Positions 1-64,000 of a DNA stretch of 64,000 nt are shown here, in pieces. Every line of letters begins with the position of its first letter. Within the stretch, counting starts at the first letter, position 1. The notes beneath the pieces were generated by a model. That model did no database searches, had not been told where the DNA came from, and saw nothing but the letters and a program-made list of their open reading frames with translations. The translations under genes were made by a program, and so were the position numbers. The stretch lies in assembly GCF_041886205.1 (NCBI RefSeq), contig NZ_CP169029.1; one strand, 5' to 3'. Origin of the DNA: Escherichia coli. Its GTDB lineage: Bacteria; Pseudomonadota; Gammaproteobacteria; Enterobacterales; Enterobacteriaceae.

Positions 1-56
1 ACTCTGCCTGTGGTGGCGCGAGATCGTCCGGCGTCCAGGTTTTCCACGGCAGATTA

Positions 57-2703
<2,647 letters not shown>

Positions 2704-2917
2704 CGCGCACCTCGTGGCTGATTATGGACGGCGTTATTGGCAAAGTGGAACAAGACTCACTCCCGGGTCAGCAAACTCGAAAAATTGACGCTCCCATTAT
2801 TTGTGCTTTCGTTTTTTTCTATCCGCCAATAAACCCGTTTTTTTGTTGCTATTTAGCGCCTTTGTCTTATTGACTTACTGGTAGGCTTTGCTACCAGAAA
2901 TTATCCGGGAGATAAAA

Positions 2918-3232
2918 ATGTCAGCGATACAGGGGATTGAAGGGGTTATCAGCCAGTTACAGGCCACGGCGATGAGTGCGCGTGCGCAGGAATCACTGCC
3001 GCAACCGACCATTAGTTTTGCCGGGCAGCTGCACGCCGCGCTCGATCGCATAAGCGATACACAAACAGCCGCCCGCACGCAGGCAGAAAAATTCACTCTC
3101 GGTGAACCCGGCGTGGCGTTAAACGATGTGATGACCGATATGCAAAAAGCCTCAGTTTCTATGCAAATGGGGATTCAGGTGCGTAATAAGCTGGTGGCGG
3201 CGTATCAGGAAGTGATGTCCATGCAGGTGTAG
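2918..3232 (+). CDS. fliE: flagellar hook-basal body protein FliE
   Basis: ORF 2888-3232; start moved to ATG at 2918 ([15 protein letters not shown]...) giving the known 104-aa FliE. Confidence 0.93.
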
Positions 3233-3525
3233 GTTGTGTGACCTGTTGTTGATTACATCCGATTTTACCGCGTGGGCATGGATGGGGCAAACTCACTCAA
3301 TTTCTGGTTTAAAATGGATACCTGATCCTGAAAGTTTTCTGCCATCCACGATCCGTATACGCGATAAACCCTCTGATCATCAGAGCCCTCATTTGATACA
3401 CATCACCACGTCGGATGTTGTTACGACCGCAGACGCAACAGTAACGTTTGAATAATTTAATCTTTGTTGATGTTTTTATTCATATTCCGGGCTAGGGAAA
3501 TAATCAGGCGTAATTGTGTCACTGG

Positions 3526-3594
3526 AATAGAGGTTTCTTGTGGCGCATGTGGAAGGAGCGTCTACTTTGTCTAATAGAGATTTCTTATGACGCA
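3526..3594. repeat. imperfect 22-bp direct repeat pair in the fliE-yedK junction
   Basis: AATAGAGGTTTCTTGTGGCGCA (3526-3547) and AATAGAGATTTCTTATGACGCA (3573-3594), 19/22 identical, all three differences G/A. Confidence 0.5.
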
Positions 3595-3623
3595 GTATTA
3601 TTGATCAATAGTCTCCTGGCTTA

Positions 3624-4292
3624 TCAAACCGGTTGAATTAACTCCGCTCCCTGGTTTTTGATATTACCCACCGCGCGCGATACCGGGTGCCAGGTGAACT
3701 GGTTTGCTGGCACACAACCACTGGTAGCGATTTCTGAGGCTTCTTTACCGCTAATCTCTTGCCGCATCCATTCCCGCGCAGCTTCTGGCGACAGTACCAG
3801 TGGGCGGCGGTCATGAATATCTACCAGACCCTGGTCTGCTGCTGCAGTGACAATCAAAAATCCTTCGGCTTCGTCACCGCGCTCGAACGGTGTGCTGCCT
3901 ATCGCGGCCAGAAAAACAGGTTGTCCATCAGCACGATAGATAAAATAAGGCTGCTTTTTGTCGCCTTCTTTTTTCCACTCAAACCAGCCATCGGCAAAAC
4001 AGATTGCCCGACCATGTTGCCAGAGCGGTTTAAACATGCGACTGGTTGCGGCAGTTTCTACGCGGGCGTTAATCAGCGGCGGTTTATCCCACCATCCGGG
4101 AGCATATCCCCAGAAAACCGGATCCAGATGAAGGTGTTCATCACGTTCACTGAGCAGTAGGACTTTGGTTCCCGGCGCGACGTTGTATCTGCCAATGGGT
4201 TCGGGATCATAGGGAATATCGCGTTCAATATCTTCCGCGAGAAGCGCAAGGTAATCTTCACGCGTTTGGGATTGGGCAAAGCGTCCACACAT
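3624..4292 (-). CDS. yedK: abasic-site processing protein, SRAP (SOS response-associated peptidase) family
   Basis: 222-aa ORF starting MCGRFAQ..., the N-terminal Cys-2 signature of SRAP/YedK. Confidence 0.9.
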   Translation of the reverse strand: MCGRFAQSQTREDYLALLAEDIERDIPYDPEPIGRYNVAPGTKVLLLSERDEHLHLDPVFWGYAPGWWDKPPLINARVETAATSRMFKPLWQHGRAICFADGWFEWKKEGDKKQPYFIYRADGQPVFLAAIGSTPFERGDEAEGFLIVTAAADQGLVDIHDRRPLVLSPEAAREWMRQEISGKEASEIATSGCVPANQFTWHPVSRAVGNIKNQGAELIQPV

Positions 4293-4366
4293 AGAAACCT
4301 CCTGAGATCATACTGAAAAGAATAGGAGAGGGGGCGGGTAAAATCTATGTGTCAGAGGTAACGATG

Positions 4367-4391
4367 TTCCCGCTGTGGGCCACAGCGGGAA
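4367..4391. terminator. perfect 25-bp palindrome downstream of yedF (possible terminator or protein site)
   Basis: TTCCCGCTGTGG-G-CCACAGCGGGAA; no flanking T tract, so terminator function is uncertain. Confidence 0.35.
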
Positions 4392-4398
4392 TGAGGGA

Positions 4399-4632
4399 TT
4401 ACTTCTGAATTAAATAATGAATGGTCGGCCCGTCTTGCTGAATATCCAGCACCGTATAGCCGTGATTACGCGCATCCAGTGGAATATTATTGATCGACTG
4501 CGGACAGTCGCTCACCACCTCCAGAATTTCCCCTTTTTTTAACTGCGGCATCGCCTCAAGAGTTGCGACTGCCGGATAAGGGCAGGGTTCACCCACCATA
4601 TCAAGGCGGTAATCAGGAACGATATTTTTCAT
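4399..4632 (-). CDS. yedF: TusA-like sulfurtransferase-fold protein YedF
   Basis: 77-aa ORF with CPxP motif (GEPCPYPAV); 4-nt overlap with yedE. Confidence 0.88.
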   Translation of the reverse strand: MKNIVPDYRLDMVGEPCPYPAVATLEAMPQLKKGEILEVVSDCPQSINNIPLDARNHGYTVLDIQQDGPTIHYLIQK

Positions 4633-5834
4633 GCGATCTCCTTAGCAGTCTGCGGTGCCGCACGGCGGAAGAAGCGTTTTTCCCAGCCGATAATCAACAT
4701 CAGCGCAGCAAACAACAGCAAATATGTCACCAGCAGACCACCCATCGGGCCAAAGGTTTTCAGCAGGTTGATTTTGTCCCAGTCGGTGGCCAGCGCCGGA
4801 GCGAAATCATCCCAGTAATACGCCAGAATCGTTGAGCCGATCACGTTGCCCAGACCGACCCACCAGTAGTGCACCTGGCCTTCTACCGCGCGGTACATCC
4901 AGCCGGTTTCGCAGCCGCCTGCCAGCACGATGCCAAAACCAAACAGTAAACCACCAATTACCGCGTTTGGTCCCGCCCACATGATTTTGGGTTCAACACC
5001 TAACTGTACGTAACTGAAGATCCCGATGGCACTCACCGCCATACCAATAATGATTGCTTTCGCCATGTGGGTACGTCCGGTGATCCACATATCGCGGAAC
5101 GCCGAAGTAAAGCAGATTTGCGCACGTTCAATCAGTAAACCAAAGCCGACGCCAAACAGCATTGCCAGCCCCAGTTTGGGTTGGTTCATCGCCGTGAGCA
5201 GCGCCCAGCCCAGCATGCCGAAAAAGACCAGCATCCCGAGACGAAAACGACGCCGCGCCTGATCCGGTTTTTGCGTCAGCGGTGAGGCGGCAGAAACTTT
5301 CTGCATTTTCACGGGAATACGGAAGATGGGCAGCAGGGTAAAGCGCGCGCCAAACCATGAACCAATGGCAGTGGCGATGGCAAAGAACCAGGCATGCAGC
5401 GAGAACTGAGGAATGCCGGTAAAGAACGCCGCCAGGTTACAGCCCATTGCCAGACGCGCGCCAAAACCGGCGATAATACCGCCAATAATGGCCTGCATAA
5501 TGCGGATACGGCTGCGCGGCATGCGTAGTTTGACATTGTTGGCCCACAGCGCTGCAGCAAAGCAGCCGCCAAACATACCGAGGATCATCATCCCGTCGAT
5601 GCGGGTTAATGGCGATCCTTCCAGATGGATAATTTTAAAATAACCCCACTCTTCAGCATGGATGCCGAACAGCTGCAGGAGCTGACCGCCCCAACGGGTA
5701 AATTCACCCGTGACAGCCCAAAAGGTGCCAGTAATGCCAAAATAGTAAGTGGAGAGAATACCCGCCGCGATGACCGCAGGGATGGGTGCCCAGAATTTAA
5801 TCAACCAGGCGTGTTTGAATTGCTGCCATGACAT
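4629..5834 (-). CDS. yedE: YeeE/YedE family inner-membrane transporter (putative selenium/sulfur compound transport)
   Basis: 401-aa hydrophobic polytopic ORF; synteny with yedF. Confidence 0.9.
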   Translation of the reverse strand: MSWQQFKHAWLIKFWAPIPAVIAAGILSTYYFGITGTFWAVTGEFTRWGGQLLQLFGIHAEEWGYFKIIHLEGSPLTRIDGMMILGMFGGCFAAALWANNVKLRMPRSRIRIMQAIIGGIIAGFGARLAMGCNLAAFFTGIPQFSLHAWFFAIATAIGSWFGARFTLLPIFRIPVKMQKVSAASPLTQKPDQARRRFRLGMLVFFGMLGWALLTAMNQPKLGLAMLFGVGFGLLIERAQICFTSAFRDMWITGRTHMAKAIIIGMAVSAIGIFSYVQLGVEPKIMWAGPNAVIGGLLFGFGIVLAGGCETGWMYRAVEGQVHYWWVGLGNVIGSTILAYYWDDFAPALATDWDKINLLKTFGPMGGLLVTYLLLFAALMLIIGWEKRFFRRAAPQTAKEIA

Positions 5835-6017
5835 GAATGTAGCCTCTGAACTCAGAAGGTTTGAAACAAGAGTCGCGAATCATACATCAAGCAAATTTAT
5901 TTTCGGGGTAATAATTCACAAAAATAATAGTTAGATCAAATTTCTCTCTGAACCTGGAAAGGCTGGCGACATCAGGGCTTTAATGCCACAATCCTCTTTT
6001 CTTCTCATGCAGGACGA

Positions 6018-6434
6018 ATGATGAAAAAACTCGCAATTGCAGGCGCGCTCATGTTGCTGGCGGGCTGTGCCGAAGTCGAAAACTATAACAATGTCGTGAA
6101 AACCCCCGCGCCGGACTGGCTGGCGGGCTACTGGCAGACCAAAGGGCCGCAACGTGCGCTGGTCAGTCCGGAAGCGATAGGCAGCCTCATTGTCACTAAA
6201 GAGGGCGATACCCTCGATTGCCGTCAGTGGCAGCGGGTGATTGCCGTACCGGGTAAGTTGACATTGATGTCTGATGATCTCACTAACGTTACCGTAAAAC
6301 GTGAGCTGTACGAGGTTGAGCGTGACGGTAACACCATTGAGTACGATGGTATGACGATGGAGCGTGTGGATCGCCCGACGGCAGAGTGTGCCGCCGCGCT
6401 GGATAAAGCGCCGTTACCGACGCCACTGCCGTAA
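6018..6434 (+). CDS. yedD: lipoprotein YedD
   Basis: 138-aa ORF with lipoprotein signal (MMKKLAIAGALMLLAGC); synteny next to amyA. Confidence 0.8.
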   Translation: MMKKLAIAGALMLLAGCAEVENYNNVVKTPAPDWLAGYWQTKGPQRALVSPEAIGSLIVTKEGDTLDCRQWQRVIAVPGKLTLMSDDLTNVTVKRELYEVERDGNTIEYDGMTMERVDRPTAECAAALDKAPLPTPLP

Positions 6435-6467
6435 TGAAATCTCCCCGGCTTGCCGCCGGGGATGAAT

Positions 6468-7955
6468 TTAAATCACCTCTTCGATAACCCACACGCTGAC
6501 GCTGCCGCCGTTGCAAAAGAAGGTTGCTTCGCCGTTTTCGTCGGTCACTACGCTCTCTTGCCGGTTCCCCAGAAAATCACGCCAGGTTTTATTGCCGTAA
6601 TTCTCTCCCAGATGAATGGTTTTTTCGCCATCATCCCCGTTCGACATGACCACCACGCAGCCGGGATATTCGTCAGTGCCACTGCGGCTAAAGGCAATGC
6701 AGTTCGGATGGTCGAAAAATAACGTCTGTACACCGTGGGCGAAACGCTGACGAGCGAGAATTAACTCATCAAGCTGTTCGATTATTGGCATATCTATCGG
6801 ATAGGTTTGCCCGTCACCACCGACATCTTCGTAATGCGCACCGTAGAGGTCCGGATAGAATACCGAAGGAACGCCATTTTCCCGCAACAAAATTAAGGCA
6901 TACGCCAGCGGTTTAAACCACGGTTCGACTGGCGCTTCGAGGGCTTGCAACGGTTGGGTGTCATGGTTGGCAACGAGGGTTACGGCGTGAAAAGGATCGG
7001 CTTCCACCAGCGTCCCAGTGAAAATCTGCGTCATGTCGTAGTCGCGTCCCATGCGCGATGCTTCATGGAATTTCATCTGCAGCGGCGCATCAAACAGCAT
7101 GGTTTTGCCTTCCACCTGATCAATATACGTTTGCAGTTTATCGACTTCATGCGACCAGTATTCCGCCACAATAAACAGCGGCTTTGGCGCAACTTCTTGT
7201 ACGTGTTCGATCCACTCTTTATAAAACCACGCCGGTATATGTTTGACCGCATCAAGACGAAAACCGTCGCATTGTGTTTGTTCCATCACCCAGCGCGCCC
7301 AGTATTTAATCTCTTCCGTCACGGCATGATTGCGGAAATCGATATTCTCGCCCATCAGATAATCGAAATTACCTAACTCATCATCAACCTGATCGTTCCA
7401 GCCTTCGCCGGTGTAGTCGTTAACAATTTTAAATATGCCATCTTCATCAGGATTTTCGATATGGTCGATACCGCTAAAACATTTGAAATCCCAGATAAAC
7501 TGCGAGTATTGCCCGGCACGAGCGGGGAAGGTGTAACGCGTCCAGCCTTCGCACTCAATGATTTCTTCGTCAATTTGCGTACGGTCATCAGCATTTACAC
7601 GCTGCACGCGAATAGCTTCTTTTTCATCCGCGCCCATTTTGTGGTTGACTACCACATCCAACAGCACCGCAATGTCATTACGTTTCAGAGCGTCAATGGC
7701 GGCCAGCAGTTGTGCTTTATCGCCATATTTAGTAGGGATGCTGCCTTTCTGATCAAACTCGCCTAAATCAAATAAATCATAGGAGTCGTAGCCGACCGAA
7801 TACCCGCCCGATGCGCCTTTATAGGCGGGCGGCAACCAGACCATATTGATACCAATATCATTAAAACCGTCGGCGCGCTCGGCCAGTTCAGGCCAGAGCT
7901 TACCGCCTTCCGGGTAATACCAGTGAAAACATTGTAACAGCGTGGGATTACGCAT
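6468..7955 (-). CDS. amyA: cytoplasmic alpha-amylase
   Basis: 495-aa ORF with glycoside hydrolase family 13 motifs ([14 protein letters not shown]); synteny beside fliT. Confidence 0.93.
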
Positions 7956-8032
7956 TCTTCGACTCCATTCAAGGGGAACATTAGAAGCGTAGCCGTAATC
8001 AGATTATTCGCGAGCCATTAGCTCGTTAAGAT

Positions 8033-8398
8033 TCACGAGAAGTTATCTTGCGGAGCCAGCACAAAGCCGCCCTGATCGCCATAGGCACTTAACACCGATT
8101 TTTGCACCGATGACTGACCGACCAGTTTCGCCAGTTCATTCATCCGAATCTGTAATAACTGCTTTACCTTGCTTTCGTTATCGAGAATCAGGCGCAGCAT
8201 CGGGCGGAGCTGCTCCTGCATCGTGGTGGACGGGTCAATCTCATCAGTCAGATGTGCAATCTCCTGCACCGCATTCACATACGCCATTTCGCTGGCGATG
8301 AGTTCGTCCCATTGTTCTTCCGTTGCCAGGCGTAACATGAGCTGGCTTTTTTCGACGAGTTGTTGCCAGGCGAAATACAAATGCGGTGCGTGGTTCAT
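8033..8398 (-). CDS. fliT: flagellar export chaperone FliT
   Basis: 121-aa ORF, last gene of fliDST; 1-nt overlap with fliS. Confidence 0.92.
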
Positions 8399-8808
8399 CA
8401 GACTGGGTCCTGAATCAAAGAAGGGGAGAGTAATGACTCTTTCCAGGCATCGGCAATATTGCGCATTAATGCTTCCACTTCTTCGACTGCGGAGACATCG
8501 TTGCGTAAATTGGCTTGCAGCAAACGCCTGACCATATAGCTATAAAGAGCAATCAAGTTTTGGGTTAGTTCGTCTTTGCTCTCTTCATCAAGACTCACCC
8601 GCAGTCCGTTCTCAATGATGTTGATCGCTTTTGACAAAGAGACGCCTTTGCCTTGCTGATTGTTGTCCTGCATAAACAGGCGCGCTCTAACCAGTGCGCT
8701 TAGCACTCCATCAAATAGCATGGTGACCAGCTGCTGCTGGCTGGCGCTCATTACGGCGCTTTCGACGCCAATTTGTGCATAGGCCTGGGTGCCTTTTGCC
8801 GCGTACAT
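8398..8808 (-). CDS. fliS: flagellin-specific export chaperone FliS
   Basis: 136-aa ORF recognised as FliS. Confidence 0.93.
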
Positions 8809-8823
8809 AGTATCTCCTGAAGA

Positions 8824-10239
8824 TTATTTCGAGTTGCTATTTGAGGTGTCGAACTGCTGTGTCAGATAGCTACTGGTGGAGTTAAGCGAGTTCATTAACA
8901 CATCTAATTGGGTGAACTGGGCTTTATAGCGCGTCATTAAGGTATCGATACGCTCACTGGCTGCGTTGTACTGGTCGGTCAAATTATTCAGCGTTTTGCT
9001 GACGCCATCTTTTGCGGCCTGGATTATCCCGGTGGAAGAGAGCCAACTGGTCAGGTTGCTACTAATGCCGGTGGTTACCCCTGTACTTTTACCGTCACCT
9101 ATAAACATTTCACCGATGCCAGTGGCATCTTTTTTTAGCGCCGTTTGCAGTTTGTCGGTCGCGATTTCCAGCTTGCCGGTACTGGCATCGCTGGTAACGC
9201 CAATCTGTGCCAGCGTTTTATAGTTTGAACTGCTGTGAGTATTGGCGAGCAAGGTTTTAAGCTGAGTCTGGATGGTACGCAGTGTGGAGTCACCGAGTAA
9301 TGCGCCATTACTGGAGTCCTGACTTTCTGCTCCGGCATCGACAGCGGTGTATTTGGTTAAGCTACTGAATGTATCCTGCAATGTGTTATAGGCATCCACC
9401 CATGCTTTGACCGCATTTTCAGCTTTGGATGTGTCTTTATTGATGGTCAGTGTCTGATTACCGGTGGTGACGTCATTCAGGTTGAGTGTGATATCTTCCA
9501 GCGCGTCGCTGATAGTGTTACTGCTGTTTTCAATCTCAACGTTATTGACTGTCAGTTTGGCGTTTTGCGCGGTGACGCTTTCAATCATGCCATTGCTGCT
9601 ATCACCCGACGTTCCGTTGTAACCCATAAAACTTTCCAGGGCGCTGTCGCCGCTGACGCTAAGTTTCATAGCGTTATCGTTGCCCGTATCGTTAGCGGTG
9701 ATGGACAGACGATATTCGCCGTTTCCCACATTGATGATACTGGCGCTGACACCAGCTTTGGCGTTGTTAATGGCATCGCGAATGCCGGAAAGTGACGAGT
9801 TAGCTGCGCTGATATCAATCGTGACCGGATCTTTACCGCCGCCTTGCTGGATGGTCAGTACGCTATCGCTGGTGGCGATGGCAGCTTTACTGTCTTTTTG
9901 ACTAATTTTTGTGGTCAGCGTTTGTGCCTGCGCCAGTTGGCTAACGCTAATGGTGTATTTCCCGGCAATCGCGCTGCCCGTGGTGGTGGCGCTGAAAGCC
10001 GATGAACTGCTGGTGGTTGAAGTGGCGGTAAATAAATCGGCTTTATTCAGTGCAGTGTTGGCTGTCTGGAAACTCTCTAGTGCACTTTTCAGCGTCCCGT
10101 AGGCGCTCAGTTTCGCGGTGTAAGAGCTTTGCTGTTTTGATATCGGCGTCAGGGTAGATTTTTCTGCCGCCTCCAGACTGTCAAGGATGCTGCTTAAGTC
10201 CAGCCCCGACCCAACCCCAAGCGTTGAAATACTAGCCAT
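8824..10239 (-). CDS. fliD: flagellar filament capping protein FliD
   Basis: 471-aa ORF recognised as FliD; sigma28 promoter upstream. Confidence 0.93.
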   Translation of the reverse strand: MASISTLGVGSGLDLSSILDSLEAAEKSTLTPISKQQSSYTAKLSAYGTLKSALESFQTANTALNKADLFTATSTTSSSSAFSATTTGSAIAGKYTISVSQLAQAQTLTTKISQKDSKAAIATSDSVLTIQQGGGKDPVTIDISAANSSLSGIRDAINNAKAGVSASIINVGNGEYRLSITANDTGNDNAMKLSVSGDSALESFMGYNGTSGDSSNGMIESVTAQNAKLTVNNVEIENSSNTISDALEDITLNLNDVTTGNQTLTINKDTSKAENAVKAWVDAYNTLQDTFSSLTKYTAVDAGAESQDSSNGALLGDSTLRTIQTQLKTLLANTHSSSNYKTLAQIGVTSDASTGKLEIATDKLQTALKKDATGIGEMFIGDGKSTGVTTGISSNLTSWLSSTGIIQAAKDGVSKTLNNLTDQYNAASERIDTLMTRYKAQFTQLDVLMNSLNSTSSYLTQQFDTSNSNSK

Positions 10240-10281
10240 ATAAATTCCTTAATCATGCGACGTATAGAACGAATACCGGGG

Positions 10282-10308
10282 TTATCGGCGTAAGCGGGGC
10301 AAAGTTTA
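10282..10308 (-). promoter_or_regulatory. sigma28 promoter of fliDST
   Basis: Minus strand reads TAAACTTT (10308-10301), 11-bp spacer, GCCGATAA (10289-10282); about 45 bp upstream of the fliD start. Confidence 0.7.
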
Positions 10309-10381
10309 CGATTTATTTTTTGGCTTAATGACACGAACAGCAACGAGGAAGGGGAGTATTTCGACCGCTAGAAAAAAATTC

Positions 10382-10408
10382 TAAAGGTTGTGAGTGACCA
10401 GACGATAA
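10382..10408 (+). promoter_or_regulatory. sigma28 promoter of fliC
   Basis: TAAAGGTT (10382-10389), 11-bp spacer, GACGATAA (10401-10408); about 75 bp upstream of the fliC ATG. Confidence 0.75.
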
Positions 10409-10484
10409 CAGGGTTGACGGCGACGAAGCCGAAGGGTGGAAGCCCAATACTTAAACCGTAGACTTGAAAACAGGAAAATGAATC

Positions 10485-11807
10485 ATGGCACAAGTCATTA
10501 ATACCAACAGCCTCTCGCTGATCACTCAGAACAACATCAACAAAAACCAGTCTGCGCTGTCGACTTCTATCGAGCGCCTCTCTTCTGGTCTGCGCATTAA
10601 CAGCGCTAAAGATGACGCTGCGGGCCAGGCGATTGCTAACCGCTTCACTTCTAACATCAAAGGTCTGACTCAGGCCGCACGTAACGCCAACGACGGTATC
10701 TCTCTGGCGCAGACCACTGAAGGCGCACTGTCTGAAATCAACAACAACTTGCAGCGTGTTCGTGAACTGACCGTTCAGGCCACTACCGGTACTAACTCTG
10801 ATTCTGACCTGTCTTCAATCCAGGACGAAATCAAATCCCGTCTCGATGAAATTGACCGCGTATCCGGTCAGACTCAGTTCAACGGCGTGAACGTACTGGC
10901 AAAAGATAACACCATGAAGATTCAGGTTGGTGCGAACGATGGTCAGACTATATCCATCGACCTGCAAAAAATCGACTCTTCTACTCTTGGTTTGAACGGT
11001 TTCTCCGTTTCTAAAAATGCTCTCGAAACTAGCGAAGCGATCACTCAGTTGCCGAACGGTGAGAATGCCCCAATCGCTGTGAAGATGGATGCGTCTGTTC
11101 TGACCGATCTTAACATTACTGATGCTTCTGCTGTTTCGCTGCACAACGTAACTAAAGGTGGTGTCGCAACGTCTACTTATGTTGTTCAGTATGGCGATAA
11201 GAGCTATGCAGCATCTGTTGATGCGGGAGGTACAGTAAAACTGAATAAAGCCGACGTAACATATAACGACGCAGCAAATGGTGTTAAGAATGCCACCCAG
11301 ATTGGTAGTCTGGTTCAGGTTGGTGCTGATGCAAACAATGATGCAGTTGGTTTTGTTACCGTGCAGGGGAAAAACTATGTTGCTAATGACTCATTAGTCA
11401 ATGCTAATGGCGCTGCTGGCGCTGAAGCAACTAGAGTTACAATTGATGGTGATGGTACTAACCAGGCTAAAATTGAACTTAGCCAAAATGGTGATACTGC
11501 TGCAACATCAGAGTTCGCTGGTGCTTCAACCAACGATCCACTGACTCTGCTGGACAAAGCTATCGCATCTGTTGATAAATTCCGTTCTTCTTTGGGGGCG
11601 GTACAGAACCGTCTGAGCTCCGCTGTAACCAACCTGAACAACACCACCACCAACCTGTCTGAAGCGCAGTCCCGTATTCAGGACGCCGACTATGCGACCG
11701 AAGTGTCCAACATGTCGAAAGCGCAGATTATCCAGCAGGCAGGTAACTCCGTGCTGTCCAAAGCTAACCAGGTACCGCAGCAGGTTCTGTCTCTGCTGCA
11801 GGGTTAA
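10485..11807 (+). CDS. fliC: flagellin FliC (non-K-12 allele, 440 aa)
   Basis: Conserved flagellin N terminus (MAQVINTNSLSLITQNNINKNQSALS...) and C terminus (...QVPQQVLSLLQG) with a divergent central domain. Confidence 0.95.
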   Translation: MAQVINTNSLSLITQNNINKNQSALSTSIERLSSGLRINSAKDDAAGQAIANRFTSNIKGLTQAARNANDGISLAQTTEGALSEINNNLQRVRELTVQATTGTNSDSDLSSIQDEIKSRLDEIDRVSGQTQFNGVNVLAKDNTMKIQVGANDGQTISIDLQKIDSSTLGLNGFSVSKNALETSEAITQLPNGENAPIAVKMDASVLTDLNITDASAVSLHNVTKGGVATSTYVVQYGDKSYAASVDAGGTVKLNKADVTYNDAANGVKNATQIGSLVQVGADANNDAVGFVTVQGKNYVANDSLVNANGAAGAEATRVTIDGDGTNQAKIELSQNGDTAATSEFAGASTNDPLTLLDKAIASVDKFRSSLGAVQNRLSSAVTNLNNTTTNLSEAQSRIQDADYATEVSNMSKAQIIQQAGNSVLSKANQVPQQVLSLLQG

Positions 11808-11850
11808 TCGTCGTAACCTGATTAACTGAGACTGACGGCAACGCCAAATT

Positions 11851-11950
<100 letters not shown>

Positions 11951-11980
11951 ACATCAAGCGCAATTTGTCAGCAACGTGCT

Positions 11981-12006
11981 CCCCCGCCACCGGCGGGGTT
12001 TTTTCT
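11981..12006 (+). terminator. rho-independent terminator of fliC
   Basis: CCCCGCC-ACC-GGCGGGG hairpin followed by T6. Confidence 0.65.
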
Positions 12007-12103
12007 GTCCGCAATTTACCGGTAACCCCCAAATAACCCCTCATTTCACCCACTAATCGTCCGATTAAAAACCCTGCAGAAACGGATAATCATGCCGATA
12101 ACT

Positions 12104-12111
12104 CATATAAC
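12104..12111 (+). promoter_or_regulatory. sigma28 -10-like element (GCCGATAA) just upstream of fliA
   Basis: Exact GCCGATAA 16 bp before the fliA GTG; no good TAAAGTTT -35 at the canonical spacing, so promoter status is uncertain. Confidence 0.3.
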
Positions 12112-12126
12112 GCAGGGCTGTTTATC

Positions 12127-12846
12127 GTGAATTCACTCTATACCGCTGAAGGTGTAATGGATAAACACTCGCTGTGGCAGCGTTATGTCCCGCTGGTGCG
12201 TCACGAAGCATTGCGCCTGCAGGTTCGACTGCCCGCGAGCGTGGAACTTGACGATCTGCTACAGGCGGGCGGCATTGGGTTACTTAATGCCGTCGAACGC
12301 TATGACGCCCTACAAGGAACGGCATTTACAACTTACGCAGTGCAGCGTATCCGTGGCGCTATGTTGGATGAACTTCGCAGCCGTGACTGGGTGCCGCGCA
12401 GCGTGCGACGCAACGCGCGTGAAGTGGCACAGGCAATAGGGCAACTGGAGCAGGAACTTGGCCGCAACGCCACGGAAACTGAGGTAGCGGAACGTTTAGG
12501 GATCGATATTGCCGATTATCGCCAAATGTTGCTCGACACCAATAACAGCCAGCTCTTCTCCTACGATGAGTGGCGCGAAGAGCACGGCGATAGCATCGAA
12601 CTGGTTACTGATGATCATCAGCGAGAAAACCCGCTACAACAACTGCTGGACAGTAATCTGCGTCAGCGGGTGATGGAAGCCATCGAAACGTTGCCGGAGC
12701 GCGAAAAACTGGTATTAACCCTCTATTACCAGGAAGAGCTGAATCTCAAAGAGATTGGCGCGGTGCTGGAGGTCGGGGAATCGCGGGTCAGTCAGTTACA
12801 CAGCCAGGCTATTAAACGGTTACGCACTAAACTGGGTAAGTTATAA
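12127..12846 (+). CDS. fliA: RNA polymerase sigma factor sigma28 FliA
   Basis: 239-aa ORF with GTG start recognised as FliA. Confidence 0.95.
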   Translation: MNSLYTAEGVMDKHSLWQRYVPLVRHEALRLQVRLPASVELDDLLQAGGIGLLNAVERYDALQGTAFTTYAVQRIRGAMLDELRSRDWVPRSVRRNAREVAQAIGQLEQELGRNATETEVAERLGIDIADYRQMLLDTNNSQLFSYDEWREEHGDSIELVTDDHQRENPLQQLLDSNLRQRVMEAIETLPEREKLVLTLYYQEELNLKEIGAVLEVGESRVSQLHSQAIKRLRTKLGKL

Positions 12847-12891
12847 CGTCAGTAAATGCCGCACTTTAACTTTGACTACCAGGAGTTCTTA

Positions 12892-13443
12892 ATGATGGTG
12901 CAGCACCTGAAAAGACGGCCATTAAGCCGCTATCTTAAAGACTTTAAACACAGCCAGACCCATTGCGCGCATTGCCGTAAATTACTCGATCGCATTACCT
13001 TAGTTCGCGACGGCAAAATAGTGAATAAAATCGAGATTTCCCGCCTGGACACGCTGCTTGATGAAAATGGCTGGCAAACGGAACAAAAATCATGGGCGGC
13101 ATTGTGCCGATTTTGCGGTGATTTACATTGCAAAACGCAGAGTGATTTTTTCGATATTATCGGCTTTAAGCAATTTCTTTTTGAGCAAACTGAAATGAGC
13201 CCTGGTACGGTGCGTGAATATGTCGTTCGTCTGCGCCGTTTGGGGAATCATCTACATGAGCAAAATATTTCCCTCGATCAGCTGCAGGACGGTTTCCTTG
13301 ATGAAATCCTCGCCCCGTGGCTGCCCACCACCAGCACCAACAATTACCGCATCGCATTACGGAAGTATCAACACTATCAGCGTCAAACGTGTACCGGACT
13401 TGTGCAGAAATCCTCCAGCCTGCCTGCTTCTGATATATATTAA
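12892..13443 (+). CDS. fliZ: regulator FliZ
   Basis: ORF 12856-13443; start moved to ATG at 12892 (MMVQHLKRRPLSRYL...) giving 183 aa. Confidence 0.9.
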   Translation: MMVQHLKRRPLSRYLKDFKHSQTHCAHCRKLLDRITLVRDGKIVNKIEISRLDTLLDENGWQTEQKSWAALCRFCGDLHCKTQSDFFDIIGFKQFLFEQTEMSPGTVREYVVRLRRLGNHLHEQNISLDQLQDGFLDEILAPWLPTTSTNNYRIALRKYQHYQRQTCTGLVQKSSSLPASDIY

Positions 13444-13530
13444 ATAAGAATAAGATGTAGCGGAGTTGTTTTTGTGTTTACAAACAATGGCTCTACACTG
13501 CAAACAGACATAACAACATTCGGGGTGAAT

Positions 13531-15422
<1,892 letters not shown>

Positions 15423-15436
15423 CTCCGGAAACGCTC

Positions 15437-16105
15437 ATGCAAGAAAGTATACAACTGGTTATTGATTCCTTGCCGTTCCTGCTGAAAGGGGCTGGGTATA
15501 CGCTGCAACTCAGTATCGGCGGCATGTTTTTTGGCTTATTACTCGGGTTTATTCTCGCGCTGATGCGCCTGTCGCCAATCTGGCCCGTGCGCTGGCTGGC
15601 GCGTTTTTATATCTCTATTTTTCGTGGTACGCCGCTCATCGCACAACTGTTTATGATCTATTACGGCCTGCCGCAGTTTGGCATCGAATTAGATCCCATT
15701 CCGTCAGCAATGATTGGTCTGTCGCTGAACACTGCCGCCTATGCCGCCGAAACACTGCGCGCCGCCATTTCTTCTATTGATAAAGGTCAGTGGGAAGCGG
15801 CAGCCAGTATTGGTATGACGCCGTGGCAGACCATGCGTCGCGCGATTTTGCCACAGGCGGCGCGTGTGGCGTTGCCGCCGCTGTCGAACAGCTTTATCAG
15901 CCTGGTAAAAGATACGTCGCTGGCCGCGACAATCCAGGTGCCGGAGCTGTTCCGTCAGGCACAGTTGATTACCTCGCGTACGCTGGAGGTGTTCACCATG
16001 TATCTGGCGGCTTCGCTCATCTACTGGATCATGGCGACTGTGTTATCGACGTTGCAGAACCATTTTGAGAATCAACTTAATCGCCAGGAGAGAGAACCAA
16101 AATGA
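15437..16105 (+). CDS. tcyL: cystine ABC transporter permease TcyL (YecS)
   Basis: 222-aa polar amino-acid ABC permease; 4-nt overlap with tcyN. Confidence 0.92.
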   Translation: MQESIQLVIDSLPFLLKGAGYTLQLSIGGMFFGLLLGFILALMRLSPIWPVRWLARFYISIFRGTPLIAQLFMIYYGLPQFGIELDPIPSAMIGLSLNTAAYAAETLRAAISSIDKGQWEAAASIGMTPWQTMRRAILPQAARVALPPLSNSFISLVKDTSLAATIQVPELFRQAQLITSRTLEVFTMYLAASLIYWIMATVLSTLQNHFENQLNRQEREPK

Positions 16106-16854
16106 GTGCCATTGAAGTTAAGAACCTGGTGAAAAAATTCCACGGTCAGACGGTGCTGCACGGTATCGACCTCGAGGTAAAGCCTGGCGAAGTGGTGGCA
16201 ATTATCGGTCCGAGTGGTTCCGGCAAAACCACGTTGCTACGCAGCATAAATCTGCTGGAACAACCGGAAGCGGGAACCATCACCGTTGGCGATATCACTA
16301 TTGATACTGCACGTTCATTAAGTCAGCAAAAATCGCTGATTCGCCAGTTGCGTCAGCACGTCGGGTTTGTCTTCCAGAACTTTAATTTGTTTCCGCATCG
16401 TACGGTGCTGGAGAACATTATTGAAGGGCCGGTGATCGTCAAAGGCGAACCGAAAGAAGAGGCCACGGCGCGCGCTCGCGAGCTGTTGGCGAAAGTTGGG
16501 CTGGCCGGTAAAGAAACCAGCTATCCACGTCGTTTGTCTGGCGGTCAACAGCAGCGTGTTGCGATCGCGCGTGCGCTGGCAATGCGTCCTGAGGTGATTT
16601 TGTTTGACGAGCCAACGTCGGCGCTGGATCCAGAGCTGGTGGGCGAAGTCCTGAACACCATCCGTCAGCTGGCGCAGGAAAAGCGCACGATGGTGATTGT
16701 GACGCACGAAATGAGCTTTGCCCGGGATGTTGCGGACCGGGCGATCTTTATGGACCAGGGGCGGATAGTCGAGCAGGGGGCCGCAAAAGCGTTATTTGCC
16801 GATCCTGAGCAGCCTCGCACCCGCCAGTTCCTCGAGAAGTTTCTGCTGCAATAA
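16102..16854 (+). CDS. tcyN: cystine ABC transporter ATP-binding protein TcyN (YecC)
   Basis: 250-aa ORF with Walker A (GPSGSGKTT), ABC signature (LSGGQQQRV) and Walker B. Confidence 0.92.
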   Translation: MSAIEVKNLVKKFHGQTVLHGIDLEVKPGEVVAIIGPSGSGKTTLLRSINLLEQPEAGTITVGDITIDTARSLSQQKSLIRQLRQHVGFVFQNFNLFPHRTVLENIIEGPVIVKGEPKEEATARARELLAKVGLAGKETSYPRRLSGGQQQRVAIARALAMRPEVILFDEPTSALDPELVGEVLNTIRQLAQEKRTMVIVTHEMSFARDVADRAIFMDQGRIVEQGAAKALFADPEQPRTRQFLEKFLLQ

Positions 16855-17083
16855 TAAGAAAAAATCAGCCCCGACGATTCGACAGTCGGGGCGGAACGCC
16901 ATTTCAAGCGTGATAAAACTGTTTAACAAATCAGCATAACTCATTAATAACATAAGAGAATGCGATGGCTTGCAAAAGTAATTCATTGTCTGAATAATAT
17001 AAATTATATATAAATCTTATTTATGTGATAGTTTGAATTATCATTATAAATGATACTCACTCTCAGGGGCGTTGCGGTTTACT

Positions 17084-17806
17084 ATGCAGGATACGGATTT
17101 TTTCAGCTGGCGTCGCACGATGCTGTTGCATTTTCAGAGGATGGAGGCCGCAGAAGAGGTCTACCATGAAATAGAGCTTCAGGCTCAGCTGCTGGAGTAC
17201 GATTACTATTCGTTATGTGTTCGCCACCCGGTACCATTCACGCGACCTAAAGTGGCTTTCTACACCAATTACCCTGAGGCGTGGGTTAGTTATTATCAGG
17301 CAAAAAACTTTCTCGCAATTGATCCGGTGCTGAACCCTGAAAACTTTAGTCAGGGCCATTTAATGTGGAATGATGACTTATTCAGCGAAGCACAGCCGTT
17401 ATGGGAAGCCGCGCGCGCACATGGTTTACGCCGCGGTGTCACTCAGTATTTAATGCTGCCAAACCGGGCGCTGGGCTTTTTGTCCTTTTCCCGTTGCAGC
17501 GCGCGCGAAATACCCATTCTTAGTGATGAACTGCAATTAAAAATGCAGTTACTGGTGCGCGAAAGTCTGATGGCTCTGATGCGTTTAAATGATGAAATAG
17601 TGATGACGCCAGAGATGAATTTCAGCAAGCGCGAAAAAGAAATTCTGAGGTGGACGGCGGAAGGGAAGACATCAGCAGAGATAGCGATGATTTTGTCAAT
17701 CTCTGAGAATACGGTCAATTTCCACCAGAAAAACATGCAGAAAAAAATTAATGCACCGAATAAGACCCAGGTTGCCTGTTACGCGGCCGCTACTGGTTTA
17801 ATTTGA
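17084..17806 (+). CDS. sdiA: LuxR-family quorum-sensing regulator SdiA
   Basis: ORF 17072-17806; start at 17084 (MQDTDFFSWRR...) giving 240 aa; autoinducer-binding N domain and LuxR HTH. Confidence 0.93.
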   Translation: MQDTDFFSWRRTMLLHFQRMEAAEEVYHEIELQAQLLEYDYYSLCVRHPVPFTRPKVAFYTNYPEAWVSYYQAKNFLAIDPVLNPENFSQGHLMWNDDLFSEAQPLWEAARAHGLRRGVTQYLMLPNRALGFLSFSRCSAREIPILSDELQLKMQLLVRESLMALMRLNDEIVMTPEMNFSKREKEILRWTAEGKTSAEIAMILSISENTVNFHQKNMQKKINAPNKTQVACYAAATGLI

Positions 17807-17834
17807 TCTCTTTTCTGTCCTGCGTGCCAGATGC

Positions 17835-17872
17835 AAAAAACGGCTGAAAGGCACGCTCTCAGCCGGTTTTAT
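17835..17872. terminator. bidirectional rho-independent terminator between convergent sdiA and yecF
   Basis: A6 tract, GGCTGA...TCAGCC hairpin, then T4. Confidence 0.6.
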
Positions 17873-17873
17873 A

Positions 17874-18098
17874 TTACTGACGGTAGGCTTGTTTAATTTG
17901 CTTAACCGTTTTGGAAAATACTGCAGCCTGGGTTTCGTCTTCGATCAGCGCAAGCTGTTTTTCCATCTTTAACATCACGCGGCCCGCGTCAGCTTGTCCC
18001 ATCGCCTGCAGCATCAGCGTCAGCATCGCTTTCAGGCAGGAGACTTCATTTGCCAGTTCTTGATTATTCTCGGCAGTAGAAAAATCAGGCGTACTCAT
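17874..18098 (-). CDS. yecF: uncharacterised protein YecF
   Basis: 74-aa ORF; synteny between sdiA and uvrY. Confidence 0.8.
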
Positions 18099-18556
18099 TT
18101 ATTTTCCTCGTCATGTTGCAATGAAAATTTGCGGTGAAAAATGTTAAGGCGGCGGAGTATACCATAAGCTTTGCTAAAAATAGCAGTGGTTGTTTTTTGA
18201 GCGTGCCGTCAACGGTGCTATTAAATGCGTTAATATAATGACCAATAAATATTTTTATCATGAATGTTTTTTGCCCGTATTGTTCGGGTTAATTAATGTT
18301 ACATATTCAGCGGGCTGATTTTCATTTTTGCTGAATAAAGGTAATTTTTGTCACATTTCGTCGCAGGGCTTACTGTGAAACGATCCGGTAAGCCGTTGGT
18401 GACGGGCGTGACCATAACTGTGGACAATCGAATTGACAAAAACGAGAGAAAAATCGAATACCCACCATTTTTAACGTTTCAAAGTTGCAATAAAAACCGC
18501 TAATATACGAATGACTAACTATCAGTAGCGTTATCCCTATTTCTGGAGATATTCCT

Positions 18557-19213
18557 TTGATCAACGTTCTACTTGTTGATGACCACGAACTGGTGCGCGC
18601 AGGGATACGACGCATTCTGGAAGATATAAAGGGTATAAAAGTCGTTGGAGAGGCATCGTGCGGTGAAGACGCCGTTAAGTGGTGCCGGACAAATGCCGTT
18701 GACGTGGTGCTAATGGACATGAGTATGCCGGGCATTGGCGGTCTTGAGGCGACGCGTAAAATCGCGCGTTCCACAGCTGATGTCAAAATCATCATGCTTA
18801 CCGTCCATACAGAAAACCCTTTACCAGCGAAAGTCATGCAGGCCGGTGCTGCGGGCTACCTCAGCAAAGGCGCGGCTCCGCAGGAAGTCGTGAGTGCGAT
18901 TCGTTCTGTCTATTCTGGGCAGCGTTACATTGCTTCTGACATCGCTCAACAAATGGCATTAAGCCAGATCGAACCAGAAAAAACAGAAAGCCCATTTGCC
19001 AGTTTGTCTGAACGTGAATTGCAGATTATGCTGATGATCACTAAGGGCCAGAAGGTCAATGAGATCTCAGAACAGCTCAATCTCAGTCCGAAAACGGTGA
19101 ACAGCTACCGCTATCGAATGTTCAGTAAACTAAACATTCATGGCGATGTTGAGCTGACTCACCTGGCAATTCGCCATGGTCTGTGTAATGCGGAGACATT
19201 ATCAAGTCAGTGA
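18557..19213 (+). CDS. uvrY: response regulator UvrY (BarA partner)
   Basis: 218-aa ORF with TTG start ([21 protein letters not shown]...); receiver plus LuxR-type HTH; 4-nt overlap with uvrC. Confidence 0.93.
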
Positions 19214-21042
19214 GTGATCAGTTTGACGCAAAAGCGTTTTTAAAAACCGTAACCAGCCAGCCAGGCGTTTATCGCATGTACGATGCTGGTGGTACGGTTA
19301 TCTATGTCGGCAAAGCGAAAGACCTGAAAAAACGGCTTTCCAGCTATTTCCGTAGCAACCTCGCTTCGCGCAAAACCGAAGCGCTGGTCGCCCAGATCCA
19401 GCAAATTGATGTAACGGTTACTCATACAGAAACCGAAGCGCTGTTGCTGGAACACAACTACATCAAACTCTATCAGCCGCGTTACAACGTTTTGCTACGC
19501 GATGATAAATCATATCCTTTTATCTTCCTGAGTGGCGATACCCACCCGCGTCTGGCGATGCATCGTGGTGCGAAGCATGCCAAAGGTGAATATTTCGGCC
19601 CGTTCCCGAATGGCTATGCCGTACGTGAAACACTGGCGCTACTGCAAAAGATTTTCCCCATTCGCCAGTGCGAAAATAGTGTTTATCGCAATCGCTCGCG
19701 TCCGTGTCTGCAATATCAGATAGGGCGCTGTCTGGGGCCGTGCGTTGAAGGGCTGGTGAGTGAAGAAGAATACGCTCAGCAGGTCGAGTATGTGCGCCTG
19801 TTTTTGTCTGGCAAAGATGATCAGGTGCTTACGCAACTCATTAGCCGTATGGAAACTGCCAGCCAGAATCTGGAGTTTGAAGAAGCGGCACGTATTCGCG
19901 ACCAAATTCAGGCGGTGCGACGCGTCACCGAAAAACAGTTTGTGTCCAATACCGGCGACGACCTTGACGTTATTGGTGTGGCGTTCGATGCGGGCATGGC
20001 TTGTGTCCACGTATTGTTCATTCGTCAGGGCAAAGTCCTCGGCAGCCGCAGCTATTTCCCGAAAGTGCCTGGCGGTACGGAACTGAGCGAGGTGGTGGAA
20101 ACCTTCGTAGGTCAGTTCTATTTACAAGGCAGCCAGATGCGCACCTTACCGGGTGAGATCCTGCTCGATTTTAATCTTAGCGATAAAACGCTGCTCGCCG
20201 ATTCCCTTTCAGAACTGGCGGGACGCAAGATTAATGTGCAAACCAAACCTCGCGGCGATCGGGCGCGTTATCTGAAACTCGCGCGCACCAATGCGGCGAC
20301 GGCCTTAACCAGCAAACTTTCGCAGCAATCTACCGTTCACCAGCGGCTGACAGCGCTTGCCAGCGTGTTGAAATTGCCGGAAGTGAAGCGGATGGAGTGC
20401 TTTGACATCAGCCATACCATGGGGGAACAAACCGTCGCTTCCTGTGTGGTGTTTGATGCTAACGGCCCGCTGCGTGCGGAGTATCGGCGCTATAACATTA
20501 CTGGCATCACGCCGGGCGATGATTATGCGGCGATGAATCAGGTGCTGCGTCGGCGTTATGGTAAAGCCATTGACGACAGTAAGATCCCGGATGTGATCCT
20601 TATCGACGGCGGCAAAGGCCAGCTTGCGCAGGCGAAAAATGTCTTCGCCGAACTGGATGTCTCATGGGATAAAAATCATCCGCTGCTACTTGGCGTTGCC
20701 AAAGGAGCAGATCGTAAGGCTGGGCTGGAAACGCTGTTCTTTGAGCCGGAAGGTGAGGGATTCAGTTTGCCACCAGATTCTCCCGCGCTGCATGTTATCC
20801 AGCATATTCGCGATGAATCACACGATCACGCGATTGGCGGGCACCGTAAAAAACGGGCGAAGGTCAAAAATACCAGTTCCCTGGAAACTATTGAAGGCGT
20901 CGGGCCAAAACGTCGGCAAATGTTGTTGAAATATATGGGCGGTTTGCAAGGTTTACGTAACGCCAGCGTCGAGGAAATTGCAAAAGTGCCGGGTATTTCG
21001 CAAGGTCTGGCAGAAAAGATCTTCTGGTCGTTGAAACATTGA
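19210..21042 (+). CDS. uvrC: excinuclease ABC subunit C
   Basis: 610-aa ORF with GTG start; GIY-YIG N-terminal domain ([24 protein letters not shown]). Confidence 0.95.
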
Positions 21043-21098
21043 TGTCTCTGTAGCAACATAGGGGTAATCTTACTGACAACAGATAGTTACCCGTCATT

Positions 21099-21647
21099 AT
21101 GCAATTTAATATCCCTACGTTGCTTACACTGTTCCGTGTCATCCTTATCCCATTCTTTGTATTGGTCTTTTATCTGCCTGTCACCTGGTCGCCGTTTGCC
21201 GCCGCGCTCATTTTCTGCGTCGCGGCGGTGACTGACTGGTTCGATGGTTTTCTGGCACGCCGCTGGAACCAGAGTACCCGGTTTGGTGCTTTCCTTGACC
21301 CTGTCGCAGATAAAGTTCTCGTGGCTATCGCCATGGTGCTGGTAACCGAGCATTACCACAGCTGGTGGGTGACCTTACCGGCAGCAACGATGATCGCCCG
21401 TGAAATTATTATTTCTGCGCTACGCGAATGGATGGCGGAGTTGGGTAAACGCAGTAGCGTGGCTGTCTCCTGGATTGGGAAAGTGAAAACCACTGCCCAG
21501 ATGGTGGCGTTAGCCTGGCTGCTGTGGCGTCCGAACATTTGGGTTGAGTACGCCGGTATTGCACTTTTCTTTGTGGCTGCGGTACTGACTCTGTGGTCAA
21601 TGTTGCAATATTTGAGCGCTGCGCGTGCAGATTTGCTTGATCAGTGA
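21099..21647 (+). CDS. pgsA: CDP-diacylglycerol--glycerol-3-phosphate 3-phosphatidyltransferase
   Basis: 182-aa membrane ORF with CDP-alcohol phosphatidyltransferase motif; synteny upstream of tRNA cluster. Confidence 0.93.
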
Positions 21648-21697
21648 TCGTTTCGGCGCAATTTTCAGCAAACGATCAAAAGTGGTGAAAAATATCG

Positions 21698-21725
21698 TTG
21701 ACTCATCGCGCCAGGTAAGTAGAAT
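21698..21725 (+). promoter_or_regulatory. candidate sigma70 promoter of the glyW-cysT-leuZ tRNA operon
   Basis: TTGACT (21698-21703), 16-bp spacer, TAGAAT (21720-21725); A-rich stretch upstream. Confidence 0.45.
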
Positions 21726-21798
21726 GCAACGCATCGAACGGCGGCACTGATTGCCAGACGATAATAAAATCAAGTGATTAACTGATTGCTTGATGAAT

Positions 21799-21874
<76 letters not shown>

Positions 21875-21927
21875 GTTTAAAAGACATCGGCGTAAGCGGA
21901 TGTCTGGCTGAAAGGCCTGAAGAATTT

Positions 21928-22001
21928 GGCGCGTTAACAAAGCGGTTATGTAGCGGATTGCAAATCCGTCTAGTCCGGTTCGACTCCGGAACGCGCCTCC
22001 A
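21928..22001 (+). tRNA. cysT: tRNA-Cys (GCA)
   Basis: 74-nt sequence GGCGCGTTAACAAAGCGGTTATGTAGCGGATTGCAAATCCG...CGCGCCTCCA. Confidence 0.92.
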
Positions 22002-22013
22002 CTTTCTTCCCGA

Positions 22014-22100
22014 GCCCGGATGGTGGAATCGGTAGACACAAGGGATTTAAAATCCCTCGGCGTTCGCGCTGTGCGGGTTCAAGTCCCGCTCCGGGTACCA
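22014..22100 (+). tRNA. leuZ: tRNA-Leu (long variable arm)
   Basis: 87-nt sequence GCCCGGATGGTGGAATCGGTAGACACAAGGGATTTAAAATCCC...CCGGGTACCA. Confidence 0.92.
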
Positions 22101-22143
22101 TGGGAAAGATAAGAATAAAATCAAAGCAATAAGCAGTGTCGTG

Positions 22144-22168
22144 AAACCACCTTCGGGTGGTTTTTTTG
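22144..22168 (+). terminator. rho-independent terminator of the tRNA operon
   Basis: Hairpin AAACCACC-TTCG-GGTGGTTT followed by a T tract. Confidence 0.65.
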
Positions 22169-22295
22169 TGCCTGCAACTTGTCGTTACACCCTCCTTAAT
22201 TTTTAATCACCGGCAAAGCCACTCAAAAAGTATCTCTGATACGGACCGGCATGTAAGATAGGTGCTGGCGAGTTGAGATCCACAAGGAAAAGCGT

Positions 22296-22961
22296 ATGAA
22301 AACGGGACCGTTAAACGAAAGTGAGTTGGAATGGCTGGACGATATTCTGACCAAATACAACACTGACCACGCCATCCTTGATGTGGCGGAGCTGGACGGT
22401 TTATTGACGGCGGTGTTGAGTTCTCCGCAAGAGATTGAACCGGAACAGTGGCTGGTTGCCGTGTGGGGTGGGGCTGACTATGTGCCGCGCTGGGCGTCAG
22501 AGAAAGAGATGACGCGCTTTATGAACCTGGCCTTTCAACATATGGCCGATACCGCAGAGCGTCTGAACGAATTCCCGGAGCAGTTTGAGCCGTTATTCGG
22601 CTTGCGAGAAGTCGATGGCAGCGAGCTGACGATTGTTGAGGAGTGGTGCTTTGGCTATATGCGGGGCGTGGCACTTTCTGACTGGTCAACGTTGCCCGAT
22701 TCGTTAAAACCAGCGCTGGAGGCGATTGCGCTGCACGGTACTGAGGAAAACTTCGAGCGGGTAGAGAAGATGTCGCCAGAAGCGTTTGAAGAGAGCGTAG
22801 ATGCCATTCGACTGGCGGCGCTTGATCTACATGCGTACTGGATGGCGCATCCGCAGGAAAAAGCTGTTCAGCAACCGATCAAAGCAGAAGAGAAACCGGG
22901 GCGTAACGATCCTTGCCCGTGCGGTAGTGGTAAGAAATTTAAGCAGTGCTGCCTGCATTAA
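22296..22961 (+). CDS. yecA: UPF0149-family protein YecA with C-terminal SEC-C metal-binding motif
   Basis: 221-aa ORF ending ...[18 protein letters not shown]. Confidence 0.88.
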
Positions 22962-23022
22962 GAGGTCAAATTGGGTGTCAGCGTTAATTCTGGCACCCAA
23001 TAAGGAATTTGAGGCTATCTGA

Positions 23023-24234
23023 TCACCCCACTTCTGGTAACAACCCTGCCGCAATCAAAAATTGCACGCCAATCACAGCAATACCACAGAGAAACACCAC
23101 CACCAGCGCCGGACGACCACCTTTCACCCGGTAACCCGCCTGAGGATTGTGCTTTCTGCTTTGCCAGGTCAACAGCGAAGGGATAATCAATGCCAGTACC
23201 GCCAGCGCCACACCGGCGTAACCCAGCGCCATCACAAATCCTCGTGGATAAAACAGTGCAAACGCCAACGGCGGCAGAAAGGTAATTGCACCAGTTTGCA
23301 ACCGTCCACCAACGGTATTTGGACGCTGAAACAAATCAGCCAGATAATCAAATAAGCCTAACGCAACGCCGAGAAATGACGTGGCGAGGGCTAAATCAGC
23401 AAATAAATGCACCGCCAGTTCAACATGCGGAGAGGCCACCATTTCGCGTAACGCCTGTAACAGCCCGTTTAATCCGGCATGATTAGCCAGCAATCCCATA
23501 AAGGTTGTTGAATCAATGCTGCCAAGCGTCGCCACCTGCCAGAAAATATATGCCACCAGGGGGATCGCACTACCGGTTATAAACACCCAGCGTAGCTTAC
23601 GAATGTTGCCATCCATATAGCTGACAATACTCGGCACACTACCGTGAAAACCAAACGACGTAAAAATCACCGGGATTGCAGACAGTGCCAGCCCCTGTTG
23701 CAACGGCAGGGTTAAAAGATTCACTTTGTGAATATGCGGTAGCAGTAGTACCAGCATTACCACCAGAAAAATAATTTTGGCGCTGAACAGAAAACGGTTA
23801 AATAAATCGACCAGCGATGTCCCGACACAAACCACGCCACCGGCAACAAAAGTGAACAACAGCACGCCAGCGGTTGCCGACATTGAAATACCTGTCCAGC
23901 CGCTGATGCTGGAGGCCAACAATTCACCAGCACCGCTGATGTATGCCGCAGTCAGAGCATACATTAAGAACATCATACTGAAGCCCGTCAGCCACTGACC
24001 GTAGCGTCCCAGATAGCGTTTTGCCAGCGTGCCCAGGCCGGTATCTGCCGGAACATGCTGGTACACCTCCAGCAGTAATAGCGCCGTGTAGCACATCAAC
24101 GCCCAAAGCCCAATCAACAAGATTAACGTGACGCTAAAACCAACACCTGCCGCAGCCAGCGGCATTGCCAGCATGCCTGCGCCAATTGTGGTTCCCGCCA
24201 CGATAAAAACACTTCCCAGAGTTCTGTTTTTCAC
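23023..24234 (-). CDS. tyrP: tyrosine-specific transport protein TyrP
   Basis: 403-aa polytopic membrane ORF; TyrR box upstream. Confidence 0.93.
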
Positions 24235-24325
24235 GCTTTCTTCTGTCCTGACGATCTTTATGAGTGATATCTGCGGCGCAGGTTAAGGCATAACGGCTGC
24301 TTCGTCAAACCGACGTTACATATAG

Positions 24326-24343
24326 TGTAAATATAAATGTACA
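24326..24343. promoter_or_regulatory. TyrR box upstream of tyrP
   Basis: TGTAAA-N6-TGTACA (TGTAAATATAAATGTACA) about 90 bp upstream of the tyrP start. Confidence 0.6.
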
Positions 24344-24423
24344 ATAAAAGCGTTTAGTTCTGCGCTGGCGCAAAGTCTTCATAAGCGGCAATCGCTACGC
24401 TAGGCTTTTTTTGAGGAGGAACG

Positions 24424-24663
24424 ATGGACTCTATCCACGGTCATGAAGTGTTAAATATGATGATTGAATCAGGCGAGCAATATACGCATGCCAGTCTGGA
24501 AGCAGCAATTAAAGCGCGTTTTGGTGAACAGGCACGTTTTCACACCTGCTCGGCAGAAGGGATGACTGCGGGAGAGCTGGTAGCGTTTCTGGCAGCAAAA
24601 GGCAAATTTATACCTTCAGAAGAAGGTTTTTCGACCGATCAGAGTAAGATTTGCCGTCACTGA
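24424..24663 (+). CDS. yecH: uncharacterised protein YecH
   Basis: 79-aa ORF; synteny between tyrP and ftnA. Confidence 0.8.
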   Translation: MDSIHGHEVLNMMIESGEQYTHASLEAAIKARFGEQARFHTCSAEGMTAGELVAFLAAKGKFIPSEEGFSTDQSKICRH

Positions 24664-24700
24664 TTTGAAACGGCGGCAGAAAACCTGCCGCCTGAGAGCA

Positions 24701-25198
24701 TTAGTTTTGTGTGTCGAGGGTAGAGAGTTCTTTGTCGATAAAATACAGACCTTCGCCGCTTTTGCCTGCCAGGCTTAATTTATCAATAATCGATTTGAAC
24801 AGTTTCTCTTCTTCATGCTGCTCAGAAACATACCATTGCAGGAAATTAAATGTTGGGTAGTCCTGATTGGTCATTGCAGCATGAGCCAGTTCGTTAATTT
24901 TCTGCGTGATTAATTGTTCGTGTTTATAGGTTTCCTGGAATAATTCATCAAGTGAGGAATATTCAGCAAACGGAGATTCAACGGTATTAATACGCGGTAA
25001 ATTGCCGGTATCAGTCAGGTAATCAAACAGACGCTGCATATGCGTCATCTCTTCCTGGGCGTGACGGCGCAGAAACGCGGCAGCACCTTCGAAGGTATGA
25101 TAGCTGCACCAGGCGCTCATTTGCTGATAAAGCAGTGAAGAGTACAGTTCCAGGTTCATCTGCTCATTAAGTTTTTCAATCATTTCTGGTTTCAGCAT
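24701..25198 (-). CDS. ftnA: ferritin FtnA
   Basis: ORF 24701-25213; start at the second Met ([21 protein letters not shown]...) giving 165 aa; ferritin-like di-iron motifs. Confidence 0.93.
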
Positions 25199-25368
25199 GA
25201 TAGTGCTCCACAAAGGTTATATTTGTTGCTGTGGCGTCACTATAATTTGTTATTTTATTATTTGCAAAAGGTAAAATATAAACTTCAATTATTAAAAATA
25301 CGAATGGGAATAAAACGCATTACCGCTATTTCTTTAATCAGCGAAGATCCCCTCGCTGATTAAAATAT

Positions 25369-25692
25369 TTAGAGAAAGACAGGGAAGGCGGAATGATGGC
25401 ACTGATATGACAAAGTGAATTCCGTATTCAAACATAAGGAACCCGCAAAAAGGCTACAGTTGCCTACTGGCTGACCAAAGGGGACCGCGTGGGTATAGCC
25501 TTCCTGCTGGCATGCGCGATCGGCGATCCCGCGACTGACATAACGATCGGTATGGGCATGCTGCAAAAAAGCCTGGTCATAAACTAACCGTACAATACCT
25601 GTTGCCGCGTCAACTTTGCTCACATGGGCTTGGCGAGTAACCGTACACCCCGCCAGCGTTATTAATGAAAGAGTCAGAATCAGAAGTCTCAT
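25369..25692 (-). CDS. yecR: lipoprotein YecR
   Basis: 107-aa ORF with lipobox (LITLAGC). Confidence 0.8.
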   Translation of the reverse strand: MRLLILTLSLITLAGCTVTRQAHVSKVDAATGIVRLVYDQAFLQHAHTDRYVSRGIADRACQQEGYTHAVPFGQPVGNCSLFAGSLCLNTEFTLSYQCHHSAFPVFL

Positions 25693-25954
25693 GGTCCAGC
25701 CAGAAGAGTAAGAGAAAGCACTATTTTACGCGTTACAGTGCTGCGACAATGGCCGGAAAAGACGCCTGGCAGGCGCTATTTCTTGCCATCTGTAGGTGTC
25801 AGAAATAGGGGGGCTGTTTTTTGATTATCATTTTCATAACATTAAAGGGGTATTTATGTGATTTGCATCACATAAAGATTGATTTTTGTGATGGTTGTCA
25901 TATTATAAGCGCAAAGACAATAACACCTGTATAACAAATAGTCGGAGTGCCGCG

Positions 25955-26041
25955 ATGAAACTGCGCAAAATCCTGAAAAGTATGTTCAATAACTATTGCA
26001 AGACGTTCAAAGACGTACCGCCAGGCAATATGTTCCGATAA
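25955..26041 (+). CDS. azuC: small protein AzuC (28 aa)
   Basis: ATG at 25955 encodes MKLRKILKSMFNNYCKTFKDVPPGNMFR then TAA; below the 60-aa ORF-track cutoff; correct position between yecR and yecJ. Confidence 0.7.
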   Translation: MKLRKILKSMFNNYCKTFKDVPPGNMFR

Positions 26042-26155
26042 CAAAAAACCTGCTCCGGCAGGTTTTTTTGTGTCCTGATGACGGTGGATGTGACTATCGC
26101 TGAAGATGTGAAGCCGCTACTATAACGGCTTTCAAAATGCTATCAGGAGTTTACG

Positions 26156-26407
26156 ATGTCCCAGCCGCTGAATGCCGATCAGGAACTGGTTTCTGATGTG
26201 GTTGCTTGCCAGTTGGTTATCAAACAAATTCTGGATGTTCTCGATGTAATCGCGCCCGTTGAAGTTCGTGAAAAAATGTCCAGTCAGCTGAAGAATATCG
26301 ACTTTACTAACCATCCCGCCGCCGCAGACCCGGTCACCATGCGGGCAATCCAAAAAGCCATCGCGCTTATTGAACTCAAGTTTACCCCACAGGGTGAATC
26401 CCATTAA
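26156..26407 (+). CDS. yecJ: uncharacterised protein YecJ
   Basis: 83-aa ORF; synteny. Confidence 0.8.
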
Positions 26408-26443
26408 AAAAACCGCTGCTTCAAACAGATGAGGCAGCGGTTT
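26406..26443. terminator. candidate bidirectional terminator between convergent yecJ and ftnB
   Basis: A tract, then CCGCTGCTTC/GAGGCAGCGG stem (one mismatch), then TTT. Confidence 0.5.
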
Positions 26444-26485
26444 CTCAAAACCTTCATCGGCGCAATGCATTAGCGCCGATGATGA

Positions 26486-26989
26486 TCAATGCAGCTGGTG
26501 TGACACGACATTCAGAACATGTTGGTCGGTCTGCACAGGGCACATACCCGCAAGTTTCGCACTGCGCACTTCATCAAGAATGGTTTGCAGCAACAGACCA
26601 TCATGCTGCTGTTCTTTTTCCAGATCGCGCAGGAAATTGACGGTTGAATCATCATTCAGTTCTTTCGCTTCATCGGCTAACTGTGCCAACGTACTAGAAC
26701 GTTGCTCGTATTCTTCCATCGTTTTTTGGAACAGTTCTTCCAGAGAGTTCAGTTTTTCACCGGGAACATCAATGGCTTTAACGATGGGGGTAGCGCCGAC
26801 ACTCTTCATAAAGTTAAACATGCGCATCATTTGGGTCACATTACTCTGTGCCTGGGCGCGAAGGAAAGTGGCGGTGCCGTTCAGACTCTGTTCAGAACAC
26901 CAGTTACTCAGGTGAAGGTAGAGATTGGATGCGTAAAACTCGCGGTTCATTTGAGAGTTGAGTTTGAGAAGCATTCCAGCGGTTGCCAT
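26486..26989 (-). CDS. ftnB: ferritin-like protein FtnB
   Basis: 167-aa ORF paralogous to FtnA. Confidence 0.88.
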
Positions 26990-27179
26990 ACCTAATATCC
27001 TTATATCCAGAAGTGGAGAGGTGCAAGATAAATCAAAACACCATAATTACTGTTTGCAGAATAATTCCTTTCTGCCGGTCCGAAATGTGATCGTGGAGTC
27101 AATTCTGACGATGATCTGAAATAAGAATAACGTCTGAACGGGTATAAGAAAATGCTTAAATCATCAAGTTTATATATTT

Positions 27180-27207
27180 TTACATTTCATTGATGAAATC
27201 AATGTAA
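27180..27207. repeat. 28-bp dyad-symmetric element in the ftnB-araF intergenic region
   Basis: TTACATT-N14-AATGTAA with perfect 7-bp arms; about 190 bp upstream of the ftnB start on the minus strand. Confidence 0.4.
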
Positions 27208-27785
27208 CTGCAATGAATTTTAATGATAGTGCTTTTTGTATCTTGTTGATATTAATCAATGAATTTGAATTCATGATGAAGTGATGATTTTATAAAACGT
27301 TTTTTCATTTTTGCGAGATGGCTCTCATTATACGTGTTCTGTTAATTAATGAGCACAGTGATAATTAATGACGAAATGAATGACGTGCATTTTCCACATC
27401 TTTGAGTTGCGGTTATTACACCATTTCAAAAACTCAACGCCAGGTAATGCGGCCTATTGACTGGTTAAAAAGAAGACATCCCGCATGGGTACCAAAGACA
27501 ACAAGGATTTCCAGGCTAATCTTATGGATTAATCTGCTGTGCATTCGACAATTTGTCTGACAAATTGGCTTTCCCTTATGTCTTTTCCCGCTAAATTTAT
27601 GCACGTTCTCACTGTAATTCTGCGATGTGATATTGCTCTCCTATGGAGAATTAATTTCTCGCTAAAACTATGTCAACACAGTCACTTATCTTTTAGTTAA
27701 AAGGTAATGCTTTGTTTTCCGATTAATTTAACGAATGTCATTCGTTTTTGCCCTACACAAAACGACACTAAAGCTGGAGAGAACC

Positions 27786-28775
27786 ATGCACAAATTTACT
27801 AAAGCCCTGGCAGCCATTGGTCTGGCAGCCGTTATGTCACAATCCGCTATGGCGGAGAACCTGAAGCTCGGTTTTCTGGTGAAGCAACCGGAAGAGCCGT
27901 GGTTCCAGACCGAATGGAAGTTTGCCGATAAAGCCGGGAAGGATTTAGGGTTTGAGGTTATTAAGATTGCCGTGCCGGATGGCGAAAAAACATTGAACGC
28001 GATCGACAGCCTGGCTGCCAGTGGCGCAAAAGGTTTCGTTATTTGTACTCCGGACCCCAAACTCGGCTCTGCCATCGTCGCGAAAGCGCGTGGCTACGAT
28101 ATGAAAGTCATTGCCGTGGATGACCAGTTTGTTAACGCCAAAGGTAAGCCAATGGATACCGTTCCGCTGGTGATGATGGCGGCGACTAAAATTGGCGAAC
28201 GTCAGGGCCAGGAACTGTATAAAGAGATGCAGAAACGTGGCTGGGATGTCAAAGAAAGCGCGGTGATGGCGATTACCGCCAACGAACTGGATACCGCCCG
28301 CCGCCGTACTACGGGATCTATGGATGCGCTGAAAGCGGCCGGATTCCCGGAAAAACAAATTTATCAGGTACCTACCAAATCTAACGACATCCCGGGGGCA
28401 TTTGACGCTGCCAACTCAATGCTGGTTCAACATCCGGAAGTTAAACATTGGCTGATCGTCGGTATGAACGACAGCACCGTGCTGGGCGGCGTACGCGCGA
28501 CGGAAGGTCAGGGCTTTAAAGCGGCCGATATCATCGGCATTGGCATTAACGGTGTGGATGCGGTGAGCGAACTGTCTAAAGCACAGGCAACCGGCTTCTA
28601 CGGTTCCCTGCTGCCAAGCCCGGACGTACATGGCTATAAATCCAGCGAAATGCTTTACAACTGGGTAGCAAAAGACGTTGAACCGCCAAAATTTACCGAA
28701 GTTACCGACGTGGTACTGATCACGCGTGACAACTTTAAAGAAGAACTGGAGAAAAAAGGTTTAGGCGGTAAGTAA
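27786..28775 (+). CDS. araF: L-arabinose-binding periplasmic protein AraF
   Basis: ORF 27735-28775; start at 27786 (MHKFTKALAAIGLAAVMSQSAMA signal) giving 329 aa. Confidence 0.93.
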   Translation: MHKFTKALAAIGLAAVMSQSAMAENLKLGFLVKQPEEPWFQTEWKFADKAGKDLGFEVIKIAVPDGEKTLNAIDSLAASGAKGFVICTPDPKLGSAIVAKARGYDMKVIAVDDQFVNAKGKPMDTVPLVMMAATKIGERQGQELYKEMQKRGWDVKESAVMAITANELDTARRRTTGSMDALKAAGFPEKQIYQVPTKSNDIPGAFDAANSMLVQHPEVKHWLIVGMNDSTVLGGVRATEGQGFKAADIIGIGINGVDAVSELSKAQATGFYGSLLPSPDVHGYKSSEMLYNWVAKDVEPPKFTEVTDVVLITRDNFKEELEKKGLGGK

Positions 28776-28844
28776 TTTGCCGGAAAAATTCCCCTCTGCA
28801 TGATGCAGAGGGGGTGTGAACGACCAGTGATTCACGGAGACGTT

Positions 28845-30359
28845 ATGCAACAGTCTACCCCGTATCTCTCATTTCGCGGCATCGGTAAAACGTTTCCCGG
28901 CGTTAAGGCGCTGACGGATATTAGTTTTGACTGCTATGCCGGTCAGGTTCATGCGTTGATGGGTGAAAATGGCGCAGGAAAATCAACTCTCTTAAAAATC
29001 CTCAGCGGCAACTATGCGCCAACCACGGGTTCTGTAGTGATTAATGGGCAGGAAATGTCCTTTTCCGACACGACCGCAGCACTTAACGCGGGCGTAGCGA
29101 TTATTTACCAGGAACTGCATCTCGTGCCGGAAATGACCGTCGCGGAAAACATCTATCTCGGCCAGCTGCCGCATAAAGGCGGCATTGTGAATCGCTCATT
29201 GCTGAATTATGAGGCGGGTTTACAACTTAAACATCTTGGTATGGATATTGACCCGGACACGCCGCTGAAATATCTCTCCATTGGTCAGTGGCAGATGGTT
29301 GAAATCGCCAAAGCGCTGGCGCGTAACGCCAAAATTATCGCCTTTGATGAGCCAACCAGCTCCCTCTCTGCCCGTGAAATCGACAATCTTTTCCGCGTTA
29401 TTCGTGAACTGCGAAAAGAGGGGCGGGTAATCTTATACGTTTCTCACCGTATGGAAGAAATATTTGCCCTCAGCGATGCCATTACTGTCTTTAAAGATGG
29501 ACGTTATGTCAAAACCTTTACCGATATGCAGCAGGTTGACCACGACGCGCTGGTGCAGGCGATGGTCGGGCGCGACATTGGCGATATCTACGGCTGGCAA
29601 CCGCGTAGTTATGGCGAGGAGCGCCTACGTCTTGATGCTGTGAAAGCACCAGGCGTGCGTACGCCAATAAGTCTGGCGGTTCGCAGTGGTGAAATTGTTG
29701 GGCTGTTTGGTCTGGTAGGGGCGGGGCGTAGCGAATTAATGAAAGGCATGTTTGGCGGGACGCAAATCACCGCCGGTCAGGTTTATATCGACCAACAGCC
29801 GATCGATATTCGTAAACCGAGCCACGCCATTGCCGCAGGCATGATGCTCTGCCCGGAAGATCGCAAAGCGGAAGGCATTATTCCCGTGCACTCCGTTCGC
29901 GACAATATCAACATCAGTGCCAGACGTAAACATGTGCTCGGCGGTTGTGTAATCAACAACGGTTGGGAAGAAAACAATGCCGATCACCACATTCGTTCGC
30001 TCAACATCAAAACGCCGGGCGCGGAGCAACTGATCATGAATCTCTCAGGCGGAAATCAGCAAAAAGCCATTCTGGGCCGCTGGTTATCGGAAGAGATGAA
30101 GGTCATTTTGCTGGATGAACCTACGCGCGGCATTGATGTTGGCGCTAAGCACGAAATATATAACGTAATTTATGCGCTGGCGGCGCAGGGCGTGGCGGTG
30201 CTGTTTGCCTCCAGCGACTTACCTGAAGTCCTCGGCGTTGCCGACCGGATTGTGGTGATGCGGGAAGGTGAAATCGCCGGTGAATTGTTACACGAGCAGG
30301 CAGATGAGCGTCAGGCACTGAGCCTTGCGATGCCTAAAGTCAGCCAGGCTGTTGCCTGA
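28845..30359 (+). CDS. araG: L-arabinose ABC transporter ATP-binding protein AraG
   Basis: ORF 28800-30359; start at 28845 ([17 protein letters not shown]...) giving 504 aa; duplicated ABC ATPase domains. Confidence 0.93.
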
Positions 30360-30370
30360 GTAAGGAGAGT

Positions 30371-33726
<3,356 letters not shown>

Positions 33727-33732
33727 GAGCGG

Positions 33733-34161
33733 TTAATCTCCCGTAAGTGGAACTAACAGCACATCGACCTCACTTGAGGCAATAACTCTTTTCGCCGAGC
33801 AGGATGCTCGCGAAAAGAAACTGTGATTGTGATTACCGCAAATCACCAAATCGAAATGATGCTTGTGACATACTTCCAGAATATGTTCGCTTAACTCACC
33901 GTAGGCAATAAACGTCTTGTCAACGGGATACCCCGCATCCTGAATTAACTTATCAAGAAAGCTTTGCGTTTCTTCCTGCATCACGCTGCGTAAATCTTCA
34001 AGCATCGGCGCAGCTAATTGATTGTACATTTCCGGGTCGGAAGCGAGAGTAATTAAACTGATGTGTCCCTTTACTGGCCTGGCGATAGATACCGCTTTTG
34101 CCAGCAGTTGCTGACTTTCCGGTGTAACCGCAACAGCGACAAGAATATTGCTATAGCTCAT
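33733..34161 (-). CDS. uspC: universal stress protein UspC
   Basis: 142-aa ORF (MSYSNILVAVAVTPESQQLL...), Usp fold; synteny upstream of flhDC. Confidence 0.88.
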   Translation of the reverse strand: MSYSNILVAVAVTPESQQLLAKAVSIARPVKGHISLITLASDPEMYNQLAAPMLEDLRSVMQEETQSFLDKLIQDAGYPVDKTFIAYGELSEHILEVCHKHHFDLVICGNHNHSFFSRASCSAKRVIASSEVDVLLVPLTGD

Positions 34162-34940
34162 AACCTGTTCCTTATTCTGTGAACTTCAGGTGACATTAAA
34201 GCTTTACTCCTAATGGAGAAACGACGCAATCCCAACTCGGTCAAACAGGTAAATATTAGTCTGATTATTAGTAAAGACAATTAATCAATCACTCCCGGTG
34301 ATCATATAATTTCAAATGTAATTATAAGAAAATAGTGTACTGATTCTCCGCATTAAACAAGTGGTTAATATATGTAAAACATTTCATTAATATTAAGTTG
34401 ATTGTTGCCTTTCTTTGTATTTAATTAGTTTGTTGTGCGGTAAGTGTCTGTTTAAAAATAGCTTATCTGGTATTGCATGAAAGTGATTATTTATAGCAGA
34501 TGATTATTTACGGTGAGTTATTTTGACTGTGCGCAACATCCCATTTCGATTATTCCTGTTTCATTTTTGCTTGCTAGCGTAGCGAAAAACTTTTTAACAG
34601 ATTGAAATACACCCAAAACAAAAGTATGACTTATACATTTATGTTAAGTAATTGAGTGTTTTGTGTGATCTGCATCACACATTATTGAAAATCGCAGCCC
34701 CCCTCCGTTGTATGTGCGTGTAGTGACGAGTACAGTTGCGTCGATTTAGGAAAAATCTTAGATAAGTGTAAAGAACCATTTCTATTTGTAAGGACATATT
34801 AAACCAAAAAGGTGGTTCTGCTTATTGCAGCTTATCGCAACTATTCTAATGCTAATTATTTTTTACCGGGGCTTCCCGGCGACATCACGGGGTGCGGTGA
34901 AACCGCATAAAAATAAAGTTGGTTATTCTGGGTGGGAATA
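34162..34940 (+). promoter_or_regulatory. flhDC upstream regulatory region and 5' leader (class 1 flagellar promoter)
   Basis: 779-bp AT-rich non-coding region before flhD; no IS element present; individual operator sites not resolved here. Confidence 0.6.
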
Positions 34941-35291
34941 ATGCATACCTCCGAGTTGCTGAAACACATTTATGACATCAACTTGTCATATTTACTACTT
35001 GCACAGCGTTTGATTGTTCAGGACAAAGCGTCCGCTATGTTTCGTCTCGGCATAAATGAAGAAATGGCGACAACGTTAGCGGCACTGACTCTTCCGCAAA
35101 TGGTTAAGCTGGCAGAAACCAATCAACTGGTTTGTCACTTCCGTTTTGACAGCCACCAGACGATTACTCAGTTGACGCAAGATTCCCGCGTTGACGATCT
35201 CCAGCAAATTCATACCGGCATCATGCTCTCAACACGCTTGCTGAATGATGTTAATCAGCCTGAAGAAGCGCTGCGCAAGAAAAGGGCCTGA
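34941..35291 (+). CDS. flhD: flagellar master regulator subunit FlhD
   Basis: Start at ATG 34941 ([24 protein letters not shown]...) giving 116 aa; the ORF-track start 9 nt upstream is a GTG extension. Confidence 0.93.
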
Positions 35292-35293
35292 TC

Positions 35294-35872
35294 ATGAGTG
35301 AAAAAAGCATTGTTCAGGAAGCGCGGGATATTCAGCTGGCAATGGAATTGATCACCCTGGGCGCTCGTTTGCAGATGCTGGAAAGCGAAACACAGTTAAG
35401 TCGCGGACGCCTGATAAAACTTTATAAAGAACTGCGCGGAAGCCCACCGCCGAAAGGCATGCTGCCATTCTCAACCGACTGGTTTATGACCTGGGAACAA
35501 AACGTTCATGCTTCGATGTTCTGTAATGCATGGCAGTTTTTACTGAAAACCGGTTTGTGTAATGGCGTCGATGCGGTGATCAAAGCCTACCGTTTATACC
35601 TTGAACAGTGCCCACAAGCAGAAGAAGGACCACTGCTGGCATTAACCCGTGCCTGGACATTGGTGCGGTTTGTTGAAAGTGGATTACTGCAACTTTCCAG
35701 CTGCAACTGCTGCGGCGGCAATTTTATTACCCACGCTCACCAGCCTGTTGGCAGCTTTGCCTGCAGCTTATGTCAACCGCCATCCCGGGCAGTAAAAAGA
35801 CGTAAACTTTCCCAGAATCCTGCCGATATTATCCCACAACTGCTGGATGAACAGAGAGTACAGGCTGTTTAA
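35294..35872 (+). CDS. flhC: flagellar master regulator subunit FlhC
   Basis: 192-aa ORF with C-terminal zinc-binding cysteine cluster. Confidence 0.95.
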
Positions 35873-35898
35873 CTGATACGGTGAGGCGCAACATTCCA

Positions 35899-35930
35899 GC
35901 AGCGGTAACGACGTACCGCTGCTTTTTTTT
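35899..35930 (+). terminator. rho-independent terminator after flhC
   Basis: GCAGCGGTA/TACCGCTGC 9-bp stem followed by T8. Confidence 0.7.
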
Positions 35931-35998
35931 GCCCCAATCGCGCGTTAACGCCTGACGACTGAACATCCTGTCATGGTCAACAGTGGAAGGATGATGTC

Positions 35999-36882
35999 GT
36001 GCTTATCTTATTAGGTTACCTGGTTGTTCTCGGTACAGTTTTCGGCGGTTATTTGATGACCGGTGGAAGCCTTGGAGCACTCTATCAACCCGCTGAACTG
36101 GTGATTATTGCCGGTGCAGGGATTGGGTCGTTTATCGTCGGCAATAATGGCAAAGCGATTAAAGGCACGCTGAAGGCGCTGCCGTTGCTGTTTCGTCGCT
36201 CCAAATACACCAAAGCAATGTATATGGATCTGCTGGCTCTGCTTTATCGGTTGATGGCGAAATCGCGGCAGATGGGGATGTTTTCGCTGGAACGTGATAT
36301 TGAAAATCCCCGTGAGAGCGAGATCTTCGCCAGCTACCCACGCATCCTCGCGGATAGCGTCATGCTTGATTTTATCGTCGATTATCTGCGTCTGATTATC
36401 AGCGGTCATATGAACACCTTCGAAATCGAAGCCCTGATGGATGAAGAGATTGAGACGCACGAAAGCGAGGCAGAAGTCCCGGCGAACAGTCTGGCGCTGG
36501 TCGGGGACTCACTTCCGGCGTTTGGTATTGTCGCGGCTGTAATGGGGGTCGTTCACGCGTTAGGTTCAGCCGATCGTCCTGCCGCCGAGCTGGGTGCGCT
36601 TATCGCACATGCGATGGTGGGGACTTTCCTCGGCATTTTATTGGCTTACGGATTTATTTCCCCATTAGCGAGTGTTTTACGTCAGAAAAGCGCCGAAACC
36701 AGCAAAATGATGCAGTGCGTCAAAGTCACTCTGCTTTCTAATCTGAACGGTTACGCACCGCCTATCGCCGTTGAGTTTGGTCGCAAAACGCTCTATTCCA
36801 GCGAACGTCCGTCGTTTATTGAACTGGAAGAGCATGTGCGTGCGGTGAAAAATCCGCAACAACAGACGACAACCGAGGAAGC

Positions 36883-36886
<4 letters not shown>
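35999..36886 (+). CDS. motA: flagellar motor stator protein MotA
   Basis: 295-aa ORF with GTG start; 4-nt overlap with motB. Confidence 0.95.
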
Positions 36887-39778
<2,892 letters not shown>

Positions 39779-39798
39779 ATGAGTAAAAAGGTAACAAT

Positions 39799-40302
39799 AT
39801 GACCGGTATGACGAATGTAACAAAGCTGGCCAGCGAGCCGTCAGGCCAGGAATTTCTGGTATTTACCCTTGGTGATGAAGAGTACGGTATTGATATCCTG
39901 AAAGTGCAGGAGATCCGTGGCTACGATCAGGTAACACGGATTGCGAACACGCCAGCGTTTATCAAAGGCGTCACGAATCTGCGCGGCGTTATTGTGCCGA
40001 TTGTTGACTTGCGAATTAAGTTCAGCCAGGTGGATGTGGACTATAACGACAACACGGTAGTTATCGTCCTGAATCTCGGACAGCGGGTGGTCGGCATCGT
40101 GGTTGACGGCGTTTCAGACGTGCTTTCATTGACGGCGGAGCAAATTCGTCCGGCACCAGAGTTTGCCGTGACGCTTTCAACAGAATATCTCACTGGACTG
40201 GGCGCACTGGGCGACCGGATGTTGATTCTGGTGAACATCGAAAAACTGCTGAACAGCGAAGAGATGGCGCTGTTAGATAGCGCGGCGTCAGAAGTGGCGT
40301 AA
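39799..40302 (+). CDS. cheW: chemotaxis coupling protein CheW
   Basis: 167-aa ORF recognised as CheW. Confidence 0.95.
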
Positions 40303-40330
40303 TTCTCCCGATTTCCTCAATTGAAATGAA

Positions 40331-40358
40331 CCCGATGATCTGCGCATCGGGTTTTTTA
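40331..40358 (+). terminator. rho-independent terminator after cheW
   Basis: CCCGATG-ATCTGCG-CATCGGG hairpin followed by T6. Confidence 0.7.
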
Positions 40359-40388
40359 TTTCAATTTCGCGGCGGGTGGCATCAGCAA

Positions 40389-40415
40389 TAAAGTTTCCCC
40401 CCTTCTTGCCGATAA
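40389..40415 (+). promoter_or_regulatory. sigma28 (FliA) class 3 promoter of tar-tap-cheRBYZ
   Basis: Exact consensus TAAAGTTT-N11-GCCGATAA. Confidence 0.8.
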
Positions 40416-40446
40416 CGAGATCAACTTGTTTTCAGGAAGGTGCCTT

Positions 40447-42108
40447 ATGATTAACCGTATCCGCGTAGTCACGCTGTTGGTAATGGTGCTGGGGGTATTC
40501 GCACTGTTACAGCTTATTTCCGGCAGTCTGTTTTTTTCTTCCCTTCACCATAGCCAGAAGAGCTTTGTGGTTTCCAATCAATTGCGGGAACAGCAGGGCG
40601 AGCTGACGTCAACCTGGGATTTAATGCTGCAAACGCGCATTAACCTGAGTCGTTCAGCGGTGCGGATGATGATGGATTCCTCCAATCAACAAAGTAACGC
40701 CAAAGTTGAATTGCTCGATAGCGCCAGGAAAACATTGGCGCAGGCAGCGACGCATTATAAAAAATTCAAAAGCATGGCACCGTTACCTGAAATGGTCGCT
40801 ACCAGTCGTAATATTGATGAAAAATATAAAAACTATTACACAGCGTTAACTGAACTGATTGATTATCTTGATTATGGCAATACTGGAGCTTATTTCGCTC
40901 AGCCAACCCAGGGAATGCAAAATGCAATGGGCGAAGCGTTTGCTCAGTACGCCCTCAGCAGTGAAAAACTGTATCGCGATATCGTCACTGACAACGCAGA
41001 TGATTACCGATTTGCGCAGTGGCAACTGGCGATTATCGCGCTGGTGGTGGTATTGATTCTGCTGGTGGCGTGGTACGGCATTCGCCGTATGTTGCTTACT
41101 CCGCTGGCAAAAATTATTGCTCACATTCGCGAAATCGCCGGTGGTAACCTGGCGAATACCCTGACCATTGACGGGCGCAGTGAAATGGGCGACCTGGCGC
41201 AGAGCGTTTCACATATGCAACGCTCTTTGACTGACACCGTCACTCATGTGCGAGAAGGTTCAGATGCCATCTATGCCGGTACCCGTGAAATTGCGGCGGG
41301 CAACACCGATCTTTCCTCCCGTACTGAACAGCAGGCATCCGCGCTGGAAGAAACTGCCGCCAGCATGGAGCAGCTCACCGCGACAGTGAAGCAAAACGCC
41401 GATAACGCCCGCCAGGCCTCGCAACTGGCGCAAAGTGCCTCCGACACCGCCCAGCACGGCGGCAAAGTGGTGGATGGCGTAGTGAAAACGATGCATGAGA
41501 TCGCCGATAGTTCGAAGAAAATTGCCGACATTATCAGCGTTATCGACGGTATTGCCTTCCAGACTAATATCCTCGCGCTGAATGCCGCGGTTGAAGCCGC
41601 GCGTGCGGGTGAACAGGGCCGTGGTTTTGCCGTGGTGGCGGGTGAAGTGCGTAATCTTGCCAGTCGCAGCGCCCAGGCGGCAAAAGAGATCAAAGCCCTC
41701 ATTGAAGACTCCGTCTCACGCGTTGATACCGGTTCGGTGCTGGTCGAAAGCGCCGGGGAAACAATGAACAATATCGTCAATGCTGTCACTCGCGTGACTG
41801 ACATTATGGGCGAGATTGCATCGGCATCGGATGAACAGAGCCGTGGCATCGATCAAGTCGCATTGGCGGTTTCGGAAATGGATCGCGTCACGCAACAGAA
41901 CGCATCGCTGGTGCAGGAATCAGCTGCCGCCGCCGCTGCGCTGGAAGAACAGGCGAGTCGTTTAACGCAAGCGGTTTCCGCGTTCCGTCTGGCAGCCAGC
42001 CCACTCACCAATAAACCGCAAACACCATCCCGTCCTGCCAGTGAGCAACCACCGGCACAGCCACGACTGCGAATTGCTGAACAAGATCCAAACTGGGAAA
42101 CATTTTGA
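40447..42108 (+). CDS. tar: methyl-accepting chemotaxis protein II Tar
   Basis: ORF 40426-42108; start at 40447 ([16 protein letters not shown]...) giving 553 aa; C-terminal NWETF pentapeptide. Confidence 0.95.
41286..41925 (+). repeat. tar copy of the tar/tap paralogous signalling-domain repeat
   Basis: About 640 bp highly similar to 42988-43620 in tap, with long near-identical runs; source of the mirrored antisense ORFs. Confidence 0.85.
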
Positions 42109-42153
42109 CGAGTATTTACTAACGCGGTCATTGCCGCCTGATGGGGAGCGTTG

Positions 42154-43755
42154 ATGTTTAATCGTATTCGAATTTCGACCACGCTGTTTTTAATTTTGAT
42201 TCTCTGCGGGATCTTGCAGATTGGCAGTAACGGCATGTCTTTTTGGGCATTTCGCGACGATTTGCAACGACTGAATCAGGTCGAGCAGAGCAATCAGCAA
42301 CGTGCGGCATTAGCGCAAACTCGGGCGGTAATGTTACAGGCCAGTACCGCGCTGAACAAAGCGGGCACTCTGACGGCACTTAGCTATCCGGCGGATGACA
42401 TTAAAACGTTGATGACGACGGCGCGCGCCAGTCTGACGCAATCCACCACGCTGTTTAAAAGTTTTATGGCGATGACTGCGGGCAACGAGCACGTCAGGGG
42501 ATTGCAAAAAGAGACGGAGAAAAGTTTTGCCCGCTGGCACAACGATCTCGAACATCAGGCGACCTGGCTTGAAAGTAATCAACTTTCGGATTTCCTCACT
42601 GCGCCGGTGCAGGGATCACAGAATGCGTTTGACGTTAACTTTGAGGCCTGGCAGCTGGAGATCAACCATGTGCTGGAAGCCGCCAGTGCGCAAAGCCAGC
42701 GTAACTATCAGATTTCGGCACTGGTGTTTATCAGCATGATTATTGTTGCGGCGATCTACATCAGCAGTGCGCTGTGGTGGACGCGCAAGATGATTGTTCA
42801 ACCACTGGCCATTATCGGTAGCCATTTTGACAGCATTGCTGCGGGTAATCTGGCGCGTCCGATTGCGGTATATGGTCGTAATGAGATCACCGCCATTTTT
42901 GCCAGTCTGAAGACCATGCAGCAGGCTTTGCGTGGGACGGTAAGTGATGTGCGTAAGGGAAGCCAGGAGATGCACATTGGTATCGCGGAGATTGTCGCAG
43001 GCAATAACGATCTCTCAAGTCGTACCGAACAGCAGGCGGCATCGCTGGCACAAACGGCCGCCAGTATGGAGCAATTAACCGCCACGGTAGGGCAAAACGC
43101 CGATAACGCGCGCCAGGCGTCGGAACTGGCAAGAAATGCCGCGACAACGGCGCAGGCGGGCGGTGTTCAGGTCAGTACCATGACTCACACTATGCAGGAG
43201 ATCGCCACCAGCTCGCAAAAAATTGGCGACATTATCAGCGTTATCGACGGCATTGCTTTCCAGACCAATATTCTGGCCCTGAATGCGGCAGTGGAAGCGG
43301 CTCGCGCCGGAGAGCAGGGGCGTGGTTTTGCGGTAGTGGCAGGTGAAGTGCGCAATCTTGCCAGCCGTAGCGCGCAGGCAGCAAAAGAGATCAAAGGGCT
43401 GATCGAAGAGTCAGTCAATCGTGTCCAGCAGGGTTCGAAACTGGTGAATAACGCCGCCGCGACCATGACCGATATTGTCAGTTCGGTGACCCGCGTGAAC
43501 GACATTATGGGAGAAATTGCTTCGGCGTCTGAAGAACAACAGCGGGGGATTGAGCAGGTTGCACAGGCTGTCAGCCAGATGGATCAGGTGACTCAGCAGA
43601 ACGCCTCGCTGGTAGAAGAAGCGGCGGTGGCAACGGAACAACTGGCGAATCAGGCCGACCATCTTTCGTCGCGTGTGGCGGTATTTACCCTTGAAGAACA
43701 TGAAGTAGCACGACATGAGTCGGCGCAGTTACAAATTGCGCCAGTGGTATCCTGA
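42154..43755 (+). CDS. tap: methyl-accepting chemotaxis protein IV Tap
   Basis: 533-aa ORF (MFNRIRISTTLFLILILCG...); MCP signalling domain; lacks NWETF. Confidence 0.93.
   Translation: MFNRIRISTTLFLILILCGILQIGSNGMSFWAFRDDLQRLNQVEQSNQQRAALAQTRAVMLQASTALNKAGTLTALSYPADDIKTLMTTARASLTQSTTLFKSFMAMTAGNEHVRGLQKETEKSFARWHNDLEHQATWLESNQLSDFLTAPVQGSQNAFDVNFEAWQLEINHVLEAASAQSQRNYQISALVFISMIIVAAIYISSALWWTRKMIVQPLAIIGSHFDSIAAGNLARPIAVYGRNEITAIFASLKTMQQALRGTVSDVRKGSQEMHIGIAEIVAGNNDLSSRTEQQAASLAQTAASMEQLTATVGQNADNARQASELARNAATTAQAGGVQVSTMTHTMQEIATSSQKIGDIISVIDGIAFQTNILALNAAVEAARAGEQGRGFAVVAGEVRNLASRSAQAAKEIKGLIEESVNRVQQGSKLVNNAAATMTDIVSSVTRVNDIMGEIASASEEQQRGIEQVAQAVSQMDQVTQQNASLVEEAAVATEQLANQADHLSSRVAVFTLEEHEVARHESAQLQIAPVVS
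42988..43620 (+). repeat. tap copy of the tar/tap paralogous signalling-domain repeat
   Basis: See 41286-41925. Confidence 0.85.
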
Positions 43756-43773
43756 AGTGATTGAGAAGGCGCT

Positions 43774-44634
43774 ATGACTTCATCTCTACCCTGTGGGCAA
43801 ACGTCTTTATTGTTACAGATGACCGAGCGCCTGGCGCTTTCCGACGCGCATTTTCGGCGGATAAGTCAATTGATCTATCAACGAGCCGGGATCGTTCTGG
43901 CTGACCATAAACGCGACATGGTTTACAACCGACTGGTTCGTCGTTTGCGTTCGCTGGGACTGACGGATTTCGGTCATTATCTGAACTTGCTGGAATCTAA
44001 TCAGCACAGCGGTGAGTGGCAGGCGTTTATCAATTCGCTGACCACGAATCTGACGGCATTTTTCCGTGAGGCACACCATTTCCCTCTGCTCGCGGATCAC
44101 GCACGTCGCCGTTCTGGCGAGTATCGCGTATGGAGCGCGGCGGCTTCGACCGGCGAAGAGCCGTACAGCATTGCGATGACGCTGGCTGACACATTGGGCA
44201 CCGCGCCCGGACGCTGGAAAGTGTTTGCCAGTGATATCGACACCGAAGTGCTGGAAAAAGCCAGAAGCGGTATTTATCGCCATGAAGAGTTGAAAAACCT
44301 GACGCCGCAGCAACTGCAACGGTATTTCATGCGAGGGACGGGACCGCATGAAGGGCTGGTACGCGTGCGTCAGGAGCTGGCGAACTATGTTGATTTTGCC
44401 CCGCTGAATCTACTGGCGAAACAGTACACCGTGCCGGGGCCGTTTGATGCGATCTTCTGTCGTAACGTCATGATCTACTTCGATCAAAATACCCAGCAGG
44501 AGATTTTGCGCCGCTTTGTTCCGCTCCTTAAACCCGACGGATTGCTGTTTGCGGGTCACTCTGAAAACTTTAGCCACCTTGAGCGCCGCTTCACGCTGCG
44601 TGGTCAGACGGTGTATGCGCTAAGTAAGGATTAA
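43774..44634 (+). CDS. cheR: chemotaxis methyltransferase CheR
   Basis: 286-aa ORF recognised as CheR. Confidence 0.95.
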
Positions 44635-44636
44635 CG

Positions 44637-46090
<1,454 letters not shown>

Positions 46091-46100
46091 GGATGCGACT

Positions 46101-46745
46101 ATGATGCAACCATCAATCAAACCTGCTGACGAGCATTCAGCTGGCGATATCATTGCGCGCATCGGCAGCCTGACGCGTATGCTGCGCGACAGTTTGCGGG
46201 AACTGGGGCTGGATCAGGCCATTGCCGAAGCGGCGGAAGCCATCCCCGATGCGCGCGATCGTTTGTACTATGTTGTGCAGATGACCGCCCAGGCTGCGGA
46301 GCGGGCGCTGAACAGTGTTGAGGCGTCACAACCGCATCAGGATCAAATGGAGAAATCAGCAAAAGCGTTAACCCAACGTTGGGATGACTGGTTTGCCGAT
46401 CCGATTAACCTTGCCGACGCCCGTGAACTGGTAACAGACACGCGGCAATTTCTGGCAGATATACCCGCGCATACCAGCTTTACAAACGCGCAACTGCTGG
46501 AAATCATGATGGCGCAGGATTTTCAGGATCTCACCGGACAGGTTATTAAGCGGATGATGGATGTCATTCAGGAGATCGAACGCCAGTTGCTGATGGTGCT
46601 GTTGGAAAACATCCCGGAACAGGAGTCGCGTCCAAAACGTGAAAACCAGAGTTTGCTTAATGGACCTCAGGTCGATACCAGCAAAGCCGGTGTGGTAGCC
46701 AGTCAGGATCAGGTGGACGATTTGTTGGATAGTCTTGGATTTTGA
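46101..46745 (+). CDS. cheZ: CheY-P phosphatase CheZ
   Basis: ORF 46071-46745; start at 46101 ([12 protein letters not shown]...) giving 214 aa. Confidence 0.93.
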
Positions 46746-46753
46746 TTTGTATT

Positions 46754-46816
46754 GCCTGATGTGGCGTGACCACGTCATATCAGGCGGTCTGATAAGGCGA
46801 TGACGCCGCATCCGAC
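46754..46816. repeat. REP/BIME-like palindromic element downstream of cheZ
   Basis: GCCTGATG...CATATCAGGC palindromic unit followed by GATAAGGCG...GCCGCATCCG motif. Confidence 0.6.
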
Positions 46817-46946
46817 AAACGCACACTATGCTTGATGTGTGGCAGCAAAAGCCCTAAATCCCGCCTGTTTTGCCCCTTACTCAAACCATTGAACGCTTTG
46901 CGCTCTGGCATCATTTACGCTTAATACTCTTTCCAGGATTGGCGAC

Positions 46947-48095
46947 GTGTCTGACGAGAGCGACGACAAAACAGAAGCCCCCACACCTCACCGACTAGAA
47001 AAAGCGCGGGAAGAGGGGCAAATCCCGCGTTCCCGTGAACTGACCTCACTGCTGATTTTGCTGGTGGGCGTTAGTGTTATCTGGTTTGGCGGTGTGTCGC
47101 TGGCCCGTCGATTGTCGGGCATGCTCTCCGCTGGGCTGCATTTTGATCACAGTATTATCAATGACCCGAATCTGATCCTCGGGCAGATTATTCTGCTGAT
47201 CAGAGAAGCCATGCTGGCGCTGCTGCCGCTGATTAGCGGCGTGGTGCTGGTGGCGCTCATTTCTCCGGTCATGCTGGGAGGGCTGGTATTTAGCGGCAAA
47301 TCCTTGCAGCCGAAGTTTTCCAAACTCAACCCGCTACCGGGCATTAAACGGATGTTCTCGGCTCAGACTGGCGCGGAGTTGCTTAAAGCAATTTTGAAAA
47401 CCATCCTGGTTGGCAGCGTGACGGGGTTTTTTCTCTGGCATCACTGGCCGCAGATGATGCGCTTAATGGCCGAGTCTCCGATTACCGCCATGGGTAATGC
47501 GATGGATTTGGTAGGGCTATGCGCACTGCTGGTGGTGCTTGGTGTCATTCCAATGGTGGGATTTGACGTCTTTTTCCAAATCTTCAGCCACCTGAAAAAG
47601 CTGCGAATGTCGCGGCAGGATATTCGTGATGAGTTCAAACAAAGCGAAGGCGACCCCCATGTTAAAGGACGGATCCGTCAGATGCAGCGAGCTGCCGCAC
47701 GGCGTCGGATGATGGCCGATGTGCCGAAAGCGGATGTCATTGTCAATAACCCGACCCACTATTCGGTAGCGTTGCAGTATGACGAAAACAAAATGAGCGC
47801 ACCGAAAGTGGTCGCTAAAGGTGCAGGGCTGGTCGCGCTGCGCATTCGTGAAATTGGCGCTGAAAATAACGTCCCGACGCTTGAAGCGCCGCCGCTGGCG
47901 CGAGCGCTGTATCGACATGCGGAGATTGGTCAACAAATCCCGGGTCAACTGTACGCCGCGGTGGCGGAAGTGCTGGCCTGGGTCTGGCAACTGAAACGCT
48001 GGCGTCTGGCTGGTGGACAGCGCCCTGTACAACCTACTCATCTTCCGGTGCCGGAAGCCCTGGATTTTATTAACGAGAAACCGACCCATGAGTAA
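46947..48095 (+). CDS. flhB: flagellar type III export protein FlhB
   Basis: 382-aa ORF with GTG start; NPTH autocleavage motif present. Confidence 0.95.
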   Translation: MSDESDDKTEAPTPHRLEKAREEGQIPRSRELTSLLILLVGVSVIWFGGVSLARRLSGMLSAGLHFDHSIINDPNLILGQIILLIREAMLALLPLISGVVLVALISPVMLGGLVFSGKSLQPKFSKLNPLPGIKRMFSAQTGAELLKAILKTILVGSVTGFFLWHHWPQMMRLMAESPITAMGNAMDLVGLCALLVVLGVIPMVGFDVFFQIFSHLKKLRMSRQDIRDEFKQSEGDPHVKGRIRQMQRAAARRRMMADVPKADVIVNNPTHYSVALQYDENKMSAPKVVAKGAGLVALRIREIGAENNVPTLEAPPLARALYRHAEIGQQIPGQLYAAVAEVLAWVWQLKRWRLAGGQRPVQPTHLPVPEALDFINEKPTHE

Positions 48096-50166
48096 TCTGG
48101 CCGCGATGCTGCGCCTGCCCGCAAACCTGAAATCGACACAATGGCAGATCCTTGCCGGACCGATTTTGATCCTGTTGATCTTGTCGATGATGGTGCTGCC
48201 ACTGCCCGCATTCATACTCGACCTGTTGTTTACCTTCAATATTGCCTTGTCGATCATGGTGTTGCTGGTGGCGATGTTTACCCAGCGCACGCTTGAGTTT
48301 GCTGCATTTCCGACCATTCTGTTGTTTACTACGTTGTTGCGTCTGGCACTTAACGTGGCTTCAACCCGTATCATTTTGATGGAAGGGCATACCGGCGCGG
48401 CGGCGGCTGGGAAGGTGGTCGAAGCGTTCGGTCACTTCCTCGTTGGTGGCAATTTCGCTATCGGTATCGTGGTGTTTGTCATTCTCGTGATCATCAACTT
48501 TATGGTCATTACCAAAGGTGCCGGGCGTATCGCAGAAGTGGGTGCGCGCTTTGTTCTCGATGGTATGCCGGGTAAGCAGATGGCGATTGACGCCGACCTT
48601 AACGCCGGATTGATTGGTGAAGATGAGGCGAAAAAACGCCGCTCCGAAGTGACTCAGGAAGCCGATTTTTACGGCTCAATGGACGGGGCAAGTAAGTTTG
48701 TTCGCGGCGATGCCATCGCCGGGATCCTCATCATGGTCATTAACGTTGTCGGCGGGTTGCTGGTCGGTGTGCTGCAACATGGCATGAGCATGGGACACGC
48801 GGCGGAAAGTTATACGCTATTGACCATTGGCGACGGTCTGGTGGCACAAATTCCGGCGCTGGTGATTTCTACCGCCGCGGGGGTCATCGTTACGCGTGTC
48901 AGCACCGATCAGGATGTTGGCGAGCAGATGGTGAATCAGCTTTTCAGTAACCCCAGCGTCATGTTGTTAAGTGCCGCAGTGCTCGGTTTACTCGGGCTGG
49001 TGCCTGGAATGCCGAACCTGGTATTTTTGCTGTTCACTGCCGGATTGCTGGGACTGGCCTGGTGGATCCGTGGACGCGAACAAAAAGCGCCTGCCGAACC
49101 AAAACCGGTAAAAATGGCAGAGAATAATGCCGTTGTCGAAGCGACGTGGAACGATGTACAACTGGAAGATTCTCTGGGAATGGAAGTGGGTTATCGACTG
49201 ATCCCGATGGTCGATTTCCAGCAGGATGGTGAGTTGTTGGGCCGTATACGCAGTATTCGCAAGAAATTTGCCCAGGAGATGGGGTTTCTGCCGCCGGTGG
49301 TGCACATTCGCGACAATATGGATCTGCAACCTGCCCGCTATCGCATTTTGATGAAAGGCGTGGAGATTGGCAGTGGTGATGCTTATCCGGGGCGCTGGCT
49401 GGCGATTAACCCTGGAACCGCTGCCGGGACGTTACCTGGTGAGGCGACCGTCGATCCGGCATTTGGCCTGAATGCTATCTGGATTGAAAGTGCGCTAAAA
49501 GAACAGGCGCAGATTCAGGGGTACACCGTGGTTGAGGCCAGCACGGTAGTGGCAACGCATCTTAACCACCTCATTAGCCAGCATGCCGCAGAGCTGTTTG
49601 GTCGTCAGGAGGCGCAACAGCTGTTGGATCGCGTCGCCCAGGAGATGCCAAAGCTGACGGAAGATCTCGTTCCTGGCGTCGTCACGCTCACCACACTGCA
49701 TAAAGTGCTGCAAAATCTGCTCGATGAAAAAGTACCGATTCGCGATATGCGCACTATTCTCGAAACGCTGGCGGAACATGCGCCCATCCAAAGCGATCCA
49801 CATGAATTAACCGCCGTCGTGCGCGTGGCGTTGGGACGGGCGATTACCCAGCAGTGGTTTCCTGGCAAAGATGAAGTCCATGTTATTGGCCTCGATACAC
49901 CGCTGGAACGTTTGTTACTACAGGCGCTGCAGGGCGGGGGCGGACTGGAGCCAGGGTTGGCGGATCGTTTACTGGCGCAAACTCAGGAAGCGCTATCCCG
50001 TCAGGAGATGTTGGGTGCGCCGCCAGTATTGTTGGTGAACCACGCGCTACGACCATTATTGTCTCGCTTTCTGCGCCGCAGCTTGCCGCAGTTAGTGGTG
50101 CTGTCGAATCTGGAACTATCAGATAACCGACATATCCGTATGACGGCGACGATTGGCGGCAAATAA
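48088..50166 (+). CDS. flhA: flagellar type III export protein FlhA
   Basis: ORF 48013-50166; start at 48088 (MSNLAAMLRLPANLKSTQWQILAGP...) giving 692 aa; 8-nt overlap with flhB. Confidence 0.95.
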   Translation: MSNLAAMLRLPANLKSTQWQILAGPILILLILSMMVLPLPAFILDLLFTFNIALSIMVLLVAMFTQRTLEFAAFPTILLFTTLLRLALNVASTRIILMEGHTGAAAAGKVVEAFGHFLVGGNFAIGIVVFVILVIINFMVITKGAGRIAEVGARFVLDGMPGKQMAIDADLNAGLIGEDEAKKRRSEVTQEADFYGSMDGASKFVRGDAIAGILIMVINVVGGLLVGVLQHGMSMGHAAESYTLLTIGDGLVAQIPALVISTAAGVIVTRVSTDQDVGEQMVNQLFSNPSVMLLSAAVLGLLGLVPGMPNLVFLLFTAGLLGLAWWIRGREQKAPAEPKPVKMAENNAVVEATWNDVQLEDSLGMEVGYRLIPMVDFQQDGELLGRIRSIRKKFAQEMGFLPPVVHIRDNMDLQPARYRILMKGVEIGSGDAYPGRWLAINPGTAAGTLPGEATVDPAFGLNAIWIESALKEQAQIQGYTVVEASTVVATHLNHLISQHAAELFGRQEAQQLLDRVAQEMPKLTEDLVPGVVTLTTLHKVLQNLLDEKVPIRDMRTILETLAEHAPIQSDPHELTAVVRVALGRAITQQWFPGKDEVHVIGLDTPLERLLLQALQGGGGLEPGLADRLLAQTQEALSRQEMLGAPPVLLVNHALRPLLSRFLRRSLPQLVVLSNLELSDNRHIRMTATIGGK

Positions 50167-50558
50167 TGAGAGCCTTATTAGCAATATTATTGTTTCCGCT
50201 GCTGGTGCAAGCCGCCGGGGAGGGGATGTGGCAGGCGAGTAGTGTGGGCGTTACGCTGAATCACCGTGGTGAGTCGATGTCGTCAGCGCCTCTTTCTACT
50301 CGACAACCTGCTTCAGGATTGATGACGCTGGTGGCGTGGCGTTATCAGCTTATCGGTCCGACACCTGCAGGATTGCGGGTTCGCTTGTGTTCGCAATCTC
50401 GTTGTGTCGAATTAGATGGGCAGAGCGGAACCACCGTGGCCTTTTCCGGTATAGCGGCAGCAGAACCGTTGCGCTTTATCTGGGAAGTGCCTGGCGGTGG
50501 GCGGTTAATTCCGCCGCTGAAAGTACAACGTAATGAAGTGATTGTGAATTATCGCTGA
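50166..50558 (+). CDS. flhE: flagellar protein FlhE
   Basis: 130-aa ORF with signal peptide; ATG overlaps the flhA stop. Confidence 0.9.
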   Translation: MRALLAILLFPLLVQAAGEGMWQASSVGVTLNHRGESMSSAPLSTRQPASGLMTLVAWRYQLIGPTPAGLRVRLCSQSRCVELDGQSGTTVAFSGIAAAEPLRFIWEVPGGGRLIPPLKVQRNEVIVNYR

Positions 50559-50678
50559 AGGACAAAAAAAATTACGCGCTCGCGAGTATGTTTAATAACT
50601 CAGTGAAAAAGGCTGGATGTTTTGTTGCAATCATTTATCAGGAATAGCTTGCAACAAAACATGCCAAAAATATGTGAA

Positions 50679-51188
50679 TTATCCTCTTGTCAAAGGGCTT
50701 GGATAAAAATCTTCAGAGTTACGGTATAGCTGCAACTGGCGAGTTCGCGTATTGGTCTGTATGATCATACATGAGAGCCATTCTGATTCAGAATAAGGGT
50801 CACTTAAATCCTGAACATCCTCATTTGAAAGGATTAATTCACATTCTTTGTCCCTAAAATCCAGCCAGGCTCGCTGTGATTTTTTAAGCAAGTTAAGTTG
50901 TTCAGTATCAGGTTTTTTGGCACCTGTGCGTGGCACTTGTTCTATATAACGATAAGCTTCACCATAAGCTTTATTTAATTGCGCATCGACGAGATTGTAT
51001 TCTTGTCGCAGACATGATTTGATCACGTTAATGTCAGTATCATCATCTGAATTTTTTTGCCAACAATCTTTGATGGCTGAAATGTCATGATCATTTACTA
51101 TAAGCGTATCTTCTGCGTAAACCTGGCAAGAGATAATGCCTAATGTTAATACAAGAAATTTAAACACTGCGGTATTCCTTAAATTCAA
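50679..51188 (-). CDS. yecT: secreted protein of unknown function (probable YecT)
   Basis: 169-aa ORF with N-terminal signal peptide (MNLRNTAVFKFLVLTLGIISCQVYA); visibly lower GC than neighbours; symbol assigned from position between flhE and argS only. Confidence 0.6.
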   Translation of the reverse strand: MNLRNTAVFKFLVLTLGIISCQVYAEDTLIVNDHDISAIKDCWQKNSDDDTDINVIKSCLRQEYNLVDAQLNKAYGEAYRYIEQVPRTGAKKPDTEQLNLLKKSQRAWLDFRDKECELILSNEDVQDLSDPYSESEWLSCMIIQTNTRTRQLQLYRNSEDFYPSPLTRG

Positions 51189-51288
51189 CCGTTATCGTTT
51201 CCCTGGGGCCGGATATTACGCTTCTGGCCTCTTATCCAACAGTGAGAAAACAATGGCATGTCCATTTTCAGAATACATTTAGATTGCA

Positions 51289-51324
51289 ATAAAAAAGCCT
51301 GATCAGGTAACCCTGATCAGGCTT
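51289..51324 (-). terminator. rho-independent terminator downstream of argS
   Basis: AAGCCTGATCAGG-TAAC-CCTGATCAGGCTT hairpin with a T tract on the minus strand. Confidence 0.65.
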
Positions 51325-51343
51325 TACTCTCACGAAAAATCGA

Positions 51344-53077
51344 TTACATACGCTCTACTGTCTCAATACCCAGCGTATCCAGACCGAGCTTCAGCGTCTT
51401 CGCCGTCAGTTGTGCCAGTTTCAGACGGCTGTTACGCACTTCTTCGTTTTCTGCGCTGAGGATCGGGCAGTGCTCGTAGAAGCCAGAGAAAAGACCGGCC
51501 AAATCGTACAGGTAAGCACACATCACATGCGGCGTGCCTTCACGGGCAACCACGGTGAGGGTTTCTTCAAACTGCAGCAGGCGAGCTGCCAGTTGCGCTT
51601 CACGATCTTCACGGATGATTACCGGAGCTGCAGCCAATTGCTCTTCGTTAATTTCTGCTTTACGGAACACGGACAATACACGAGTATAAGCATACTGCAT
51701 GTATGGCGCGGTATTACCTTCAAACGCCAGCATGTTGTCCCAGTCGAAGATGTAGTCGGTAGTGCGGTTTTTGGAGAGATCAGCATATTTCACCGCACCA
51801 ATACCAACCGCGTTAGCCAGTTTTTCCAGCTCGTCAGCTGGCATATCCGGGTTCTTTTCTGCCACCAGACGGCGTGCGCGTTCCAGGGCTTCATCCAGCA
51901 GATCGGCCAGTTTCACTGTACCACCCGCGCGGGTTTTGAACGGTTTGCCGTCTTTGCCCAGCATCATGCCGAACATGTGGTGTTCCAGCGGTACGGATTC
52001 CGGTACATAGCCTGCTTTACGGACGATCGCCCATGCCTGCATCAGGTGTTGATGCTGGCGGGAGTCGATGTAATACAGCACGCGATCGGCATGCAGTGTT
52101 TCATAACGATATTTCGCACAGGCGATATCAGTGGTGGTGTAGAGATAGCCGCCATCTTTCTTCTGAATGATCACGCCCATCGGTTCGCCTTCCTTGTTTT
52201 TGAACTCATCAAGGAATACAACGGTCGCGCCTTCACTTTCTACTGCCAGACCTTTGGCTTTAAGATCTGCCACAATTCCTGGCAGCATCGGGTTGTAGAG
52301 GCTTTCGCCCATCACGTCATCACGGGTCAGCGTCACGTTGAGACGATCGTAGGTGATCTGGTTCTGCGTCATGGTGATGTCGACCAGTTTGCGCCACATC
52401 TCGCGGAAATATTCGTCACCGCTTTGCAGTTTTACCACGTAGTTACGTGCACGCTCGGCAAACTCTTCATCTTCGTCGTAATGCTTTTTCGCATCGCGGT
52501 AGAAACCTTCAAGGTCAGCCAGCTCCATTTCACCGGCGTTTTCCTGCTGCTGCTTTTCCAGCCACGCAATCAGCATACCGAACTGAGTGCCCCAGTCGCC
52601 GACGTGGTTTGCGCGAATCACTTTGTGACCGAGGAACTCCAGAGTACGAACTGCTGCGTCACCAATAATGGTAGAGCGCAGGTGACCGACGTGCATCTCT
52701 TTCGCCACGTTTGGCGCAGAGTAGTCAACCACAATGGTCTGTTTTTCTGGCGTAGCAACACCGAGACGATCGGACGCCAGCGCCTGCTGAACATGTTCAG
52801 CCAGGAATGCCGGATCAAGGAAAATGTTGATAAAGCCTGGACCGGCGATCTCAACTTTGCTGGCGATACCGTTAAGATCCAGATGAGTCAGCACCTGCTC
52901 TGCTAATTGTCGCGGTGCCATACCCAGTTTTTTAGCAACTGCCATCATGCCGTTAGCCTGATAGTCGCCGAACTGAACTTTTGCTGACTGACGAACCTGC
53001 GGTTCGCAATCCGCAGGCGCGCCTGCCGCAATCATGGCCTGACGGACTTTTTCTGAGAGAAGAGCCTGAATATTCAC
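51344..53077 (-). CDS. argS: arginine--tRNA ligase
   Basis: 577-aa [24 protein letters not shown]... with class I HIGH-type motif (HVGH). Confidence 0.96.
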
Positions 53078-53292
53078 CGGAATACCTTACATTGATGAAG
53101 CGAGCAAAAATTGCCCGCACCAGTTAAAGAAATTAGGGCGGGAGTATACTGCAAATGGCTGTTTTCGTCAGCAACGTGCGCGTGGCGTATTGCCGTTTTC
53201 ACTATTGCATCAGAAGCGGCGTGAAATCAGCGGTTGGTTGGCGCAAGGCAACAGGGTAAATTAACGCTTTTATTGAACGACGAAGAGTGATT

Positions 53293-53859
53293 ATGGCGAA
53301 CTGGCAATCTATCAACGAGCTACAGGATATTGCATCGGATTTACCGCGATTTACCCACGCATTAGATGAACTTTCCCGCCGTCTGGGGTTGGATATCACT
53401 CCGCTGACTGCCGATCACATTTCTTTGCGTTGCCATCAAAACGTCACCGCTGAACGCTGGCGTCGCGGGTTTGAACAGTGCGGCGAGCTTTTGTCAGAAA
53501 ATATGATCAATGGCAGACCGATTTGTCTGTTTAAATTGCATGAACCGGTACAGGTTGCGCACTGGCAGTTTTCCATTGTGGAGCTACCGTGGCCCGGGGA
53601 AAAACGTTACCCGTACGAAGGTTGGGAACATATTGAAATCGTTCTGCCGGGTGATCCAGAAACGCTGAATGCCCGTGCGCTGGCATTGCTTTCTGATGAA
53701 GGACTCAGCCTGCCGGGGATCTCAGTTAAAACCAGTTCGCCAAAAGGTGAGCATGAACGATTACCGAATCCGACGCTGGCGGTCACCGATGGCAAAACGA
53801 CCATTAAATTTCATCCGTGGTCCATTGAAGAGATTGTTGCCAGCGAGCAGTCGGCGTAA
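53293..53859 (+). CDS. yecM: YecM family protein
   Basis: ORF 53287-53859; start at 53293 (MANWQSINELQDIASDL...) giving 188 aa. Confidence 0.82.
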   Translation: MANWQSINELQDIASDLPRFTHALDELSRRLGLDITPLTADHISLRCHQNVTAERWRRGFEQCGELLSENMINGRPICLFKLHEPVQVAHWQFSIVELPWPGEKRYPYEGWEHIEIVLPGDPETLNARALALLSDEGLSLPGISVKTSSPKGEHERLPNPTLAVTDGKTTIKFHPWSIEEIVASEQSA

Positions 53860-53863
53860 TTAA

Positions 53864-54619
<756 letters not shown>

Positions 54620-55005
54620 TTTTTACCGTTGCATCATGTCGCCCAATATGATGCTTGCTCGTACCAGGCCCCTGCAATTTCAACAGGGGCCTTTTTTTAT
54701 TTCTGAATAGTATAAAAAACGAACGATTGCCGTGATCTGTTGAGCGGGTGACAGTGCGCATAGCGTTGTGCTAAAAATATTTTATATATTCACATTAATT
54801 ATGGGATTTAAATTGCTAAAACTGATAAATATATATTCTAAATAGCAACTGGGTTATTCCTTAGAAATTAAGGATTACATTGTAATAAATCATATTCTTT
54901 TTCGATTATTTCAGGCAGTGTTGTGCCGAATTATGCAAGCGGTTAATTCGTTGTATATTTAATTATACAATGATTTCGGTGTTCTGGAATTAAATATAGG
55001 AATCT

Positions 55006-56106
55006 ATGCGAGGGAAAAAACGCATTGGGTTATTGTTTTTGCTGATAGCGGTTGTGGTTGGTGGCGGCGGGTTATTGCTGGCGCAAAAAGCCTTACATAA
55101 AACGTCGGATACAGCATTTTGCCTTTCCTGCCACTCGATGAGTAAACCTTTTGAGGAATATCAGGGAACTGTCCACTTTTCGAACCAGAAAGGGATACGT
55201 GCGGAATGTGCCGATTGCCATATTCCAAAGTCAGGGATGGATTATTTATTTGCTAAATTAAAAGCATCTAAAGATATTTATCATGAATTTGTTAGCGGCA
55301 AAATAGACAGTGATGATAAGTTCGAAGCTCATCGCCAGGAAATGGCCGAAACAGTATGGAAAGAATTAAAAGCCACTGACTCTGCAACGTGTCGTAGTTG
55401 CCATTCTTTTGATGCCATGGATATTGCCTCGCAAAGTGAATCTGCGCAGAAAATGCATAACAAAGCGCAAAAGGACGGCGAAACCTGTATCGATTGTCAT
55501 AAAGGCATTGCTCATTTTCCGCCAGAAATAAAAATGGATGACAACGCGGCGCATGAGCTGGAAAGTCAGACCGCTACTTCAGTGACTAATGGCGCACATA
55601 TTTATCCTTTCAAAACTTCTCGCATAGGCGAGCTGGCTACCGTGAATCCTGGTACCGATCTCACCGTCGTTGATGCCAGTGGCAAACAGCCGATCGTTCT
55701 GTTGCAGGGTTATCAAATGCAGGGCAGTGAAAACACGCTCTACCTGGCGGCAGGTCAACGGCTGGCGCTAGCCACATTAAGTGAAGAAGGTATCAAGGCG
55801 CTCACGGTAAACGGGGAATGGCAGGCTGACGAATACGGCAATCAATGGCGTCAGGCGTCTTTACAGGGTGCGCTTACCGATCCCGCATTAGCGGACCGTA
55901 AACCGCTATGGCAATACGCTGAAAAACTTTACGATACCTATTGCGCTGGTTGTCATGCCCCTATTGCCGCCGACCATTACACCGTCAATGCGTGGCCGTC
56001 CATTGCCAAAGGAATGGGGGCACGAACCAGCATGAGCGAAAACGAACTGGACATTTTAACGCGGTATTTCCAGTACAACGCCAAAGATATTACCGAGAAA
56101 CAGTGA
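55006..56106 (+). CDS. torY: NapC/NirT-family pentahaem c-type cytochrome TorY
   Basis: 366-aa ORF with N-terminal TM anchor and multiple CxxCH haem motifs. Confidence 0.9.
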
Positions 56107-56130
56107 TCCTCGTTGATCAGGGAGGAAGTT

Positions 56131-58560
56131 ATGACATTAACAAGACGTGAATTTATTAAACACAGCGGTATTGCCGCTGGAGCGCTGGTGGTGACATCGG
56201 CAGCACCGCTACCCGCATGGGCAGAAGAGAAGGGCGGTAAAATCCTCACCGCGGGACGCTGGGGAGCGATGAACGTAGAAGTGAAGGACGGCAAGATTGT
56301 TTCTTCGACAGGCGCGCTGGCGAAAACCATACCGAACTCCTTACAGTCTACGGCGGCGGATCAGGTACACACCACGGCGCGTATTCAGCATCCGATGGTG
56401 AGAAAAAGCTATCTCGATAATCCACTGCAACCGGCGAAAGGTCGAGGCGAAGATACCTATGTACAGGTGAGCTGGGAACAAGCATTAAAACTGATTCATG
56501 AGCAACACGATCGTATTCGTAAAGCTAACGGACCATCGGCCATTTTTGCCGGATCTTACGGCTGGCGCTCTTCTGGCGTGTTGCATAAAGCGCAAACCTT
56601 ACTGCAACGTTATATGAACCTCGCGGGCGGTTATTCCGGGCATAGCGGCGATTATTCAACCGGGGCAGCACAGGTGATCATGCCGCATGTGGTCGGTTCT
56701 GTAGAGGTGTATGAACAGCAGACCTCCTGGCCGCTGATTCTGGAAAACAGCCAGGTTGTGGTGCTGTGGGGGATGAACCCGCTGAATACCTTAAAAATTG
56801 CCTGGAGCAGTACCGATGAGCAAGGGCTGGAATACTTCCATCAGCTGAAAAAATCTGGCAAACCAGTGATTGCCATTGATCCTATCCGCTCCGAAACCAT
56901 TGAGTTCTTTGGCGATAATGCCACCTGGATCGCGCCGAATATGGGCACCGACGTGGCACTGATGTTAGGGATTGCGCATACCCTGATGACACAAGGCAAA
57001 CACGATAAAGTGTTCCTTGAAAAATACACCACCGGGTATCCGCAGTTTGAAGAATATCTGACAGGTAAGAGCGATAATACTCCGAAGAGCGCGGCCTGGG
57101 CGGCGGAAATTACTGGCGTACCGGAAGCGCAGATAGTCAAACTCGCTGAACTGATGGCGGCGAATCGCACAATGCTGATGGCAGGCTGGGGAATTCAGCG
57201 CCAGCAATATGGTGAACAGAAACACTGGATGCTGGTGACGCTGGCGGCGATGTTAGGGCAGATTGGTACACCGGGCGGCGGTTTTGGTTTCTCTTATCAT
57301 TACTCCAATGGTGGCAACCCGACACGTGTTGGCGGCGTGCTGCCGGAAATGTCTGCGGCGATTGCCGGACAGGCCAGCGAGGCCGCTGATGATGGCGGAA
57401 TGACGGCGATTCCTGTTGCCCGTATCGTCGATGCGCTGGAAAATCCTGGCGGCAAATATCAGCATAACGGTAAAGAGCAAACGTATCCGAATATCAAAAT
57501 GATCTGGTGGGCGGGTGGCGGTAACTTTACCCATCACCAGGATACTAATCGTCTGATTAAAGCATGGCAGAAACCGGAGATGATCGTCGTTTCTGAATGC
57601 TACTGGACCGCAGCTGCTAAACATGCAGATATCGTATTACCGATCACCACATCGTTTGAGCGCAATGACTTGACGATGACCGGTGATTACAGCAACCAGC
57701 ATATTGTGCCGATGAAGCAGGCTGTCGCTCCGCAATTTGAAGCGCGAAACGATTTTGATGTGTTTGCCGATCTTGCGGAATTACTGAAACCTGGCGGAAA
57801 AGAGATCTATACCGAAGGTAAAGATGAAATGGCGTGGCTGAAATTTTTCTATGATGCCGCTCAGAAAGGTGCCCGTGCGCAACGCGTGACTATGCCGATG
57901 TTTAATGCCTTCTGGCAGCAAAATAAACTGATCGAAATGCGCCGCAGCGAGAAGAACGAACAGTACGTTCGTTATGGTGATTTCCGCGCCGATCCGGTGA
58001 AAAATGCGCTGGGTACGCCAAGCGGCAAAATTGAGATTTACTCCAAAACGCTGGAAAAATTTGGCTATAAGGATTGCCCGGCACACCCAACCTGGCTTGC
58101 GCCTGATGAGTGGAAGGGTACCGCCGACGAGAAGCAGTTGCAGCTTCTGACCGCACATCCGGCACACCGTTTACATAGTCAGCTTAACTATGCGGAACTG
58201 CGTAAAAAATATGCGGTTGCAGATCGTGAACCAATCACTATTCACACCGAAGATGCTGCTCGCTTTGGTATTGCGAATGGTGATCTGGTGCGTGTGTGGA
58301 ACAAACGTGGTCAGATTCTGACAGGCGCGGTGGTGACTGACGGGATCAAAAAAGGCGTGGTATGCGTGCATGAAGGTGCATGGCCAGATCTGGAAAATGG
58401 CTTGTGTAAAAACGGCAGTGCGAACGTGTTAACGGCGGATATCCCCAGCTCGCAGCTGGCAAATGCCTGTGCCGGTAACTCTGCGCTGGTGTATATCGAA
58501 AAATATACGGGCAATGCGCCGAAGTTAACGGCGTTTGATCAGCCAGCTATTCAGGCATAA
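56131..58560 (+). CDS. torZ: molybdopterin TMAO/S-oxide reductase TorZ (BisZ)
   Basis: ORF 56113-58560; start at 56131 ([21 protein letters not shown], Tat twin-arginine signal) giving 809 aa. Confidence 0.92.
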
Positions 58561-58611
58561 GAAGTGAATAGCGCCCGGAAACGGGCTCTGAGGTTATGCA
58601 AACGTAAAGCT

Positions 58612-58710
58612 GCCTGATGCGCTATGCTTATCAGGCCTACATAGTCCCTGCAATATATTGAATTAGCAAGGTTTTGTAGGCCGGATAAGGCGTTCACGCC
58701 GCATCCGGCA
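58612..58710. repeat. BIME (pair of inverted REP units) between torZ and cmoB
   Basis: GCCTGATGCGCTATGCTTATCAGGCCTACA ... TGTAGGCCGGATAAGGCGTTCACGCCGCATCCGGCA; near-identical to the element at 11851-11950. Confidence 0.8.
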
Positions 58711-58724
58711 GTAATACCAGACCT

Positions 58725-60872
<2,148 letters not shown>

Positions 60873-60924
60873 ACAAACTCCCTTTAAAATGGCCGATTGC
60901 ACCTGTCTATGATAGGTGGCAAAT

Positions 60925-61743
60925 TCAGAAAAGAGAAGATTGCTGTGGAATAGCCGGAACTGCTCCGATCTCTGGAAGCGTTTTACGTAAGTCTTCCCAC
61001 AGGGTATGTACCAGTTCCGGGGCCTGGGCAATATCTGGCGTATGTAAAAAAAGATAAGGCGTAGTGGTCTGATGCCACTGCGCTAATTTCTGTAACCAGA
61101 CCTGAAATAATTCCCGGTTTTGCGTCATATCATCACTACCGATAAAACGAATCAGCGGATTTGTCGCCGTCAGTACAGCATGTACCGGAACTTTAGGTTT
61201 TTTTCGTTGAGCGTCGCGAATAGCTTCACTGTGTGGACATGCTGCATGAACCGGGCGGCTGTCTAAAATCACCCGATTAACGCCGCGCTGATGTAAACCG
61301 CGATTAAGCGTTTGTTCCTCTTCCCCTTTGGCGAAAAACTGTGGATGGCGGACTTCCACACCATAATTAAATTCGCCAGGGAGAGAATCGAGAAAATTCC
61401 AAAGCGCAGGCAGCTCCCGTGGGCCGAATGTGGCAGGCAGTTGCAGCCAGTATTGCCCAATGCGCGGAGCCAACGGTGACATGCGGGTCAAAAATTCAGT
61501 CACTAAATCATCGCAATGCCGTAATGCTGCCTGATGCGAAATGGTCGCCGGAAACTTAAAACAGAAGCGGAAGTCATCTGTGGTCTGCTCACGCCAGCGC
61601 AGAACAACCTCGGGTTTCGGCAGGGCGTAAAGCGTGGTGTTGCCCTCCACGCAGTTAAAGTGGCGGGCATACTCTTCAAGGCTGGTGATCCCCAACCGCA
61701 CCCATTTAGGATGCGACCATTGCGGTAGACCGATGTAAATCAT
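60925..61743 (-). CDS. yecE: DUF72-family protein YecE
   Basis: 272-aa ORF; 4-nt overlap with yecD. Confidence 0.82.
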
Positions 61744-62306
61744 AACGCGTGAAGGATCTCTTCCACACTGCGCACACGGGCGATGCGTGGGTAGATATGG
61801 TTGATGCTGTTATTGTGCTGCTCGGCGCTGGCGGCACTACAGGCGTCTTCGGCAATCACCAGATTAAAGCCAAGTTCCCAGGCATTGCGGGCGGTGGATT
61901 CAACACCGATATTGGTCGAGATCCCACATAACACTATTGTATCGATACCTCGGCGGCGTAATTGCAACTCCAGATCCGTACCGTAAAACGCACCCCACTG
62001 ACGTTTGATGATTTCGATATCACTGTCAGTTGCACCTAATGCAGCTGGATGTTGCCACCAGTTTTCGGGCAACACTTTAGCGGGGGAGGGGGCATCAACC
62101 GGCTGTTTTAATGCTTCGGCGTAATCGGCAGACCAGCCAACGCGCACCAGAAACACGGGCTGACCGCTGGCGCGAAATTTCGCCGCCAGCTTCCCGGCGC
62201 GATTAACTACCTCATCGGCAGTATGTGGACCACCGGCAAAAGGTAAGATGCCTTCTTGTAAATCGATCACCACCAACGCAGTGGTTTTAGCATTAAGTTC
62301 AAGCAT
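61740..62306 (-). CDS. yecD: isochorismatase-family hydrolase YecD
   Basis: ORF 61740-62339 trimmed to the ATG at 62306 ([20 protein letters not shown]...) giving 188 aa. Confidence 0.85.
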
Positions 62307-62615
62307 GCTGACTCCTGAAAAAACAAAATCGTGCCTCACACCTTAATGCGATTAGCCGATGGCGGAACGACAAATTTTGTTAATTTTTATGAGTTCGGGC
62401 AACACCTTTATAGCAAACTGGCGTAGAGTCTGATTTCAGGCCCGATATAAAGTGGTAACGAGGCGTTCCAGCGCGGGCCAGGCTCTTACGGTGCGGCAGA
62501 ATTTCCAGTATAATAGCCGCCTTTTTTCATTCAGTTGTGACATACAGCTAACGCTGCGACTTGGTCACCTGCGCAGCAGGGGGCATCCGCCGGCAGCTAA
62601 GTTAAGGGATATCTC

Positions 62616-64000
62616 ATGCGTACAGAATATTGTGGACAGCTCCGTTTGTCCCACGTGGGGCAGCAGGTGACTCTGTGTGGTTGGGTCAACCGTCGTCGTG
62701 ATCTTGGTAGCCTGATCTTCATCGATATGCGCGACCGCGAAGGTATCGTGCAGGTATTTTTCGATCCGGATCGTGCGGACGCGTTAAAGCTGGCCTCTGA
62801 ACTGCGTAATGAGTTCTGCATTCAGGTCACGGGCACCGTACGTGCGCGTGACGAAAAAAATATTAACCGCGATATGGCGACCGGCGAAATCGAAGTGCTG
62901 GCGTCCTCGCTGACTATCATCAACCGCGCAGATGTTCTGCCGCTTGACTCTAACCACGTCAACACCGAAGAAGCGCGTCTGAAATACCGCTACCTCGACC
63001 TGCGTCGCCCGGAAATGGCTCAGCGCCTGAAAACCCGCGCTAAAATCACCAGCCTGGTGCGCCGTTTTATGGATGACCACGGCTTCCTCGACATCGAAAC
63101 TCCGATGCTGACCAAAGCCACGCCGGAAGGCGCGCGTGACTACCTGGTGCCTTCTCGTGTGCACAAAGGTAAATTCTACGCGCTGCCACAATCCCCGCAG
63201 TTGTTCAAACAGCTGCTGATGATGTCCGGCTTTGACCGCTACTATCAGATCGTTAAATGCTTCCGTGACGAAGACCTGCGCGCTGATCGTCAGCCTGAAT
63301 TTACTCAGATCGATGTGGAAACTTCTTTCATGACCGCGCCGCAAGTGCGTGAAGTGATGGAAGCGCTGGTGCGCCATCTGTGGCTGGAAGTGAAGGGCGT
63401 GGATCTGGGCGATTTCCCGGTAATGACCTTTGCGGAAGCCGAACGCCGTTATGGTTCTGATAAACCGGATCTGCGTAACCCGATGGAACTGACCGACGTT
63501 GCTGATCTGCTGAAATCTGTTGAGTTTGCAGTATTTGCAGGTCCGGCGAACGATCCGAAAGGTCGCGTTGCCGCTCTGCGTGTTCCGGGTGGCGCATCGC
63601 TGACCCGTAAGCAGATCGACGAATACGGTAACTTCGTTAAAATCTACGGCGCGAAAGGTCTGGCTTACATCAAAGTTAACGAACGCGCGAAAGGTCTGGA
63701 AGGTATCAACAGCCCGGTAGCGAAGTTCCTTAATGCAGAAATCATCGAAGCCATCCTGAATCGTACTGCCGCGCAAGATGGCGATATGATTTTCTTCGGT
63801 GCCGACAACAAGAAAATTGTTGCCGACGCGATGGGCGCACTGCGCCTGAAAGTGGGTAAAGACCTTGGTCTGACCGACGAAAGCAAATGGGCACCGCTGT
63901 GGGTTATCGACTTCCCGATGTTTGAAGACGACGGTGAAGGCGGCCTGACGGCAATGCACCATCCGTTCACCTCACCGAAAGACATGACGGCTGCAGAGCT
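62616..64000 (+). CDS. aspS: aspartate--tRNA ligase (5' part; 3' end beyond the window)
   Basis: ATG at 62616 opens [43 protein letters not shown]...; frame stays open to the window end, so absent from the ORF track. Confidence 0.93.

Follow-up and report, generated by a model that had tools for sequence, protein, structure and literature searches.

Features of the fliE-yedK junction

The window, a 64-kb stretch of Escherichia coli DNA, was examined at the junction between fliE and yedK. Positions 2900 to 4300 were 100% identical to E. coli 2017.17.03CC (NZ_AP027829.1), from which the RefSeq annotation was taken. The spacer between the two genes spans positions 3233 to 3623 (391 bp), and the following features were placed in and around it.

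2918-3232, plus strand: fliE, from the annotation of the identical genome and the translation; its final 20 nt also serve as the phage attachment core
3213-3235, no strand: attL core, TGATGTCCATGCAGGTGTAGGTT, with 23-nt identity to Escherichia phage IdasGreatGrand (L008 2954-2976), directly downstream of int
3236-3248, no strand: phage-derived spacer from the core to the int 3' end, from alignment to the same phage locus; an 11-nt deletion removed the int stop codon
3249-3385, minus strand: integrase stub (the K-12 "intG" remnant), ending in VYRVYGSWMAENFQDQVSILNQKLSEFAPSMP, with 91% nucleotide identity to the IdasGreatGrand int 3' end
3386-3497, no strand: relic DNA of no assigned source, collinear with K-12 locus positions 6432-6547 and missing from emrE-type alleles, which diverge at 3367
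3498-3525, no strand: left flank of R1, which follows the yedN/espR 3' end in K-12, O157, and other genomes
3526-3547, plus strand: R1, direct repeat copy 1, AATAGAGGTTTCTTGTGGCGCA, read from the sequence; in K-12 it lies between yedL and yedN (locus 5170-5191)
3548-3564, plus strand: 17-nt stub, which in yedL-bearing alleles is continuous with what is left of a pin-type DNA-invertase gene at its 3' end (...AFPAGDK*)
3564-3565, no strand: deletion junction, at which other alleles carry 603 bp comprising the pin remnant, a bidirectional hairpin, yedL, and 51 nt of yedL leader
3565-3594, minus strand: yedL 5' flank relic, consisting of 8 nt plus R2, contiguous with yedL in K-12
3573-3594, within the 3565-3594 relic: R2, direct repeat copy 2, AATAGAGATTTCTTATGACGCA, read from the sequence; part of the yedL 5' flank
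3608-3623, no strand: probable native yedK-proximal flank, the only spacer DNA common to all alleles, directly following the attR core in emrE-type alleles
3624-4292, minus strand: yedK (SRAP/SOS-response-associated peptidase), from the sequence reading and the RefSeq annotation of NZ_AP027829.1

The 391-bp, gene-free gap described in an earlier, sequence-only reading of this DNA was confirmed by the sequence and by the RefSeq annotation, and no credible open reading frame (ORF) was found in the spacer. The longest, a 73-amino-acid TTG ORF (3234-3455, plus strand), is antisense to the integrase stub and had no Pfam match. RefSeq carries no annotation in the repeat region of window-type genomes. 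The relic DNA at 3386 to 3497 had no match in the phage collection.

Phage attachment core and integrase remnant at fliE

The core at 3213 to 3235 consists of the last 17 nt of fliE, the stop codon, and three more bases, and its first 20 nt recur as attR in other alleles. The 3' end of fliE was assigned as an attachment core because of its 23-nt identity with the sequence just downstream of the phage int. The adjoining stub corresponds to about the last 42 codons (residues ~386 to 427) of a 434-amino-acid lambda-type tyrosine integrase and is oriented towards the core; the phage protein has the Pfam domains Arm-DNA-bind_2 and Phage_integrase. The stub is called "integrase, incomplete" by PGAP in sister genomes and intG, of cryptic prophage PR-G, in the K-12 annotation.

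Among 5,426 complete E. coli genomes, which formed the base of the census, this stub or a relative adjoins fliE in 5,159. A full-length, intact integrase was found beside fliE in six E. coli genomes, and UTAK-1 was the one examined. There, fliE and the old stub are separated by a complete P22-like prophage of ~39 kb; the stub has been displaced to attR, and a copy of the core stands at each prophage end (L011 605-624 and 39330-39349). The Ser codon at the end of fliE is TCC in the window, in the allele designated (f) below, and in the phage attP, and it is AGC in K-12 (L001 6701-6720) and others. In UTAK-1, the new attL carries TCC and the displaced attR carries AGC, which indicates that integration exchanges the last fliE codons for synonymous ones from the phage; the FliE protein has the same sequence in most alleles examined.

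A second core (attR) was present in allele (f) and UTAK-1 but was not found in the window, K-12, B1-56, or OW1E2 at up to 4 mismatches, so the window holds a truncated scar rather than a complete prophage remnant. The suggestion that the junction is a variable integration site was thus upheld by the identity of the fliE 3' end with the IdasGreatGrand attP core and by the UTAK-1 prophage that occupies it. The site is still active, and the fliE core remains a usable attB, live for P22-like phages. No description of fliE as an attB or of this junction was found in the open-access literature searched on fliE, yedK, EspR3/4, yedL, and yedN.

The further suggestion that the site is unoccupied in the window did not hold, as attL and the 3' stub of the integrase persist in the window, along with relics that trace to a pin-type invertase gene and to the 5' flank of yedL. 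A virgin attB would have no phage DNA between the core and the native downstream flank; in the window, positions 3236 to 3607 are filled by the integrase stub and other relics, and 16 nt (3608-3623) are common to all alleles. Almost the whole 391-bp spacer would therefore appear to be foreign relic DNA, since only these 16 nt are shared by the window and allele (f), whose attR core adjoins the yedK flank. The window is a decayed occupied state and not an empty site, and among the common versions of this old phage-integration scar its 391-bp gap is the most eroded.

Comparison with K-12 and loss of the yedL module

Pairwise blastn of the window against K-12 MG1655 (NC_000913.3, locus L001) split the window into three pieces collinear with K-12. 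Window positions 2900 to 3501 matched K-12 fliE and the intG region, 3498 to 3564 matched the 67 bp between K-12 yedL and yedN, and 3565 to 4300 matched K-12 yedK with the 59 bp downstream of it. K-12 carries two extra blocks, one of 603 bp with yedL exactly at 3564|3565, between the repeats, and one of 1,212 bp with the yedN pseudogene at ~3498 to 3501, 25 to 28 nt left of R1. The K-12 gap of 2.2 kb is the sum of 391, 603, and 1,212 bp. The gene order yedL-yedN-yedM-intG given for K-12 in the sequence-only reading was right, but its extent had been overstated as several kilobases, and intG, listed as absent, persists in the window as a remnant. K-12-specific DNA does adjoin the repeats, but as two independent blocks rather than a single island.

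The join at 3564|3565 is blunt and lacks microhomology. On its right, a counterpart of the retained flank, CATAAGAAAT-NNN-TATTAGACAAAGAT, occurs at an equal distance upstream of a yedL homologue that is only 77% identical and is found on plasmid pSCU-111-1 and on the chromosome of another enterobacterial species; the alignment to this homologue runs straight across the position of the deletion junction of the window. Judged by this alignment, R2 is native yedL 5' flank. On the left, the DNA downstream of yedL in other alleles comprises a hairpin and a pin 3' end that is 80% identical to an e14-like pinE end. This pin remnant, a 3' end of ~50 nt, is the sole recombinase trace at the repeats, and the pinE local alignment crosses the junction by ~6 nt only, so that the assignment of 3548 to 3564 to pin is weak. 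The yedL module had no match in phages, and an exact-protein context search with YedL and FliE returned allele types already seen and no others.

Both ends retained in the window are contiguous with yedL-linked sequence elsewhere. On these grounds we conclude that the window allele probably descends from one that carried yedL and lost 603 bp in a blunt deletion. Insertion of yedL into a preexisting R1-R2 pair was considered and does not fit. In one yedL-bearing locus, an ORF of 18 amino acids that PGAP names "cyclic lactone autoinducer peptide" occurs just downstream of yedL, where the pin remnant and the hairpin stand (L093 3083-3139, minus strand). The call is probably spurious, and the ORF belongs to the 603-bp block that the window lacks.

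The 22-nt direct repeat

R1 and R2 match at 19 of 22 positions, with their starts 47 nt apart, and the three differences are all G/A, as originally described. A degenerate pattern of the repeat (R), allowing up to 3 mismatches, matched the R1 and R2 sites alone in the 64 kb and nothing in 100 shuffles, and an analytic calculation put the chance of a 19/22 pair in 391 bp at ~2e-4; both results argue against chance, which had been one of the origins proposed. The edges of the repeat are sharp: the 60 nt to the left and the 30 nt to the right of the two copies were no more alike than shuffles. A longer duplicated unit around R was rejected, as the extended homology was not significant (P ~0.07 to 0.4). 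Tandem Repeats Finder gave no result, and a search of IMG/VR with the R pattern yielded two unrelated, chance coding matches and nothing else.

The number of copies differed among alleles. K-12, B1-56, and FDAARGOS_944 have two copies at 650-nt spacing that flank yedL (K-12 locus 4520-4541 and 5170-5191; likewise in L003, L004, and L093). Window-type alleles have two copies 47 nt apart. An O157-like strain (strain 130) with a tandem espR4/espR3 duplication has three, R1 following each espR copy. A single copy was found in OW1E2, MRSN346638, and UTAK-1 (loci L005, L092, and L011). The single copy combines the left flank of R1 with the right flank of R2, giving a gap exactly 47 bp shorter than that of the window. 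A single copy, as the empty allele of a mobile element would have, is seen in these three loci, and the window, which lacks yedL, has two. The 603-bp yedL block is offset from the repeats, beginning 17 nt to the right of R1 and ending 8 nt to the left of R2.

The repeats are not the phage attachment site, given that the phage core lies ~290 bp away at the fliE stop codon and that R occurs in yedL-bearing and yedL-less alleles alike. Nor are the repeats the attachment site of the island. Of the two signs that the sequence-only reading set as refuting it, presence in occupied and empty alleles alike is seen, but the lack of any relation to the insertion point is not, in that the repeats bracket the yedL block and only that block. 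A by-eye comparison of R with a degenerate fliE attachment core and with gix/hix-type invertase sites found likeness limited to GAGGTTT, and both assignments were rejected.

R1 is most likely the leftover of an older local duplication, a reading favored by the tandem duplications that the locus demonstrably makes in the O157-like strain. Against it, homology stops abruptly at 22 nt on both sides, so that later deletions must be invoked, and sharp edges are also typical of attachment-type sites.

Alleles among complete E. coli genomes

The window-type junction (R1, 25 nt, R2) was present in 1,014 of 5,426 genomes (19%), and in 935 genomes the match to the 141-nt query reached ≥99% identity. The allele of the window is thus a common polymorphism, unannotated in RefSeq. 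The yedL block was found in 1,287 to 1,314 genomes (24%). Any match to the R region was found in 2,688 genomes, and about half had no R. From an evenly spaced sample, the combination of integrase stub, R1, yedL, and R2 without espR was estimated at ~130 genomes and single-R alleles at ~340. Single-R alleles, whose right flank is rather diverged, have not descended recently from the two-copy alleles sampled, and might therefore represent an older "empty" state.

Allele (f), carried by about half of the genomes, contains fliE, the integrase stub, emrE, ybcL, ybcM, an nmpC-like porin or IS200/605, and yedK. Its second core, TGATGTCCATCCAGGTGTAG, is degenerate and stands 16 nt away from the stop codon of yedK (L006 19981-20000), which makes the allele a complete attL...attR bracket. 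From this position of the attR core, the original fliE-yedK spacer would have been ~16 nt long.

In many emrE-type alleles, an IS200/IS605 element (TnpA plus TnpB/InsQ) stands against the yedK stop codon (L007 18410-20012; also L108, L109, L113, and L116), and the TnpB ORF overlaps the 3' end of yedK by ~15 nt. The O157-like strain 130 (L004 8905-12619) has a 1,958-bp tandem duplication of the espR-R1-pin'-yedL unit, resulting in espR4, a truncated GNAT gene, and espR3, which shows that the locus is prone to duplication. The EspR4 protein had no match in the phage collection, and no espR-like gene was found there.

Proposed origin of the spacer

The spacer is probably a composite relic, made up of a phage scar and a module from which yedL was deleted, with the pair of repeats left over. 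A temperate phage with an attP core identical to the final 20 nt of fliE integrated at the 3' end of that gene, supplying synonymous codons and leaving the attL and integrase seen today. The prophage then decayed, with the last ~42 int codons surviving in the window lineage, and the DNA up to yedK came to hold the yedN/espR leucine-rich-repeat (LRR)-effector gene, the pin-type 3' remnant, and the GNAT gene yedL; this content is observed in present alleles, and all of it may have been phage cargo. R2 belongs to the yedL 5' flank and R1 to the far side of the yedL 3' end, the pair bracketing a 628-bp module in extant yedL-bearing alleles. The weakest step is the supply of R1, putatively an old duplication leftover at a locus still making tandem duplications in O157. 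In the window lineage, a blunt, illegitimate 603-bp deletion would then have taken yedL, with 17 nt and 8 nt of the module ends staying behind and R1 and R2 thus coming to lie 47 nt apart; the espR block is also missing, as an indel that could have gone in either direction. Other lineages would have collapsed R1 and R2 into one copy, which fits slippage or recombination between the repeats.

A different history, in which R1 and R2 are attL/attR-like crossover sites and a circular yedL module of ~650 bp, or a bigger second element of which pin'-yedL is what remains, entered a preexisting single R, is unlikely. In that case, the single-R alleles would represent the empty site, and the window would be occupied but internally deleted. 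Several observations would fit such an exchange, including the sharp bounds of the repeats at 22 nt, their bracketing of a variable yedL module in K-12, B1-56, and O157, the existence of one-R alleles joining the R1 left flank to the R2 right flank, the serine-recombinase (pin) remnant that abuts R1, and the location of the closest yedL homologue in a cassette array of another species. However, R2 is native yedL leader in that diverged homologue, where it lies 62 nt inside the cassette and not at its boundary, and a preexisting R without yedL is hard to square with a yedL-linked R. No associated recombinase gene was found at the repeats, the pin remnant being a 3' end only and pointing the wrong way for a crossover site, and R occurs neither elsewhere in the window nor, save for the two chance coding matches, in IMG/VR. 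Two copies are also kept in the window, whereas simple excision would not leave both.

Possible regulatory function of the repeats

Comparison of E. coli with the 77%-identical homologue showed stronger conservation of R2 together with AGACAAAGAT, which includes a -35-like TAGACA, than of the remaining yedL leader. This relatively good conservation upstream of diverged yedL genes suggests that R2 plus AGACAAAGAT may contribute to the promoter or regulatory region of yedL. The remainder of this putative region, including the likely -10 element, has been lost from the window together with the gene.

That the repeats are functional cis-elements kept by selection without yedL, either as parts of a yedL operator or promoter or within a small transcript from 3460 to 3620, seems quite improbable. 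The conservation of R2 plus AGACAAAGAT with its -35-like motif would speak for it, as would a GTGACA after R1, where a scan found a promoter-like site in K-12. Against this stand the loss of the likely -10 element and the gene from the window and the chance-level yield of the promoter and terminator scans in both the window and K-12. Rfam covariance models gave no match at E ≤ 1 between 2700 and 4400, and RNA folding of both strands of 3480 to 3626 was no better than that of shuffles (z = -0.2 and -1.7). R is also about as variable among alleles as the sequence on either side of it, and half of the E. coli genomes lack it. Most likely, the repeats do nothing in this window.

A cassette array with a diverged yedL homologue

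Outside E. coli, the nearest yedL homologue is part of an array of small cassettes (GNAT / GNAT / 168 aa plus LysR / QueH / GNAT) in another enterobacterial species. The array is flanked by a phzF-like gene on one side and by the fyuA end of the yersiniabactin island on the other (L101 to L107 and L009). Its boundaries (L101 7860, 8571, 9380, 11265, and 12304) carry the motif TCCGCTGTGTGCCAGGAG(C/G)GGA(M)(R)TT in the same orientation, within a foldable, imperfect palindrome of ~75 nt. Strains differ by whole cassettes exactly at these motifs, and no integrase was found within 8 kb. The array looks like an integron-type array or CALIN.

None of the E. coli loci contains the boundary motif GTGCCAGGAG(G/C)GGA, and no attC-like imperfect palindrome was found 3' of E. 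coli yedL, where the e14-like hairpin and pin 3' end stand instead. A resemblance of the yedK 3' flank to the boundary motif was rejected as not significant (P ~0.08). We regard it as very improbable that R1 and R2 were the crossover points of a small, recombinase-driven yedL cassette (integron-like or serine recombinase) inside the prophage scar, with the single-R alleles as its empty site and the window as a crippled occupied one. Least credible of all, and refuted by the comparisons above, is the view of the sequence-only reading that the window is a pristine, never-occupied attB and K-12 has one island bounded by the repeats: the gap is indeed short and gene-free, with K-12-specific DNA near the repeats, but the window holds an integrase stub and a phage-side attachment arm, K-12 differs by two separate blocks and shares intG with the window, the phage core is at fliE and not at R, and the attR core 16 nt from yedK in allele (f) marks nearly the whole spacer as foreign.

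Relation to known systems

In E. coli K-12, e14 and phage 21 integrate at the 3' end of icd, with phage DNA replacing the gene end. The fliE site is alike in that its attP core equals the last host codons and the stop, int lies beside attL and reads towards it, FliE is unchanged through the synonymous TCC and AGC Ser codons, and the displaced gene end is at attR. It differs in its target, fliE, and in that the window keeps an int stub of ~140 nt and no attR. Relative to K-12 intG and cryptic prophage PR-G, the window represents the same locus with the same stub, collinear save for the 603-bp yedL and 1,212-bp yedN blocks that it lacks, but has the phage-type TCC at the end of fliE. The O157-type locus of the LRR effectors EspR3 and EspR4 (PGAP names) has its pseudogene counterpart in K-12 yedN, and R1 follows each espR there; in contrast, no espR sequence is left in the window.

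Short direct repeats that bracket deletion-prone segments are associated with slippage or illegitimate recombination. The population likewise holds alleles with two R and a 628-bp insert, two R and 25 nt, and one R, but the deletion in the window bypassed the repeats, as a blunt loss of 603 bp between them. Integron cassettes with attC sites resemble the array, with its conserved, foldable ~75-nt imperfect palindromes, in which the nearest non-E. coli yedL homologue sits, whereas E. coli yedL is followed by a hairpin and the pin remnant, and R is not a boundary motif.

The window is therefore an undescribed example of a known and ordinary kind, a prophage scar at an attB in a gene 3' end with later indels. 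For annotation, the fliE-yedK spacer of about one-fifth of complete E. coli genomes is a prophage scar (attL plus integrase stub) with a deleted yedL module, and neither native intergenic DNA nor an empty site. Prophage prediction stands to benefit from recognizing a live attB around the fliE stop codon, which also helps to account for the strong mosaicism of the region.

The locus outside E. coli

An outgroup search based on YedK recovered 80 loci, among which synteny with fliE was found in Franconibacter only and in no other Escherichia species. No truly empty fliE-yedK junction was present among the outgroups and alleles recovered, so the ancestral state given above is the one that we infer. 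In Franconibacter pulveris (L084 8636-8860), a C-terminal fragment of an integrase (HTYACWSLTAGANPSFIASQMGH) is oriented towards the 3' end of fliE, and an ORF for a 393-amino-acid membrane acyltransferase-like protein lies between this fragment and yedK. The fliE attB seems to be used across genera.

Most close YedK homologues (70 to 87% identity; Citrobacter, Enterobacter, Klebsiella, Salmonella arizonae, and others; L013 to L091) are not beside yedF or fliE, which indicates that the yedE-yedF-yedK-fliE synteny is narrow, and several of the genomes with such homologues carry two copies. Enterobacterial yedK contigs were also found under the names of a Lachnospiraceae metagenome-assembled genome, a Chryseobacterium sp., Streptococcus infantis, and Streptomyces morookaense (L012, L021, L061, and L080). 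The contig filed under Lachnospiraceae is 98% E. coli-like and carries yedF and fliE, and these misfiled contigs likely represent assembly contamination.

Follow-up and report, generated by a model that had tools for sequence, protein, structure and literature searches.

A conserved stem-loop without a U-tract between yedF and yedK in Escherichia coli

The palindrome after yedF and its RNA fold

The short region between yedF and yedK in E. coli contains a long palindrome, raising the question of whether it acts as a site in the DNA or as a structure in the RNA and, if the latter, how the yedEF transcript comes to end there. A preliminary description of the window (the whole stretch of 64,000 nucleotides that was analysed) reported a perfect 25-bp palindrome between the two genes with no T tract on either side, considered that it was not a classical intrinsic terminator and offered two options, a protein binding site or a hairpin that stabilises the RNA and divides the yedEF transcript from that of yedK. 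Of 5,426 complete E. coli genomes, 5,377 carry the locus, and the segment in the window is 100% identical to that of strain wlxctx60. The names and order of yedE, yedF and yedK are correct and all three genes lie on the minus strand, with the following layout.

5834..4629, minus strand: yedE coding sequence, first gene of the yedEF operon, overlapping the yedF start by 4 nt
4632..4399, minus strand: yedF coding sequence (77 aa), with the stop codon TAA at 4401..4399
4367..4391, minus strand: RNA stem-loop in the yedF 3′ UTR, identified from its fold, covariation and apex variants in E. coli
4359..4368, minus strand: putative equivalent of the K-12 RNA 3′ terminus, moved to this strain by alignment
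4307..4366, minus strand: C-rich, G-poor tract in the yedK leader, by its composition a candidate rut region
4298..4303, minus strand: yedK Shine-Dalgarno AGGAGG, 5 nt upstream of the ATG at 4292..4290 and invariant in the E. coli sample
4292..3624, minus strand: yedK (SRAP/SOS-response-associated peptidase), co-directional with and downstream of yedEF

Read on the minus strand, the first base of the hairpin is 7 nt past the yedF TAA and its last base 74 nt before the yedK ATG. On the far side of yedK only about 390 bp (window 3233-3623) separate it from fliE in this strain, while K-12 (L001) has yedL and a frameshifted DUF5503 pseudogene between yedK and fliE. The yedK side of the locus is disrupted in some strains, with yedK annotated as truncated and missing its C-terminus in Ecol_276 (L004) and the product label of five more sampled genomes (H21-H26) hinting at a truncated yedK too. 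In SEV4 (L008) IS903B splits yedF and an IS200/IS605 transposase adjoins a truncated yedK. The hairpin is retained in both Ecol_276 and SEV4.

The palindrome, TTCCCGCTGTGG-G-CCACAGCGGGAA, occupies exactly positions 4367-4391 with 12-nt arms that are 100% complementary around one central base, as first described. It is the one match within the window at up to three mismatches and was absent from 100 dinucleotide-preserving shuffles, with perfect inverted repeats having arms of at least 12 nt found at three loci in the 64-kb window vs none in 30 shuffles. The same census listed further long perfect inverted repeats at 25333-25364, 51294-51325, 26043-26068, 28791-28813 and 25853-25876, examples being TTTAATCAGCGA...TCGCTGATTAAA with 12-nt arms and AAAGCCTGATCAGG...CCTGATCAGGCTTT with 14-nt arms; that at 26043 is an A6...T6 hairpin resembling a bidirectional terminator. 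In the yedF-sense RNA the sequence reads UUCCCGCUGUG-GCC-CACAGCGGGAA, forming an 11-bp stem with a 3-nt loop that folds at -18.9 kcal/mol (z = -4.4), with none of 200 shuffles folding as well. A larger predicted fold adds an outer helix (4355-4408, minus strand) pairing CAGAAGUAAU with GUUACCUCUG (UCAGA.GUAAU with GUUAC.UCUGA), which encloses the hairpin and overlaps the yedF stop; its 3′ arm is strain-variable and lies beyond the mapped 3′ end.

A permissive Rfam 15 scan of 3400-6200 returned no matches at E up to 10. The hairpin is single-copy per E. coli genome, its apparent presence in two places being the palindrome read on both strands, and it is without a REP consensus; therefore a REP/BIME or other dispersed repeat was rejected. 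The CTGT-N5-ACAG and TGTG-N3-CACA spacings, compared by eye with the consensus motifs, misfit those of LexA, CRP or FNR sites, which were likewise rejected. The link of yedEF to selenium gave reason to consider a bacterial SECIS element, which was rejected because the codon before the hairpin in E. coli is UAA and closes a conserved YedF of full length (77 aa); in other genera UAA, UAG and UGA are mixed at this position. A 3′-UTR-derived sRNA was also rejected, the yedF 3′ UTR being only about 38 nt long; in Supplementary Data 4 of the TRS paper (PMC10687069) this UTR is not flagged as an outlier.

Conservation of the stem within and beyond E. coli

Exact-word searches among the 5,377 genomes with the locus found the perfect 25-bp form in 3,489 (65%), a G-to-A apex variant, GTGACCCAC, that includes K-12 and O157 in 1,088 (20%), and a C-to-A apex variant, GGCCAAC, giving a 10-bp stem with a 5-nt loop, in 680 (13%). 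These three apex forms cover 5,257 of the 5,377 genomes, leaving by subtraction 120 (2%) with other forms, of which the one genome read, strain N96, differs in the loop only. In the variants read, the change is confined to the apex with at least 10 stem pairs kept in each, and in a nine-strain alignment the ten outer stem pairs are invariant with variation in the apex and the downstream spacer. Since the perfect form accounts for 65% of genomes and the other apices keep the stem, the perfect palindrome is the majority allele and what is conserved is the stem.

Comparison across species extends this. A scan for YedF using one genome per species gave 80 enterobacterial loci, in 71 of which the local hairpin of greatest stability, at -11 kcal/mol or better, begins no more than 14 nt from the yedF stop. 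The ORF that follows yedF is co-directional in 34 and convergent in 44 of the 80 species, with yedK following yedF only in E. coli and two Franconibacter species, where the hairpin between the two genes is unrelated to that of E. coli. The segment past the hairpin is a synteny breakpoint across the Enterobacteriaceae, the next gene differing in most of the 80 species. The hairpins themselves are of different kinds. Enterobacter and Kluyvera have classic terminators with an A-tract, a stem and a T-tract, several Citrobacter have REP-like elements, and a further family with the core CTCCCG...CGGGAG, clearly homologous to the hairpin of E. coli, is shared by S. arizonae, S. diarizonae, many Citrobacter and the other Escherichia species in which it occurs. 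REP-like GCCGGATG...CATCCGGC palindromes lie directly after the yedF stop in about ten Citrobacter species (L009, L010, L014, L015, L020, L022, L023, L028, L034 and L043, at about 1735-1790), and in Citrobacter with such elements a different hairpin-forming element appears to have filled the site.

The alignment of the homologous family takes in 16 sequences, from Escherichia, Citrobacter and Salmonella plus one from Enterobacter, and has no gaps in the hairpin. In these loci, which were picked for showing the homologous hairpin, 96.6% of cells are paired, a share that falls to 38-60% once the partner columns are slid; 5 of the 11 pairs change on both sides (16 cells) and none of 500 shuffles reaches the observed covariation score. 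TCCCG/CGGGA at the core stays the same from genus to genus. G·U cells number 14 and A·C cells 3, so it is the yedF-sense RNA, rather than its complement, that keeps the pairing. The conserved feature is thus the pairing and not the sequence, a pattern that is what selection on an RNA helix would be expected to produce and unlike that of a symmetric DNA operator. The check on conservation set out in the preliminary description is thereby answered, with the stem conserved across both strains and genera.

Published 3′ ends and the fate of the yedEF transcript

A canonical intrinsic terminator combines a GC-rich stem-loop (about 5-14 bp with a short loop) with a U-tract of 7-8 nt directly 3′ of the stem. 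The yedF hairpin has such a stem-loop and lacks the U-tract, with a tail, CAUCGUUACC, that holds 3 U in its first 8 nt and none in the first 2. T/U runs are absent on both sides (minus-strand tail CATCGTTACC, plus-strand tail TGAGGGATTA), as originally noted, and a consensus scan called no terminator-like site at the hairpin. On a d'Aubenton-Carafa-type score, computed with modern folding energies such that values are approximate, the E. coli hairpin scores about -35 (d = -35.8, nT = 0.55), close to the U-less talB 3′ hairpin (-38), with the thrL attenuator at +36. The initial view that the E. coli yedF hairpin is not a classical intrinsic terminator is borne out. Two orthologues, in Citrobacter sp. 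MGH106 (L018, tail TTTTTCAG) and S. diarizonae (L021, tail TTTTTAC), score +22 and +12 and are predicted to be intrinsic terminators; set against about -35 in E. coli, these scores mean that the same stem occurs with and without a U-tract. By sequence comparison, the E. coli hairpin is best read as the U-tract-less version of a terminator hairpin whose U-tract has been kept in some Citrobacter and Salmonella.

In K-12 an RNA 3′ end maps to the hairpin, which answers the 3′-end check that the earlier work had proposed. In the tables of Bar et al. 2023 (PMC10687069) a yedF 3′ terminus at 2009743-2009752 is listed as ‘Primary’, with a dominant position of 2009746 in three libraries of one reanalysed dataset (signal 0.96, adjusted p 1e-73 to 1e-87) and of 2009750 in what is apparently the LB RNAtag-seq sheet (signal 0.63), bearing in mind that termination and processing look alike in RNAtag-seq termini. 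The hairpin is printed there too, folded at -18.9 kcal/mol, its longest stretch of consecutive U being 3. Since the ‘Primary’ class takes only the last gene of an EcoCyc transcription unit (PMC10687069), the label reflects the EcoCyc-based annotation, which puts yedF last in its unit. With the K-12 yedF coding sequence at 2009479-2009712 and the hairpin at 2009720-2009744, the mapped ends fall +2 and +6 after the stem, which by alignment would correspond to window positions 4365 and 4361 in the strain analysed here.

Other datasets are silent at this position. For yedF and yedK the Term-seq tables of Adams et al. 2021 give neither a 3′ end nor a Rho-termination region, and the TERMITe and SMRT-Cappable-seq supplements have no yedE, yedF or yedK entry. 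The sole call in the operon is a significant Rho region inside yedE at K-12 2008838 (Adams et al. 2021, Supplementary file 2), roughly window position 5270 on the minus strand. This suggests premature termination of yedEF transcripts in LB, which may be a reason why the yedF terminus is missing from several 3′-end studies. Its absence from these datasets likely stems from yedEF being poorly expressed in aerobic rich medium, and low expression limits the power of the Adams et al. 2021 data at yedF and yedK. In keeping with a separate yedEF unit, an independent-component study places yedEF without yedK in one operon that is part of an anaerobic iModulon.

The sequence directly past the hairpin is unusual in composition. 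The 60 nt from 4366 to 4307 on the minus strand contain 20 C and 6 G, a C:G ratio at the 99.9th percentile of all 60-nt windows on both strands of the 64-kb window, and the E. coli strains read hardly differ in this tract. Such a C-rich, G-poor tract looks like a Rho loading (rut) site and is regarded here as a candidate for one. It is only about 60 nt long and followed by the strong yedK Shine-Dalgarno, such that translation from this site could counteract Rho on the tract.

Taken together, we favour, with some reserve, a model in which a U-tract-less 3′ stem-loop defines and protects the end of the yedEF mRNA and parts yedEF from yedK, with RNA polymerase mostly passing the hairpin, Rho or a nuclease ending the transcript downstream and exonucleases trimming it back to the stem. 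Because the U-tract is absent, RNA polymerase would mostly not be released at the hairpin and the transcript would run on into the C-rich, G-poor tract, where Rho would load and terminate or the RNA would be cut. PNPase and RNase II would then trim the RNA 3′-to-5′ until blocked by the stem, which would leave the yedEF mRNA with a defined and protected 3′ end and make yedK largely independent of transcription from yedEF. More broadly, the transcript is probably ended either by Rho downstream followed by exonuclease trimming or else by weak intrinsic termination.

The latter is the main rival, in which the hairpin and its degenerate tail CAUCGUU release RNA polymerase without Rho as a leaky intrinsic terminator, giving partial termination between yedF and yedK. 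The mapped end at +6, a U, is at about the distance expected of intrinsic release, the MGH106 and S. diarizonae orthologues are predicted intrinsic terminators and transitional low-U terminators are explicitly discussed by Dar and Sorek (2018; PMC6061677). Set against this are the few and late U residues of the tail, a score some way below zero where the thrL attenuator is strongly positive, the lack of a call in the terminator scan and the fact that the tail itself differs between E. coli strains, being CATCGTTA or TATCGTTG. We regard weak intrinsic release as the less probable of the two.

A variant of the preferred model of trimming to the stem has the hairpin as an intercistronic stabiliser within a yedE-yedF-yedK mRNA, in which RNA polymerase reads on into yedK and an endonuclease cuts downstream of the hairpin, with trimming back to it leaving a stable yedEF segment and differential expression. 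The absent U-tract and a mapped 3′ end compatible with trimming fit this, as do the consensus scan, which found no promoter-like site and thus no convincing sigma-70 promoter between the hairpin and yedK, the variation among strains of a putative -10 element (TATGAT) and the presence of REP elements, the classic stabilisers, at the same position in several Citrobacter. It is nevertheless unlikely, given that the EcoCyc-based annotation ends the transcription unit at yedF, that yedK is outside the yedEF iModulon and that the hairpin is kept in about 78 species in which yedK is not the downstream gene.

An elaboration in which the hairpin and the C-rich tract together act as a conditional attenuator, responsive to either Rho or translation, that sets how much anaerobically induced yedEF transcription reaches the DNA-repair gene yedK seems improbable, and bears on published mutagenesis of this region. 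In Reg-Seq (Ireland et al. 2020; PMC7567609) the mutagenised region ran from -115 to +45 relative to a presumed yedK start at 2009776, and a single ‘repressor-like’ site was reported at -14..+27, attributed in the summary table to TreR by mass spectrometry. If the reference 2009776 is correct this site coincides with the C-rich tract, and were the attenuator reading true the ‘TreR’ site would be the rut site or an anti-Shine-Dalgarno segment. The files of PMC7567609 conflict on the yedK reference, giving 2009776 (45 bp upstream of the ATG) or 2009866 (45 bp inside the gene), and because these two supplementary files disagree the Reg-Seq result is given only moderate weight. In the yedK leader itself the C-rich tract can pair with the Shine-Dalgarno (CCUCC with GGAGG), as seen in the minimum-energy fold, and a 9-nt perfect complement of ACACAUAGA with UCUAUGUGU (4287-4295 with 4344-4352, minus strand) could pair the leader with the start codon. 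A long-range fold hiding the yedK start or Shine-Dalgarno was no more stable than shuffles (z = -0.24).

The other option first offered, a double-stranded DNA operator through which yedK or yedEF would be regulated by a dimeric transcription factor bound to the palindrome, is not supported and is very improbable. A perfect palindrome some 30-55 bp upstream of where yedK is presumed to start, with an invariant TCCCG/CGGGA core, would suit an operator, but the arms change such that RNA pairing stays, the 14 G·U cells disrupt the symmetry of the DNA, variation at the apex and loop is unconstrained and the hairpin is kept beside quite different downstream genes. In addition, the Reg-Seq mutagenesis (PMC7567609) called only the -14..+27 site and none at the hairpin, which lies at -56..-32 on the reference coordinate disputed between the files. 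It is the RNA-stabilising hairpin separating yedEF from yedK that fits the evidence, namely compensatory evolution, the sense-strand bias of G·U pairs and a published 3′ terminus 2-6 nt past the stem. That the element is a functionless relic or a chance palindrome is scarcely credible, since, although yedEF expression is low in standard media and the site is absent from several 3′-end studies, the shuffles put the chance expectation at about zero, the stem is invariant in E. coli where its flanks vary, compensatory changes run across genera and a 3′ end has been mapped at the hairpin.

Significance and comparison with known systems

The yedF 3′ end and its fold are already printed in a published supplementary table and the kind of element is well known, and for these reasons the hairpin itself is judged to be already known. 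The value added is small and lies in the comparison, which shows that across the Enterobacteriaceae a hairpin persists at the yedF stop although the U-tract may be present or absent and the next gene may differ. The hairpin sets a definite 3′ limit to the yedEF operon, which matters little beyond annotation, and this limit would explain the lack of co-regulation of yedK with yedEF. The locus offers a clean evolutionary example in which orthologous hairpins are with a U-tract in some Citrobacter and Salmonella and without one in Escherichia, a switch as predicted by Dar and Sorek. It also cautions against terminator predictors that demand a U-tract and against taking palindromes as operators.

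Among known systems, the closest is that described by Dar and Sorek (2018; PMC6061677), in which the 3′ ends of Rho-dependent E. coli transcripts lie precisely behind stable stem-loops that have no U-tract, with C in excess of G just downstream and with PNPase and RNase II trimming the transcripts to the stem; a change in U content, it was proposed, could switch the terminator class. The yedF hairpin is like this class in being a stable, GC-rich stem-loop of terminator size at the end of an operon without a U-rich tail, in the precise steady-state 3′ end a few nt past the stem in K-12 and in the C>G sequence directly downstream. It differs in that the yedF site is not among the Rho regions of Adams et al. 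2021, with Rho and trimming here being putative. On the features that can be compared, the yedF hairpin behaves like the U-tract-less 3′ protective stem-loops of Rho-dependent transcripts.

With canonical intrinsic terminators, as represented by the MGH106 and S. diarizonae orthologues, it shares its position, a homologous CTCCCG...CGGGAG stem and a similar length and energy, whereas the E. coli copy is without the 7-8 nt U-tract that defines them. The likeness to REP/BIME stabilisers is that of an extragenic palindrome right after a stop codon that is able to block 3′ exonucleases; unlike these, the yedF hairpin occurs once in E. coli and carries no REP consensus.

Follow-up and report, generated by a model that had tools for sequence, protein, structure and literature searches.

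Promoters read by the flagellar sigma factor sigma28 (FliA/SigD) form a class with two octamers set a constant 11 nt apart, in which a CGAT core dominates the -10 element. Their consensus is TAAAGTTT-N11-GCCGATAA (Koo et al. 2009, as cited in PMC2859248). The promoters considered here are textbook members of that class and have been mapped genome-wide in Escherichia coli K-12 (fliCp, fliDp, tarp, motAp, and fliAp2; Fitzgerald, Bonocora and Wade 2014, PMC4183435). In that ChIP-seq study, the FliA FAT scores were 110 at fliC, the strongest FliA target in the cell, 101 at motA, 91 at fliA, 57 at tar, 43 at fliD, and 2 at an antisense site in otsA. Deletion of fliA lowered K-12 RNA-seq values from 2319 to 11 for fliC, from 302 to 1 for motA, and from 251 to 0 for tar; fliD fell from 633 to 356 only, and otsA expression was unchanged (PMC4183435). 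Start sites listed from RegulonDB (Table S3, PMC4183435) for fliCp, tarp, and fliAp2 derive from transcription-initiation mapping, which puts every one of them 7 nt downstream of its -10 octamer; the RegulonDB evidence for the K-12 fliD promoter is footprinting only. The motA promoter, published as the most conserved FliA promoter, has its -10 element encoded by the FlhC Ala177-Asp178 codons (GCC GAT), and it also produces the sRNA MotR, whose annotated K-12 5' end is 7 nt after the motA octamer.

Salmonella and Citrobacter provide a further close comparison. Their fliC and fliD genes share with the DNA described here the divergent layout, a TAAACTTT-N11-GCCGATAA fliD promoter, and N11 spacing; the leader is of similar length, and two hairpins in the fliC 5' untranslated region (UTR) are kept via compensatory changes. 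The fliC octamers differ, being TAAAGTTC/GCCGATAC in Salmonella and Citrobacter and TAAAGGTT/GACGATAA here.

The window, by which we mean the whole 64-kb stretch of DNA analysed, is chromosomal. Positions 9800 to 12900 matched E. coli chromosomes (megablast), with 100% identity to strain wlxctx60, and the entire window is 13 SNPs apart from that strain. Its orientation is the reverse of K-12 MG1655. Gene assignments were carried over from the annotation of a near-identical genome (Table 1). The cognate sigma factor is encoded within the window by an intact gene, and its product is 100% identical to K-12 FliA over 239 aa, so specificity data from K-12 carry over. All flagellar and che open reading frames in the window are intact as well. 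An initial annotation of this DNA had spoken of an intact FliA regulon, which holds for the part of the regulon that the window covers; flgM, flgKL, tsr, trg, aer, and the rest of the regulon lie outside it.

Candidate sites were read directly and searched for with a 27-nt consensus pattern (up to 3 mismatches). They were also scored with a leave-out weight matrix built from the 46 K-12 FliA ChIP-seq motifs outside the region (Table 2, PMC4183435), which was run over both strands of the window and over 200 Markov-1 random 64-kb sequences. Sequence, position, statistics, orthology, conservation, and the integrity of FliA were established in this analysis; FliA binding, start sites, FliA dependence, and FlgM coupling were taken from the K-12 and Salmonella literature.

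Table 1. Genes, promoters, and associated elements in the window, with leave-out sigma28 matrix scores
Feature	Position	Strand	Details	Matrix score (bits)
yedE/yedF overlap, matrix hit	4667-4694	+		15.5
fliT, fliS, fliD	8033-10239	-	annotation of near-identical genome
fliD	8824-10239	-	ATG at 10239
fliDST FliA (sigma28) promoter	10282-10308	-	TAAACTTT-N11-GCCGATAA; one mismatch, in the -35	19.4
Probable FlhDC box, class 2 (sigma70) side of the dual fliD promoter	10327-10370	.	inferred
A-tract	10371-10381	+	GAAAAAAATTC; adjoins fliC -35
fliC FliA (sigma28) class 3 promoter	10382-10408	+	TAAAGGTT-N11-GACGATAA; two mismatches	13.7
fliC 5' UTR	10415-10484	+	two short 5'-proximal hairpins, 10418-10431 and 10434-10445
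fliC	10485-11807	+	440 aa; ATG at 10485
fliAp2, FliA-dependent side of the dual fliAZ promoter	12075-12101	+	-35 TGCAGAAA; -10 GCCGATAA at 12094-12101	16.3
fliA (sigma28 gene)	12127-12846	+	239 aa; GTG start at 12127
fliZ	12892-13443	+	annotation of near-identical genome
Weak FliA site antisense within otsA	32571-32597	-	TGAAATTG-N11-GCCGATAA	15.9
flhDC	34941-35872	+	annotation of near-identical genome
motAB-cheAW/MotR FliA promoter, inside the flhC 3' end	35803-35829	+	TAAACTTT-N11-GCCGATAT	22.0
motAB-cheAW	35999-40302	+	annotation of near-identical genome
Intrinsic terminator, end of motAB-cheAW operon	40328-40354	+	10-pair stem, then T-run
tar-tap-cheRBYZ FliA class 3 promoter	40389-40415	+	TAAAGTTT-N11-GCCGATAA; exact consensus	25.7
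tar-tap-cheRBYZ	40447-46745	+	tar 40447-42108; ATG at 40447
flhBAE	46947-50558	+	annotation of near-identical genome

The sites before fliD, fliC, tar, motA, and fliA are almost certainly genuine promoters of RNA polymerase carrying FliA. The first four match the consensus with one (fliD), two (fliC), no (tar), and two (motA) mismatches, all with an N11 spacer; at fliD, the -35 element occupies 10308-10301 and the -10 element 10289-10282. The promoters lie upstream of, and are oriented toward, late flagellar and chemotaxis operons, with the -10 element ending 42 bp (fliD), 76 bp (fliC), 31 bp (tar), 169 bp (motA), and 25 bp (fliA) before the start codon or gene. The initial annotation had named the fliD site on the minus strand with its single -35 mismatch, the fliC site, and the exact-consensus tar site as all three class 3 promoters of the stretch. 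Direct reading and pattern search recovered each of them, and the divergent fliD/fliC pair and the tar site are orthologues of ChIP-bound, FliA-dependent sites in K-12. It had overlooked motA, with which the canonical class 3 operon promoters of the window number four and not three. By analogy with K-12, the label "class 3" probably overstates the share of FliA at fliD, which is dual regulated, and at fliA.

These motifs could in principle be chance resemblances to the sigma28 consensus, the genes being read from other promoters, for example sigma70 ones. The weight matrix gives that view some footing: the best score per random 64-kb sequence averaged 14.9 bits (95th percentile, 18.5), and although tar, motA, and fliD exceed the 95th percentile and are thus significant by sequence alone, fliC and fliA fall inside the range that chance produces in 64 kb. 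Two further matrix hits score equally well, one where yedE and yedF overlap, on the strand that codes for neither (Table 1) and one antisense in fliZ, at 13156-13183(-). Both are identical in K-12, where no ChIP peak lies over them, and they were counted as false positives. Chance would give 0.58 pattern matches in the window; the search nonetheless found five, a number that 0 of 100 shuffles reached, and for the octamer GCCGATAA by itself the count is 10 where 2.2 would be expected. Each promoter motif also stands in the right orientation and at the right distance from a known late flagellar gene, and its K-12 orthologue is bound in ChIP and has a mapped start site; the octamers are conserved while the spacers vary, the motif recurs at every evaluable flagellin locus (see below), and a search for a sigma70 consensus promoter in the fliD-fliC intergenic region (10150-10550) found none. 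We regard chance resemblance as vanishingly unlikely. For fliC, whose motif lies within the chance range of the matrix, the assignment to FliA rests on position, orthology, and conservation.

Two other candidates were discarded. The RegulonDB-predicted yecFp is ChIP-negative in K-12, and in the window its -10 element is destroyed (GCCGATAT to GTTGACGG), making it a useful negative control. Also rejected was yecR as a FliA target; it is a target of FlhDC.

For each of the six K-12 FliA ChIP-seq sites that map to the region, the window contains an orthologous motif. The 28-mers at motA, otsA, and fliA are identical between K-12 and the window. The remaining three (tar, fliC, and fliD) differ in their spacers, tar by a single base, and fliD also by one -10 base toward the consensus: the window has GCCGATAA, whereas the K-12 fliDST site reads TAAACTTT..ACCGATAA. 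Genes, order, orientation, and 11-nt spacing are otherwise as in K-12, as are the octamers and the sequence from them to the start site (save for the fliD -10); at fliC, identity to K-12 fliCp extends over both octamers and 15 nt downstream. Because the start sites are mapped in K-12 and the sequence from the -10 element to the start is identical in the window, transcription is predicted by orthology to begin at T 10415 for fliC (70-nt leader to the ATG), C 40422 for tar (25-nt leader), T 12108 for fliA (19-nt leader to the GTG), and A 35836 for motA. The fliD start is inferred at T 10275, with a 36-nt leader, from the 7-nt rule that these four mapped K-12 promoters follow. FliA binding and FliA-dependent transcription would likewise carry over to the window sites from their K-12 orthologues.

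Among complete E. coli genomes, the fliD-fliC intergenic region exists as two haplotypes. The window belongs to the minority one, found at 95% identity or more in about 1325 of 4513 matched genomes; the other, around 70% identical to the window, is carried by about 3187 genomes, K-12 and O157:H7 among them. The two haplotypes agree at 31 of 32 octamer bases, compared with 9 of 22 bases in the fliD and fliC spacers (the count that the window also shares with K-12; Fisher P = 5e-6). The fliC-proximal half of the window region is 95% identical to Pseudocitrobacter and 71% to K-12. For the tar promoter, 5376 of the 5426 complete E. coli genomes carry the 72-bp region at 95% identity or more.

Across species, flagellin loci were chosen solely by a degenerate pattern of flagellin N-terminal codons, one genome per species, and the sigma28 match was taken as whichever site within 250 bp upstream of the flagellin ATG fitted the consensus best. 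All 116 evaluable loci, which include Enterobacterales and Variovorax, had a match with 3 or fewer mismatches and an N11 spacer, ending 66 to 99 bp before the ATG, and all 67 divergent fliD loci had a TAAACTTT-N11-GCCGATAA-like promoter, usually 35 to 44 bp before the fliD ATG (exact TAAACTTT in 64, the other three being one or two bases off); picking the best consensus match inflates octamer conservation in these tallies, and a motif-blind alignment is the fairer test. In such an alignment (MAFFT, 23 Enterobacteriaceae intergenic regions), the four octamers stood out as invariant blocks and the spacers were free to vary. The TAAAGGTT/GACGATAA variant of fliC is common to Escherichia, Enterobacter, Kluyvera, Pantoea, Erwinia, and others. 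Since the mismatched octamers of both fliC and fliD recur across lineages, they are lineage-conserved variants and not products of decay.

Within the control region, the -35 elements of fliD and fliC face each other 73 bp apart, compared with about 92 bp in K-12. The stretch from the probable FlhDC box to the A-tract before fliC is about 19 bp shorter in the window than in K-12. Because 140 bp separates the two start sites (about 10275 and 10415), there is room for both polymerases to load together without overlapping. Although its flanks diverge, the A-tract is conserved in E. coli and in most Enterobacteriaceae, and it may act as an UP-like element for fliC. Downstream, the conserved hairpins of the fliC 5' UTR start 3 nt after the predicted start site. 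Their eight predicted pairs were compared over 16 genomes; in each hairpin, the closing pair covaries in a compensatory manner (C-G/U-A and U-A/C-G/U-G), and this covariation is what supports the hairpins, as the single-sequence fold of the 5' UTR was not significant by itself (z = -1.43).

Between the two sigma28 promoters, the alignment of the 23 Enterobacteriaceae revealed the conserved blocks TTAATGGCGGGAATAA and GAGTATTTCGGCGGCTAA. In the window they contain FlhDC-box-like half-sites, AATGACACGAACAGCA and AGTATTTCGACCGCTA, with 12 bp between them. The published FlhDC consensus is an imperfect inverted repeat, tNAAcGCc(N)2AAATAgcg; it is degenerate and weak for calls from sequence only, and each half-site agrees with it at about 5 of 8 core positions, equally in the window and K-12. 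The fliD-proximal half-site, itself putative, is altered in the window at positions otherwise conserved across genera. In K-12, the fliD promoter is occupied by FlhDC (ChIP-qPCR) and fliDST is a dual FlhDC/FliA promoter, on which grounds we read these blocks as a probable FlhDC box that would give fliD a class 2 input. That the fliD-fliC interval yielded no sigma70 consensus is as expected for activator-dependent class 2 promoters.

This raises the question of how much FliA contributes at fliD and fliA. Its element there may be secondary, most transcription coming from FlhDC-activated sigma70 polymerase, in which case the two promoters are dual and not class 3; we consider this fairly probable. 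K-12 fliD retains more than half of its RNA-seq signal without fliA and drops to 3 in an flhD deletion, FlhDC is found at fliD and also at the fliA promoter (ChIP-seq), and the authors of the K-12 study held that dual targets are mostly FlhDC-driven under the conditions used. The FlhDC-box-like blocks described above fit the same picture. FliA is nevertheless present at both K-12 promoters by ChIP (43 at fliD, 91 at fliA), expression of the dual targets rises when fliA is overexpressed in an flhD deletion, and an older array study found fliD down 9.9-fold in a fliA deletion; the window, moreover, has at fliD a perfect -10 octamer, better than that of K-12. A dual-promoter reading complements the assignment of these sites to FliA and does not exclude it.

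The octamer before fliA was described in the initial annotation as an isolated copy 16 bp before the gene and without a matching -35. It is indeed exact, and its partner, TGCAGAAA, agrees with the consensus at only 3 of 8 positions, as at the K-12 site; its distance from the GTG is 25 bp. With that poor -35 and a matrix score in the chance range, the octamer might be thought to lack promoter function. Its 28-mer is, though, identical to one of the strongest FliA ChIP-seq sites in K-12 (FAT, 91), which is RegulonDB fliAp2, with an experimentally mapped start site 7 nt downstream of the octamer. A functionless octamer is thus very improbable: what had been called isolated is the -10 element of a known promoter. 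From the K-12 data, the fliA promoter of the window is taken to be autoregulated and dual, receiving FliA in addition to FlhDC and sigma70.

The GCC GAT of the motA -10 element begins in the window at 35822, which is flhC codon 177. An Rfam scan of the window gave no family match to MotR or FliX; its matches were C0465, MicL, ES036, and three tRNAs only. The strong terminator of the motAB-cheAW operon is identical in K-12 and ends 34 bp before the tar -35 element; it would insulate the tar promoter against upstream read-through. The otsA antisense site, at which K-12 expression does not respond to loss of fliA, is probably a non-functional or pervasive intragenic promoter.

Taken together with the literature, these features fit the established flagellar hierarchy, which in this strain would run as follows. 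Region 4 of FliA would read the TAAAGTTT-like -35 octamer, and regions 2 and 3 the GCCGATAA-like extended -10 octamer exactly 11 nt downstream, with transcription starting 7 nt after the latter. The fliD and fliC operons would be transcribed divergently from two separate FliA promoters, tar from its own consensus promoter immediately after the terminator of the upstream operon, and motA from a promoter embedded in the end of flhC. FlhDC and sigma70 would switch on fliA and partly also fliD, which would receive this early (class 2) signal through the probable FlhDC box that separates its promoter from that of fliC; the -10 element read by FliA at its own gene would add positive autoregulation on top of FlhDC/sigma70 control. 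The anti-sigma factor FlgM would hold FliA until the hook-basal body is complete and FlgM is exported, whereupon free FliA-RNA polymerase would fire fliC, fliD, motA, and tar, together with its own gene via fliAp2.

The late flagellar and chemotaxis promoters and fliA are intact in this strain, a result of little importance beyond annotation; it does mean that regulatory knowledge from K-12 is transferable to the strain. For annotation, a sigma28 matrix by itself cannot separate the fliC promoter from background, yet it flags the unbound yedE/yedF and fliZ sites, and position, orthology, and conservation are needed besides its score. The minority haplotype allows a further, speculative reading, in which it rewires the early (FlhDC) relative to the late (FliA) input that fliD receives, or brings bound FlhDC near enough to the fliC promoter to affect it. 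Its grounds are the loss of about 19 bp, the altered FlhDC half-site, the consensus fliD -10, and the Pseudocitrobacter-like fliC-proximal half, and we judge it improbable. Were it true, the timing of cap and flagellin expression would differ from that of K-12 in about a quarter of sequenced E. coli.

Around fliC, identity to the Escherichia coli K-12 proteins was graded (8033-12846 of the window), with divergence peaking at FliC itself (60% identical; 440 aa, versus 498 aa in K-12), and identities of 80% for FliD, 96% for FliT, 99% for FliS, and 100% for FliA. The stretch is a recombined H-antigen cassette, with the promoters inside the recombined tract.

The fliD-fliC intergenic region occurred in E. 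coli as two sharply different haplotypes, only ~70% identical to each other, one window-like (~1,325 genomes) and one K-12-like (~3,187 genomes). The fliC-proximal 128 bp of the window region was 95% identical to that of Pseudocitrobacter faecalis (L028, a flagellin locus fetched from another genome), versus 71% to K-12, and a deletion of ~19 to 21 bp was common to the window and P. faecalis. Because of these identities and the common deletion, we suggest that the control region of the flagellin locus was swapped between genera together with the H-antigen gene. Coordinates of this and the other features are collected in the table.

Features of the window (sigma28 scores from a matrix of K-12 FliA sites; other scores from Rfam)
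Feature	Position	Strand	Score (bits)	Remarks
fliD-fliC intergenic region	10240-10484			compared with K-12 and P. faecalis (L028)
yecFp, sigma28 promoter predicted in RegulonDB	~18205-18232	-		inside yecU
sigma28-like motif, yedE/yedF overlap	4667-4694	+	15.5	strand opposite both genes
sigma28-like motif in fliZ	13156-13183	-	12.9	antisense
uspC-flhD intergenic region (flhDC regulatory region)	34162-34940			779 bp
MotR, sigma28-dependent sRNA	35836-35930			motA 5' UTR; orthology with K-12 annotation
FliX, sigma28-dependent sRNA	~11811-12005			fliC 3' UTR; runs to the terminator that precedes the fliA promoter; orthology with K-12 annotation
C0465 (RF00116), sRNA candidate of unknown function	40322-40399	-	111.6	Rfam match
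MicL, sigmaE-dependent sRNA	54391-54698	+	370.7	within cutC; Rfam
ES036/CssrF	58633-58675	-		Rfam

Two 4-bp hairpins were found in the leading 31 nt of the fliC transcript (10415-10445); they were kept in 16 genomes, with compensatory changes at the closing pairs. The loop of the second hairpin reads GGAA in the Escherichia/Enterobacter type and another GGA lies in the Shine-Dalgarno region, so the transcript would fit a putative CsrA-type binding layout.

Some resemblances to sigma28 promoters were set aside. yecFp was rejected as a working promoter, since its K-12 copy (TAACGTAT-N11-GCCGATAT) was ChIP negative and the −10 element is lost in the window, where it reads GTTGACGG; this loss is consistent with a promoter that was never functional. 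The motifs at the yedE/yedF overlap and in fliZ combine a −10 of exactly GCCGATAA with a poor −35. Their K-12 counterparts have the same sequence and no reported FliA ChIP peak.

Neither MotR nor FliX was detected by any Rfam 15 model in the window scan. The C0465 match overlaps both the cheW terminator and the −35 element of tar, and may represent the terminator and intergenic region placed on the wrong strand. MicL and ES036/CssrF are already known features with no bearing on the present finding. By annotation, the uspC-flhD region contained no insertion sequence, whereas that of MG1655 carries IS1H; the flhDC regulatory region here is the uninterrupted wild-type arrangement. An uninterrupted region usually goes with lower motility.

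Elsewhere among the fetched flagellin loci, two short contigs (L077 and L078) in the actinobacterial metagenome bin “Collinsella sp. Map_57_008” bore fliD-fliC regions, one E. coli K-12-like and one Salmonella/Citrobacter-like, and are almost certainly bin contamination. Flagellin genes of the betaproteobacterium Variovorax (L004, L008, L010, and others) had the coding start MAQVINTN, as in other loci, behind near-consensus promoters (TAAAGGTT/TAAATGTT-N11-GCCGATAA) located mostly 95 to 99 bp upstream of the ATG (80 bp in L052, another of these loci). These Variovorax promoters mark how widely the sigma28 promoter grammar reaches.

Follow-up and report, generated by a model that had tools for sequence, protein, structure and literature searches.

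A fliC gene of very probable H29 genotype encodes a 440-residue flagellin in a non-K-12 Escherichia coli

The conserved ends of flagellin form the core of the flagellar filament and carry the surfaces for export, for FliS binding and for recognition by TLR5, and the variable centre of the protein is exposed on the filament, where it constitutes the H antigen. In E. coli epidemiology, strains are designated by their O:H serotype, of which the H type is one half. Both the extreme diversity of the central domain and the passage of fliC alleles from one lineage to another are well documented, and the gene family is thoroughly known. H29, the type with which this report is concerned, has been reported with several O groups, e.g., as O157:H29 and O26:H29, and H29 strains are listed, with no primers, in a paper on Iranian STEC. 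It is absent from a fliC PCR-RFLP paper and from the flagellin paper of Hu & Reeves.

We analyzed a stretch of E. coli DNA of 64,000 nucleotides (the 64-kb window), in which the gene at positions 10485 to 11807 had been predicted to be a non-K-12 allele of fliC, and its product was compared with described flagellins. The 443-residue H29 flagellin Q842C0 shows 99% protein identity to it and has the same H29 oligonucleotide targets, locus, termini and central domain, but carries A, T, A and A where the window protein has E193, K268, E314 and D336. The nearest different H type found is H38, represented by the flagellin of GF4-3 (1344 bp, 447 aa), with an overall protein identity of 81%. The termini of the H38 allele are 96% identical in DNA, and its centre, a homologue of comparable size (180 aa), has 49% protein identity to the window centre and a similarity that was undetected at the DNA level. 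The FliC of K-12 (H48) has the locus, the promoter, the 3′ UTR and the D0/D1 termini (93% identity) in common with the window protein. However, the K-12 centre is 58 residues longer and 23% identical, and the adjoining fliD of K-12 also differs (80% amino acid identity). The FliC and FljB proteins of Salmonella Typhimurium (1UCU, 9IWQ and 6JY0) share the D0/D1 architecture, whereas their D2 and D3 domains together are larger than the outer domain of the window protein.

The fliC gene, its conserved ends and its variable centre

The open reading frame at 10485..11807 on the plus strand is initiated by ATG and encodes 440 amino acids followed by a stop codon, with neither frameshifts nor internal stops. 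In a Pfam search with the 440-aa protein, Flagellin_N (PF00669) matched residues 5–143 (E = 9.6e-47, 159 bits against a cut-off of 26.6), and Flagellin_C (PF00700) matched residues 354–438 (E = 9.5e-32, 109.6 bits against a cut-off of 23). The presence of both flagellin domains excludes a chance reading frame, and the original prediction that this gene encodes a flagellin was thus borne out. The gene is flanked by fliT, fliS and fliD, which are on the minus strand, and by fliA, fliZ, tcyJ and dcyD, which are on the plus strand, and the order fliT-fliS-fliD / fliC-fliA-fliZ-tcyJ is that of the canonical E. coli fliC locus. At the corresponding position in wlxctx60 and 6EVA, WP_000079772.1 is annotated in RefSeq as "FliC/FljB family flagellin", which agrees with the assignment of the reading frame as fliC. 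A tblastn search of the 64-kb window with the 440-aa protein detected no second flagellin, and fliC was the sole match. Both by its domains and by its locus with a sigma-28 promoter, the protein is a member of the FliC/FljB family.

For the nucleotide comparison, positions 7111–15916 of the window were aligned to the K-12 region. The identity to K-12 was only 21–43%, with many gaps, at approximately 10982–11521, while elsewhere in fliC it was 80–91% on the 5′ side and 83–95% on the 3′ side. This drop lies where the variable region had been predicted (roughly 11000–11540). At the protein level, the conserved N-terminal part, which contains the D0/D1 helices and the first part of the beta-hairpin region (residues 1–175; 10485..11009, plus strand), is identical to K-12 at 162 of 175 positions. 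The conserved C-terminal part, with the D1/D0 helices and Flagellin_C (residues 349–440; 11529..11804, plus strand), is identical at 86 of 92, and the description of both ends as conserved and typical of flagellin was therefore correct. Between them lies the central variable domain, which defines the H antigen (residues 176–348; 11010..11528, plus strand) and in which 54 of 235 aligned positions (23%) are identical to the K-12 centre. The fliC gene of K-12 MG1655 is 1497 bp long and encodes 498 amino acids, so that the predicted shortfall of 58 residues is exact. Because the centre has 173 residues against 231 in K-12, the whole of this length difference is central.

The centre had also been described as rich in Thr, Ala, Asn and Gly. 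These four residues make up 46% of it, as compared with 35% and 32% of the two termini. The direction of the claim is thus right, but the enrichment is only modest, and the description omitted valine, which is the second commonest residue in the centre (A, 16.8%; V, 11.0%; N, 9.8%; G, 9.8%; T, 9.2%).

In a sequence search of the PDB, the best matches of the full protein were flagellar filaments of E. coli and Salmonella, with E values down to 1e-136, and for the central domain by itself this search yielded nothing significant. An AlphaFold2 model was obtained from an alignment of 11 sequences, with a moderate mean pLDDT of 70.7. The model contains long D0/D1 helices, including those at residues 9–33, 41–100 and 106–129, and a beta-rich outer domain at residues 180–300 with a pLDDT of 80–88; residues 309–339 were poorly modelled. 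The top Foldseek match was 9IWQ, a Salmonella FliC without D3 (E = 6e-29, 51% identity over the aligned columns). This match is consistent with one compact outer domain instead of D2 plus D3. When homologues of the central domain were sought, only six fragments were retrieved, none of them a full-length relative, and a related central domain was carried by no more than 23 cluster representatives in a set of 1.84 billion proteins. One of the proteins matched, P0035 (775 amino acids), showed the H29 centre at seven separate places, and it may be a flagellin-like protein whose outer domain is repeated in tandem.

Residues 1–175 and 349–440 would fold into the D0/D1 helices of the filament core, and these conserved ends would also bear the export and FliS-chaperone signals and the surface recognized by TLR5. 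The beta-rich centre of 173 residues would lie on the filament surface and confer the H29 serological specificity. We infer the assembly, the surface exposure of the centre, the expression and the motility from established flagellin biology, from which we saw no sign of departure in the H29 fliC sequence. Filament formation and motility are predicted from the 93% identity of the D0/D1 termini to K-12 FliC and from the E. coli filaments at the top of the PDB matches.

Transcription signals and the divergent fliD-fliC block

A search of the 64-kb window with the sigma-28 consensus yielded five sites, as compared with 0.58 expected by chance. The class 3 FliA (sigma-28) promoter of fliC, TAAAGGTT-N11-GACGATAA, was located at 10382..10408 on the plus strand with two mismatches to the consensus, and the sigma-28 promoter of the divergent fliDST operon at 10282..10308 on the minus strand with one mismatch. 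Both sites are conserved with K-12. A perfect consensus, TAAAGTTT-N11-GCCGATAA, lies just upstream of tar (40389–40415, plus strand), and a site with two mismatches is found upstream of motA, within the 3′ end of flhC (35803–35829, plus strand). The tar and motA operons are presumably transcribed from these two sites.

The 3′ UTR of fliC (11808..12004, plus strand), as delimited by a terminator scan and by comparison with K-12, contains REP-type repeats and an intrinsic terminator, which the scan placed at a GC-rich stem (11982–11998) followed by a T run to 12004. This UTR is 98% identical to the K-12 interval annotated as the sRNA FliX. The REP-type palindromes, at 11850–11955, gave only sub-threshold matches in Rfam (naRNA4 and ES036), and the repeats produce a spurious open reading frame of 66 amino acids at 11856–12056. 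Transcription of fliC would start from the FliA class 3 promoter, which lies 77 nt before the ATG, and would stop at the intrinsic terminator, approximately 175 nt past the stop codon. In the matching region of wlxctx60, fliA, flhDC, motAB, cheAW, tar, tap, cheRBYZ, flhBAE and fliE-H are annotated with no pseudogene flags. The promoter, the 3′ UTR with its terminator and the regulon annotated as complete in wlxctx60 suggest that fliC would be expressed in the manner usual for a class 3 flagellar gene.

The divergence from K-12 spans from ~8800 to ~11670 and includes all of fliD and the fliD-fliC intergenic region. The filament cap gene fliD (8824..10239, minus strand) is a divergent allele, encoding 471 amino acids against 468 in K-12, with 80% identity in amino acids and 69–79% in nucleotides. 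The intergenic region is 61–83% identical to K-12, with a 19-bp gap near 10372. The flanks of this region, on the other hand, are close to K-12, with 93–99% identity in fliS and fliT, and 93–100% in the last ~135 bp of fliC and rightward. Therefore, the variable unit is a block of ~2.9 kb and not fliC alone, and since all of fliD is inside the block, the cap and filament genes differ from K-12 together. The divergent fliD travels with the H29 fliC.

Outside the fliD-fliC block, the window is ~98% identical to K-12. In contrast, wlxctx60 (AP045833.1), from the faeces of a Japanese black bear, is 100% identical over 1–25000, and shows 13 differences over 25001–64000. 6EVA, a human isolate from Singapore, shows four mismatches in the 13.3 kb around fliC. 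This near-identity makes the strain of the window a very close relative of both, and its predicted non-K-12 nature holds.

H type and subtype of the allele

To assign the H type, which the original prediction had left open, references were taken from the literature, i.e., gene sizes from PMC8591213 and oligonucleotides from PMC11529414. The reference fliC sizes for 53 H types do not include 1323 bp, the length of the window gene, and the nearest are those of H25 and H29 (1332 bp), H38 and H52 (1344 bp), and H5 and H56 (1311 bp); the gene of the H29 type strain (AY250012) is 1332 bp long (PMC8591213 Table S3). The primer pairs for all 53 H types, each with its probe (PMC11529414 Table S8-5), were run in silico against fliC. 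Among the 53 primer pairs, exact matches were obtained only for H29-F and H29-R, and the H29 probe matched exactly as well. The resulting in-silico H29 amplicon is 181 bp long (11183..11363, plus strand), with H29-F at 11183 on the plus strand, the probe target at 11252, and H29-R ending at 11363 on the minus strand. The runner-up pair, that of H56, had three mismatches and its target is in the conserved N-terminus, and each of the remaining pairs had at least 10 mismatches. As controls, K-12 fliC was typed as H48 (0/0/0 mismatches) and the 1344-bp allele of GF4-3 as H38 (0/0/0), and the 1329–1332-bp alleles of CUVM53, TB06052 and H9Ecoli matched the H29 oligonucleotides 0/0/0. By these published oligonucleotides the allele was assigned to H29. 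The intact non-K-12 E. coli flagellin gene is thus very probably of the H29 genotype, in a 440-residue subtype. The H29 call is based on one oligonucleotide set, on the gene length and on 99% identity to the probable reference allele.

H25, for which the reference is also 1332 bp, was rejected on 5, 6 and 15 mismatches to its MeltArray primers and probe. The Beutin H25 oligonucleotides were likewise mismatched in the window gene, as compared by eye. H38 and H52, both of 1344 bp, were also rejected on oligonucleotide mismatches. The H38 oligonucleotides have 4–12 mismatches each in the window gene and are exact in GF4-3, and the next-best BLAST matches were 1344-bp alleles that were typed as H38.

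Full-length matches to the gene were found in seven of 5,426 complete E. coli genomes. Four of the seven (2017.17.03CC, 6EVA, Z1324SEC0014 and wlxctx60) carry a 100% identical fliC, and the other three carry genes of 1329–1332 bp that are 97.7–98.9% identical over the full length. With the central 519 bp, a sensitive blastn search detected the same seven of the 5,426 genomes and essentially nothing elsewhere, and the identity of the central DNA to the 1329–1332-bp relatives was 96–98%. The window gene is 98.6–98.9% identical to the 1332-bp alleles, one of which, that of TB06052, encodes the 443-aa protein Q842C0 of UniProt. From the gene length, which equals that of AY250012, we infer that Q842C0 is the product of the H29 reference (type-strain) allele. 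When four H29 alleles were aligned, the window gene showed a 9-bp (3-codon) in-frame deletion at 11457/11458 (plus strand) relative to the 443-aa alleles, with T325 here and SLGA there. This deletion and the approximately four substitutions against the 443-aa form are all within the exposed centre. In 2017.17.03CC (NZ_AP027829.1), a second place matched the flagellin query and may be an additional flagellin locus.

The 440-aa subtype is an already known allele. The exact protein is Q6VMT9 in UniProt (WP_000079772.1) and occurs on at least 260 contigs; in the protein collection, the 440-aa form is on 260 contigs, the 443-aa form on 129 and the 442-aa form on 81. It is found in 484 index blocks, where the locations are listed without serotype labels. 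The allele is thus well represented in public data. When the serotype of the allele-carrying strains was sought in the literature by strain name, only a paper on tet(X4) was found, which gives no serotype. Since the 440-aa form has been sequenced more often than the others, it could carry a selective or epidemiological meaning, e.g., escape from anti-H29 antibodies, if the subtype is distinct. That this form is an antigenically distinguishable H29 subtype is, in our judgment, unlikely.

The termini at 93% identity to K-12 FliC and the 3′ UTR at 98% would fit a flagellin of the K-12 type (H48), or one that differs from it only trivially, but we give no credence to this reading, which the centre contradicts. 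A match of the centre to H48, which the original prediction had named as the result that would overturn it, was not found: the centre is 58 residues shorter (173 against 231) and 23% identical, K-12-like central DNA was not detected in the window, and each of the H48 oligonucleotides, which have no mismatch in K-12, has 7–14 mismatches here. Another reading is a separate or new H type that shares only the short oligonucleotide targets with H29, either as a recombinant mosaic or as a subtype that has lost H29 reactivity through the 3-residue deletion. None of the 53 reference sizes is 1323 bp, the 9-bp deletion and the four substitutions are all in the exposed centre, and several allelic subtypes are known in other H types, e.g., H25 and H28 (PMC4441469). 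Against this, the identity of 97.7–98.9% to the 1329–1332-bp alleles extends over the full length without a mosaic break, and the central DNA is 96–98% identical, which is far above the 92% tolerated within H28 (PMC4441469). We consider a separate H type highly improbable.

The fliC gene, although H29 in sequence, could be silent in this strain, or it could be displaced as the expressed flagellin by a second flagellin locus in another part of the genome (flkA, fllA or flmA, with a repressor). The view of 64 kb covers only a part of the genome, and the H29 genome 2017.17.03CC has a second flagellin-like place. However, only one flagellin match was obtained in wlxctx60, the closest genome, a second flagellin is absent from the 64-kb window, and the primers for the non-fliC flagellin types had no exact match anywhere in it. 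In addition, fliC has its promoter, and both fliA and flhDC are there and carry an annotation as intact genes. A silent fliC is therefore quite improbable, and an expressed gene of the H29 genotype remains the preferred reading.

As an H29 gene, fliC neither opens nor tests an unresolved biological question, and its practical use is as a strain marker and for serotype inference. Because H29 is uncommon, being found in 7 of 5,426 complete genomes, the allele sharply narrows the identity of a strain that carries it.

Follow-up and report, generated by a model that had tools for sequence, protein, structure and literature searches.

The small protein gene azuC and the dual-function RNA AzuCR in the yecR-yecJ intergenic region of Escherichia coli

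Between the genes yecR and yecJ of Escherichia coli there is a reading frame of only 28 codons, too short to appear in an ORF track with a 60-aa threshold. This raises the question of whether such a frame is a true gene and, if so, of what kind of transcript it is a part. The window (the whole analysed stretch of DNA, 64,000 nucleotides) had been read before from its letters alone, and this sequence-only reading had named the frame azuC and placed it at 25955-26041. We found the start codon ATG (25955-25957) and the stop codon TAA (26039-26041) exactly there on the + strand, enclosing 28 codons. The proposed flanking genes yecR and yecJ were confirmed by the ORF listing, by the annotation of the homologous stretch and by Pfam, and ftnA and ftnB lie beyond them. 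The gap between the two flanking genes, given as 262 bp, had to be corrected, as it really measures 463 bp (25693..26155); 262 bp separate the start codon of yecR from the ATG of azuC.

By itself, an ORF as short as this says little. Using 2000 dinucleotide-preserving shuffles of the 463-bp gap, we obtained an ORF with an ATG start and 28 codons or more in 93.5 % of the shuffles and a same-size ORF with a Shine-Dalgarno-like motif in 13.8 %. The real gap contains many further ORFs of at least 10 codons. An ORF as long as azuC, even with a Shine-Dalgarno sequence, is statistically not unusual for this gap. Because the length alone is at chance level, the case for azuC must come from comparison, and the reality of the gene rests on conservation, the family match and the literature, not on the existence of the ORF.

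The protein was identical to AZUC_ECOLI ('stress response protein AzuC') in an exact-sequence look-up. This exact sequence is found on at least 1000 contigs, and the 90 % cluster holds only 28-aa variants with a single substitution. The NCBIfam equivalog model NF033642 (stress_AzuC) was matched over its whole length (model positions 1-26 of 26) with 75.9 bits against a cut-off of 30 (E = 1.3e-21), and Pfam contains no model for AzuC. AZUC_ECOLI, the NF033642 match and the RefSeq annotation all agree with the name azuC chosen by the sequence-only reading, which was right about the identity of the gene and missed its embedding in the dual-function sRNA AzuCR. Of 5426 complete E. coli genomes, 5419 contained the yecR-yecJ intergenic region with at least 95 % identity, and the RefSeq label under it is 'azuC: stress response protein AzuC'. 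The other seven genomes gave no match to the region, and two of the 5435 intergenic-region matches were on records labelled as plasmid.

In K-12 MG1655, the CDS azuC (b4663, 1987873..1987959) overlaps the ncRNA azuR (b4434, 1987843..1988001). The window aligns with the K-12 intergenic region collinearly and without gaps, with 4 substitutions in 463 bp and none in the CDS, and the position is orthologous, the order yecR - azuC - yecJ matching the RefSeq and K-12 annotations. In comparison with K-12 AzuC/AzuCR (b4663/b4434; Raina et al. 2022, PMC8915982), the protein is identical and the RNA is identical in 158 of 159 nt. The two loci have the neighbours yecR, yecJ, ftnA and ftnB in common and are alike in promoter, CRP boxes, FnrS site, Shine-Dalgarno sequence and terminator. 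Position 25940 in the 5′ UTR is A here and G in K-12, and position 25866 in the spacer of CRP box 1 is C here and T in K-12; neither substitution affects a defined motif base. The locus is almost certainly the 28-aa small-protein gene azuC embedded in the dual-function RNA AzuCR of about 160 nt, formerly IsrB/IS092. It is an already known gene, annotated and experimentally characterised, with a mechanism published in 2022. The coordinates of the features are summarised in the table.

Table. Positions of azuC, of AzuCR and its signals, and of other small genes and RNAs in the window
Feature	Position	Strand	Description and basis
azuC CDS	25955..26041	+	28 codons and TAA; encodes MKLRKILKSMFNNYCKTFKDVPPGNMFR; direct sequence reading
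AzuCR (IsrB / IS092 / azuR, b4434) transcript	25913..26071	+	159 nt; K-12 annotation transfer
AzuCR transcription start site (TSS)	25913	+	K-12 transfer
AzuCR 3′ end	26071	+	K-12 transfer
Sigma-70 promoter	25879..25906	+	-35 TTGATT 25879-25884, 16-nt spacer, -10 TATTAT 25901-25906; consensus scan
CRP box 1	25857..25872	+	TGTGATTTGCATCACA; perfect palindromic half-sites, centred at -48.5; pattern search
CRP box 2	25887..25902	+	TGTGATGGTTGTCATA; 1 mismatch, centred at -18.5; overlaps spacer and -10; conserved; pattern search
Published NarP/PhoP/FNR repressor sites	25838..25875		K-12 coordinates transferred by collinear alignment
FnrS target	25924..25930	+	CACCUGU; 25-31 nt upstream of the ORF; position per PMC8915982
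Shine-Dalgarno sequence	25944..25947	+	GGAG, 7 nt before azuC ATG
Candidate AzuR base-pairing region	25993..26044	+	inside the ORF save the last 3 nt, after the stop; windowed duplex computation
Intrinsic terminator	26043..26069	+	AAAAAACCUGC-UCCG-GCAGGUUUUUUU; direct folding
yecR	25369..25692	-	Pfam YecR; azuC neighbour
yecJ	26156..26407	+	DUF2766; azuC neighbour
yecU	18085..18261	-	58 aa, K-12-annotated; Pfam PF23680 YecU-like, 139 bits
yecV	51258..51302	+	14 aa, K-12-annotated micro-ORF between argS and yecT; MSIFRIHLDCNKKA
Eight other known sRNAs, spans given jointly	54391..54698, 40322..40399, 58633..58675, 35836..35930, 34743..34962, 16859..16995, 11813..12004, 22101..22167	+, -, -, +, -, -, +, + (in the same order)	Rfam or K-12 annotation transfer

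For the comparison with relatives we anchored the loci on the neighbour yecJ, because azuC itself as a query would return positives only. From 224 yecJ relatives the best 80 were kept, each a species-representative locus of a GTDB genome, with Klebsiella and others outside the sample. Of these 80 loci, 58 had an intact AzuC frame of 27-29 codons on the same strand as yecJ, at a distance of 65-122 nt upstream of it. These loci keep azuC in at least 11 named genera, namely Escherichia (E. coli-like, E. albertii, E. whittamii and one further species), the Citrobacter amalonaticus/sedlakii group, Enterobacter, Lelliottia, Huaxiibacter, Leclercia, Kosakonia, Pseudenterobacter, Pseudescherichia, Silvania and Pseudocitrobacter. 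The start, the Shine-Dalgarno sequence and the terminator are conserved along with the frame. Among 54 distinct homologous 81-nt azuC coding sequences, the variable columns by codon position were 10/11/26 of 27 and the mean pN/pS was 0.16, and the other two sense frames contained stops in 52 and 41 of the 54 sequences. The positive control yecJ gave variable columns of 36/16/80 of 83. The pattern points to protein-coding selection on the azuC frame.

This bears directly on the view that IsrB/IS092 is a non-coding sRNA only and that its 28-codon frame is fortuitous. The RNA was indeed first described as an sRNA (PMC8915982), its base-pairing function is documented (PMC8915982, PMC12612679), and ORFs of azuC length are, as seen above, common in shuffled gaps. 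A fortuitous frame is at odds with the retention of frame, start codon, Shine-Dalgarno sequence and stop in 58 loci of at least 11 genera and with the low pN/pS, and adjacent conserved non-coding DNA displays flat profiles, indels and stops instead. The sequence-only reading had named a frame disrupted in close relatives, a missing ribosome-binding site or missing expression evidence as grounds for doubt. The frame is kept in relatives both close and distant with a coding-type substitution pattern and the absences concern the whole gene, the GGAG ahead of the ATG is conserved, and both an SPA-tagged protein and ribosome profiling have been published (summarised in PMC8915982). The codon-position pattern effectively refutes the purely non-coding view, and we give it hardly any credence.

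The extent and strand of the coding sequence were questioned by the mechanical ORF listing, in which the 28-codon frame is the 3′ part of a single 48-aa ORF started by TTG (25895..26041). For this longer ORF to be the true product, translation would have to begin at TTG 25895, which lies upstream of the TSS and is preceded by no Shine-Dalgarno sequence. Moreover, in many genera the extension is broken by in-frame stops 1-10 codons ahead of the ATG, indels affect 37 of 53 homologues, and over the whole length the profile flattens to 25/23/37, so that the chance of a 48-aa product is negligible. The listing also contains an antisense 48-aa ORF (26044..25898, -), which is free of stops in 53 of the 54 homologous sequences. 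It is open because the sense frame has no TTA, CTA or TCA codons. Its first codon position varies most (37/24/26), which is a mirror of the sense-strand wobble and no coding signature, and promoter, Shine-Dalgarno sequence and terminator are all oriented to serve the + strand. That the antisense ORF is the coding feature here is practically out of the question, and the 28-codon sense frame is the one we consider further.

The ends of the frame differ slightly among genera. AzuC has 28 aa in Escherichia, where codon 28 is CGA or CGC (Arg) and is followed by the stop (26036..26041 in the window), and also in one C. amalonaticus. In nearly all other genera the protein has 27 aa, with TGA at codon 28 where Escherichia has CGA-TAA. 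The two Pseudocitrobacter loci encode 29 aa, and their true ATG lies two codons upstream. GGAG or GGGG precedes the start at equal spacing in all 58 azuC loci, when the Pseudocitrobacter pair is measured from this true ATG.

The 5′ UTR is the target of another small RNA, FnrS, which pairs with it and blocks AzuC translation under anaerobiosis (PMC8915982). The CACCTG motif was found in 41 of the 58 orthologous 5′ UTRs and is contained in an 18-nt conserved block, ATAACACCTGCATAACAA, in the alignment of 29 sequences from 11 genera. The 5′ end of FnrS, which we take to be GCAGGUG, is complementary to the CACCUGU of the azuC 5′ UTR. Seven Enterobacter/Lelliottia loci (L022, L035, L036, L037, L042, L045 and L046) start AzuC with GTG, and all seven lack the CACCUG motif and have AAAGTTGTATAAC in its place. 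E. albertii (L008) likewise lacks the motif, yet it starts with ATG. Post-transcriptional control may be altered in these lineages.

No azuC was found upstream of yecJ in the remaining 22 of the 80 loci. These belong to Salmonella enterica subsp. arizonae and diarizonae, C. koseri, 11 members of the C. freundii complex, 7 Buttiauxella and one Escherichia sp. (MOD1-EC7003). Searching with a DNA profile of the whole azuC unit, we recovered from them only weak terminator-like remnants, in Salmonella and in Escherichia sp. MOD1-EC7003. In the latter (L004, 2707..2972), a deletion of about 680 bp took yecR together with the azuC promoter and ORF, leaving ftnA directly next to a degenerate azuC terminator copy upstream of yecJ. 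In the 22 loci it is the whole gene that is absent, and not a frame that is broken. Since azuC is absent upstream of yecJ in these lineages, it is dispensable in some relatives.

The AzuCR transcript was placed on the window by the gap-free alignment with K-12 (blastn 99.4 % over 159 nt), its TSS being K-12 position 1988001 (PMC8915982). The RefSeq RNA has 159 nt and its ORF begins at +43. In the primary paper the length is 164 nt and the CDS runs from +40 to +126, a 3-nt offset; Northern blots show the 164-nt RNA as a discrete species (PMC8915982). The -10 element TATTAT ends 7 nt before the TSS, and the promoter is nearly invariant in 29 representatives of 11 named genera. In the same alignment, the GTGA-N6-TCACA of CRP box 1 is kept across genera. 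This box overlaps the published FNR and PhoP sites; the repressor sites of isrB/azuCR in K-12 are 1988039-58 for FNR, 1988046-63 for PhoP and 1988060-76 for NarP (PMC12266141). CRP represses azuCR transcription without glucose (PMC8915982), and from this published repression and from its own position we infer that CRP box 2 is repressive. Judged by its sequence, the locus seems to contain every element of a short transcript, namely promoter, CRP sites, TSS and terminator. Two CRP boxes in the window are perfect, box 1 of azuCR and TGTGATCTGCATCACA at 34664..34679 (+) in the flhDC upstream region.

The terminator hairpin has a dG of -18 kcal/mol (z = -5.15) and none of 200 shuffles folded equally well. 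A simple terminator scanner overlooked it, since the U-run is taken up by the A/U extension of the stem, and direct folding found it. In all 19 aligned genera representatives the stem is unchanged, with no covariation. The consensus fold of AzuCR comprised the terminator and two small helices, all invariant, and nothing else, with no covariation either way, and Rfam 15 yielded no family for AzuCR at gathering or permissive thresholds. With neither a family nor covariation, the assignment of the RNA to AzuCR rests on synteny and on identity to K-12. Matches to STnc370 (33 bits against 54), rsmX and RNAI were below threshold and driven by the terminator; STnc370 was pursued in Salmonella and other loci, where nothing was found, and we treated it as a chance match. 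The ACCUGY of the 5′ UTR (25924..25930) is a near-repeat of the ACCUGC in the 5′ arm of the terminator (26048..26053). Pairing of this motif with the 3′ arm GCAGGU, a sequence similar to the FnrS 5′ end, is possible in principle, but the consensus fold contained no such alternative.

A short ORF with an intrinsic terminator behind it looks like an attenuator, and azuC could be read as mainly a leader peptide or attenuator for yecJ, located 65-122 nt downstream on the same strand. The linkage of azuC and yecJ is tight and its orientation is conserved in 58 of 58 positive loci, yecR being sometimes kilobases away, and the possible pairing of ACCUGY with the terminator 3′ arm would suit such a role. 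Against it, yecJ does without azuC in 22 of the 80 loci, no conserved antiterminator structure was predicted, and one clade lost the ACCUG motif without any change in the terminator. The discrete AzuCR species on Northern blots (PMC8915982) is also difficult to reconcile with an attenuator. The sequence TACTAT(A/G), downstream of the terminator and about 35 nt upstream of yecJ (26113..26125 in the window), is found at the homologous positions of L004, L009, L013, L031 and L066, also where azuC is absent, which is consistent with a separate yecJ promoter, and it is probably the -10 element of that promoter. Altogether we consider an attenuator role very unlikely and keep to azuC as a small-protein gene within AzuCR. 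It is conceivable that this unvarying linkage points to a functional connection of AzuC with YecJ, an uncharacterised protein.

Regarding the function of the protein, AzuC is an amphipathic peptide associated with the membrane; it co-purifies with GlpD and raises glycerol-3-phosphate dehydrogenase activity (PMC8915982). The peptide encoded in the window has a net charge of +6, and the helical hydrophobic moment of residues 2-19 is 0.60, a value reached by 35 of 5000 shuffles. In silico, these residues are predicted to form a strongly amphipathic N-terminal helix, the basis on which AzuC associates with the membrane. Translation of the peptide, GlpD binding and stimulation of the dehydrogenase are expected to hold here by identity to K-12.

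The second function, AzuR, represses cadA by pairing near its ribosome-binding site and galE by pairing within its CDS. The pairing uses sequence inside the azuC ORF, so that translation and pairing interfere with each other (both PMC8915982, PMC12612679). We computed duplexes in 28-nt windows, as whole-length prediction gave meaningless end-to-end duplexes. AzuCR nt 81-114 were predicted to pair with cadA -16..+19 (dG -24.2/-21.9 kcal/mol) and nt 105-132 with galE +125..+147 (dG -21.9 kcal/mol), and competing AzuCR duplexes of similar energy were present in the same scan. The two predicted duplexes fit the literature in that they lie within the azuC CDS, near the cadA ribosome-binding site and inside the galE CDS. 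The pairing coordinates in the table, derived from this model, should be taken as those of a candidate region.

Within this proposed pairing segment, the third codon positions vary freely between genera. Several azuC-bearing genera are classically lysine-decarboxylase negative and would therefore lack the cadA target. It is conceivable, although we would sooner bet against it, that the AzuC protein is an ancient conserved function and AzuR pairing a recent addition restricted to Escherichia.

Taken together, the locus would work as follows. The sigma-70 promoter and the two CRP boxes would drive a short transcript from 25913, in which the GGAG located 7 nt ahead of the start codon at 25955 would direct translation of the basic peptide AzuC, and the conserved hairpin and U-run would end AzuCR near 26070. 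AzuC, as an amphipathic membrane protein, would stimulate GlpD. The same RNA, acting as AzuR, would repress cadA and galE by pairing within the ORF, and translation and pairing would compete. Transcription would be repressed by CRP when glucose is absent and by FNR, NarP and PhoP, and FnrS on the 5′ UTR would block AzuC translation under anaerobiosis.

Similar arrangements are known from RNAs of unrelated sequence. SgrS/SgrT of E. coli is, like AzuCR, a short Hfq-associated RNA that combines a small regulatory protein with mRNA pairing in carbon metabolism (PMC8915982). The coding and pairing regions are separate in SgrS, whereas they overlap and compete in AzuCR (PMC8915982, PMC12612679), and the two sequences are unrelated. 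Spot 42/SpfP of E. coli and VcdRP of Vibrio cholerae are, like AzuCR, CRP-repressed dual-function RNAs, again with unrelated sequences. The protein partners also differ, CRP for SpfP, citrate synthase for VcdP and GlpD for AzuC.

The sequence-only reading had presented azuC as the sole gene below 60 aa and had suspected that other gaps may hide similar small ORFs. The first statement did not hold, as yecU and yecV are also intact in the window. yecU, itself below the 60-aa ORF track, differs from K-12 in 4 aa and overlaps the yecF start by 14 nt, and yecV carries G10C relative to K-12. In the four gaps around azuC covered by the comparative loci, several other short frames gave tblastn matches, those of the promoter region in 48-49 of 74 loci, and by the codon-position test all of them had flat profiles, indels and stops. 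The tblastn-positive frames appear to be conserved regulatory DNA, namely the azuCR promoter and the regions upstream of ftnA and araF. Since tblastn alone cannot separate coding ORFs from conserved regulatory DNA, the codon-position test is needed. The DNA upstream of araF (27434..27700) and of ftnA (25223..25363) is conserved across genera with the same flat profiles, indels and stops, and both stretches are probably regulatory DNA and not small genes.

Several other features of the window were recorded. Of the other known sRNAs, MicL, C0465 and ES036 were detected by Rfam, and MotR, AsflhD, SdsN, FliX and 3′ETS-leuZ by transfer of the K-12 annotation. A FliX-like segment occurs again at 58611..58710 (86 % identity), overlapping the ES036 match. 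Compared with K-12 MG1655, the window is without the IS1H insertion upstream of flhD (34636..34643), lacks most of the yedL-yedN segment (about 3492..3565) and has a divergent central region of fliC (10990..11528), in which the flanks are 87-90 % identical and the middle is unaligned. These differences mark the source as an E. coli other than K-12.

We claim no new biology for azuC/AzuCR, which is present in RefSeq and EcoCyc-derived records. The locus serves as a positive control, since a 28-aa gene invisible to a 60-aa ORF track was recognised from the letters alone and comparative codon analysis separated it cleanly from the background. The modest additions are the correction that yecU and yecV also lie in the window, the yecJ-anchored map of azuC presence and absence in Enterobacteriaceae with its constant azuC-yecJ linkage, the finding that in one Enterobacter/Lelliottia clade a GTG start coincides with a missing FnrS site, and the absence of constraint on synonymous sites of the proposed sRNA seed region across genera. 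This free synonymous variation hints that the sRNA role is perhaps lineage-specific and the peptide older.

Follow-up and report, generated by a model that had tools for sequence, protein, structure and literature searches.

Does a perfect inverted repeat in the AT-rich DNA between ftnB and araF of Escherichia coli mark the site of a dimeric regulator, and which of the two genes would such a site serve? The repeat was picked out in an initial annotation of a stretch of 64 000 nucleotides of E. coli DNA (the window, in whose coordinates all positions below are given, prefixed with w where other coordinates stand nearby). The annotation took the symmetry to fit a dimeric regulator and considered the target unclear. 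The features at issue are as follows.

26990-27785: the ftnB–araF gap, 796 bp, 34.8% GC
26989: ATG of ftnB, minus strand
27787: ATG of araF, plus strand
27180-27207: the dyad TTACATT TCATTGATGAAATC AATGTAA, with perfect 7-bp inverted arms around a 14-bp spacer

The ftnB–araF gap

Of 5426 complete E. coli genomes, 5412 carry the 796-bp gap, and its sequence here matches that of K-12 at 100% identity. Its description as very AT-rich is borne out by the GC content measured here, which falls further, to 28.6%, in the stretch 27100-27400. When the MG1655 annotation is transferred onto the window, the gap is the longest unannotated one, as had been claimed; the runner-up, between flhD and uspC, measures ~779 bp because the strain lacks IS1H. 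The window strain is not MG1655: it differs by scattered SNPs, and by a 776-bp offset consistent with IS1H being absent upstream of flhD. Between about w26501 and w34500 the window is collinear with K-12 with zero offset, and for this segment, and only locally, the MG1655 (U00096.3) coordinate is 2013914 − w. The RefSeq annotation of MG1655, in which many small proteins and sRNAs are recent additions, places no features in the gap.

Inverted repeats in the gap

The dyad is present as described, starting 191 bp upstream of the ftnB ATG and ending 580 bp upstream of the araF ATG, in agreement with the distances first given. Of dinucleotide-preserving shuffles of the gap, 78% contained one or more perfect 7-bp inverted repeats with spacers of up to 20 bp, and the dyad by itself is therefore not significant. 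The whole gap does hold an excess of such repeats, 13 where 2.1 are expected, which form 5 non-overlapping clusters (1.41 ± 1.14 in shuffles; shuffle fraction 0.009). Four perfect 7-bp inverted repeats overlap at 27180-27217, an arrangement absent from the initial annotation, and among the symmetries of this segment is one tighter than the reported dyad:

27188-27204: the inner palindrome CATTGAT-GAA-ATCAATG

This inner palindrome is the sole predicted hairpin (−4.6 kcal/mol, folded as single-stranded DNA and compared with shuffles), and its z-score of −1.04 is not significant. A hairpin or cruciform role for the dyad segment was rejected, since its fold is not better than that of shuffled sequence. 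In the 64-kb window the dyad is unique at up to two mismatches.

A published CpxR box at the promoter-side arm

Among the sequence strings of the region searched in the literature, only one returned a match, a CpxR box that lies upstream of the ftnB promoter and on the same strand.

27183..27169, minus strand: CpxR box GTAAAAATATATAAA, a direct repeat GTAAA-N5-ATAAA (GTAAA-AATAT-ATAAA)
27115, minus strand: ftnB +1 (A), derived from the T7/SP6 primers of Pourciau et al. (2019), ‘+1 to +152’

The string GTAAAAATATATAAA is given as the ftnB CpxR site in Table S1 of PMC9600279, which credits it to Yamamoto and Ishihama (2006); in Table S4 of PMC9600279 the site stands in the araF–ftnB gap at −180 from ftnB, and the identical string is cited elsewhere as a RegulonDB CpxR site (PMC5778461). 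Nine of its 10 half-site bases match the tandem GTAAA-N5-GTAAA. Scored with a leave-one-out PSSM built from the other 40 published sites, the box reaches 14.2 bits, a score that nothing else in the gap equals and that places it among the 8 sites with at least 12 bits on both strands of the 64 kb. Since +1 lies at 27115, the box is centred at −61, and the dyad extends from −65 to −92.

Box and dyad share little sequence. The left arm of the dyad (27180-27186) overlaps the upstream CpxR half-site, GTAAA, by 4 bp (27180-27183), and the second half-site (27169-27173) lies outside the dyad altogether. Read on the ftnB strand, this ftnB-proximal arm (AATGTAA) consists of the 5′ flank followed by the first four bases of the upstream half-site. 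The proposal of a dimeric-regulator site thus holds in one part, in that a transcription-factor site is present, and fails in the other, in that this site is the CpxR direct repeat sharing 4 bp with the dyad and not the dyad itself. Nor does the regulatory target have to be left unclear: through the published CpxR box it can be named as ftnB.

Published Cpx-dependent effects on ftnB expression are modest, of 2- to 3-fold. Expression was down 2.2-fold in a cpxR deletion, up 2.05- to 3.24-fold on Cpx activation, and at 0.49 in a cpxR deletion carrying pnlpE. One CpxR ChIP-exo study lists the gene in the CpxR iModulon and in RegulonDB, but leaves it out of its own direct targets.

Could the whole dyad belong to an extended CpxR-P site? 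Extra dimers would then sit on a phase-shifted repeat (TCAAT..GTAAA, 27193..27179), on the inverted GTAAC of the right arm, or on both, and the dyad would reflect two oppositely oriented CpxR half-sites. GTAA does occur in both arms, the PSSM scores are 6.2 bits for a frame 10 bp further upstream and 4.5 bits for the plus-strand frame that ends in the GTAAC of the right arm, and the bases just upstream of the box (27184-27194) are kept across Escherichia beyond the needs of a 15-bp box. However, 187 positions in the window score at least 6 bits, so these scores are ordinary; the GTAAC of the right arm is not conserved; and 41 of the 41 tabulated CpxR sites are 15-bp direct repeats of the GTAAA-N5-GTAAA type. 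We consider an extended site very unlikely, and in what follows the CpxR box is the published 15-bp repeat.

Promoter and leader of ftnB

A simple sigma70 promoter scan of the region returned zero sites, and the promoter elements were therefore placed from the published +1 and from conservation.

26990..27114, minus strand: ftnB 5′ UTR, 125 nt after the +1 base (126 nt with +1)
27129..27124, minus strand: likely −10 hexamer TATTCT, from its position in the sequence and conservation of the GCTATGCTTATTT block
27172..27145, minus strand: candidate sigmaE promoter TAAACTT-N16-TCTTA, 9 of 12 matches in a consensus scan

At the −10 position most relatives carry TATGCT. A sigma70 ChIP-seq peak has been mapped to 1984820 (U00096.2), which corresponds to w27118 (Myers et al., 2013); here and below, coordinates from that study were converted with a U00096.2 offset of +1976, which was checked against the coordinate of the FNR motif. 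For ftnB the literature describes a sigmaE promoter, a Cpx-dependent sigma70 promoter and a further start site that lies about 66 bp downstream, and it counts YecI among the members of the core sigmaE regulon. The sigmaE promoter of ftnB (yecI) is ascribed to Rhodius (2006) in a paper citing that work, and the candidate listed above was placed from sequence. Its −35 element overlaps the downstream CpxR half-site, and the conserved block TTAAGGATTTTCTTAT falls within 27145..27172.

The ftnB leader has been described as carrying four GGA motifs, three of them bound by CsrA (PMC6686035), and all four are present here (plus-strand TCC at 26998, 27006, 27066 and 27079). Two GATC sites were also observed, one at the ftnB start site (27113-27116) and one in a conserved TGATCAC block of the leader (27089-27092). 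A study of Dam methylation in Salmonella reportedly mentions ftnB.

The FNR box, the second palindrome and H-NS

Further from the promoter lie two more elements with dyad symmetry.

27246-27259: perfect FNR consensus TTGAT-ATTA-ATCAA (TTGATATTAATCAA), 10 of 10 bases, centred at −137.5 from ftnB +1
27259-27274: second palindrome ATGAATT-TG-AATTCAT, abutting the FNR box

The FNR box stands 42 bp upstream of the inner palindrome and outside the dyad. The second palindrome, reported initially as a near-palindrome close to the dyad, has the sequence and position then given. As an ARG box it was rejected: it resembles a single core (TGAAT-TTGA-ATTCA), is not conserved, and has no partner 21 bp away when the sequence is inspected by eye. 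The inner palindrome was likewise rejected as an FNR site, as its TTGAT/ATCAA half-sites are of the FNR/CRP-like kind but are separated by 3 bp and not 4.

Table S6 of Myers et al. (2013) enters TTGATTAATATCAA at 1984679 (araF/ftnB), gives no FNR ChIP peak for it and adds the remark ‘H-NS ChIP-chip’; this motif, at 27246-27259 in the window, is classed as ‘silent’, that is, masked by H-NS. Binding of FNR unusually far upstream of E. coli ftnB is credited to Partridge (2007) where that work is cited by Troxell (2011). H-NS was among the proteins whose occupancy the initial annotation suggested looking for, and it is found: the H-NS ChIP-chip regions in Table S3 of Myers et al. (2013) run from w26108 to w27991 under anaerobic and from w22740 to w29696 under aerobic conditions, and so cover the entire gap. 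H-NS also appears to mask the adjacent perfect FNR box. In Salmonella, ftnB is bound and repressed by H-NS and activated by Fnr (Troxell, 2011).

These data raise the possibility that the palindromic, AT-rich block acts structurally, as a place of H-NS nucleation or bridging that silences ftnB and masks the FNR box until CpxR-P or other factors relieve the silencing. The low GC content of 27100-27400, the H-NS coverage of the whole gap, the silence of the FNR motif and the H-NS-dependent repression in Salmonella are all consistent with it. The dyad itself, however, does not fit the high-affinity motif of H-NS, to which the gap comes closest at 27725-27734 and at 27256-27265 (2 mismatches); H-NS binding needs no dyad symmetry; and the proposal accounts for the region but not for the specific 28 bp. 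We regard a structural role of this kind as unlikely.

Conservation between species

Upstream regions were aligned for 38 loci encoding relatives of FtnB in other species. Escherichia, Citrobacter, Salmonella, Silvania, Leclercia, Dryocola and Huaxiibacter retain four elements at fixed spacing: the 5′ UTR, the blocks GCTATGCTTATTT and TTAAGGATTTTCTTAT, and GTAAA-N5-NTAAA. The last of these ranks first by PSSM score in most of the 38 loci, and it keeps a fixed distance upstream of TTAAGGATTTTCTTAT in at least seven genera. Upstream of about 27195 the alignment collapses. Identities between six non-coli Escherichia and the window, to be read against an upstream background of 0.63-0.66, are as follows.

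5′ UTR: 0.97
CpxR box: 0.92
Left arm of the dyad: 0.98
Spacer of the dyad: 0.80
Right arm of the dyad: 0.55, at background level
27208-27245: 0.63
FNR box: 0.74
Second palindrome: 0.47
27275-27400: 0.66

The promoter-side arm is conserved because it overlaps the published CpxR activator site. Loss of the arms in close relatives, with the flanking sequence retained, had been named at the outset as one part of what would refute the dyad, and on conservation this is borne out: the nearest relatives keep the CpxR box, the promoter and the 5′ UTR, but neither the right arm nor the second palindrome. The full dyad, with 7 of 7 paired bases and a 14-bp spacer, occurs only in E. coli; the arms pair at 6 of 7 positions in the closest Escherichia clade, at 5 of 7 in E. 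albertii, and at 5 or fewer, with unrelated spacings, in the rest. The inner palindrome is intact only in E. coli and the closest Escherichia clade, and is broken in E. albertii, E. whittamii and the cryptic clades.

A different symmetry was seen in other genera. The ftnB upstream regions of Citrobacter and Salmonella share an inverted repeat, (T/A)TGAAAC-N4-5-(A/G)TTTCA(A/T), which lies about 100 bp upstream of the CpxR box and which Escherichia lacks (L008-L026, L039). It may be the site of a different regulator in those genera.

Variation within E. coli

The exact 51-mer 27160-27210, which contains the dyad, is present in 4854 of the 5426 complete genomes (89.5%), and the sequence from 27211 onward is much more polymorphic; the exact 49-mer 27232-27280 (the K-12 allele) occurs in only 2948 of 5426. 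The second palindrome varies within the species, a change that damages the FNR box (A27258G) is carried by 9 of 11 variant strains sampled, and the right arm is broken in one sampled strain (A27206G).

One variant falls in the CpxR box. A 2-bp TA deletion at 27171-27172, which turns (TA)3 into (TA)2, shortens the CpxR spacer from 5 to 3 bp and leaves a best CpxR score of 6.2 bits, in a different frame, against 14.2 bits for the intact box. This allele is found as an exact match in 362 of the 5426 genomes (about 7%), and constitutes a natural test of the CpxR box.

Insertions of IS1 were observed in the gap in three strains (L002, NZ_AP025214.2; L052, NZ_CP018970.1; L053, NZ_CP182145.1). One each lies in the ftnB 5′ UTR, at about 27192 inside the dyad, and at about 27238. 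The strain with the insertion inside the dyad has lost araFGH-otsBA.

Is the dyad, or the inner palindrome, then an operator of the E. coli lineage, at which a dimeric regulator modulates ftnB, for example by competing with CpxR-P? Several observations are in keeping with this: the perfect symmetry and the four repeats overlapping at 27180-27217, the enrichment of repeats in the gap, the constancy of the 51-mer next to polymorphic sequence, and a position (−65 to −92) beside an activator site that would be plausible for a co-regulator. Poor conservation elsewhere is compatible with a site specific to E. coli. Against these stand the 55% identity of the right arm in other Escherichia and the breakage of the inner palindrome in E. 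albertii, E. whittamii and the cryptic clades, together with the chance expectation of such a dyad, the lack of a second copy in 64 kb, the lack of a match to the Fur, FNR, CRP, TyrR, ArcA or GntR-type consensus and the lack, in the papers found, of a factor reported here. Such an operator seems to us quite unlikely. In a narrower form, the palindrome block 27184-27217, present in ~90% of E. coli genomes and absent from sister species, would be a recently evolved operator of a dimeric regulator, for which the chances appear slighter still. If it were true, activation of ftnB by CpxR, and possibly by FNR, would be gated by this factor in E. coli specifically. We continue to favour the conserved CpxR box as the functional element.

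Other regulators, small RNAs and small proteins

Fur and IHF had also been suggested as occupants of the locus, and neither gains support. A Fur box was rejected, as no 19-mer with 6 or fewer mismatches exists anywhere in the gap. The gap holds nothing that fits the strict IHF consensus, and a published IHF-enriched region ends at 27027, short of the dyad. A conserved motif, AWATCAAYNAGWTA (27239-27253), was considered as IHF-like and set aside; in E. coli it corresponds to the ATCAA half of the FNR box with its flank. Consensus scans for CRP, TyrR, ArcA and GntR/PdhR-type sites gave no match covering the dyad; the closest TyrR-like sequence in the gap, mismatched at 3 of 12 positions, coincides with the CpxR box. 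A literature search for another factor at the dyad found no report.

The gap had further been judged large enough for an unannotated small RNA or small open reading frame, and the dyad would in that case belong to the promoter, the terminator or the structure of such a gene. At 796 bp the gap has the room, and it does contain short open reading frames, among them ones of 23 aa at 27213-27284 (plus strand) and of 34 aa at 27170-27274 (minus strand). Yet an Rfam scan of 25500-28200 returned only chance-level matches, the sole one overlapping the dyad being the eukaryotic mir-33 (E = 0.99); the segment folds no better than shuffles, as noted above; MG1655 has no RefSeq feature here; the middle of the gap is poorly conserved, being hypervariable both within E. 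coli and between Escherichia species; and sigma70 has a single published peak in the gap, at the ftnB promoter. A small RNA or small protein is extremely improbable as the explanation of the dyad.

The araF side of the gap

The block 27500-27690 is highly conserved out to Citrobacter, and the araF control region is therefore confined to the araF-proximal ~290 bp of the gap. Several elements were observed in this part of the sequence.

27549-27567: palindrome CAATTTGTC-T-GACAAATTG (core 27552-27564), stronger than the reported dyad
27502-27539 and 27577-27614, minus strand: AraC-like half-sites in two pairs, 21 bp apart within each pair
27626-27641 and 27671-27686: CRP-like sites TGTGATATTGCTCTCC and TGTCAACACAGTCACT
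27730-27750: hairpin AACGAATG-T-CATTCGTT in the leader of araF (40-57 nt before its ATG), with TTTTT following

The core of the palindrome, TTTGTC-N-GACAAA, is conserved in Escherichia and Citrobacter and sits between the two AraC-like tandem sites upstream of araF. It has the shape of a GntR-family operator (t.GT..AC.a), with 2 of 14 mismatches to the PdhR-type pattern. The leader hairpin overlaps an inverted repeat, TCGTTTT-N10-AAAACGA, and its arms vary between species with no obvious compensation.

A probable composite element and its significance

We consider it likely that the dyad is a composite, in which one arm is part of a known and conserved CpxR-P site that modestly activates ftnB, and the rest is lineage-specific symmetry in AT-rich DNA covered by H-NS. 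The mechanism that we propose draws on what is established for regulators of the OmpR/PhoB family. On envelope stress CpxA would phosphorylate CpxR, and a CpxR-P dimer would bind head-to-tail on the tandem repeat, whose centre lies at −61 relative to the ftnB start at 27115, and would assist RNA polymerase at this weak promoter. Lineage-specific sequence in the AT-rich upstream DNA would make up the remainder: the distal arm (27201-27207), the inner palindromes and the second palindrome. The identity, position and conservation of the box, the start site, the occupancy by H-NS and sigma70 and the Cpx dependence of ftnB come from the present analysis or from published data, whereas both the geometry of activation and the lack of function in the distal arm are things that we infer. 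Weighing against the composite reading are the conservation of 27184-27194 just beyond the box, the excess of inverted repeats in the gap, the low polymorphism of the 51-mer that holds the dyad, and the absence of ftnB from the ChIP-exo direct targets.

The functional element beneath the finding, the ftnB CpxR box, is already in RegulonDB and the literature, and the same is true of the FNR motif and of the H-NS coverage. Since the right arm is a match confined to E. coli in AT-rich, H-NS-coated DNA, the finding is an ordinary one. The lesson is that perfect 7-bp symmetry in the AT-rich promoter DNA of enterobacteria is to be expected by chance; here it misled the initial annotation both on the architecture of the site (an inverted instead of a direct repeat) and on its extent. 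Two by-products would be worth a small follow-up: the deletion in the CpxR spacer in ~7% of genomes, and the deeply conserved TTTGTC-N-GACAAA upstream of araF.

Comparison with known systems

The dyad brings several well-known sites to mind. The TyrR box, TGTAAA-N6-TTTACA, has the words TGTAA and TTACA in common with it, but in the dyad the order of the arms is reversed (TTTACA...TGTAAC), and they stand 16 bp apart. The FNR site, TTGAT-N4-ATCAA, shares its half-sites with the inner palindrome, whose spacing fails.

At the level of the locus, the ftnA promoter offers a parallel, as it too belongs to a gene of the ferritin family, with AT-rich, H-NS-bound upstream DNA and distal activator sites. 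Fur reportedly antagonizes H-NS silencing at the ftnA promoter. The ftnB–araF gap differs in holding no Fur box. Salmonella ftnB likewise has no predicted Fur site, and an indirect effect of Fur through hns has been proposed there (Troxell, 2011).

A further comparison is with the canonical CpxR boxes, such as those of cpxP (GTAAAACAACGTAAA) and yccA (GTAAAGATGGGTAAA), whose GTAAA-N5-GTAAA architecture the ftnB box shares, differing from them in its second half-site, ATAAA, and in a spacer made up entirely of A and T. The CpxR box published for ftnB (yecI) is the same DNA as 27183..27169 of the window, organized as a direct repeat with a 5-bp spacer where a 28-bp inverted repeat had been noted.

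Follow-up and report, generated by a model that had tools for sequence, protein, structure and literature searches.

An uninterrupted, IS-free uspC–flhD intergenic region upstream of flhDC in an Escherichia coli strain close to K-12

INTRODUCTION

Insertion of a mobile element upstream of the flagellar master operon flhDC is a known cause of activation of this operon in Escherichia coli (PMC5100188, PMC5493358, PMC11237407, PMC8652233). Activating insertions have been documented from −96 out to −476 (PMC5100188; also PMC5493358 and PMC11237407; positions are counted from the transcription start site, TSS). The IS5 targets described there include TTAA, published as −99 to −96 (PMC5100188); CTAG, given as −166 in PMC5100188 and also found in the legend to Fig. 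4 of PMC5493358; and TTAG, which corresponds to an IS5 lying 516 bp upstream of the start codon in PMC11237407 and to −315 in PMC5100188. It was in K-12 backgrounds that strains with an empty region were shown to be poorly motile (PMC11237407, PMC8652233, PMC5493358), and mixed stock cultures containing an IS-bearing minority have been documented (PMC11237407).

In K-12, the ∼500 bp of AT-rich DNA upstream of the promoter would bind repressors and nucleoid proteins, and an IS inserted there would relieve the repression. From work on the same strain, the promoter itself would be a weak sigma-70 class-I flagellar promoter activated by cAMP-CRP at −71.5, the established position of the CRP site in flhDC (reported by Soutourina et al. 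1999). The 198-nt leader of the transcript, to judge by K-12, would be the target of CsrA, of the small RNAs McaS, ArcZ, OmrA/B and OxyS, and of the antisense RNA AsflhD (bioRxiv 10.1101/2021.05.11.443715). The corresponding locus of another E. coli strain is compared here with these K-12 systems and with the complete genomes of the species.

RESULTS

The interval is the complete uspC–flhD intergenic region

The sequence analysed (hereafter, the window) is a stretch of 64,000 nucleotides from contig NZ_CP169029.1, along which the gene order is fliG, fliC, sdiA, uvrY, araFGH, otsBA, uspC, flhDC, motAB, che/tar/tap, flhBAE, argS and torYZ. The list of open reading frames, reading of the sequence and synteny agreed in making positions 34162–34940 the entire 779-bp uspC–flhD intergenic region, with exact boundaries: uspC, on the minus strand and divergent from flhD, has a start codon that ends at 34161, and the ATG of flhD is at 34941 (Table 1). 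The interval therefore occupies the place of the native flhDC class-I promoter, between the divergent uspC and flhD and upstream of flhDC-motAB-cheAW. Its GC content is 34.8%, as against 50.5% for the 64-kb window, with a trough of 26.5–33.5% between 34200 and 34700. A preliminary description of this DNA had taken the interval for the AT-rich, 779-bp upstream regulatory region of flhDC, a reading borne out by synteny, boundaries and composition. Almost certainly, the interval represents the native DNA between uspC and flhD, uninterrupted, in an E. coli strain that is close to K-12 at this locus.

Elsewhere in the window, the K-12 segment with yedL, the yedN pseudogene and the intG remnant (∼1.9 kb, MG1655 positions 2010548–2012440) was absent at ∼3492–3565, save for a 67-bp match. 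Positions 3565–11528 (yedK–amyA–fliTSD) were 91% identical to MG1655, as against about 98.8% elsewhere, and the centre of fliC (10964–11528) did not align to that genome; this divergence points to another flagellin (H) type, and the segment has probably been recombined. The RNA genes recognised by Rfam in the window are included in Table 1.

Table 1. Features of the flhDC locus and RNA genes elsewhere in the window (positions are those of the window)
Feature	Positions	Relative to TSS	Strand	State and basis
uspC CDS (universal stress protein C)	33733–34161		−	142-aa ORF; uspC is the annotation at the collinear position of strain 2452, wlxctx60 and MG1655
Complete uninterrupted uspC–flhD intergenic region, 779 bp	34162–34940			Gapless alignment to IS-free alleles
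Zone of reported flhDC-activating IS insertions	34267–34647	−476 to −96		Holds the AT-rich trough; positions of PMC5100188 mapped with TSS = 34743
TTAG, documented IS5 target	34425–34428	−318 to −315		Single copy, unoccupied; YTAR site list
IS1 of EC19 (pig faeces), window equivalent	34526–34537	−217 to −206		
CTAG, documented IS5 target	34574–34577	−169 to −166		Present once, unoccupied; YTAR site list
IS1 of NCTC9008, window equivalent	34598–34606	−145 to −137		
IS1 of AF56 (human blood culture), window equivalent	34618–34626	−125 to −117		
CATTTATG, duplicated around IS1H in MG1655	34636–34643	−107 to −100		Single copy here; the two MG1655 pieces, separated by a 768-bp insert, overlap at this sequence in BLAST
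TTAA, classic IS5 target, occupied in W3110	34644–34647	−99 to −96		Single copy, empty here; W3110 alignment
cAMP-CRP site	34661–34682	Centre −71.5		Core 34664–34679 = TGTGATCTGCATCACA, perfect TGTGA-N6-TCACA; read from sequence
Putative flhD sigma-70 promoter	34708–34736		+	−35 TTGTAT 34708–34713, 17-bp spacer, −10 TACAGT 34731–34736; placed from TSS spacing; identical to K-12
flhDC 5′ leader, 198 nt, TSS 34743	34743–34940		+	End of the MG1655 AsflhD annotation and literature IS5 numbering
AsflhD antisense RNA	34743–34962		−	Mapped from MG1655 annotation b4839
Predicted leader hairpin, second GGA in small inner loop	34761–34836	+19 to +94	+	Minimum-free-energy fold and RNAalifold consensus of 8 haplotypes
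Leader SNP	34775	+33	+	A here, C in K-12; C·U mismatch becomes an A-U pair with U74
flhD CDS	34941–35291		+	Nucleotide-identical to MG1655
flhC CDS	35294–35872		+	Nucleotide-identical to MG1655
glyW-cysT-leuZ tRNA cluster	21799–22097		+	Rfam gathering-level match, position expected from K-12
C0465	40322–40399		−	Rfam gathering-level match, position expected from K-12
MicL sRNA	54391–54698		+	Rfam gathering-level match, position expected from K-12
ES036 (CssrF)	58633–58675		−	Rfam gathering-level match, position expected from K-12

Comparison with K-12 strains and with the closest genome

Alignment to MG1655 and W3110 showed the differences in the intergenic region to be IS1H at 34636–34643, IS5 at 34644–34647 and a few SNPs. 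The genome of MG1655 (NC_000913.3) carries an annotated IS1H (insA5/insB5) between flhD and uspC; its flanks are 99.7–99.8% identical to the window, which lacks both the 768-bp IS1 and the second copy of CATTTATG. In W3110 an IS5 transposase gene lies between the same two genes; the element measures 1195 bp and comes with a 4-bp duplication at TTAA. The same target is IS5-occupied in strains of the W3110, RP437 and MC1000 type, and is empty here. The statement in the preliminary description that both reference strains bear an IS at this place, in a hotspot for such insertions in laboratory strains, was thus accurate, and agrees with the literature (PMC5100188, PMC5493358, PMC11237407). Since TTAA was mapped here to −99 to −96, in exact agreement with PMC5100188, the coordinate system is cross-validated.

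When IS1H and its duplication were removed from MG1655, four substitutions remained in the 779 bp (34278, 34391, 34679 and 34775). These are, with the base of the window given before that of K-12, −465 C/T, −352 T/C, −64 A/G and +33 A/C, the last two falling within functional elements. Compared with IS-free K-12 (BW25113 and the 'non-motile' MG1655 stocks), the window has the same synteny, the same length of 779 bp, the same sequence at the putative −35 and −10 and at the TSS as placed from K-12, and the same flhDC coding sequences; the leader differs by one base. The closest complete genome was that of wlxctx60 (NZ_AP045833.1; faeces of an Asiatic black bear, Japan), with 11 SNPs in 48 kb. 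It too is IS-free and shares the +33 A on a K-12-like leader; the one SNP between the two intergenic regions is at 34391 (T here, C in wlxctx60).

The region contains no insertion sequence

Gapless alignments over the full 779 bp were obtained with thousands of genomes, at identities of up to 99.9%; this base-for-base collinearity with IS-free alleles, at 99.9% identity, was seen for both strain 2452 and wlxctx60. In a panel of ten comparison strains (MG1655 with IS1 removed in silico, BL21, an O7:K1 meningitis isolate, and cattle, turkey, bandicoot and human isolates), the intergenic length was 779 bp in nine and 780 bp in one, at identities of 94.7–99.9%. When the complete IS1H and IS5 elements excised from MG1655 and W3110 were compared with the entire 64-kb window by BLAST, no match exceeded 19 bp, and those seen are attributable to chance. 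A search for the terminal inverted repeats of IS2, IS3, IS4, IS10, IS30, IS150 and IS186 found no match, but it used unverified query sequences, and the absence of an IS is argued from collinearity.

The repeat search of the interval returned short scattered repeats, with no pair bracketing an insert. The best direct repeat was TGATTATTTA, with copies at 34484 and 34501 that lie 7 bp apart; it is native sequence in most panel strains. In strain 181.1 the first copy differs by two bases. The interval holds just two open reading frames, each of 40 aa and on the minus strand. No IS lies between about −476 and −96, as it would in an IS-activated flhDC allele, and no target-site duplication (4 bp for IS5, 8–9 bp for IS1) was found, each known target occurring once. 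The preliminary description had called the region intact, IS-free and devoid of transposase genes, and had named IS terminal inverted repeats or a target-site duplication within the interval as what would overturn this; neither was found, and gapless collinearity, the lack of IS1 or IS5 homology and the two 40-aa frames sustain the claim. There is hardly any chance that a cryptic IS remnant or excision scar, for example a fragment of an IS end or a residual target duplication, was overlooked by eye. The short chance repeats lend such a scar no support, and it would have to be reconciled with the match to thousands of IS-free alleles without an indel, with a length conserved among divergent strains (779 bp, in one case 780), with the lack of IS1 and IS5 homology, and with the presence of TTAG, CTAG, TTAA and CATTTATG in one copy each.

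Interruption of the region is rare across E. coli

To count interruptions, a 496-bp query spanning −493 to +2 was used, short enough for even IS1 to split the match into two places. This stretch was contiguous in 5282 of 5426 complete genomes and split in 171. Junction-specific queries detected the MG1655-type IS1 junction in 83 genomes and the W3110-type IS5 junction in 77; these 54-mers also seeded on IS ends genome-wide, and only counts at ≥80% coverage were used. Of the 171 interrupted genomes, roughly 160 have one of these two classic K-12 laboratory junctions, the strain identity having been checked for some of those ∼160, and about a dozen other interrupted genomes remain beyond them. 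The IS-free state is the species norm, found in about 97% of complete genomes.

Three of this remaining dozen are non-K-12 isolates (EC19, AF56 and NCTC9008), whose intergenic region is 99.7% identical to that of the window and which carry an IS1, each at a different position (Table 1). Their insertions are independent events in the zone known from laboratory selections, and indicate that the hotspot is also used outside K-12, though rarely. Among the 5426 complete genomes, at least 3972 contained an IS1 end and 1482 an IS5 end.

The CRP site has the species-typical sequence

With the TSS at 34743, the centre of the CRP core, at 34671.5, falls at −71.5. The last base of this core (34679, −64) is A in the window and G in K-12, in which the half-site reads TCACG. 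Alleles at this position were counted with 55-mers centred on the SNP, which forced megablast to seed across it: A was present in 4930 of the 5426 complete genomes and G in 418 (7.7%), and most of the G genomes among those listed were K-12 laboratory derivatives. To judge from these counts, the window has the species-typical CRP site, and K-12 is the outlier at −64. An outgroup for the polarity of the change was sought with two exact-pattern scans of genome contigs for the CRP site, which returned zero matches and then a single chance match in a Pedosphaera MAG, with no Escherichia record in either scan. Allele frequency is the only ground on which G would be the derived state in K-12. A B2-type base at −80 accounts for the failure of the first pattern to find Escherichia; the second recovered none either, although it fits every B2 strain of the panel.

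The sequence from −63 to +32, counted from a TSS whose position is itself transferred from K-12 annotation and the literature, is nucleotide-identical to MG1655, as is that from +34 to the end of flhC (and likewise 34776–35900), so all K-12 elements in these stretches are retained. A sigma-70 consensus scan returned one minus-strand site, fewer than in shuffled sequences, and did not pick up flhDp; the flhD promoter is a weak −35/−10 match, consistent with activator dependence, beyond which the scan is of no diagnostic value. The putative −10 element (34731–34736) varies among strains: it reads TACAGT in the window and K-12, TAAAGT in strain 181.1, and TACAAT, closer to consensus, in the bandicoot isolate A33.

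A base change in the leader is predicted to close a hairpin mismatch

The leader is long and has GGA motifs at 34749–34751 (+7 to +9) and 34792–34794 (+50 to +52), both 5′-proximal, which are putative CsrA sites. AsflhD, as mapped from K-12, has its promoter inside the early flhD codons; it starts 22 nt inside flhD and overlaps the leader fully. A permissive-threshold Rfam scan of 33500–35500 gave only a chance match to RNAIII (E = 0.37), which indicates that the leader contains no curated RNA family.

The one base by which this leader differs from that of K-12 lies in the predicted hairpin. According to RNAfold, the A allele at +33 makes the +19 to +94 hairpin the minimum-energy fold, at −57.9 kcal/mol versus −54.2 kcal/mol for the C allele, and the surroundings of the ribosome-binding site are the same for both alleles. 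The A is present in 352 of the 5426 genomes, nearly all of them with a more divergent leader haplotype; on the K-12-like leader it was found only in wlxctx60 besides the window. Six of the eight leader haplotypes have a mismatch at 33/74, and covariation over the nine-pair hairpin core (+30 to +38 with +69 to +77) is weak: a score as high as that observed was reached in 29 of 500 shuffles. The idea of conserved covariation at +33/+74 was dropped, given those mismatches and the unimpressive shuffle control. The predicted closing of the hairpin mismatch by +33 A is a hint, not a finding.

DISCUSSION

Both the control region of flhDC and the IS1/IS5 hotspot within it are textbook knowledge, and nearly every E. 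coli genome has that hotspot empty; that the region is IS-free here is correct yet ordinary, and already known. The counts calibrate the observation: some 3% of the 5426 complete genomes are interrupted, nearly all of them with the two classic laboratory junctions. In the lineage of the sequenced strain no mobile element would ever have become fixed in the region, the absence of one being normal for the species. A minority subpopulation bearing an IS is possible in the culture, as a consensus assembly cannot exclude one.

The preliminary description went further, and predicted from the IS-free state that flhDC is tightly repressed. On this reading the strain would be poorly motile, like IS-free K-12 (BW25113, IS-less MG1655 and NCM3722), which gains motility upon IS insertion (PMC11237407; PMC5493358; PMC8652233), and the near identity of the intergenic region and of the flhDC coding sequences to those of K-12 speaks for it. 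The relationship has, however, been shown in K-12 only; ∼97% of genomes are IS-free, and motile natural isolates are documented in the ECOR collection, where the activity of PflhD showed a weak correlation with spreading or none (PMC5289928). The half-site here is, moreover, the consensus TCACA instead of the TCACG of K-12, a strain in which substitution of single bases in the CRP region can reportedly increase the expression of flhDC (Fahrner and Berg 2015). The trans-acting background (lrhA, rcs, ompR, hns and clpX) is encoded outside the window, and genes beyond the window, for instance lrhA, clpX and those of the FlgM checkpoint, influence motility too. The prediction is therefore not supported as it was stated, and tight repression with poor motility seems somewhat more doubtful than probable; it is an extrapolation from K-12 that goes beyond what a sequence can show of expression level and motility. 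The companion prediction, that the region has the potential to gain an IS, holds in part: the targets are intact and IS1 has entered near-identical natural alleles independently, but the outcome depends on IS copies elsewhere in the genome, as there are none in the window. A future insertion here is plausible.

A different possibility is that −64 A and +33 A together make a functionally distinct promoter allele, whose expression would be unlike that of the K-12 reference. The first restores a perfect CRP core and the second closes the sole mismatch in a hairpin predicted for all eight haplotypes, with a shift in folding energy of −3.7 kcal/mol. Yet −64 A is simply the majority allele (4930 of 5426 genomes), pairing of 33 with 74 fails in six of the eight haplotypes and so evidently is under no strong constraint, and the covariation is weak, its score being reached by 29 of 500 shuffles. 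A distinct allele is thus unlikely. Also quite improbable is that the atypical promoter is that of the K-12 reference: its TCACG, a minority half-site present mainly in laboratory derivatives, contrasts with the species-typical site found here, to which is added a +33 A that would close a mismatch in a predicted leader hairpin exposing a GGA motif, presumably one for CsrA. If these two bases were to raise transcription or mRNA stability, IS-dependent motility would in part be a peculiarity of K-12, and not a general property of E. coli.

The preferred reading is that of a native, uninterrupted flhDC regulatory region in the state usual for the species. The minority status of the K-12 base at −64 is a caution against carrying K-12 motility phenotypes over to other strains.

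Follow-up and report, generated by a model that had tools for sequence, protein, structure and literature searches.

The best overall explanation of our observations, to which we give a probability of roughly 85%, is that tar and tap of Escherichia coli are old paralogues whose homology is held by constraint, and that an in-register deletion of 1,701 bp between them makes Tar-Tap hybrids. Hybrids with exactly this deletion are present in 3 of 5,426 complete E. coli genomes (0.055%).

In the window, the 64,000-nucleotide stretch of E. coli DNA that was analysed, the gene order is cheA-cheW-tar-tap-cheR-cheB. All coordinates are those of the window and lie on the plus strand unless the minus strand is named. 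The neighbours tar (40447-42108; aspartate/maltose chemoreceptor, MCP-II, 553 aa) and tap (42154-43755; dipeptide chemoreceptor, MCP-IV, 533 aa) are both on the plus strand. Both genes had been named correctly in the earlier note. Over its full length, Tar scores 1199.5 bits against NCBIfam NF011622 (curated equivalog cut-off 900) and Tap scores 1180.6 bits against NF007309 (cut-off 903). Both proteins contain TarH, HAMP and MCPsignal (Pfam PF02203, PF00672 and PF00015), each above its gathering score, and tar, tap, cheR and cheW are the RefSeq annotation names in a 100% identical genome. The two genes are old tandem paralogues of the E. coli operon tar-tap-cheR-cheB-cheY-cheZ. As for the C-termini of the translations, Tar ends in ...DPNWETF, with the NWETF pentapeptide encoded at 42091-42105, and Tap ends in ...IAPVVS, without this tail. 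NWETF is the tether of CheR and CheB, is found on Tar and Tsr only and is able to act in trans; the high-abundance receptor carries the pentapeptide and the low-abundance receptor does not (PMC4692393, PMC7390727).

The homeologous block shared by the two genes is located at 41287-41925 in tar and at 42988-43626 in tap; the tap copy lies 1,701 nt (567 codons) further downstream and keeps the reading register. The block encodes the methylation helices and hairpin tip of the signalling domain (Tar residues 281-493). Blastn aligns 41287-41912 of tar with 42988-43613 of tap at 74.4% identity (E 1.7e-112), and a repeat search reported two stretches, one of 300 nt with 77% identity and one of 185 nt with 74%, with a spacing of 1701 for both. 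Without gaps, 468 of the 640 positions of 41286-41925 match at offset 1701 (73.1%), and the neighbouring offsets tested, including the 1702 implied by the earlier note, give only 23-26%. The match is far beyond chance. The copies are direct repeats on the plus strand, with an offset of 3 x 567 and a codon alignment that is collinear without gaps. The 640-bp homology lies where it had been placed before, with an identity of 73-74% instead of the near identity then described.

In terms of exact matches, the longest runs measure 24, 18 and 16 nt and every other run is 11 nt or shorter, so the “long identical nucleotide runs” claimed before are not there. The 24-nt run pairs 41526-41549 in tar with 43227-43250 in tap, and the 18-nt run pairs 41391-41408 with 43092-43109. 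A codon-aware shuffling model gives a mean longest run of 18.7 nt, with a probability of about 0.10 of reaching 24 nt or more. The 24-nt run is about what this null predicts, and run length is not in excess. Both the identity (73%) and the longest run (24 nt) lie barely above the limits that had been set for abandoning the claim (identity below 70%, no run longer than 20 bp).

Natural hybrids were found by searching the 5,426 complete genomes for the fused locus with a composite probe. In the three positive genomes the probe anchors are 634 nt apart and exactly 1,701 bp are deleted, which bears out the earlier prediction of an approximately 1.7-kb deletion creating a tar-tap hybrid. The hybrid locus has one in-frame “tar” CDS of 1,608 nt (535 aa) between cheW and cheR. 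Its product joins the N-terminal part of Tar to the C-terminal part of Tap and ends in ...QLQIAPVVS; NWETF is missing from every hybrid. Diagnostic sites in the finished hybrids change cleanly from tar-type to tap-type, with 788-790 of 796 sites consistent. The switch point falls in the 24-nt run (41526-41549) in ET474 (China, frog) and PEC389 (Korea, pig), which have the same junction, and in the 18-nt run (41391-41408) in ETEC4088. The accessions are NZ_CP100954 for ET474, NZ_CM168012 for PEC389 and NZ_CP122629 for ETEC4088. Putative fused loci also come from the SRA runs SRR27314547, ERR10017064 and ERR3550700. Two further switch points within 41326-41363, at 41326-41336 (11 nt, L012) and 41351-41363 (L010/L011), come only from automated short-read draft (Logan) assemblies. 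Four in-register junction classes were seen in total, with differing flank backgrounds, which suggests at least four independent tar-tap deletion events if the two candidate draft-assembly junctions are counted. Local identity at some switch points is just 4, 8 or 11 nt, with the register still perfect.

Exact hybrid proteins are also present on 28 and 71 contigs of public assemblies. Protein records for the hybrids include WP_098723133.1 and WP_096259879.1. Isolates with hybrids come from pigs, a frog and other sources, and every hybrid is annotated “Tar”, because it still passes the Tar equivalog cut-off. Out-of-register Tar-Tap fusions were seen as well, in frame and at 2-aa microhomologies (P0017, P0018, P0027 and P0028). 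The reciprocal duplication (tar, tap'-'tar hybrid, tap) was found by composite probe in 0 of the 5,426 genomes.

The most common natural loss of tap, that of the B2 lineage, has a different mechanism, unconnected with the tar/tap repeat. It is present in 1,059 of the 5,426 complete genomes (~20%). The deletion of about 1,374 bp is wholly inside tap, leaving a 152-nt tap stub and tar with its NWETF intact. At its ends lies the short direct repeat GAATCAGG(T/C)CGA (8 nt exact, 11/12 overall), with the left copy at 42273-42284 and the right copy at 43647-43658. We considered this loss as the predicted tar-tap crossover and dropped the idea, because tar is intact and the breakpoints, at a short repeat, both lie within tap. 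Like the hybrids, it is a natural loss of Tap function at the tar/tap locus, but the B2 event took place within tap between short repeats and did not involve tar/tap homology. Loss of tap in phylogroup B2 or uropathogenic E. coli is already described, as summarized in PMC12623472 (Lane et al. 2006; Borziak et al. 2013).

For the hybrids, the proposed sequence of events starts with a misaligned sister chromosome or replication template, whose tap block would occasionally be paired with the tar block; exchange between the paired blocks would then remove exactly 1,701 bp. With direct repeats spaced by exactly 567 codons, such an exchange would keep the reading frame. The product carries the periplasmic sensor, transmembrane helices and HAMP of Tar joined to the signalling tip and C-terminus of Tap. 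The pathway may be RecA-dependent homeologous recombination or RecA-independent template switching. Flanking homeology probably guided pairing, because switch points with 4-11 nt of identity remain perfectly in register. The tar/tap block is a very poor RecA substrate, about 27% diverged and with runs of 24 nt at most, and the observed frequency is low. The missing reciprocal product agrees equally well with unequal sister exchange, with deletion by an intramolecular or slippage route and with counter-selection of a triplicated locus.

Could the database hybrids be assembly or sequencing artefacts, with contigs misjoined through the repeat? Two of the four junction classes being known solely from Logan assemblies would agree with this, but the other two stand in three finished chromosomes from three laboratories, with an identical junction in ET474 and PEC389, and the recurrence of exact hybrid proteins on many contigs also makes an artefact very improbable. 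An assembler whose k-mers exceed the 24-nt maximum run is not expected to bridge the tar/tap repeat. A different account of the same junctions is RecA-independent slippage or template switching at microhomologies, where the block would merely supply in-frame microhomologies and selectable functional products. We regard it as a possible but less probable origin. The switch points at 4, 8 and 11 nt agree with it, as do the out-of-register fusions, the 8-nt exact repeat at the B2 deletion and the lack of the reciprocal duplication among the complete genomes. Against it, the two events known from finished genomes switch within the block's two longest runs, and perfect register in all four in-register classes is unlikely from microhomology alone. 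Furthermore, heteroduplex formation followed by mismatch correction can shift the visible switch point off the initiating run.

As for the resemblance of the two genes, the implicit reading of the earlier note was a recent duplication, or an ongoing gene conversion homogenizing adjacent tar and tap. The genes are indeed adjacent and co-oriented, with an extended collinear match, but other data leave this reading almost no probability. Amino-acid identity in the block is 77.6%, and nucleotide identity at codon positions 1, 2 and 3 is 84, 86 and 49%. Fourfold sites are 37.5% identical, where 28% is expected from composition, and are thus close to saturation. The unlinked pair tar-tsr is closer (77.1%, 28-nt run) than the adjacent pair tar-tap (72.9%, 24-nt run), and the longest tar-tap run is within the codon-aware null. 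With codon positions, paralogue control and run-length null all against them, recent duplication and gene conversion were dropped. From the codon-position pattern, the near saturation of fourfold sites and the greater closeness of tar-tsr, we infer constraint at the protein level; the nucleotide similarity is, judging by these sequence comparisons, a passive result of the purifying selection that keeps the MCP signalling domain conserved. The 640-bp block encodes the cytoplasmic part needed by every chemoreceptor, for CheA/CheW docking and methylation. We also suspected a conversion tract in an exact run of 29 nt that tap shares with aer, and rejected it, the 41-codon hairpin tip being 73-84% identical in nucleotides across all five paralogues.

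The fusion of tar to tap is essentially known already. That the two genes are homologous in their C-terminal halves and tend to fuse has been textbook knowledge on E. coli chemotaxis since the 1980s. Slocum, Halden and Parkinson reportedly obtained spontaneous tar-tap fusions in K-12 in 1987, as deletions by recombination between homologous regions, and Weerasuriya, Schneider and Manson are said to have engineered Tar-Tap and Tap-Tar chimeras in 1998. The present hybrids resemble these K-12 hybrid transducers and chimeras in having the same genes, with the Tar N-terminus joined to the Tap C-terminus via the homologous C-terminal coding region. The K-12 hybrids, however, were laboratory isolates or constructs, whereas those reported here come from wild isolates and have mapped junctions and a Tar annotation. 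A full-text literature search for natural tar-tap fusions and for E. fergusonii chemoreceptors found nothing. Where “tar-tap” is mentioned in other papers that were found, it stands only for Δ(tar-tap)5201, a deletion allele made in the laboratory. The literature also notes that chimeras between closely related chemoreceptors can be functional, citing Slocum 1987 (J Bacteriol 169:2938, PMC212330) and Weerasuriya 1998 (J Bacteriol 180:914, PMC106972).

In terms of mechanism, the event is similar to classical homeologous direct-repeat deletion, with repeats 1.7 kb apart, precise loss of one unit and finished-genome switches in 18- and 24-nt runs. It differs from the classical substrates in the higher tar/tap divergence (27%) and in some switch points of only 4-11 nt. 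Such deletion between diverged direct repeats in E. coli, with its rules for minimal processing segments and its mismatch-repair barrier, is reportedly described by Shen and Huang (1986), Rayssiguier, Thaler and Radman (1989) and Bzymek and Lovett (2001). Separately, switch points of 4-11 nt are a poor fit to any pathway that simply needs long stretches of identity.

As for phenotype, a hybrid receptor is predicted to keep aspartate/maltose sensing and to lose dipeptide sensing. It would also be without the NWETF tether for CheR and CheB, and because of this loss its adaptation would depend on neighbouring Tsr. The Tar-Tap fusion may, quite speculatively, be a recurrent and possibly selected natural remodelling of the receptor set, with at least four origins and persistence in circulating lineages, one of them in China and Korea. 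If true, a single step removes dipeptide/pyrimidine sensing and leaves the abundant aspartate receptor without its NWETF tether. Since annotation pipelines label the hybrid as Tar, chemoreceptor surveys will wrongly count hybrid strains as Tar-positive strains that just lack tap, and the loss of NWETF will be overlooked. The normal “Tar” of Escherichia fergusonii appears to be a related fusion, consisting of Tar plus the last ~six Tap codons. Both this type of fusion and the hybrids are concealed by their label, “methyl-accepting chemotaxis protein II”. As first written, the repeat finding has little significance; in practice, primer design and recombineering at tar-tap have to reckon with ~74% identity and no perfect repeat.

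Lastly, the minus strand has an open reading frame of 192 aa inside tar (41271-41849) and one of 106 aa inside tap (43185-43505), which uses the same frame and is shortened by stops. Another minus-strand ORF in tap (42798-43085) belongs to the same low-stop antisense frame. The antisense translations from tar and tap are 72% identical, and two stops break the frame in tap. The “mirrored antisense ORFs” noted before do share a common antisense frame that homology explains, but the mirror image is interrupted in tap. As genes, these ORFs were dropped: they are a mechanical by-product, all lying in one antisense frame of conserved coding sequence in which stops are few.

Across 40300-43800, identity is 100% to strain wlxctx60 and at least 98% to thousands of further genomes, and the source is, judged from sequence, Escherichia coli. 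On the plus strand, the ORFs of cheA (37760-39778) and cheW (39799-40302) are followed by tar (40447-42108), tap (42154-43755) and the ORFs of cheR (43774-44634) and cheB (44637-45686). Both tar and tap match their NCBIfam equivalogs over the full length, with 1199 and 1180 bits against a cut-off of about 900. Their products share the TarH-HAMP-MCPsignal architecture; the NWETF pentapeptide forms the C-terminus of Tar and is missing from Tap.

The signalling-domain parts of the two genes are homologous and collinear. With blastn, tar 41287-41912 aligns to tap 42988-43613 at 74.4% identity (E = 1.7e-112), and the repeat search gives two matches spaced by 1701, one of 300 nt (77%) and one of 185 nt (74%). 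Ungapped at offset 1701, 41286-41925 is 73.1% identical, whereas the adjacent offsets tried reach only 23-26%. Exact runs extend to at most 24 nt (41526-41549), followed by 18 nt (41391-41408) and 16 nt, the rest being 11 nt or shorter. The earlier note had placed both segments correctly to within a few bases; its start coordinates implied a register of 1702, the true one being 1701. Its description of near-identical segments with long identical runs does not fit an identity of about 74% and runs of this size, and the data lie only just above the limits, about 70% identity and a run of about 20 bp, below which it had counted itself refuted. The homology is real, near-identity is not, and the observation is confirmed in part.

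The deletion product was searched for with a 600-nt composite probe, joining tar 40986-41285 to tap/cheR 43621-43920. Wild type has 2,335 nt between these anchors and a locus with the predicted deletion would have 634 nt, so that the search reports a joined place only for the deletion product. Such a place is found in 3 of 5,426 complete E. coli genomes, each time with 1,234 nt (600 + 634). All three loci carry cheW, then one 1,608-nt CDS annotated “tar”, then cheR. The deletion is exactly 1,701 bp, and the product of 535 aa ends in ...QLQIAPVVS, as in Tap. The proposal that recombination deletes about 1.7 kb and creates a tar-tap hybrid receptor is thus supported down to the exact product, and the event is rare.

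To map the switch points, each hybrid was scored at the 796 sites that distinguish tar from tap in the window. All change cleanly from tar-type to tap-type, with 788-790 of the 796 sites consistent. The crossover of ETEC4088 (pig, Belgium) falls in the 18-nt run (tar 41391-41408, tap 43092-43109). Those of ET474 (frog, China) and PEC389 (pig, Korea), which show no difference over 6.2 kb, fall in the 24-nt run (tar 41526-41549, tap 43227-43250). The same few off-type sites are seen in all hybrids, and for this reason probably reflect ordinary polymorphism of tap as compared with the window's allele. At seven tap positions (43110, 43133, 43191, 43251, 43469, 43521 and 43530) all hybrids examined agree with one another in their tap-derived part and the window has another base; at 43133 and 43530 this common allele agrees with tar. 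The tap allele of the window strain seems slightly unusual.

Exact copies of the two hybrid proteins of the three genomes are on 28 and 71 contigs of public assemblies, always under the name “methyl-accepting chemotaxis protein II”. They carry this label, a mis-annotation, because they clear the Tar equivalog cut-off of 900, with 961-1062 bits and alignments ending near position 523 of the 553-position profile. One hybrid, used as the query of a protein search, returned further 535-aa hybrids, with junctions at Tar residues 287-298, 302-315, 315-326 and 360-417; the DNA of two of these places the switch at 41326-41336 (11 nt) and 41351-41363. By the differences in their flanks, the hybrid loci represent at least four independent fusion events. 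Also returned were rare in-frame Tar-Tap fusions that are out of register and 656-771 aa long: P0017 (771 aa), P0018 (688 aa), P0027 (656 aa) and P0028 (680 aa). Their junctions lie at microhomologies of 1-2 residues, and each protein is on only 1-2 contigs; in one example, Tar 1-478 is joined to Tap ~237-533, duplicating part of the cytoplasmic domain.

The geometry of the substrate and the exact deletion products are read directly from the genomes; the pathway is inferred. Use of the two longest runs in the finished genomes fits a homeologous RecA-dependent exchange, and the classical minimal processing segment is 20-27 bp, near the size of the 18- and 24-nt runs. All these 535-aa hybrids switch in perfect register, even with just 4-11 nt of local identity, which argues that flanking homeology guided the pairing; heteroduplex resolution would then have placed the visible switch point. 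RecA-independent template switching, which we consider the less likely main route, fits the switch points with short identity and the out-of-register fusions. It also fits a negative result: a dedicated probe detected the reciprocal product (tar, tap'-'tar hybrid, tap) in 0 of the 5,426 genomes.

The hybrids retain the Tar sensor, transmembrane helices and HAMP domain and lose NWETF, while the methylation-site region is nearly identical between Tar and Tap. With these parts kept, they should still sense aspartate and maltose, and dipeptide taxis should be gone. NWETF tethers CheR and CheB, is present on Tar and Tsr only, and can act in trans within arrays (PMC4692393, PMC7390727). With the motif lost, the hybrid should depend on Tsr for its adaptation.

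The similarity itself is, by its substitution pattern, an outcome of purifying selection on the conserved MCP signalling domain. Aligned by codon, the block has 77.6% amino-acid identity, and identities of 84%, 86% and 49% at codon positions 1, 2 and 3. Fourfold-degenerate sites are 37.5% identical versus 28% expected from base composition, so synonymous sites are close to saturation. As paralogue controls we took tsr, trg and aer from K-12. Over the same 214 codons the unlinked tar-tsr pair (77.1%, longest run 28) exceeds the adjacent tar-tap pair (72.9%, longest run 24), and the hairpin tip (41 codons) has 73-84% nucleotide identity among all five paralogues. When third-position matches are shuffled among codons, the longest run averages 18.7 ± 4.3 nt, and 24 nt or more is reached with a probability of about 0.10. 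Neither the third positions, the closer tar-tsr pair nor this probability gives any sign of recent duplication or gene conversion between the neighbours. The tar-tap pair is special in geometry only, with direct orientation, a distance of 567 codons and the same frame.

About one fifth of genomes have no functional tap, with an identical junction in 1,059 of the 5,426 complete E. coli genomes. This deletion removes about 1,374 bp inside tap, between short direct repeats GAATCAGG(T/C)CGA at 42273-42284 and 43647-43658, whereas the hybrids lose 1,701 bp across the block. Being internal to tap, with Tar intact, it is not caused by tar/tap homology. The deletion is the known tap loss of B2/UPEC strains, which PMC12623472 describes, citing Lane 2006 and Borziak 2013; its breakpoints are now mapped. 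Carriers are B2-type, for example ST131, and the 152-nt tap stub (3355-3506 of database locus L001) bears the annotation 'Tar ligand binding domain-containing protein', marked as frameshifted. In the E. coli probe searches, about 40 of the 5,426 complete genomes had no tar/tap/cheR anchors, and a few records had 3-4 places, or had their matches on plasmids, at 3-5 places. These records point to deletion of the whole region, to duplication, or to che genes copied on plasmids.

The 1987 fusions of Slocum, Halden and Parkinson reportedly arose via recombination between homologous regions. For functional chimeras between closely related chemoreceptors, PMC2229510 cites both Slocum, Halden and Parkinson (1987), with spontaneous Tar-Tap hybrid transducers, and Weerasuriya et al. 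(1998), with engineered Tar-Tap and Tap-Tar chimeras. The idea of the earlier note is therefore correct yet established, tar-tap fusion by recombination being already known. The literature searched contains no description of such fusions in natural isolates; Borziak 2013, the likeliest place, lay outside that search.

The Escherichia fergusonii 'Tar' (519-521 aa; proteins P0072 and P0073; 4001-5560 of contig L009) is Tar-like to about 41996 (residue 517), then has the last ~6 codons of Tap (TAPVVS) and the tap-cheR spacer. The E. fergusonii-type contig L009 has neither tap nor NWETF; its order is tar'-cheR-cheB-cheY-cheZ, with a fimbrial usher operon upstream in place of cheW. This looks like a species-level tar-tap fusion, with its junction outside the homologous block. 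Another database protein, P0051 (536 aa; 15 member sequences; on a 2.9-kb NCBI contig), resembles Tar in its N-terminal part and Trg in its cytoplasmic domain and tail (...EPVSFATV); possible readings are a Tar-Trg chimera of unlinked genes, a misassembly or a laboratory construct. Finally, the divergent P0084 (130-1737 of locus L013, 535 aa, 14 member sequences, SRR11450272) shares about 71% identity with the E. coli hybrid, and its source is probably another enteric species. In the N-terminal part it is nearer Tar (65%) than Tap (29%) and in the C-terminal part nearer Tap (76% versus 65%), with the tail ...AVPVVS, a pattern that points to a fusion of this kind beyond E. coli.
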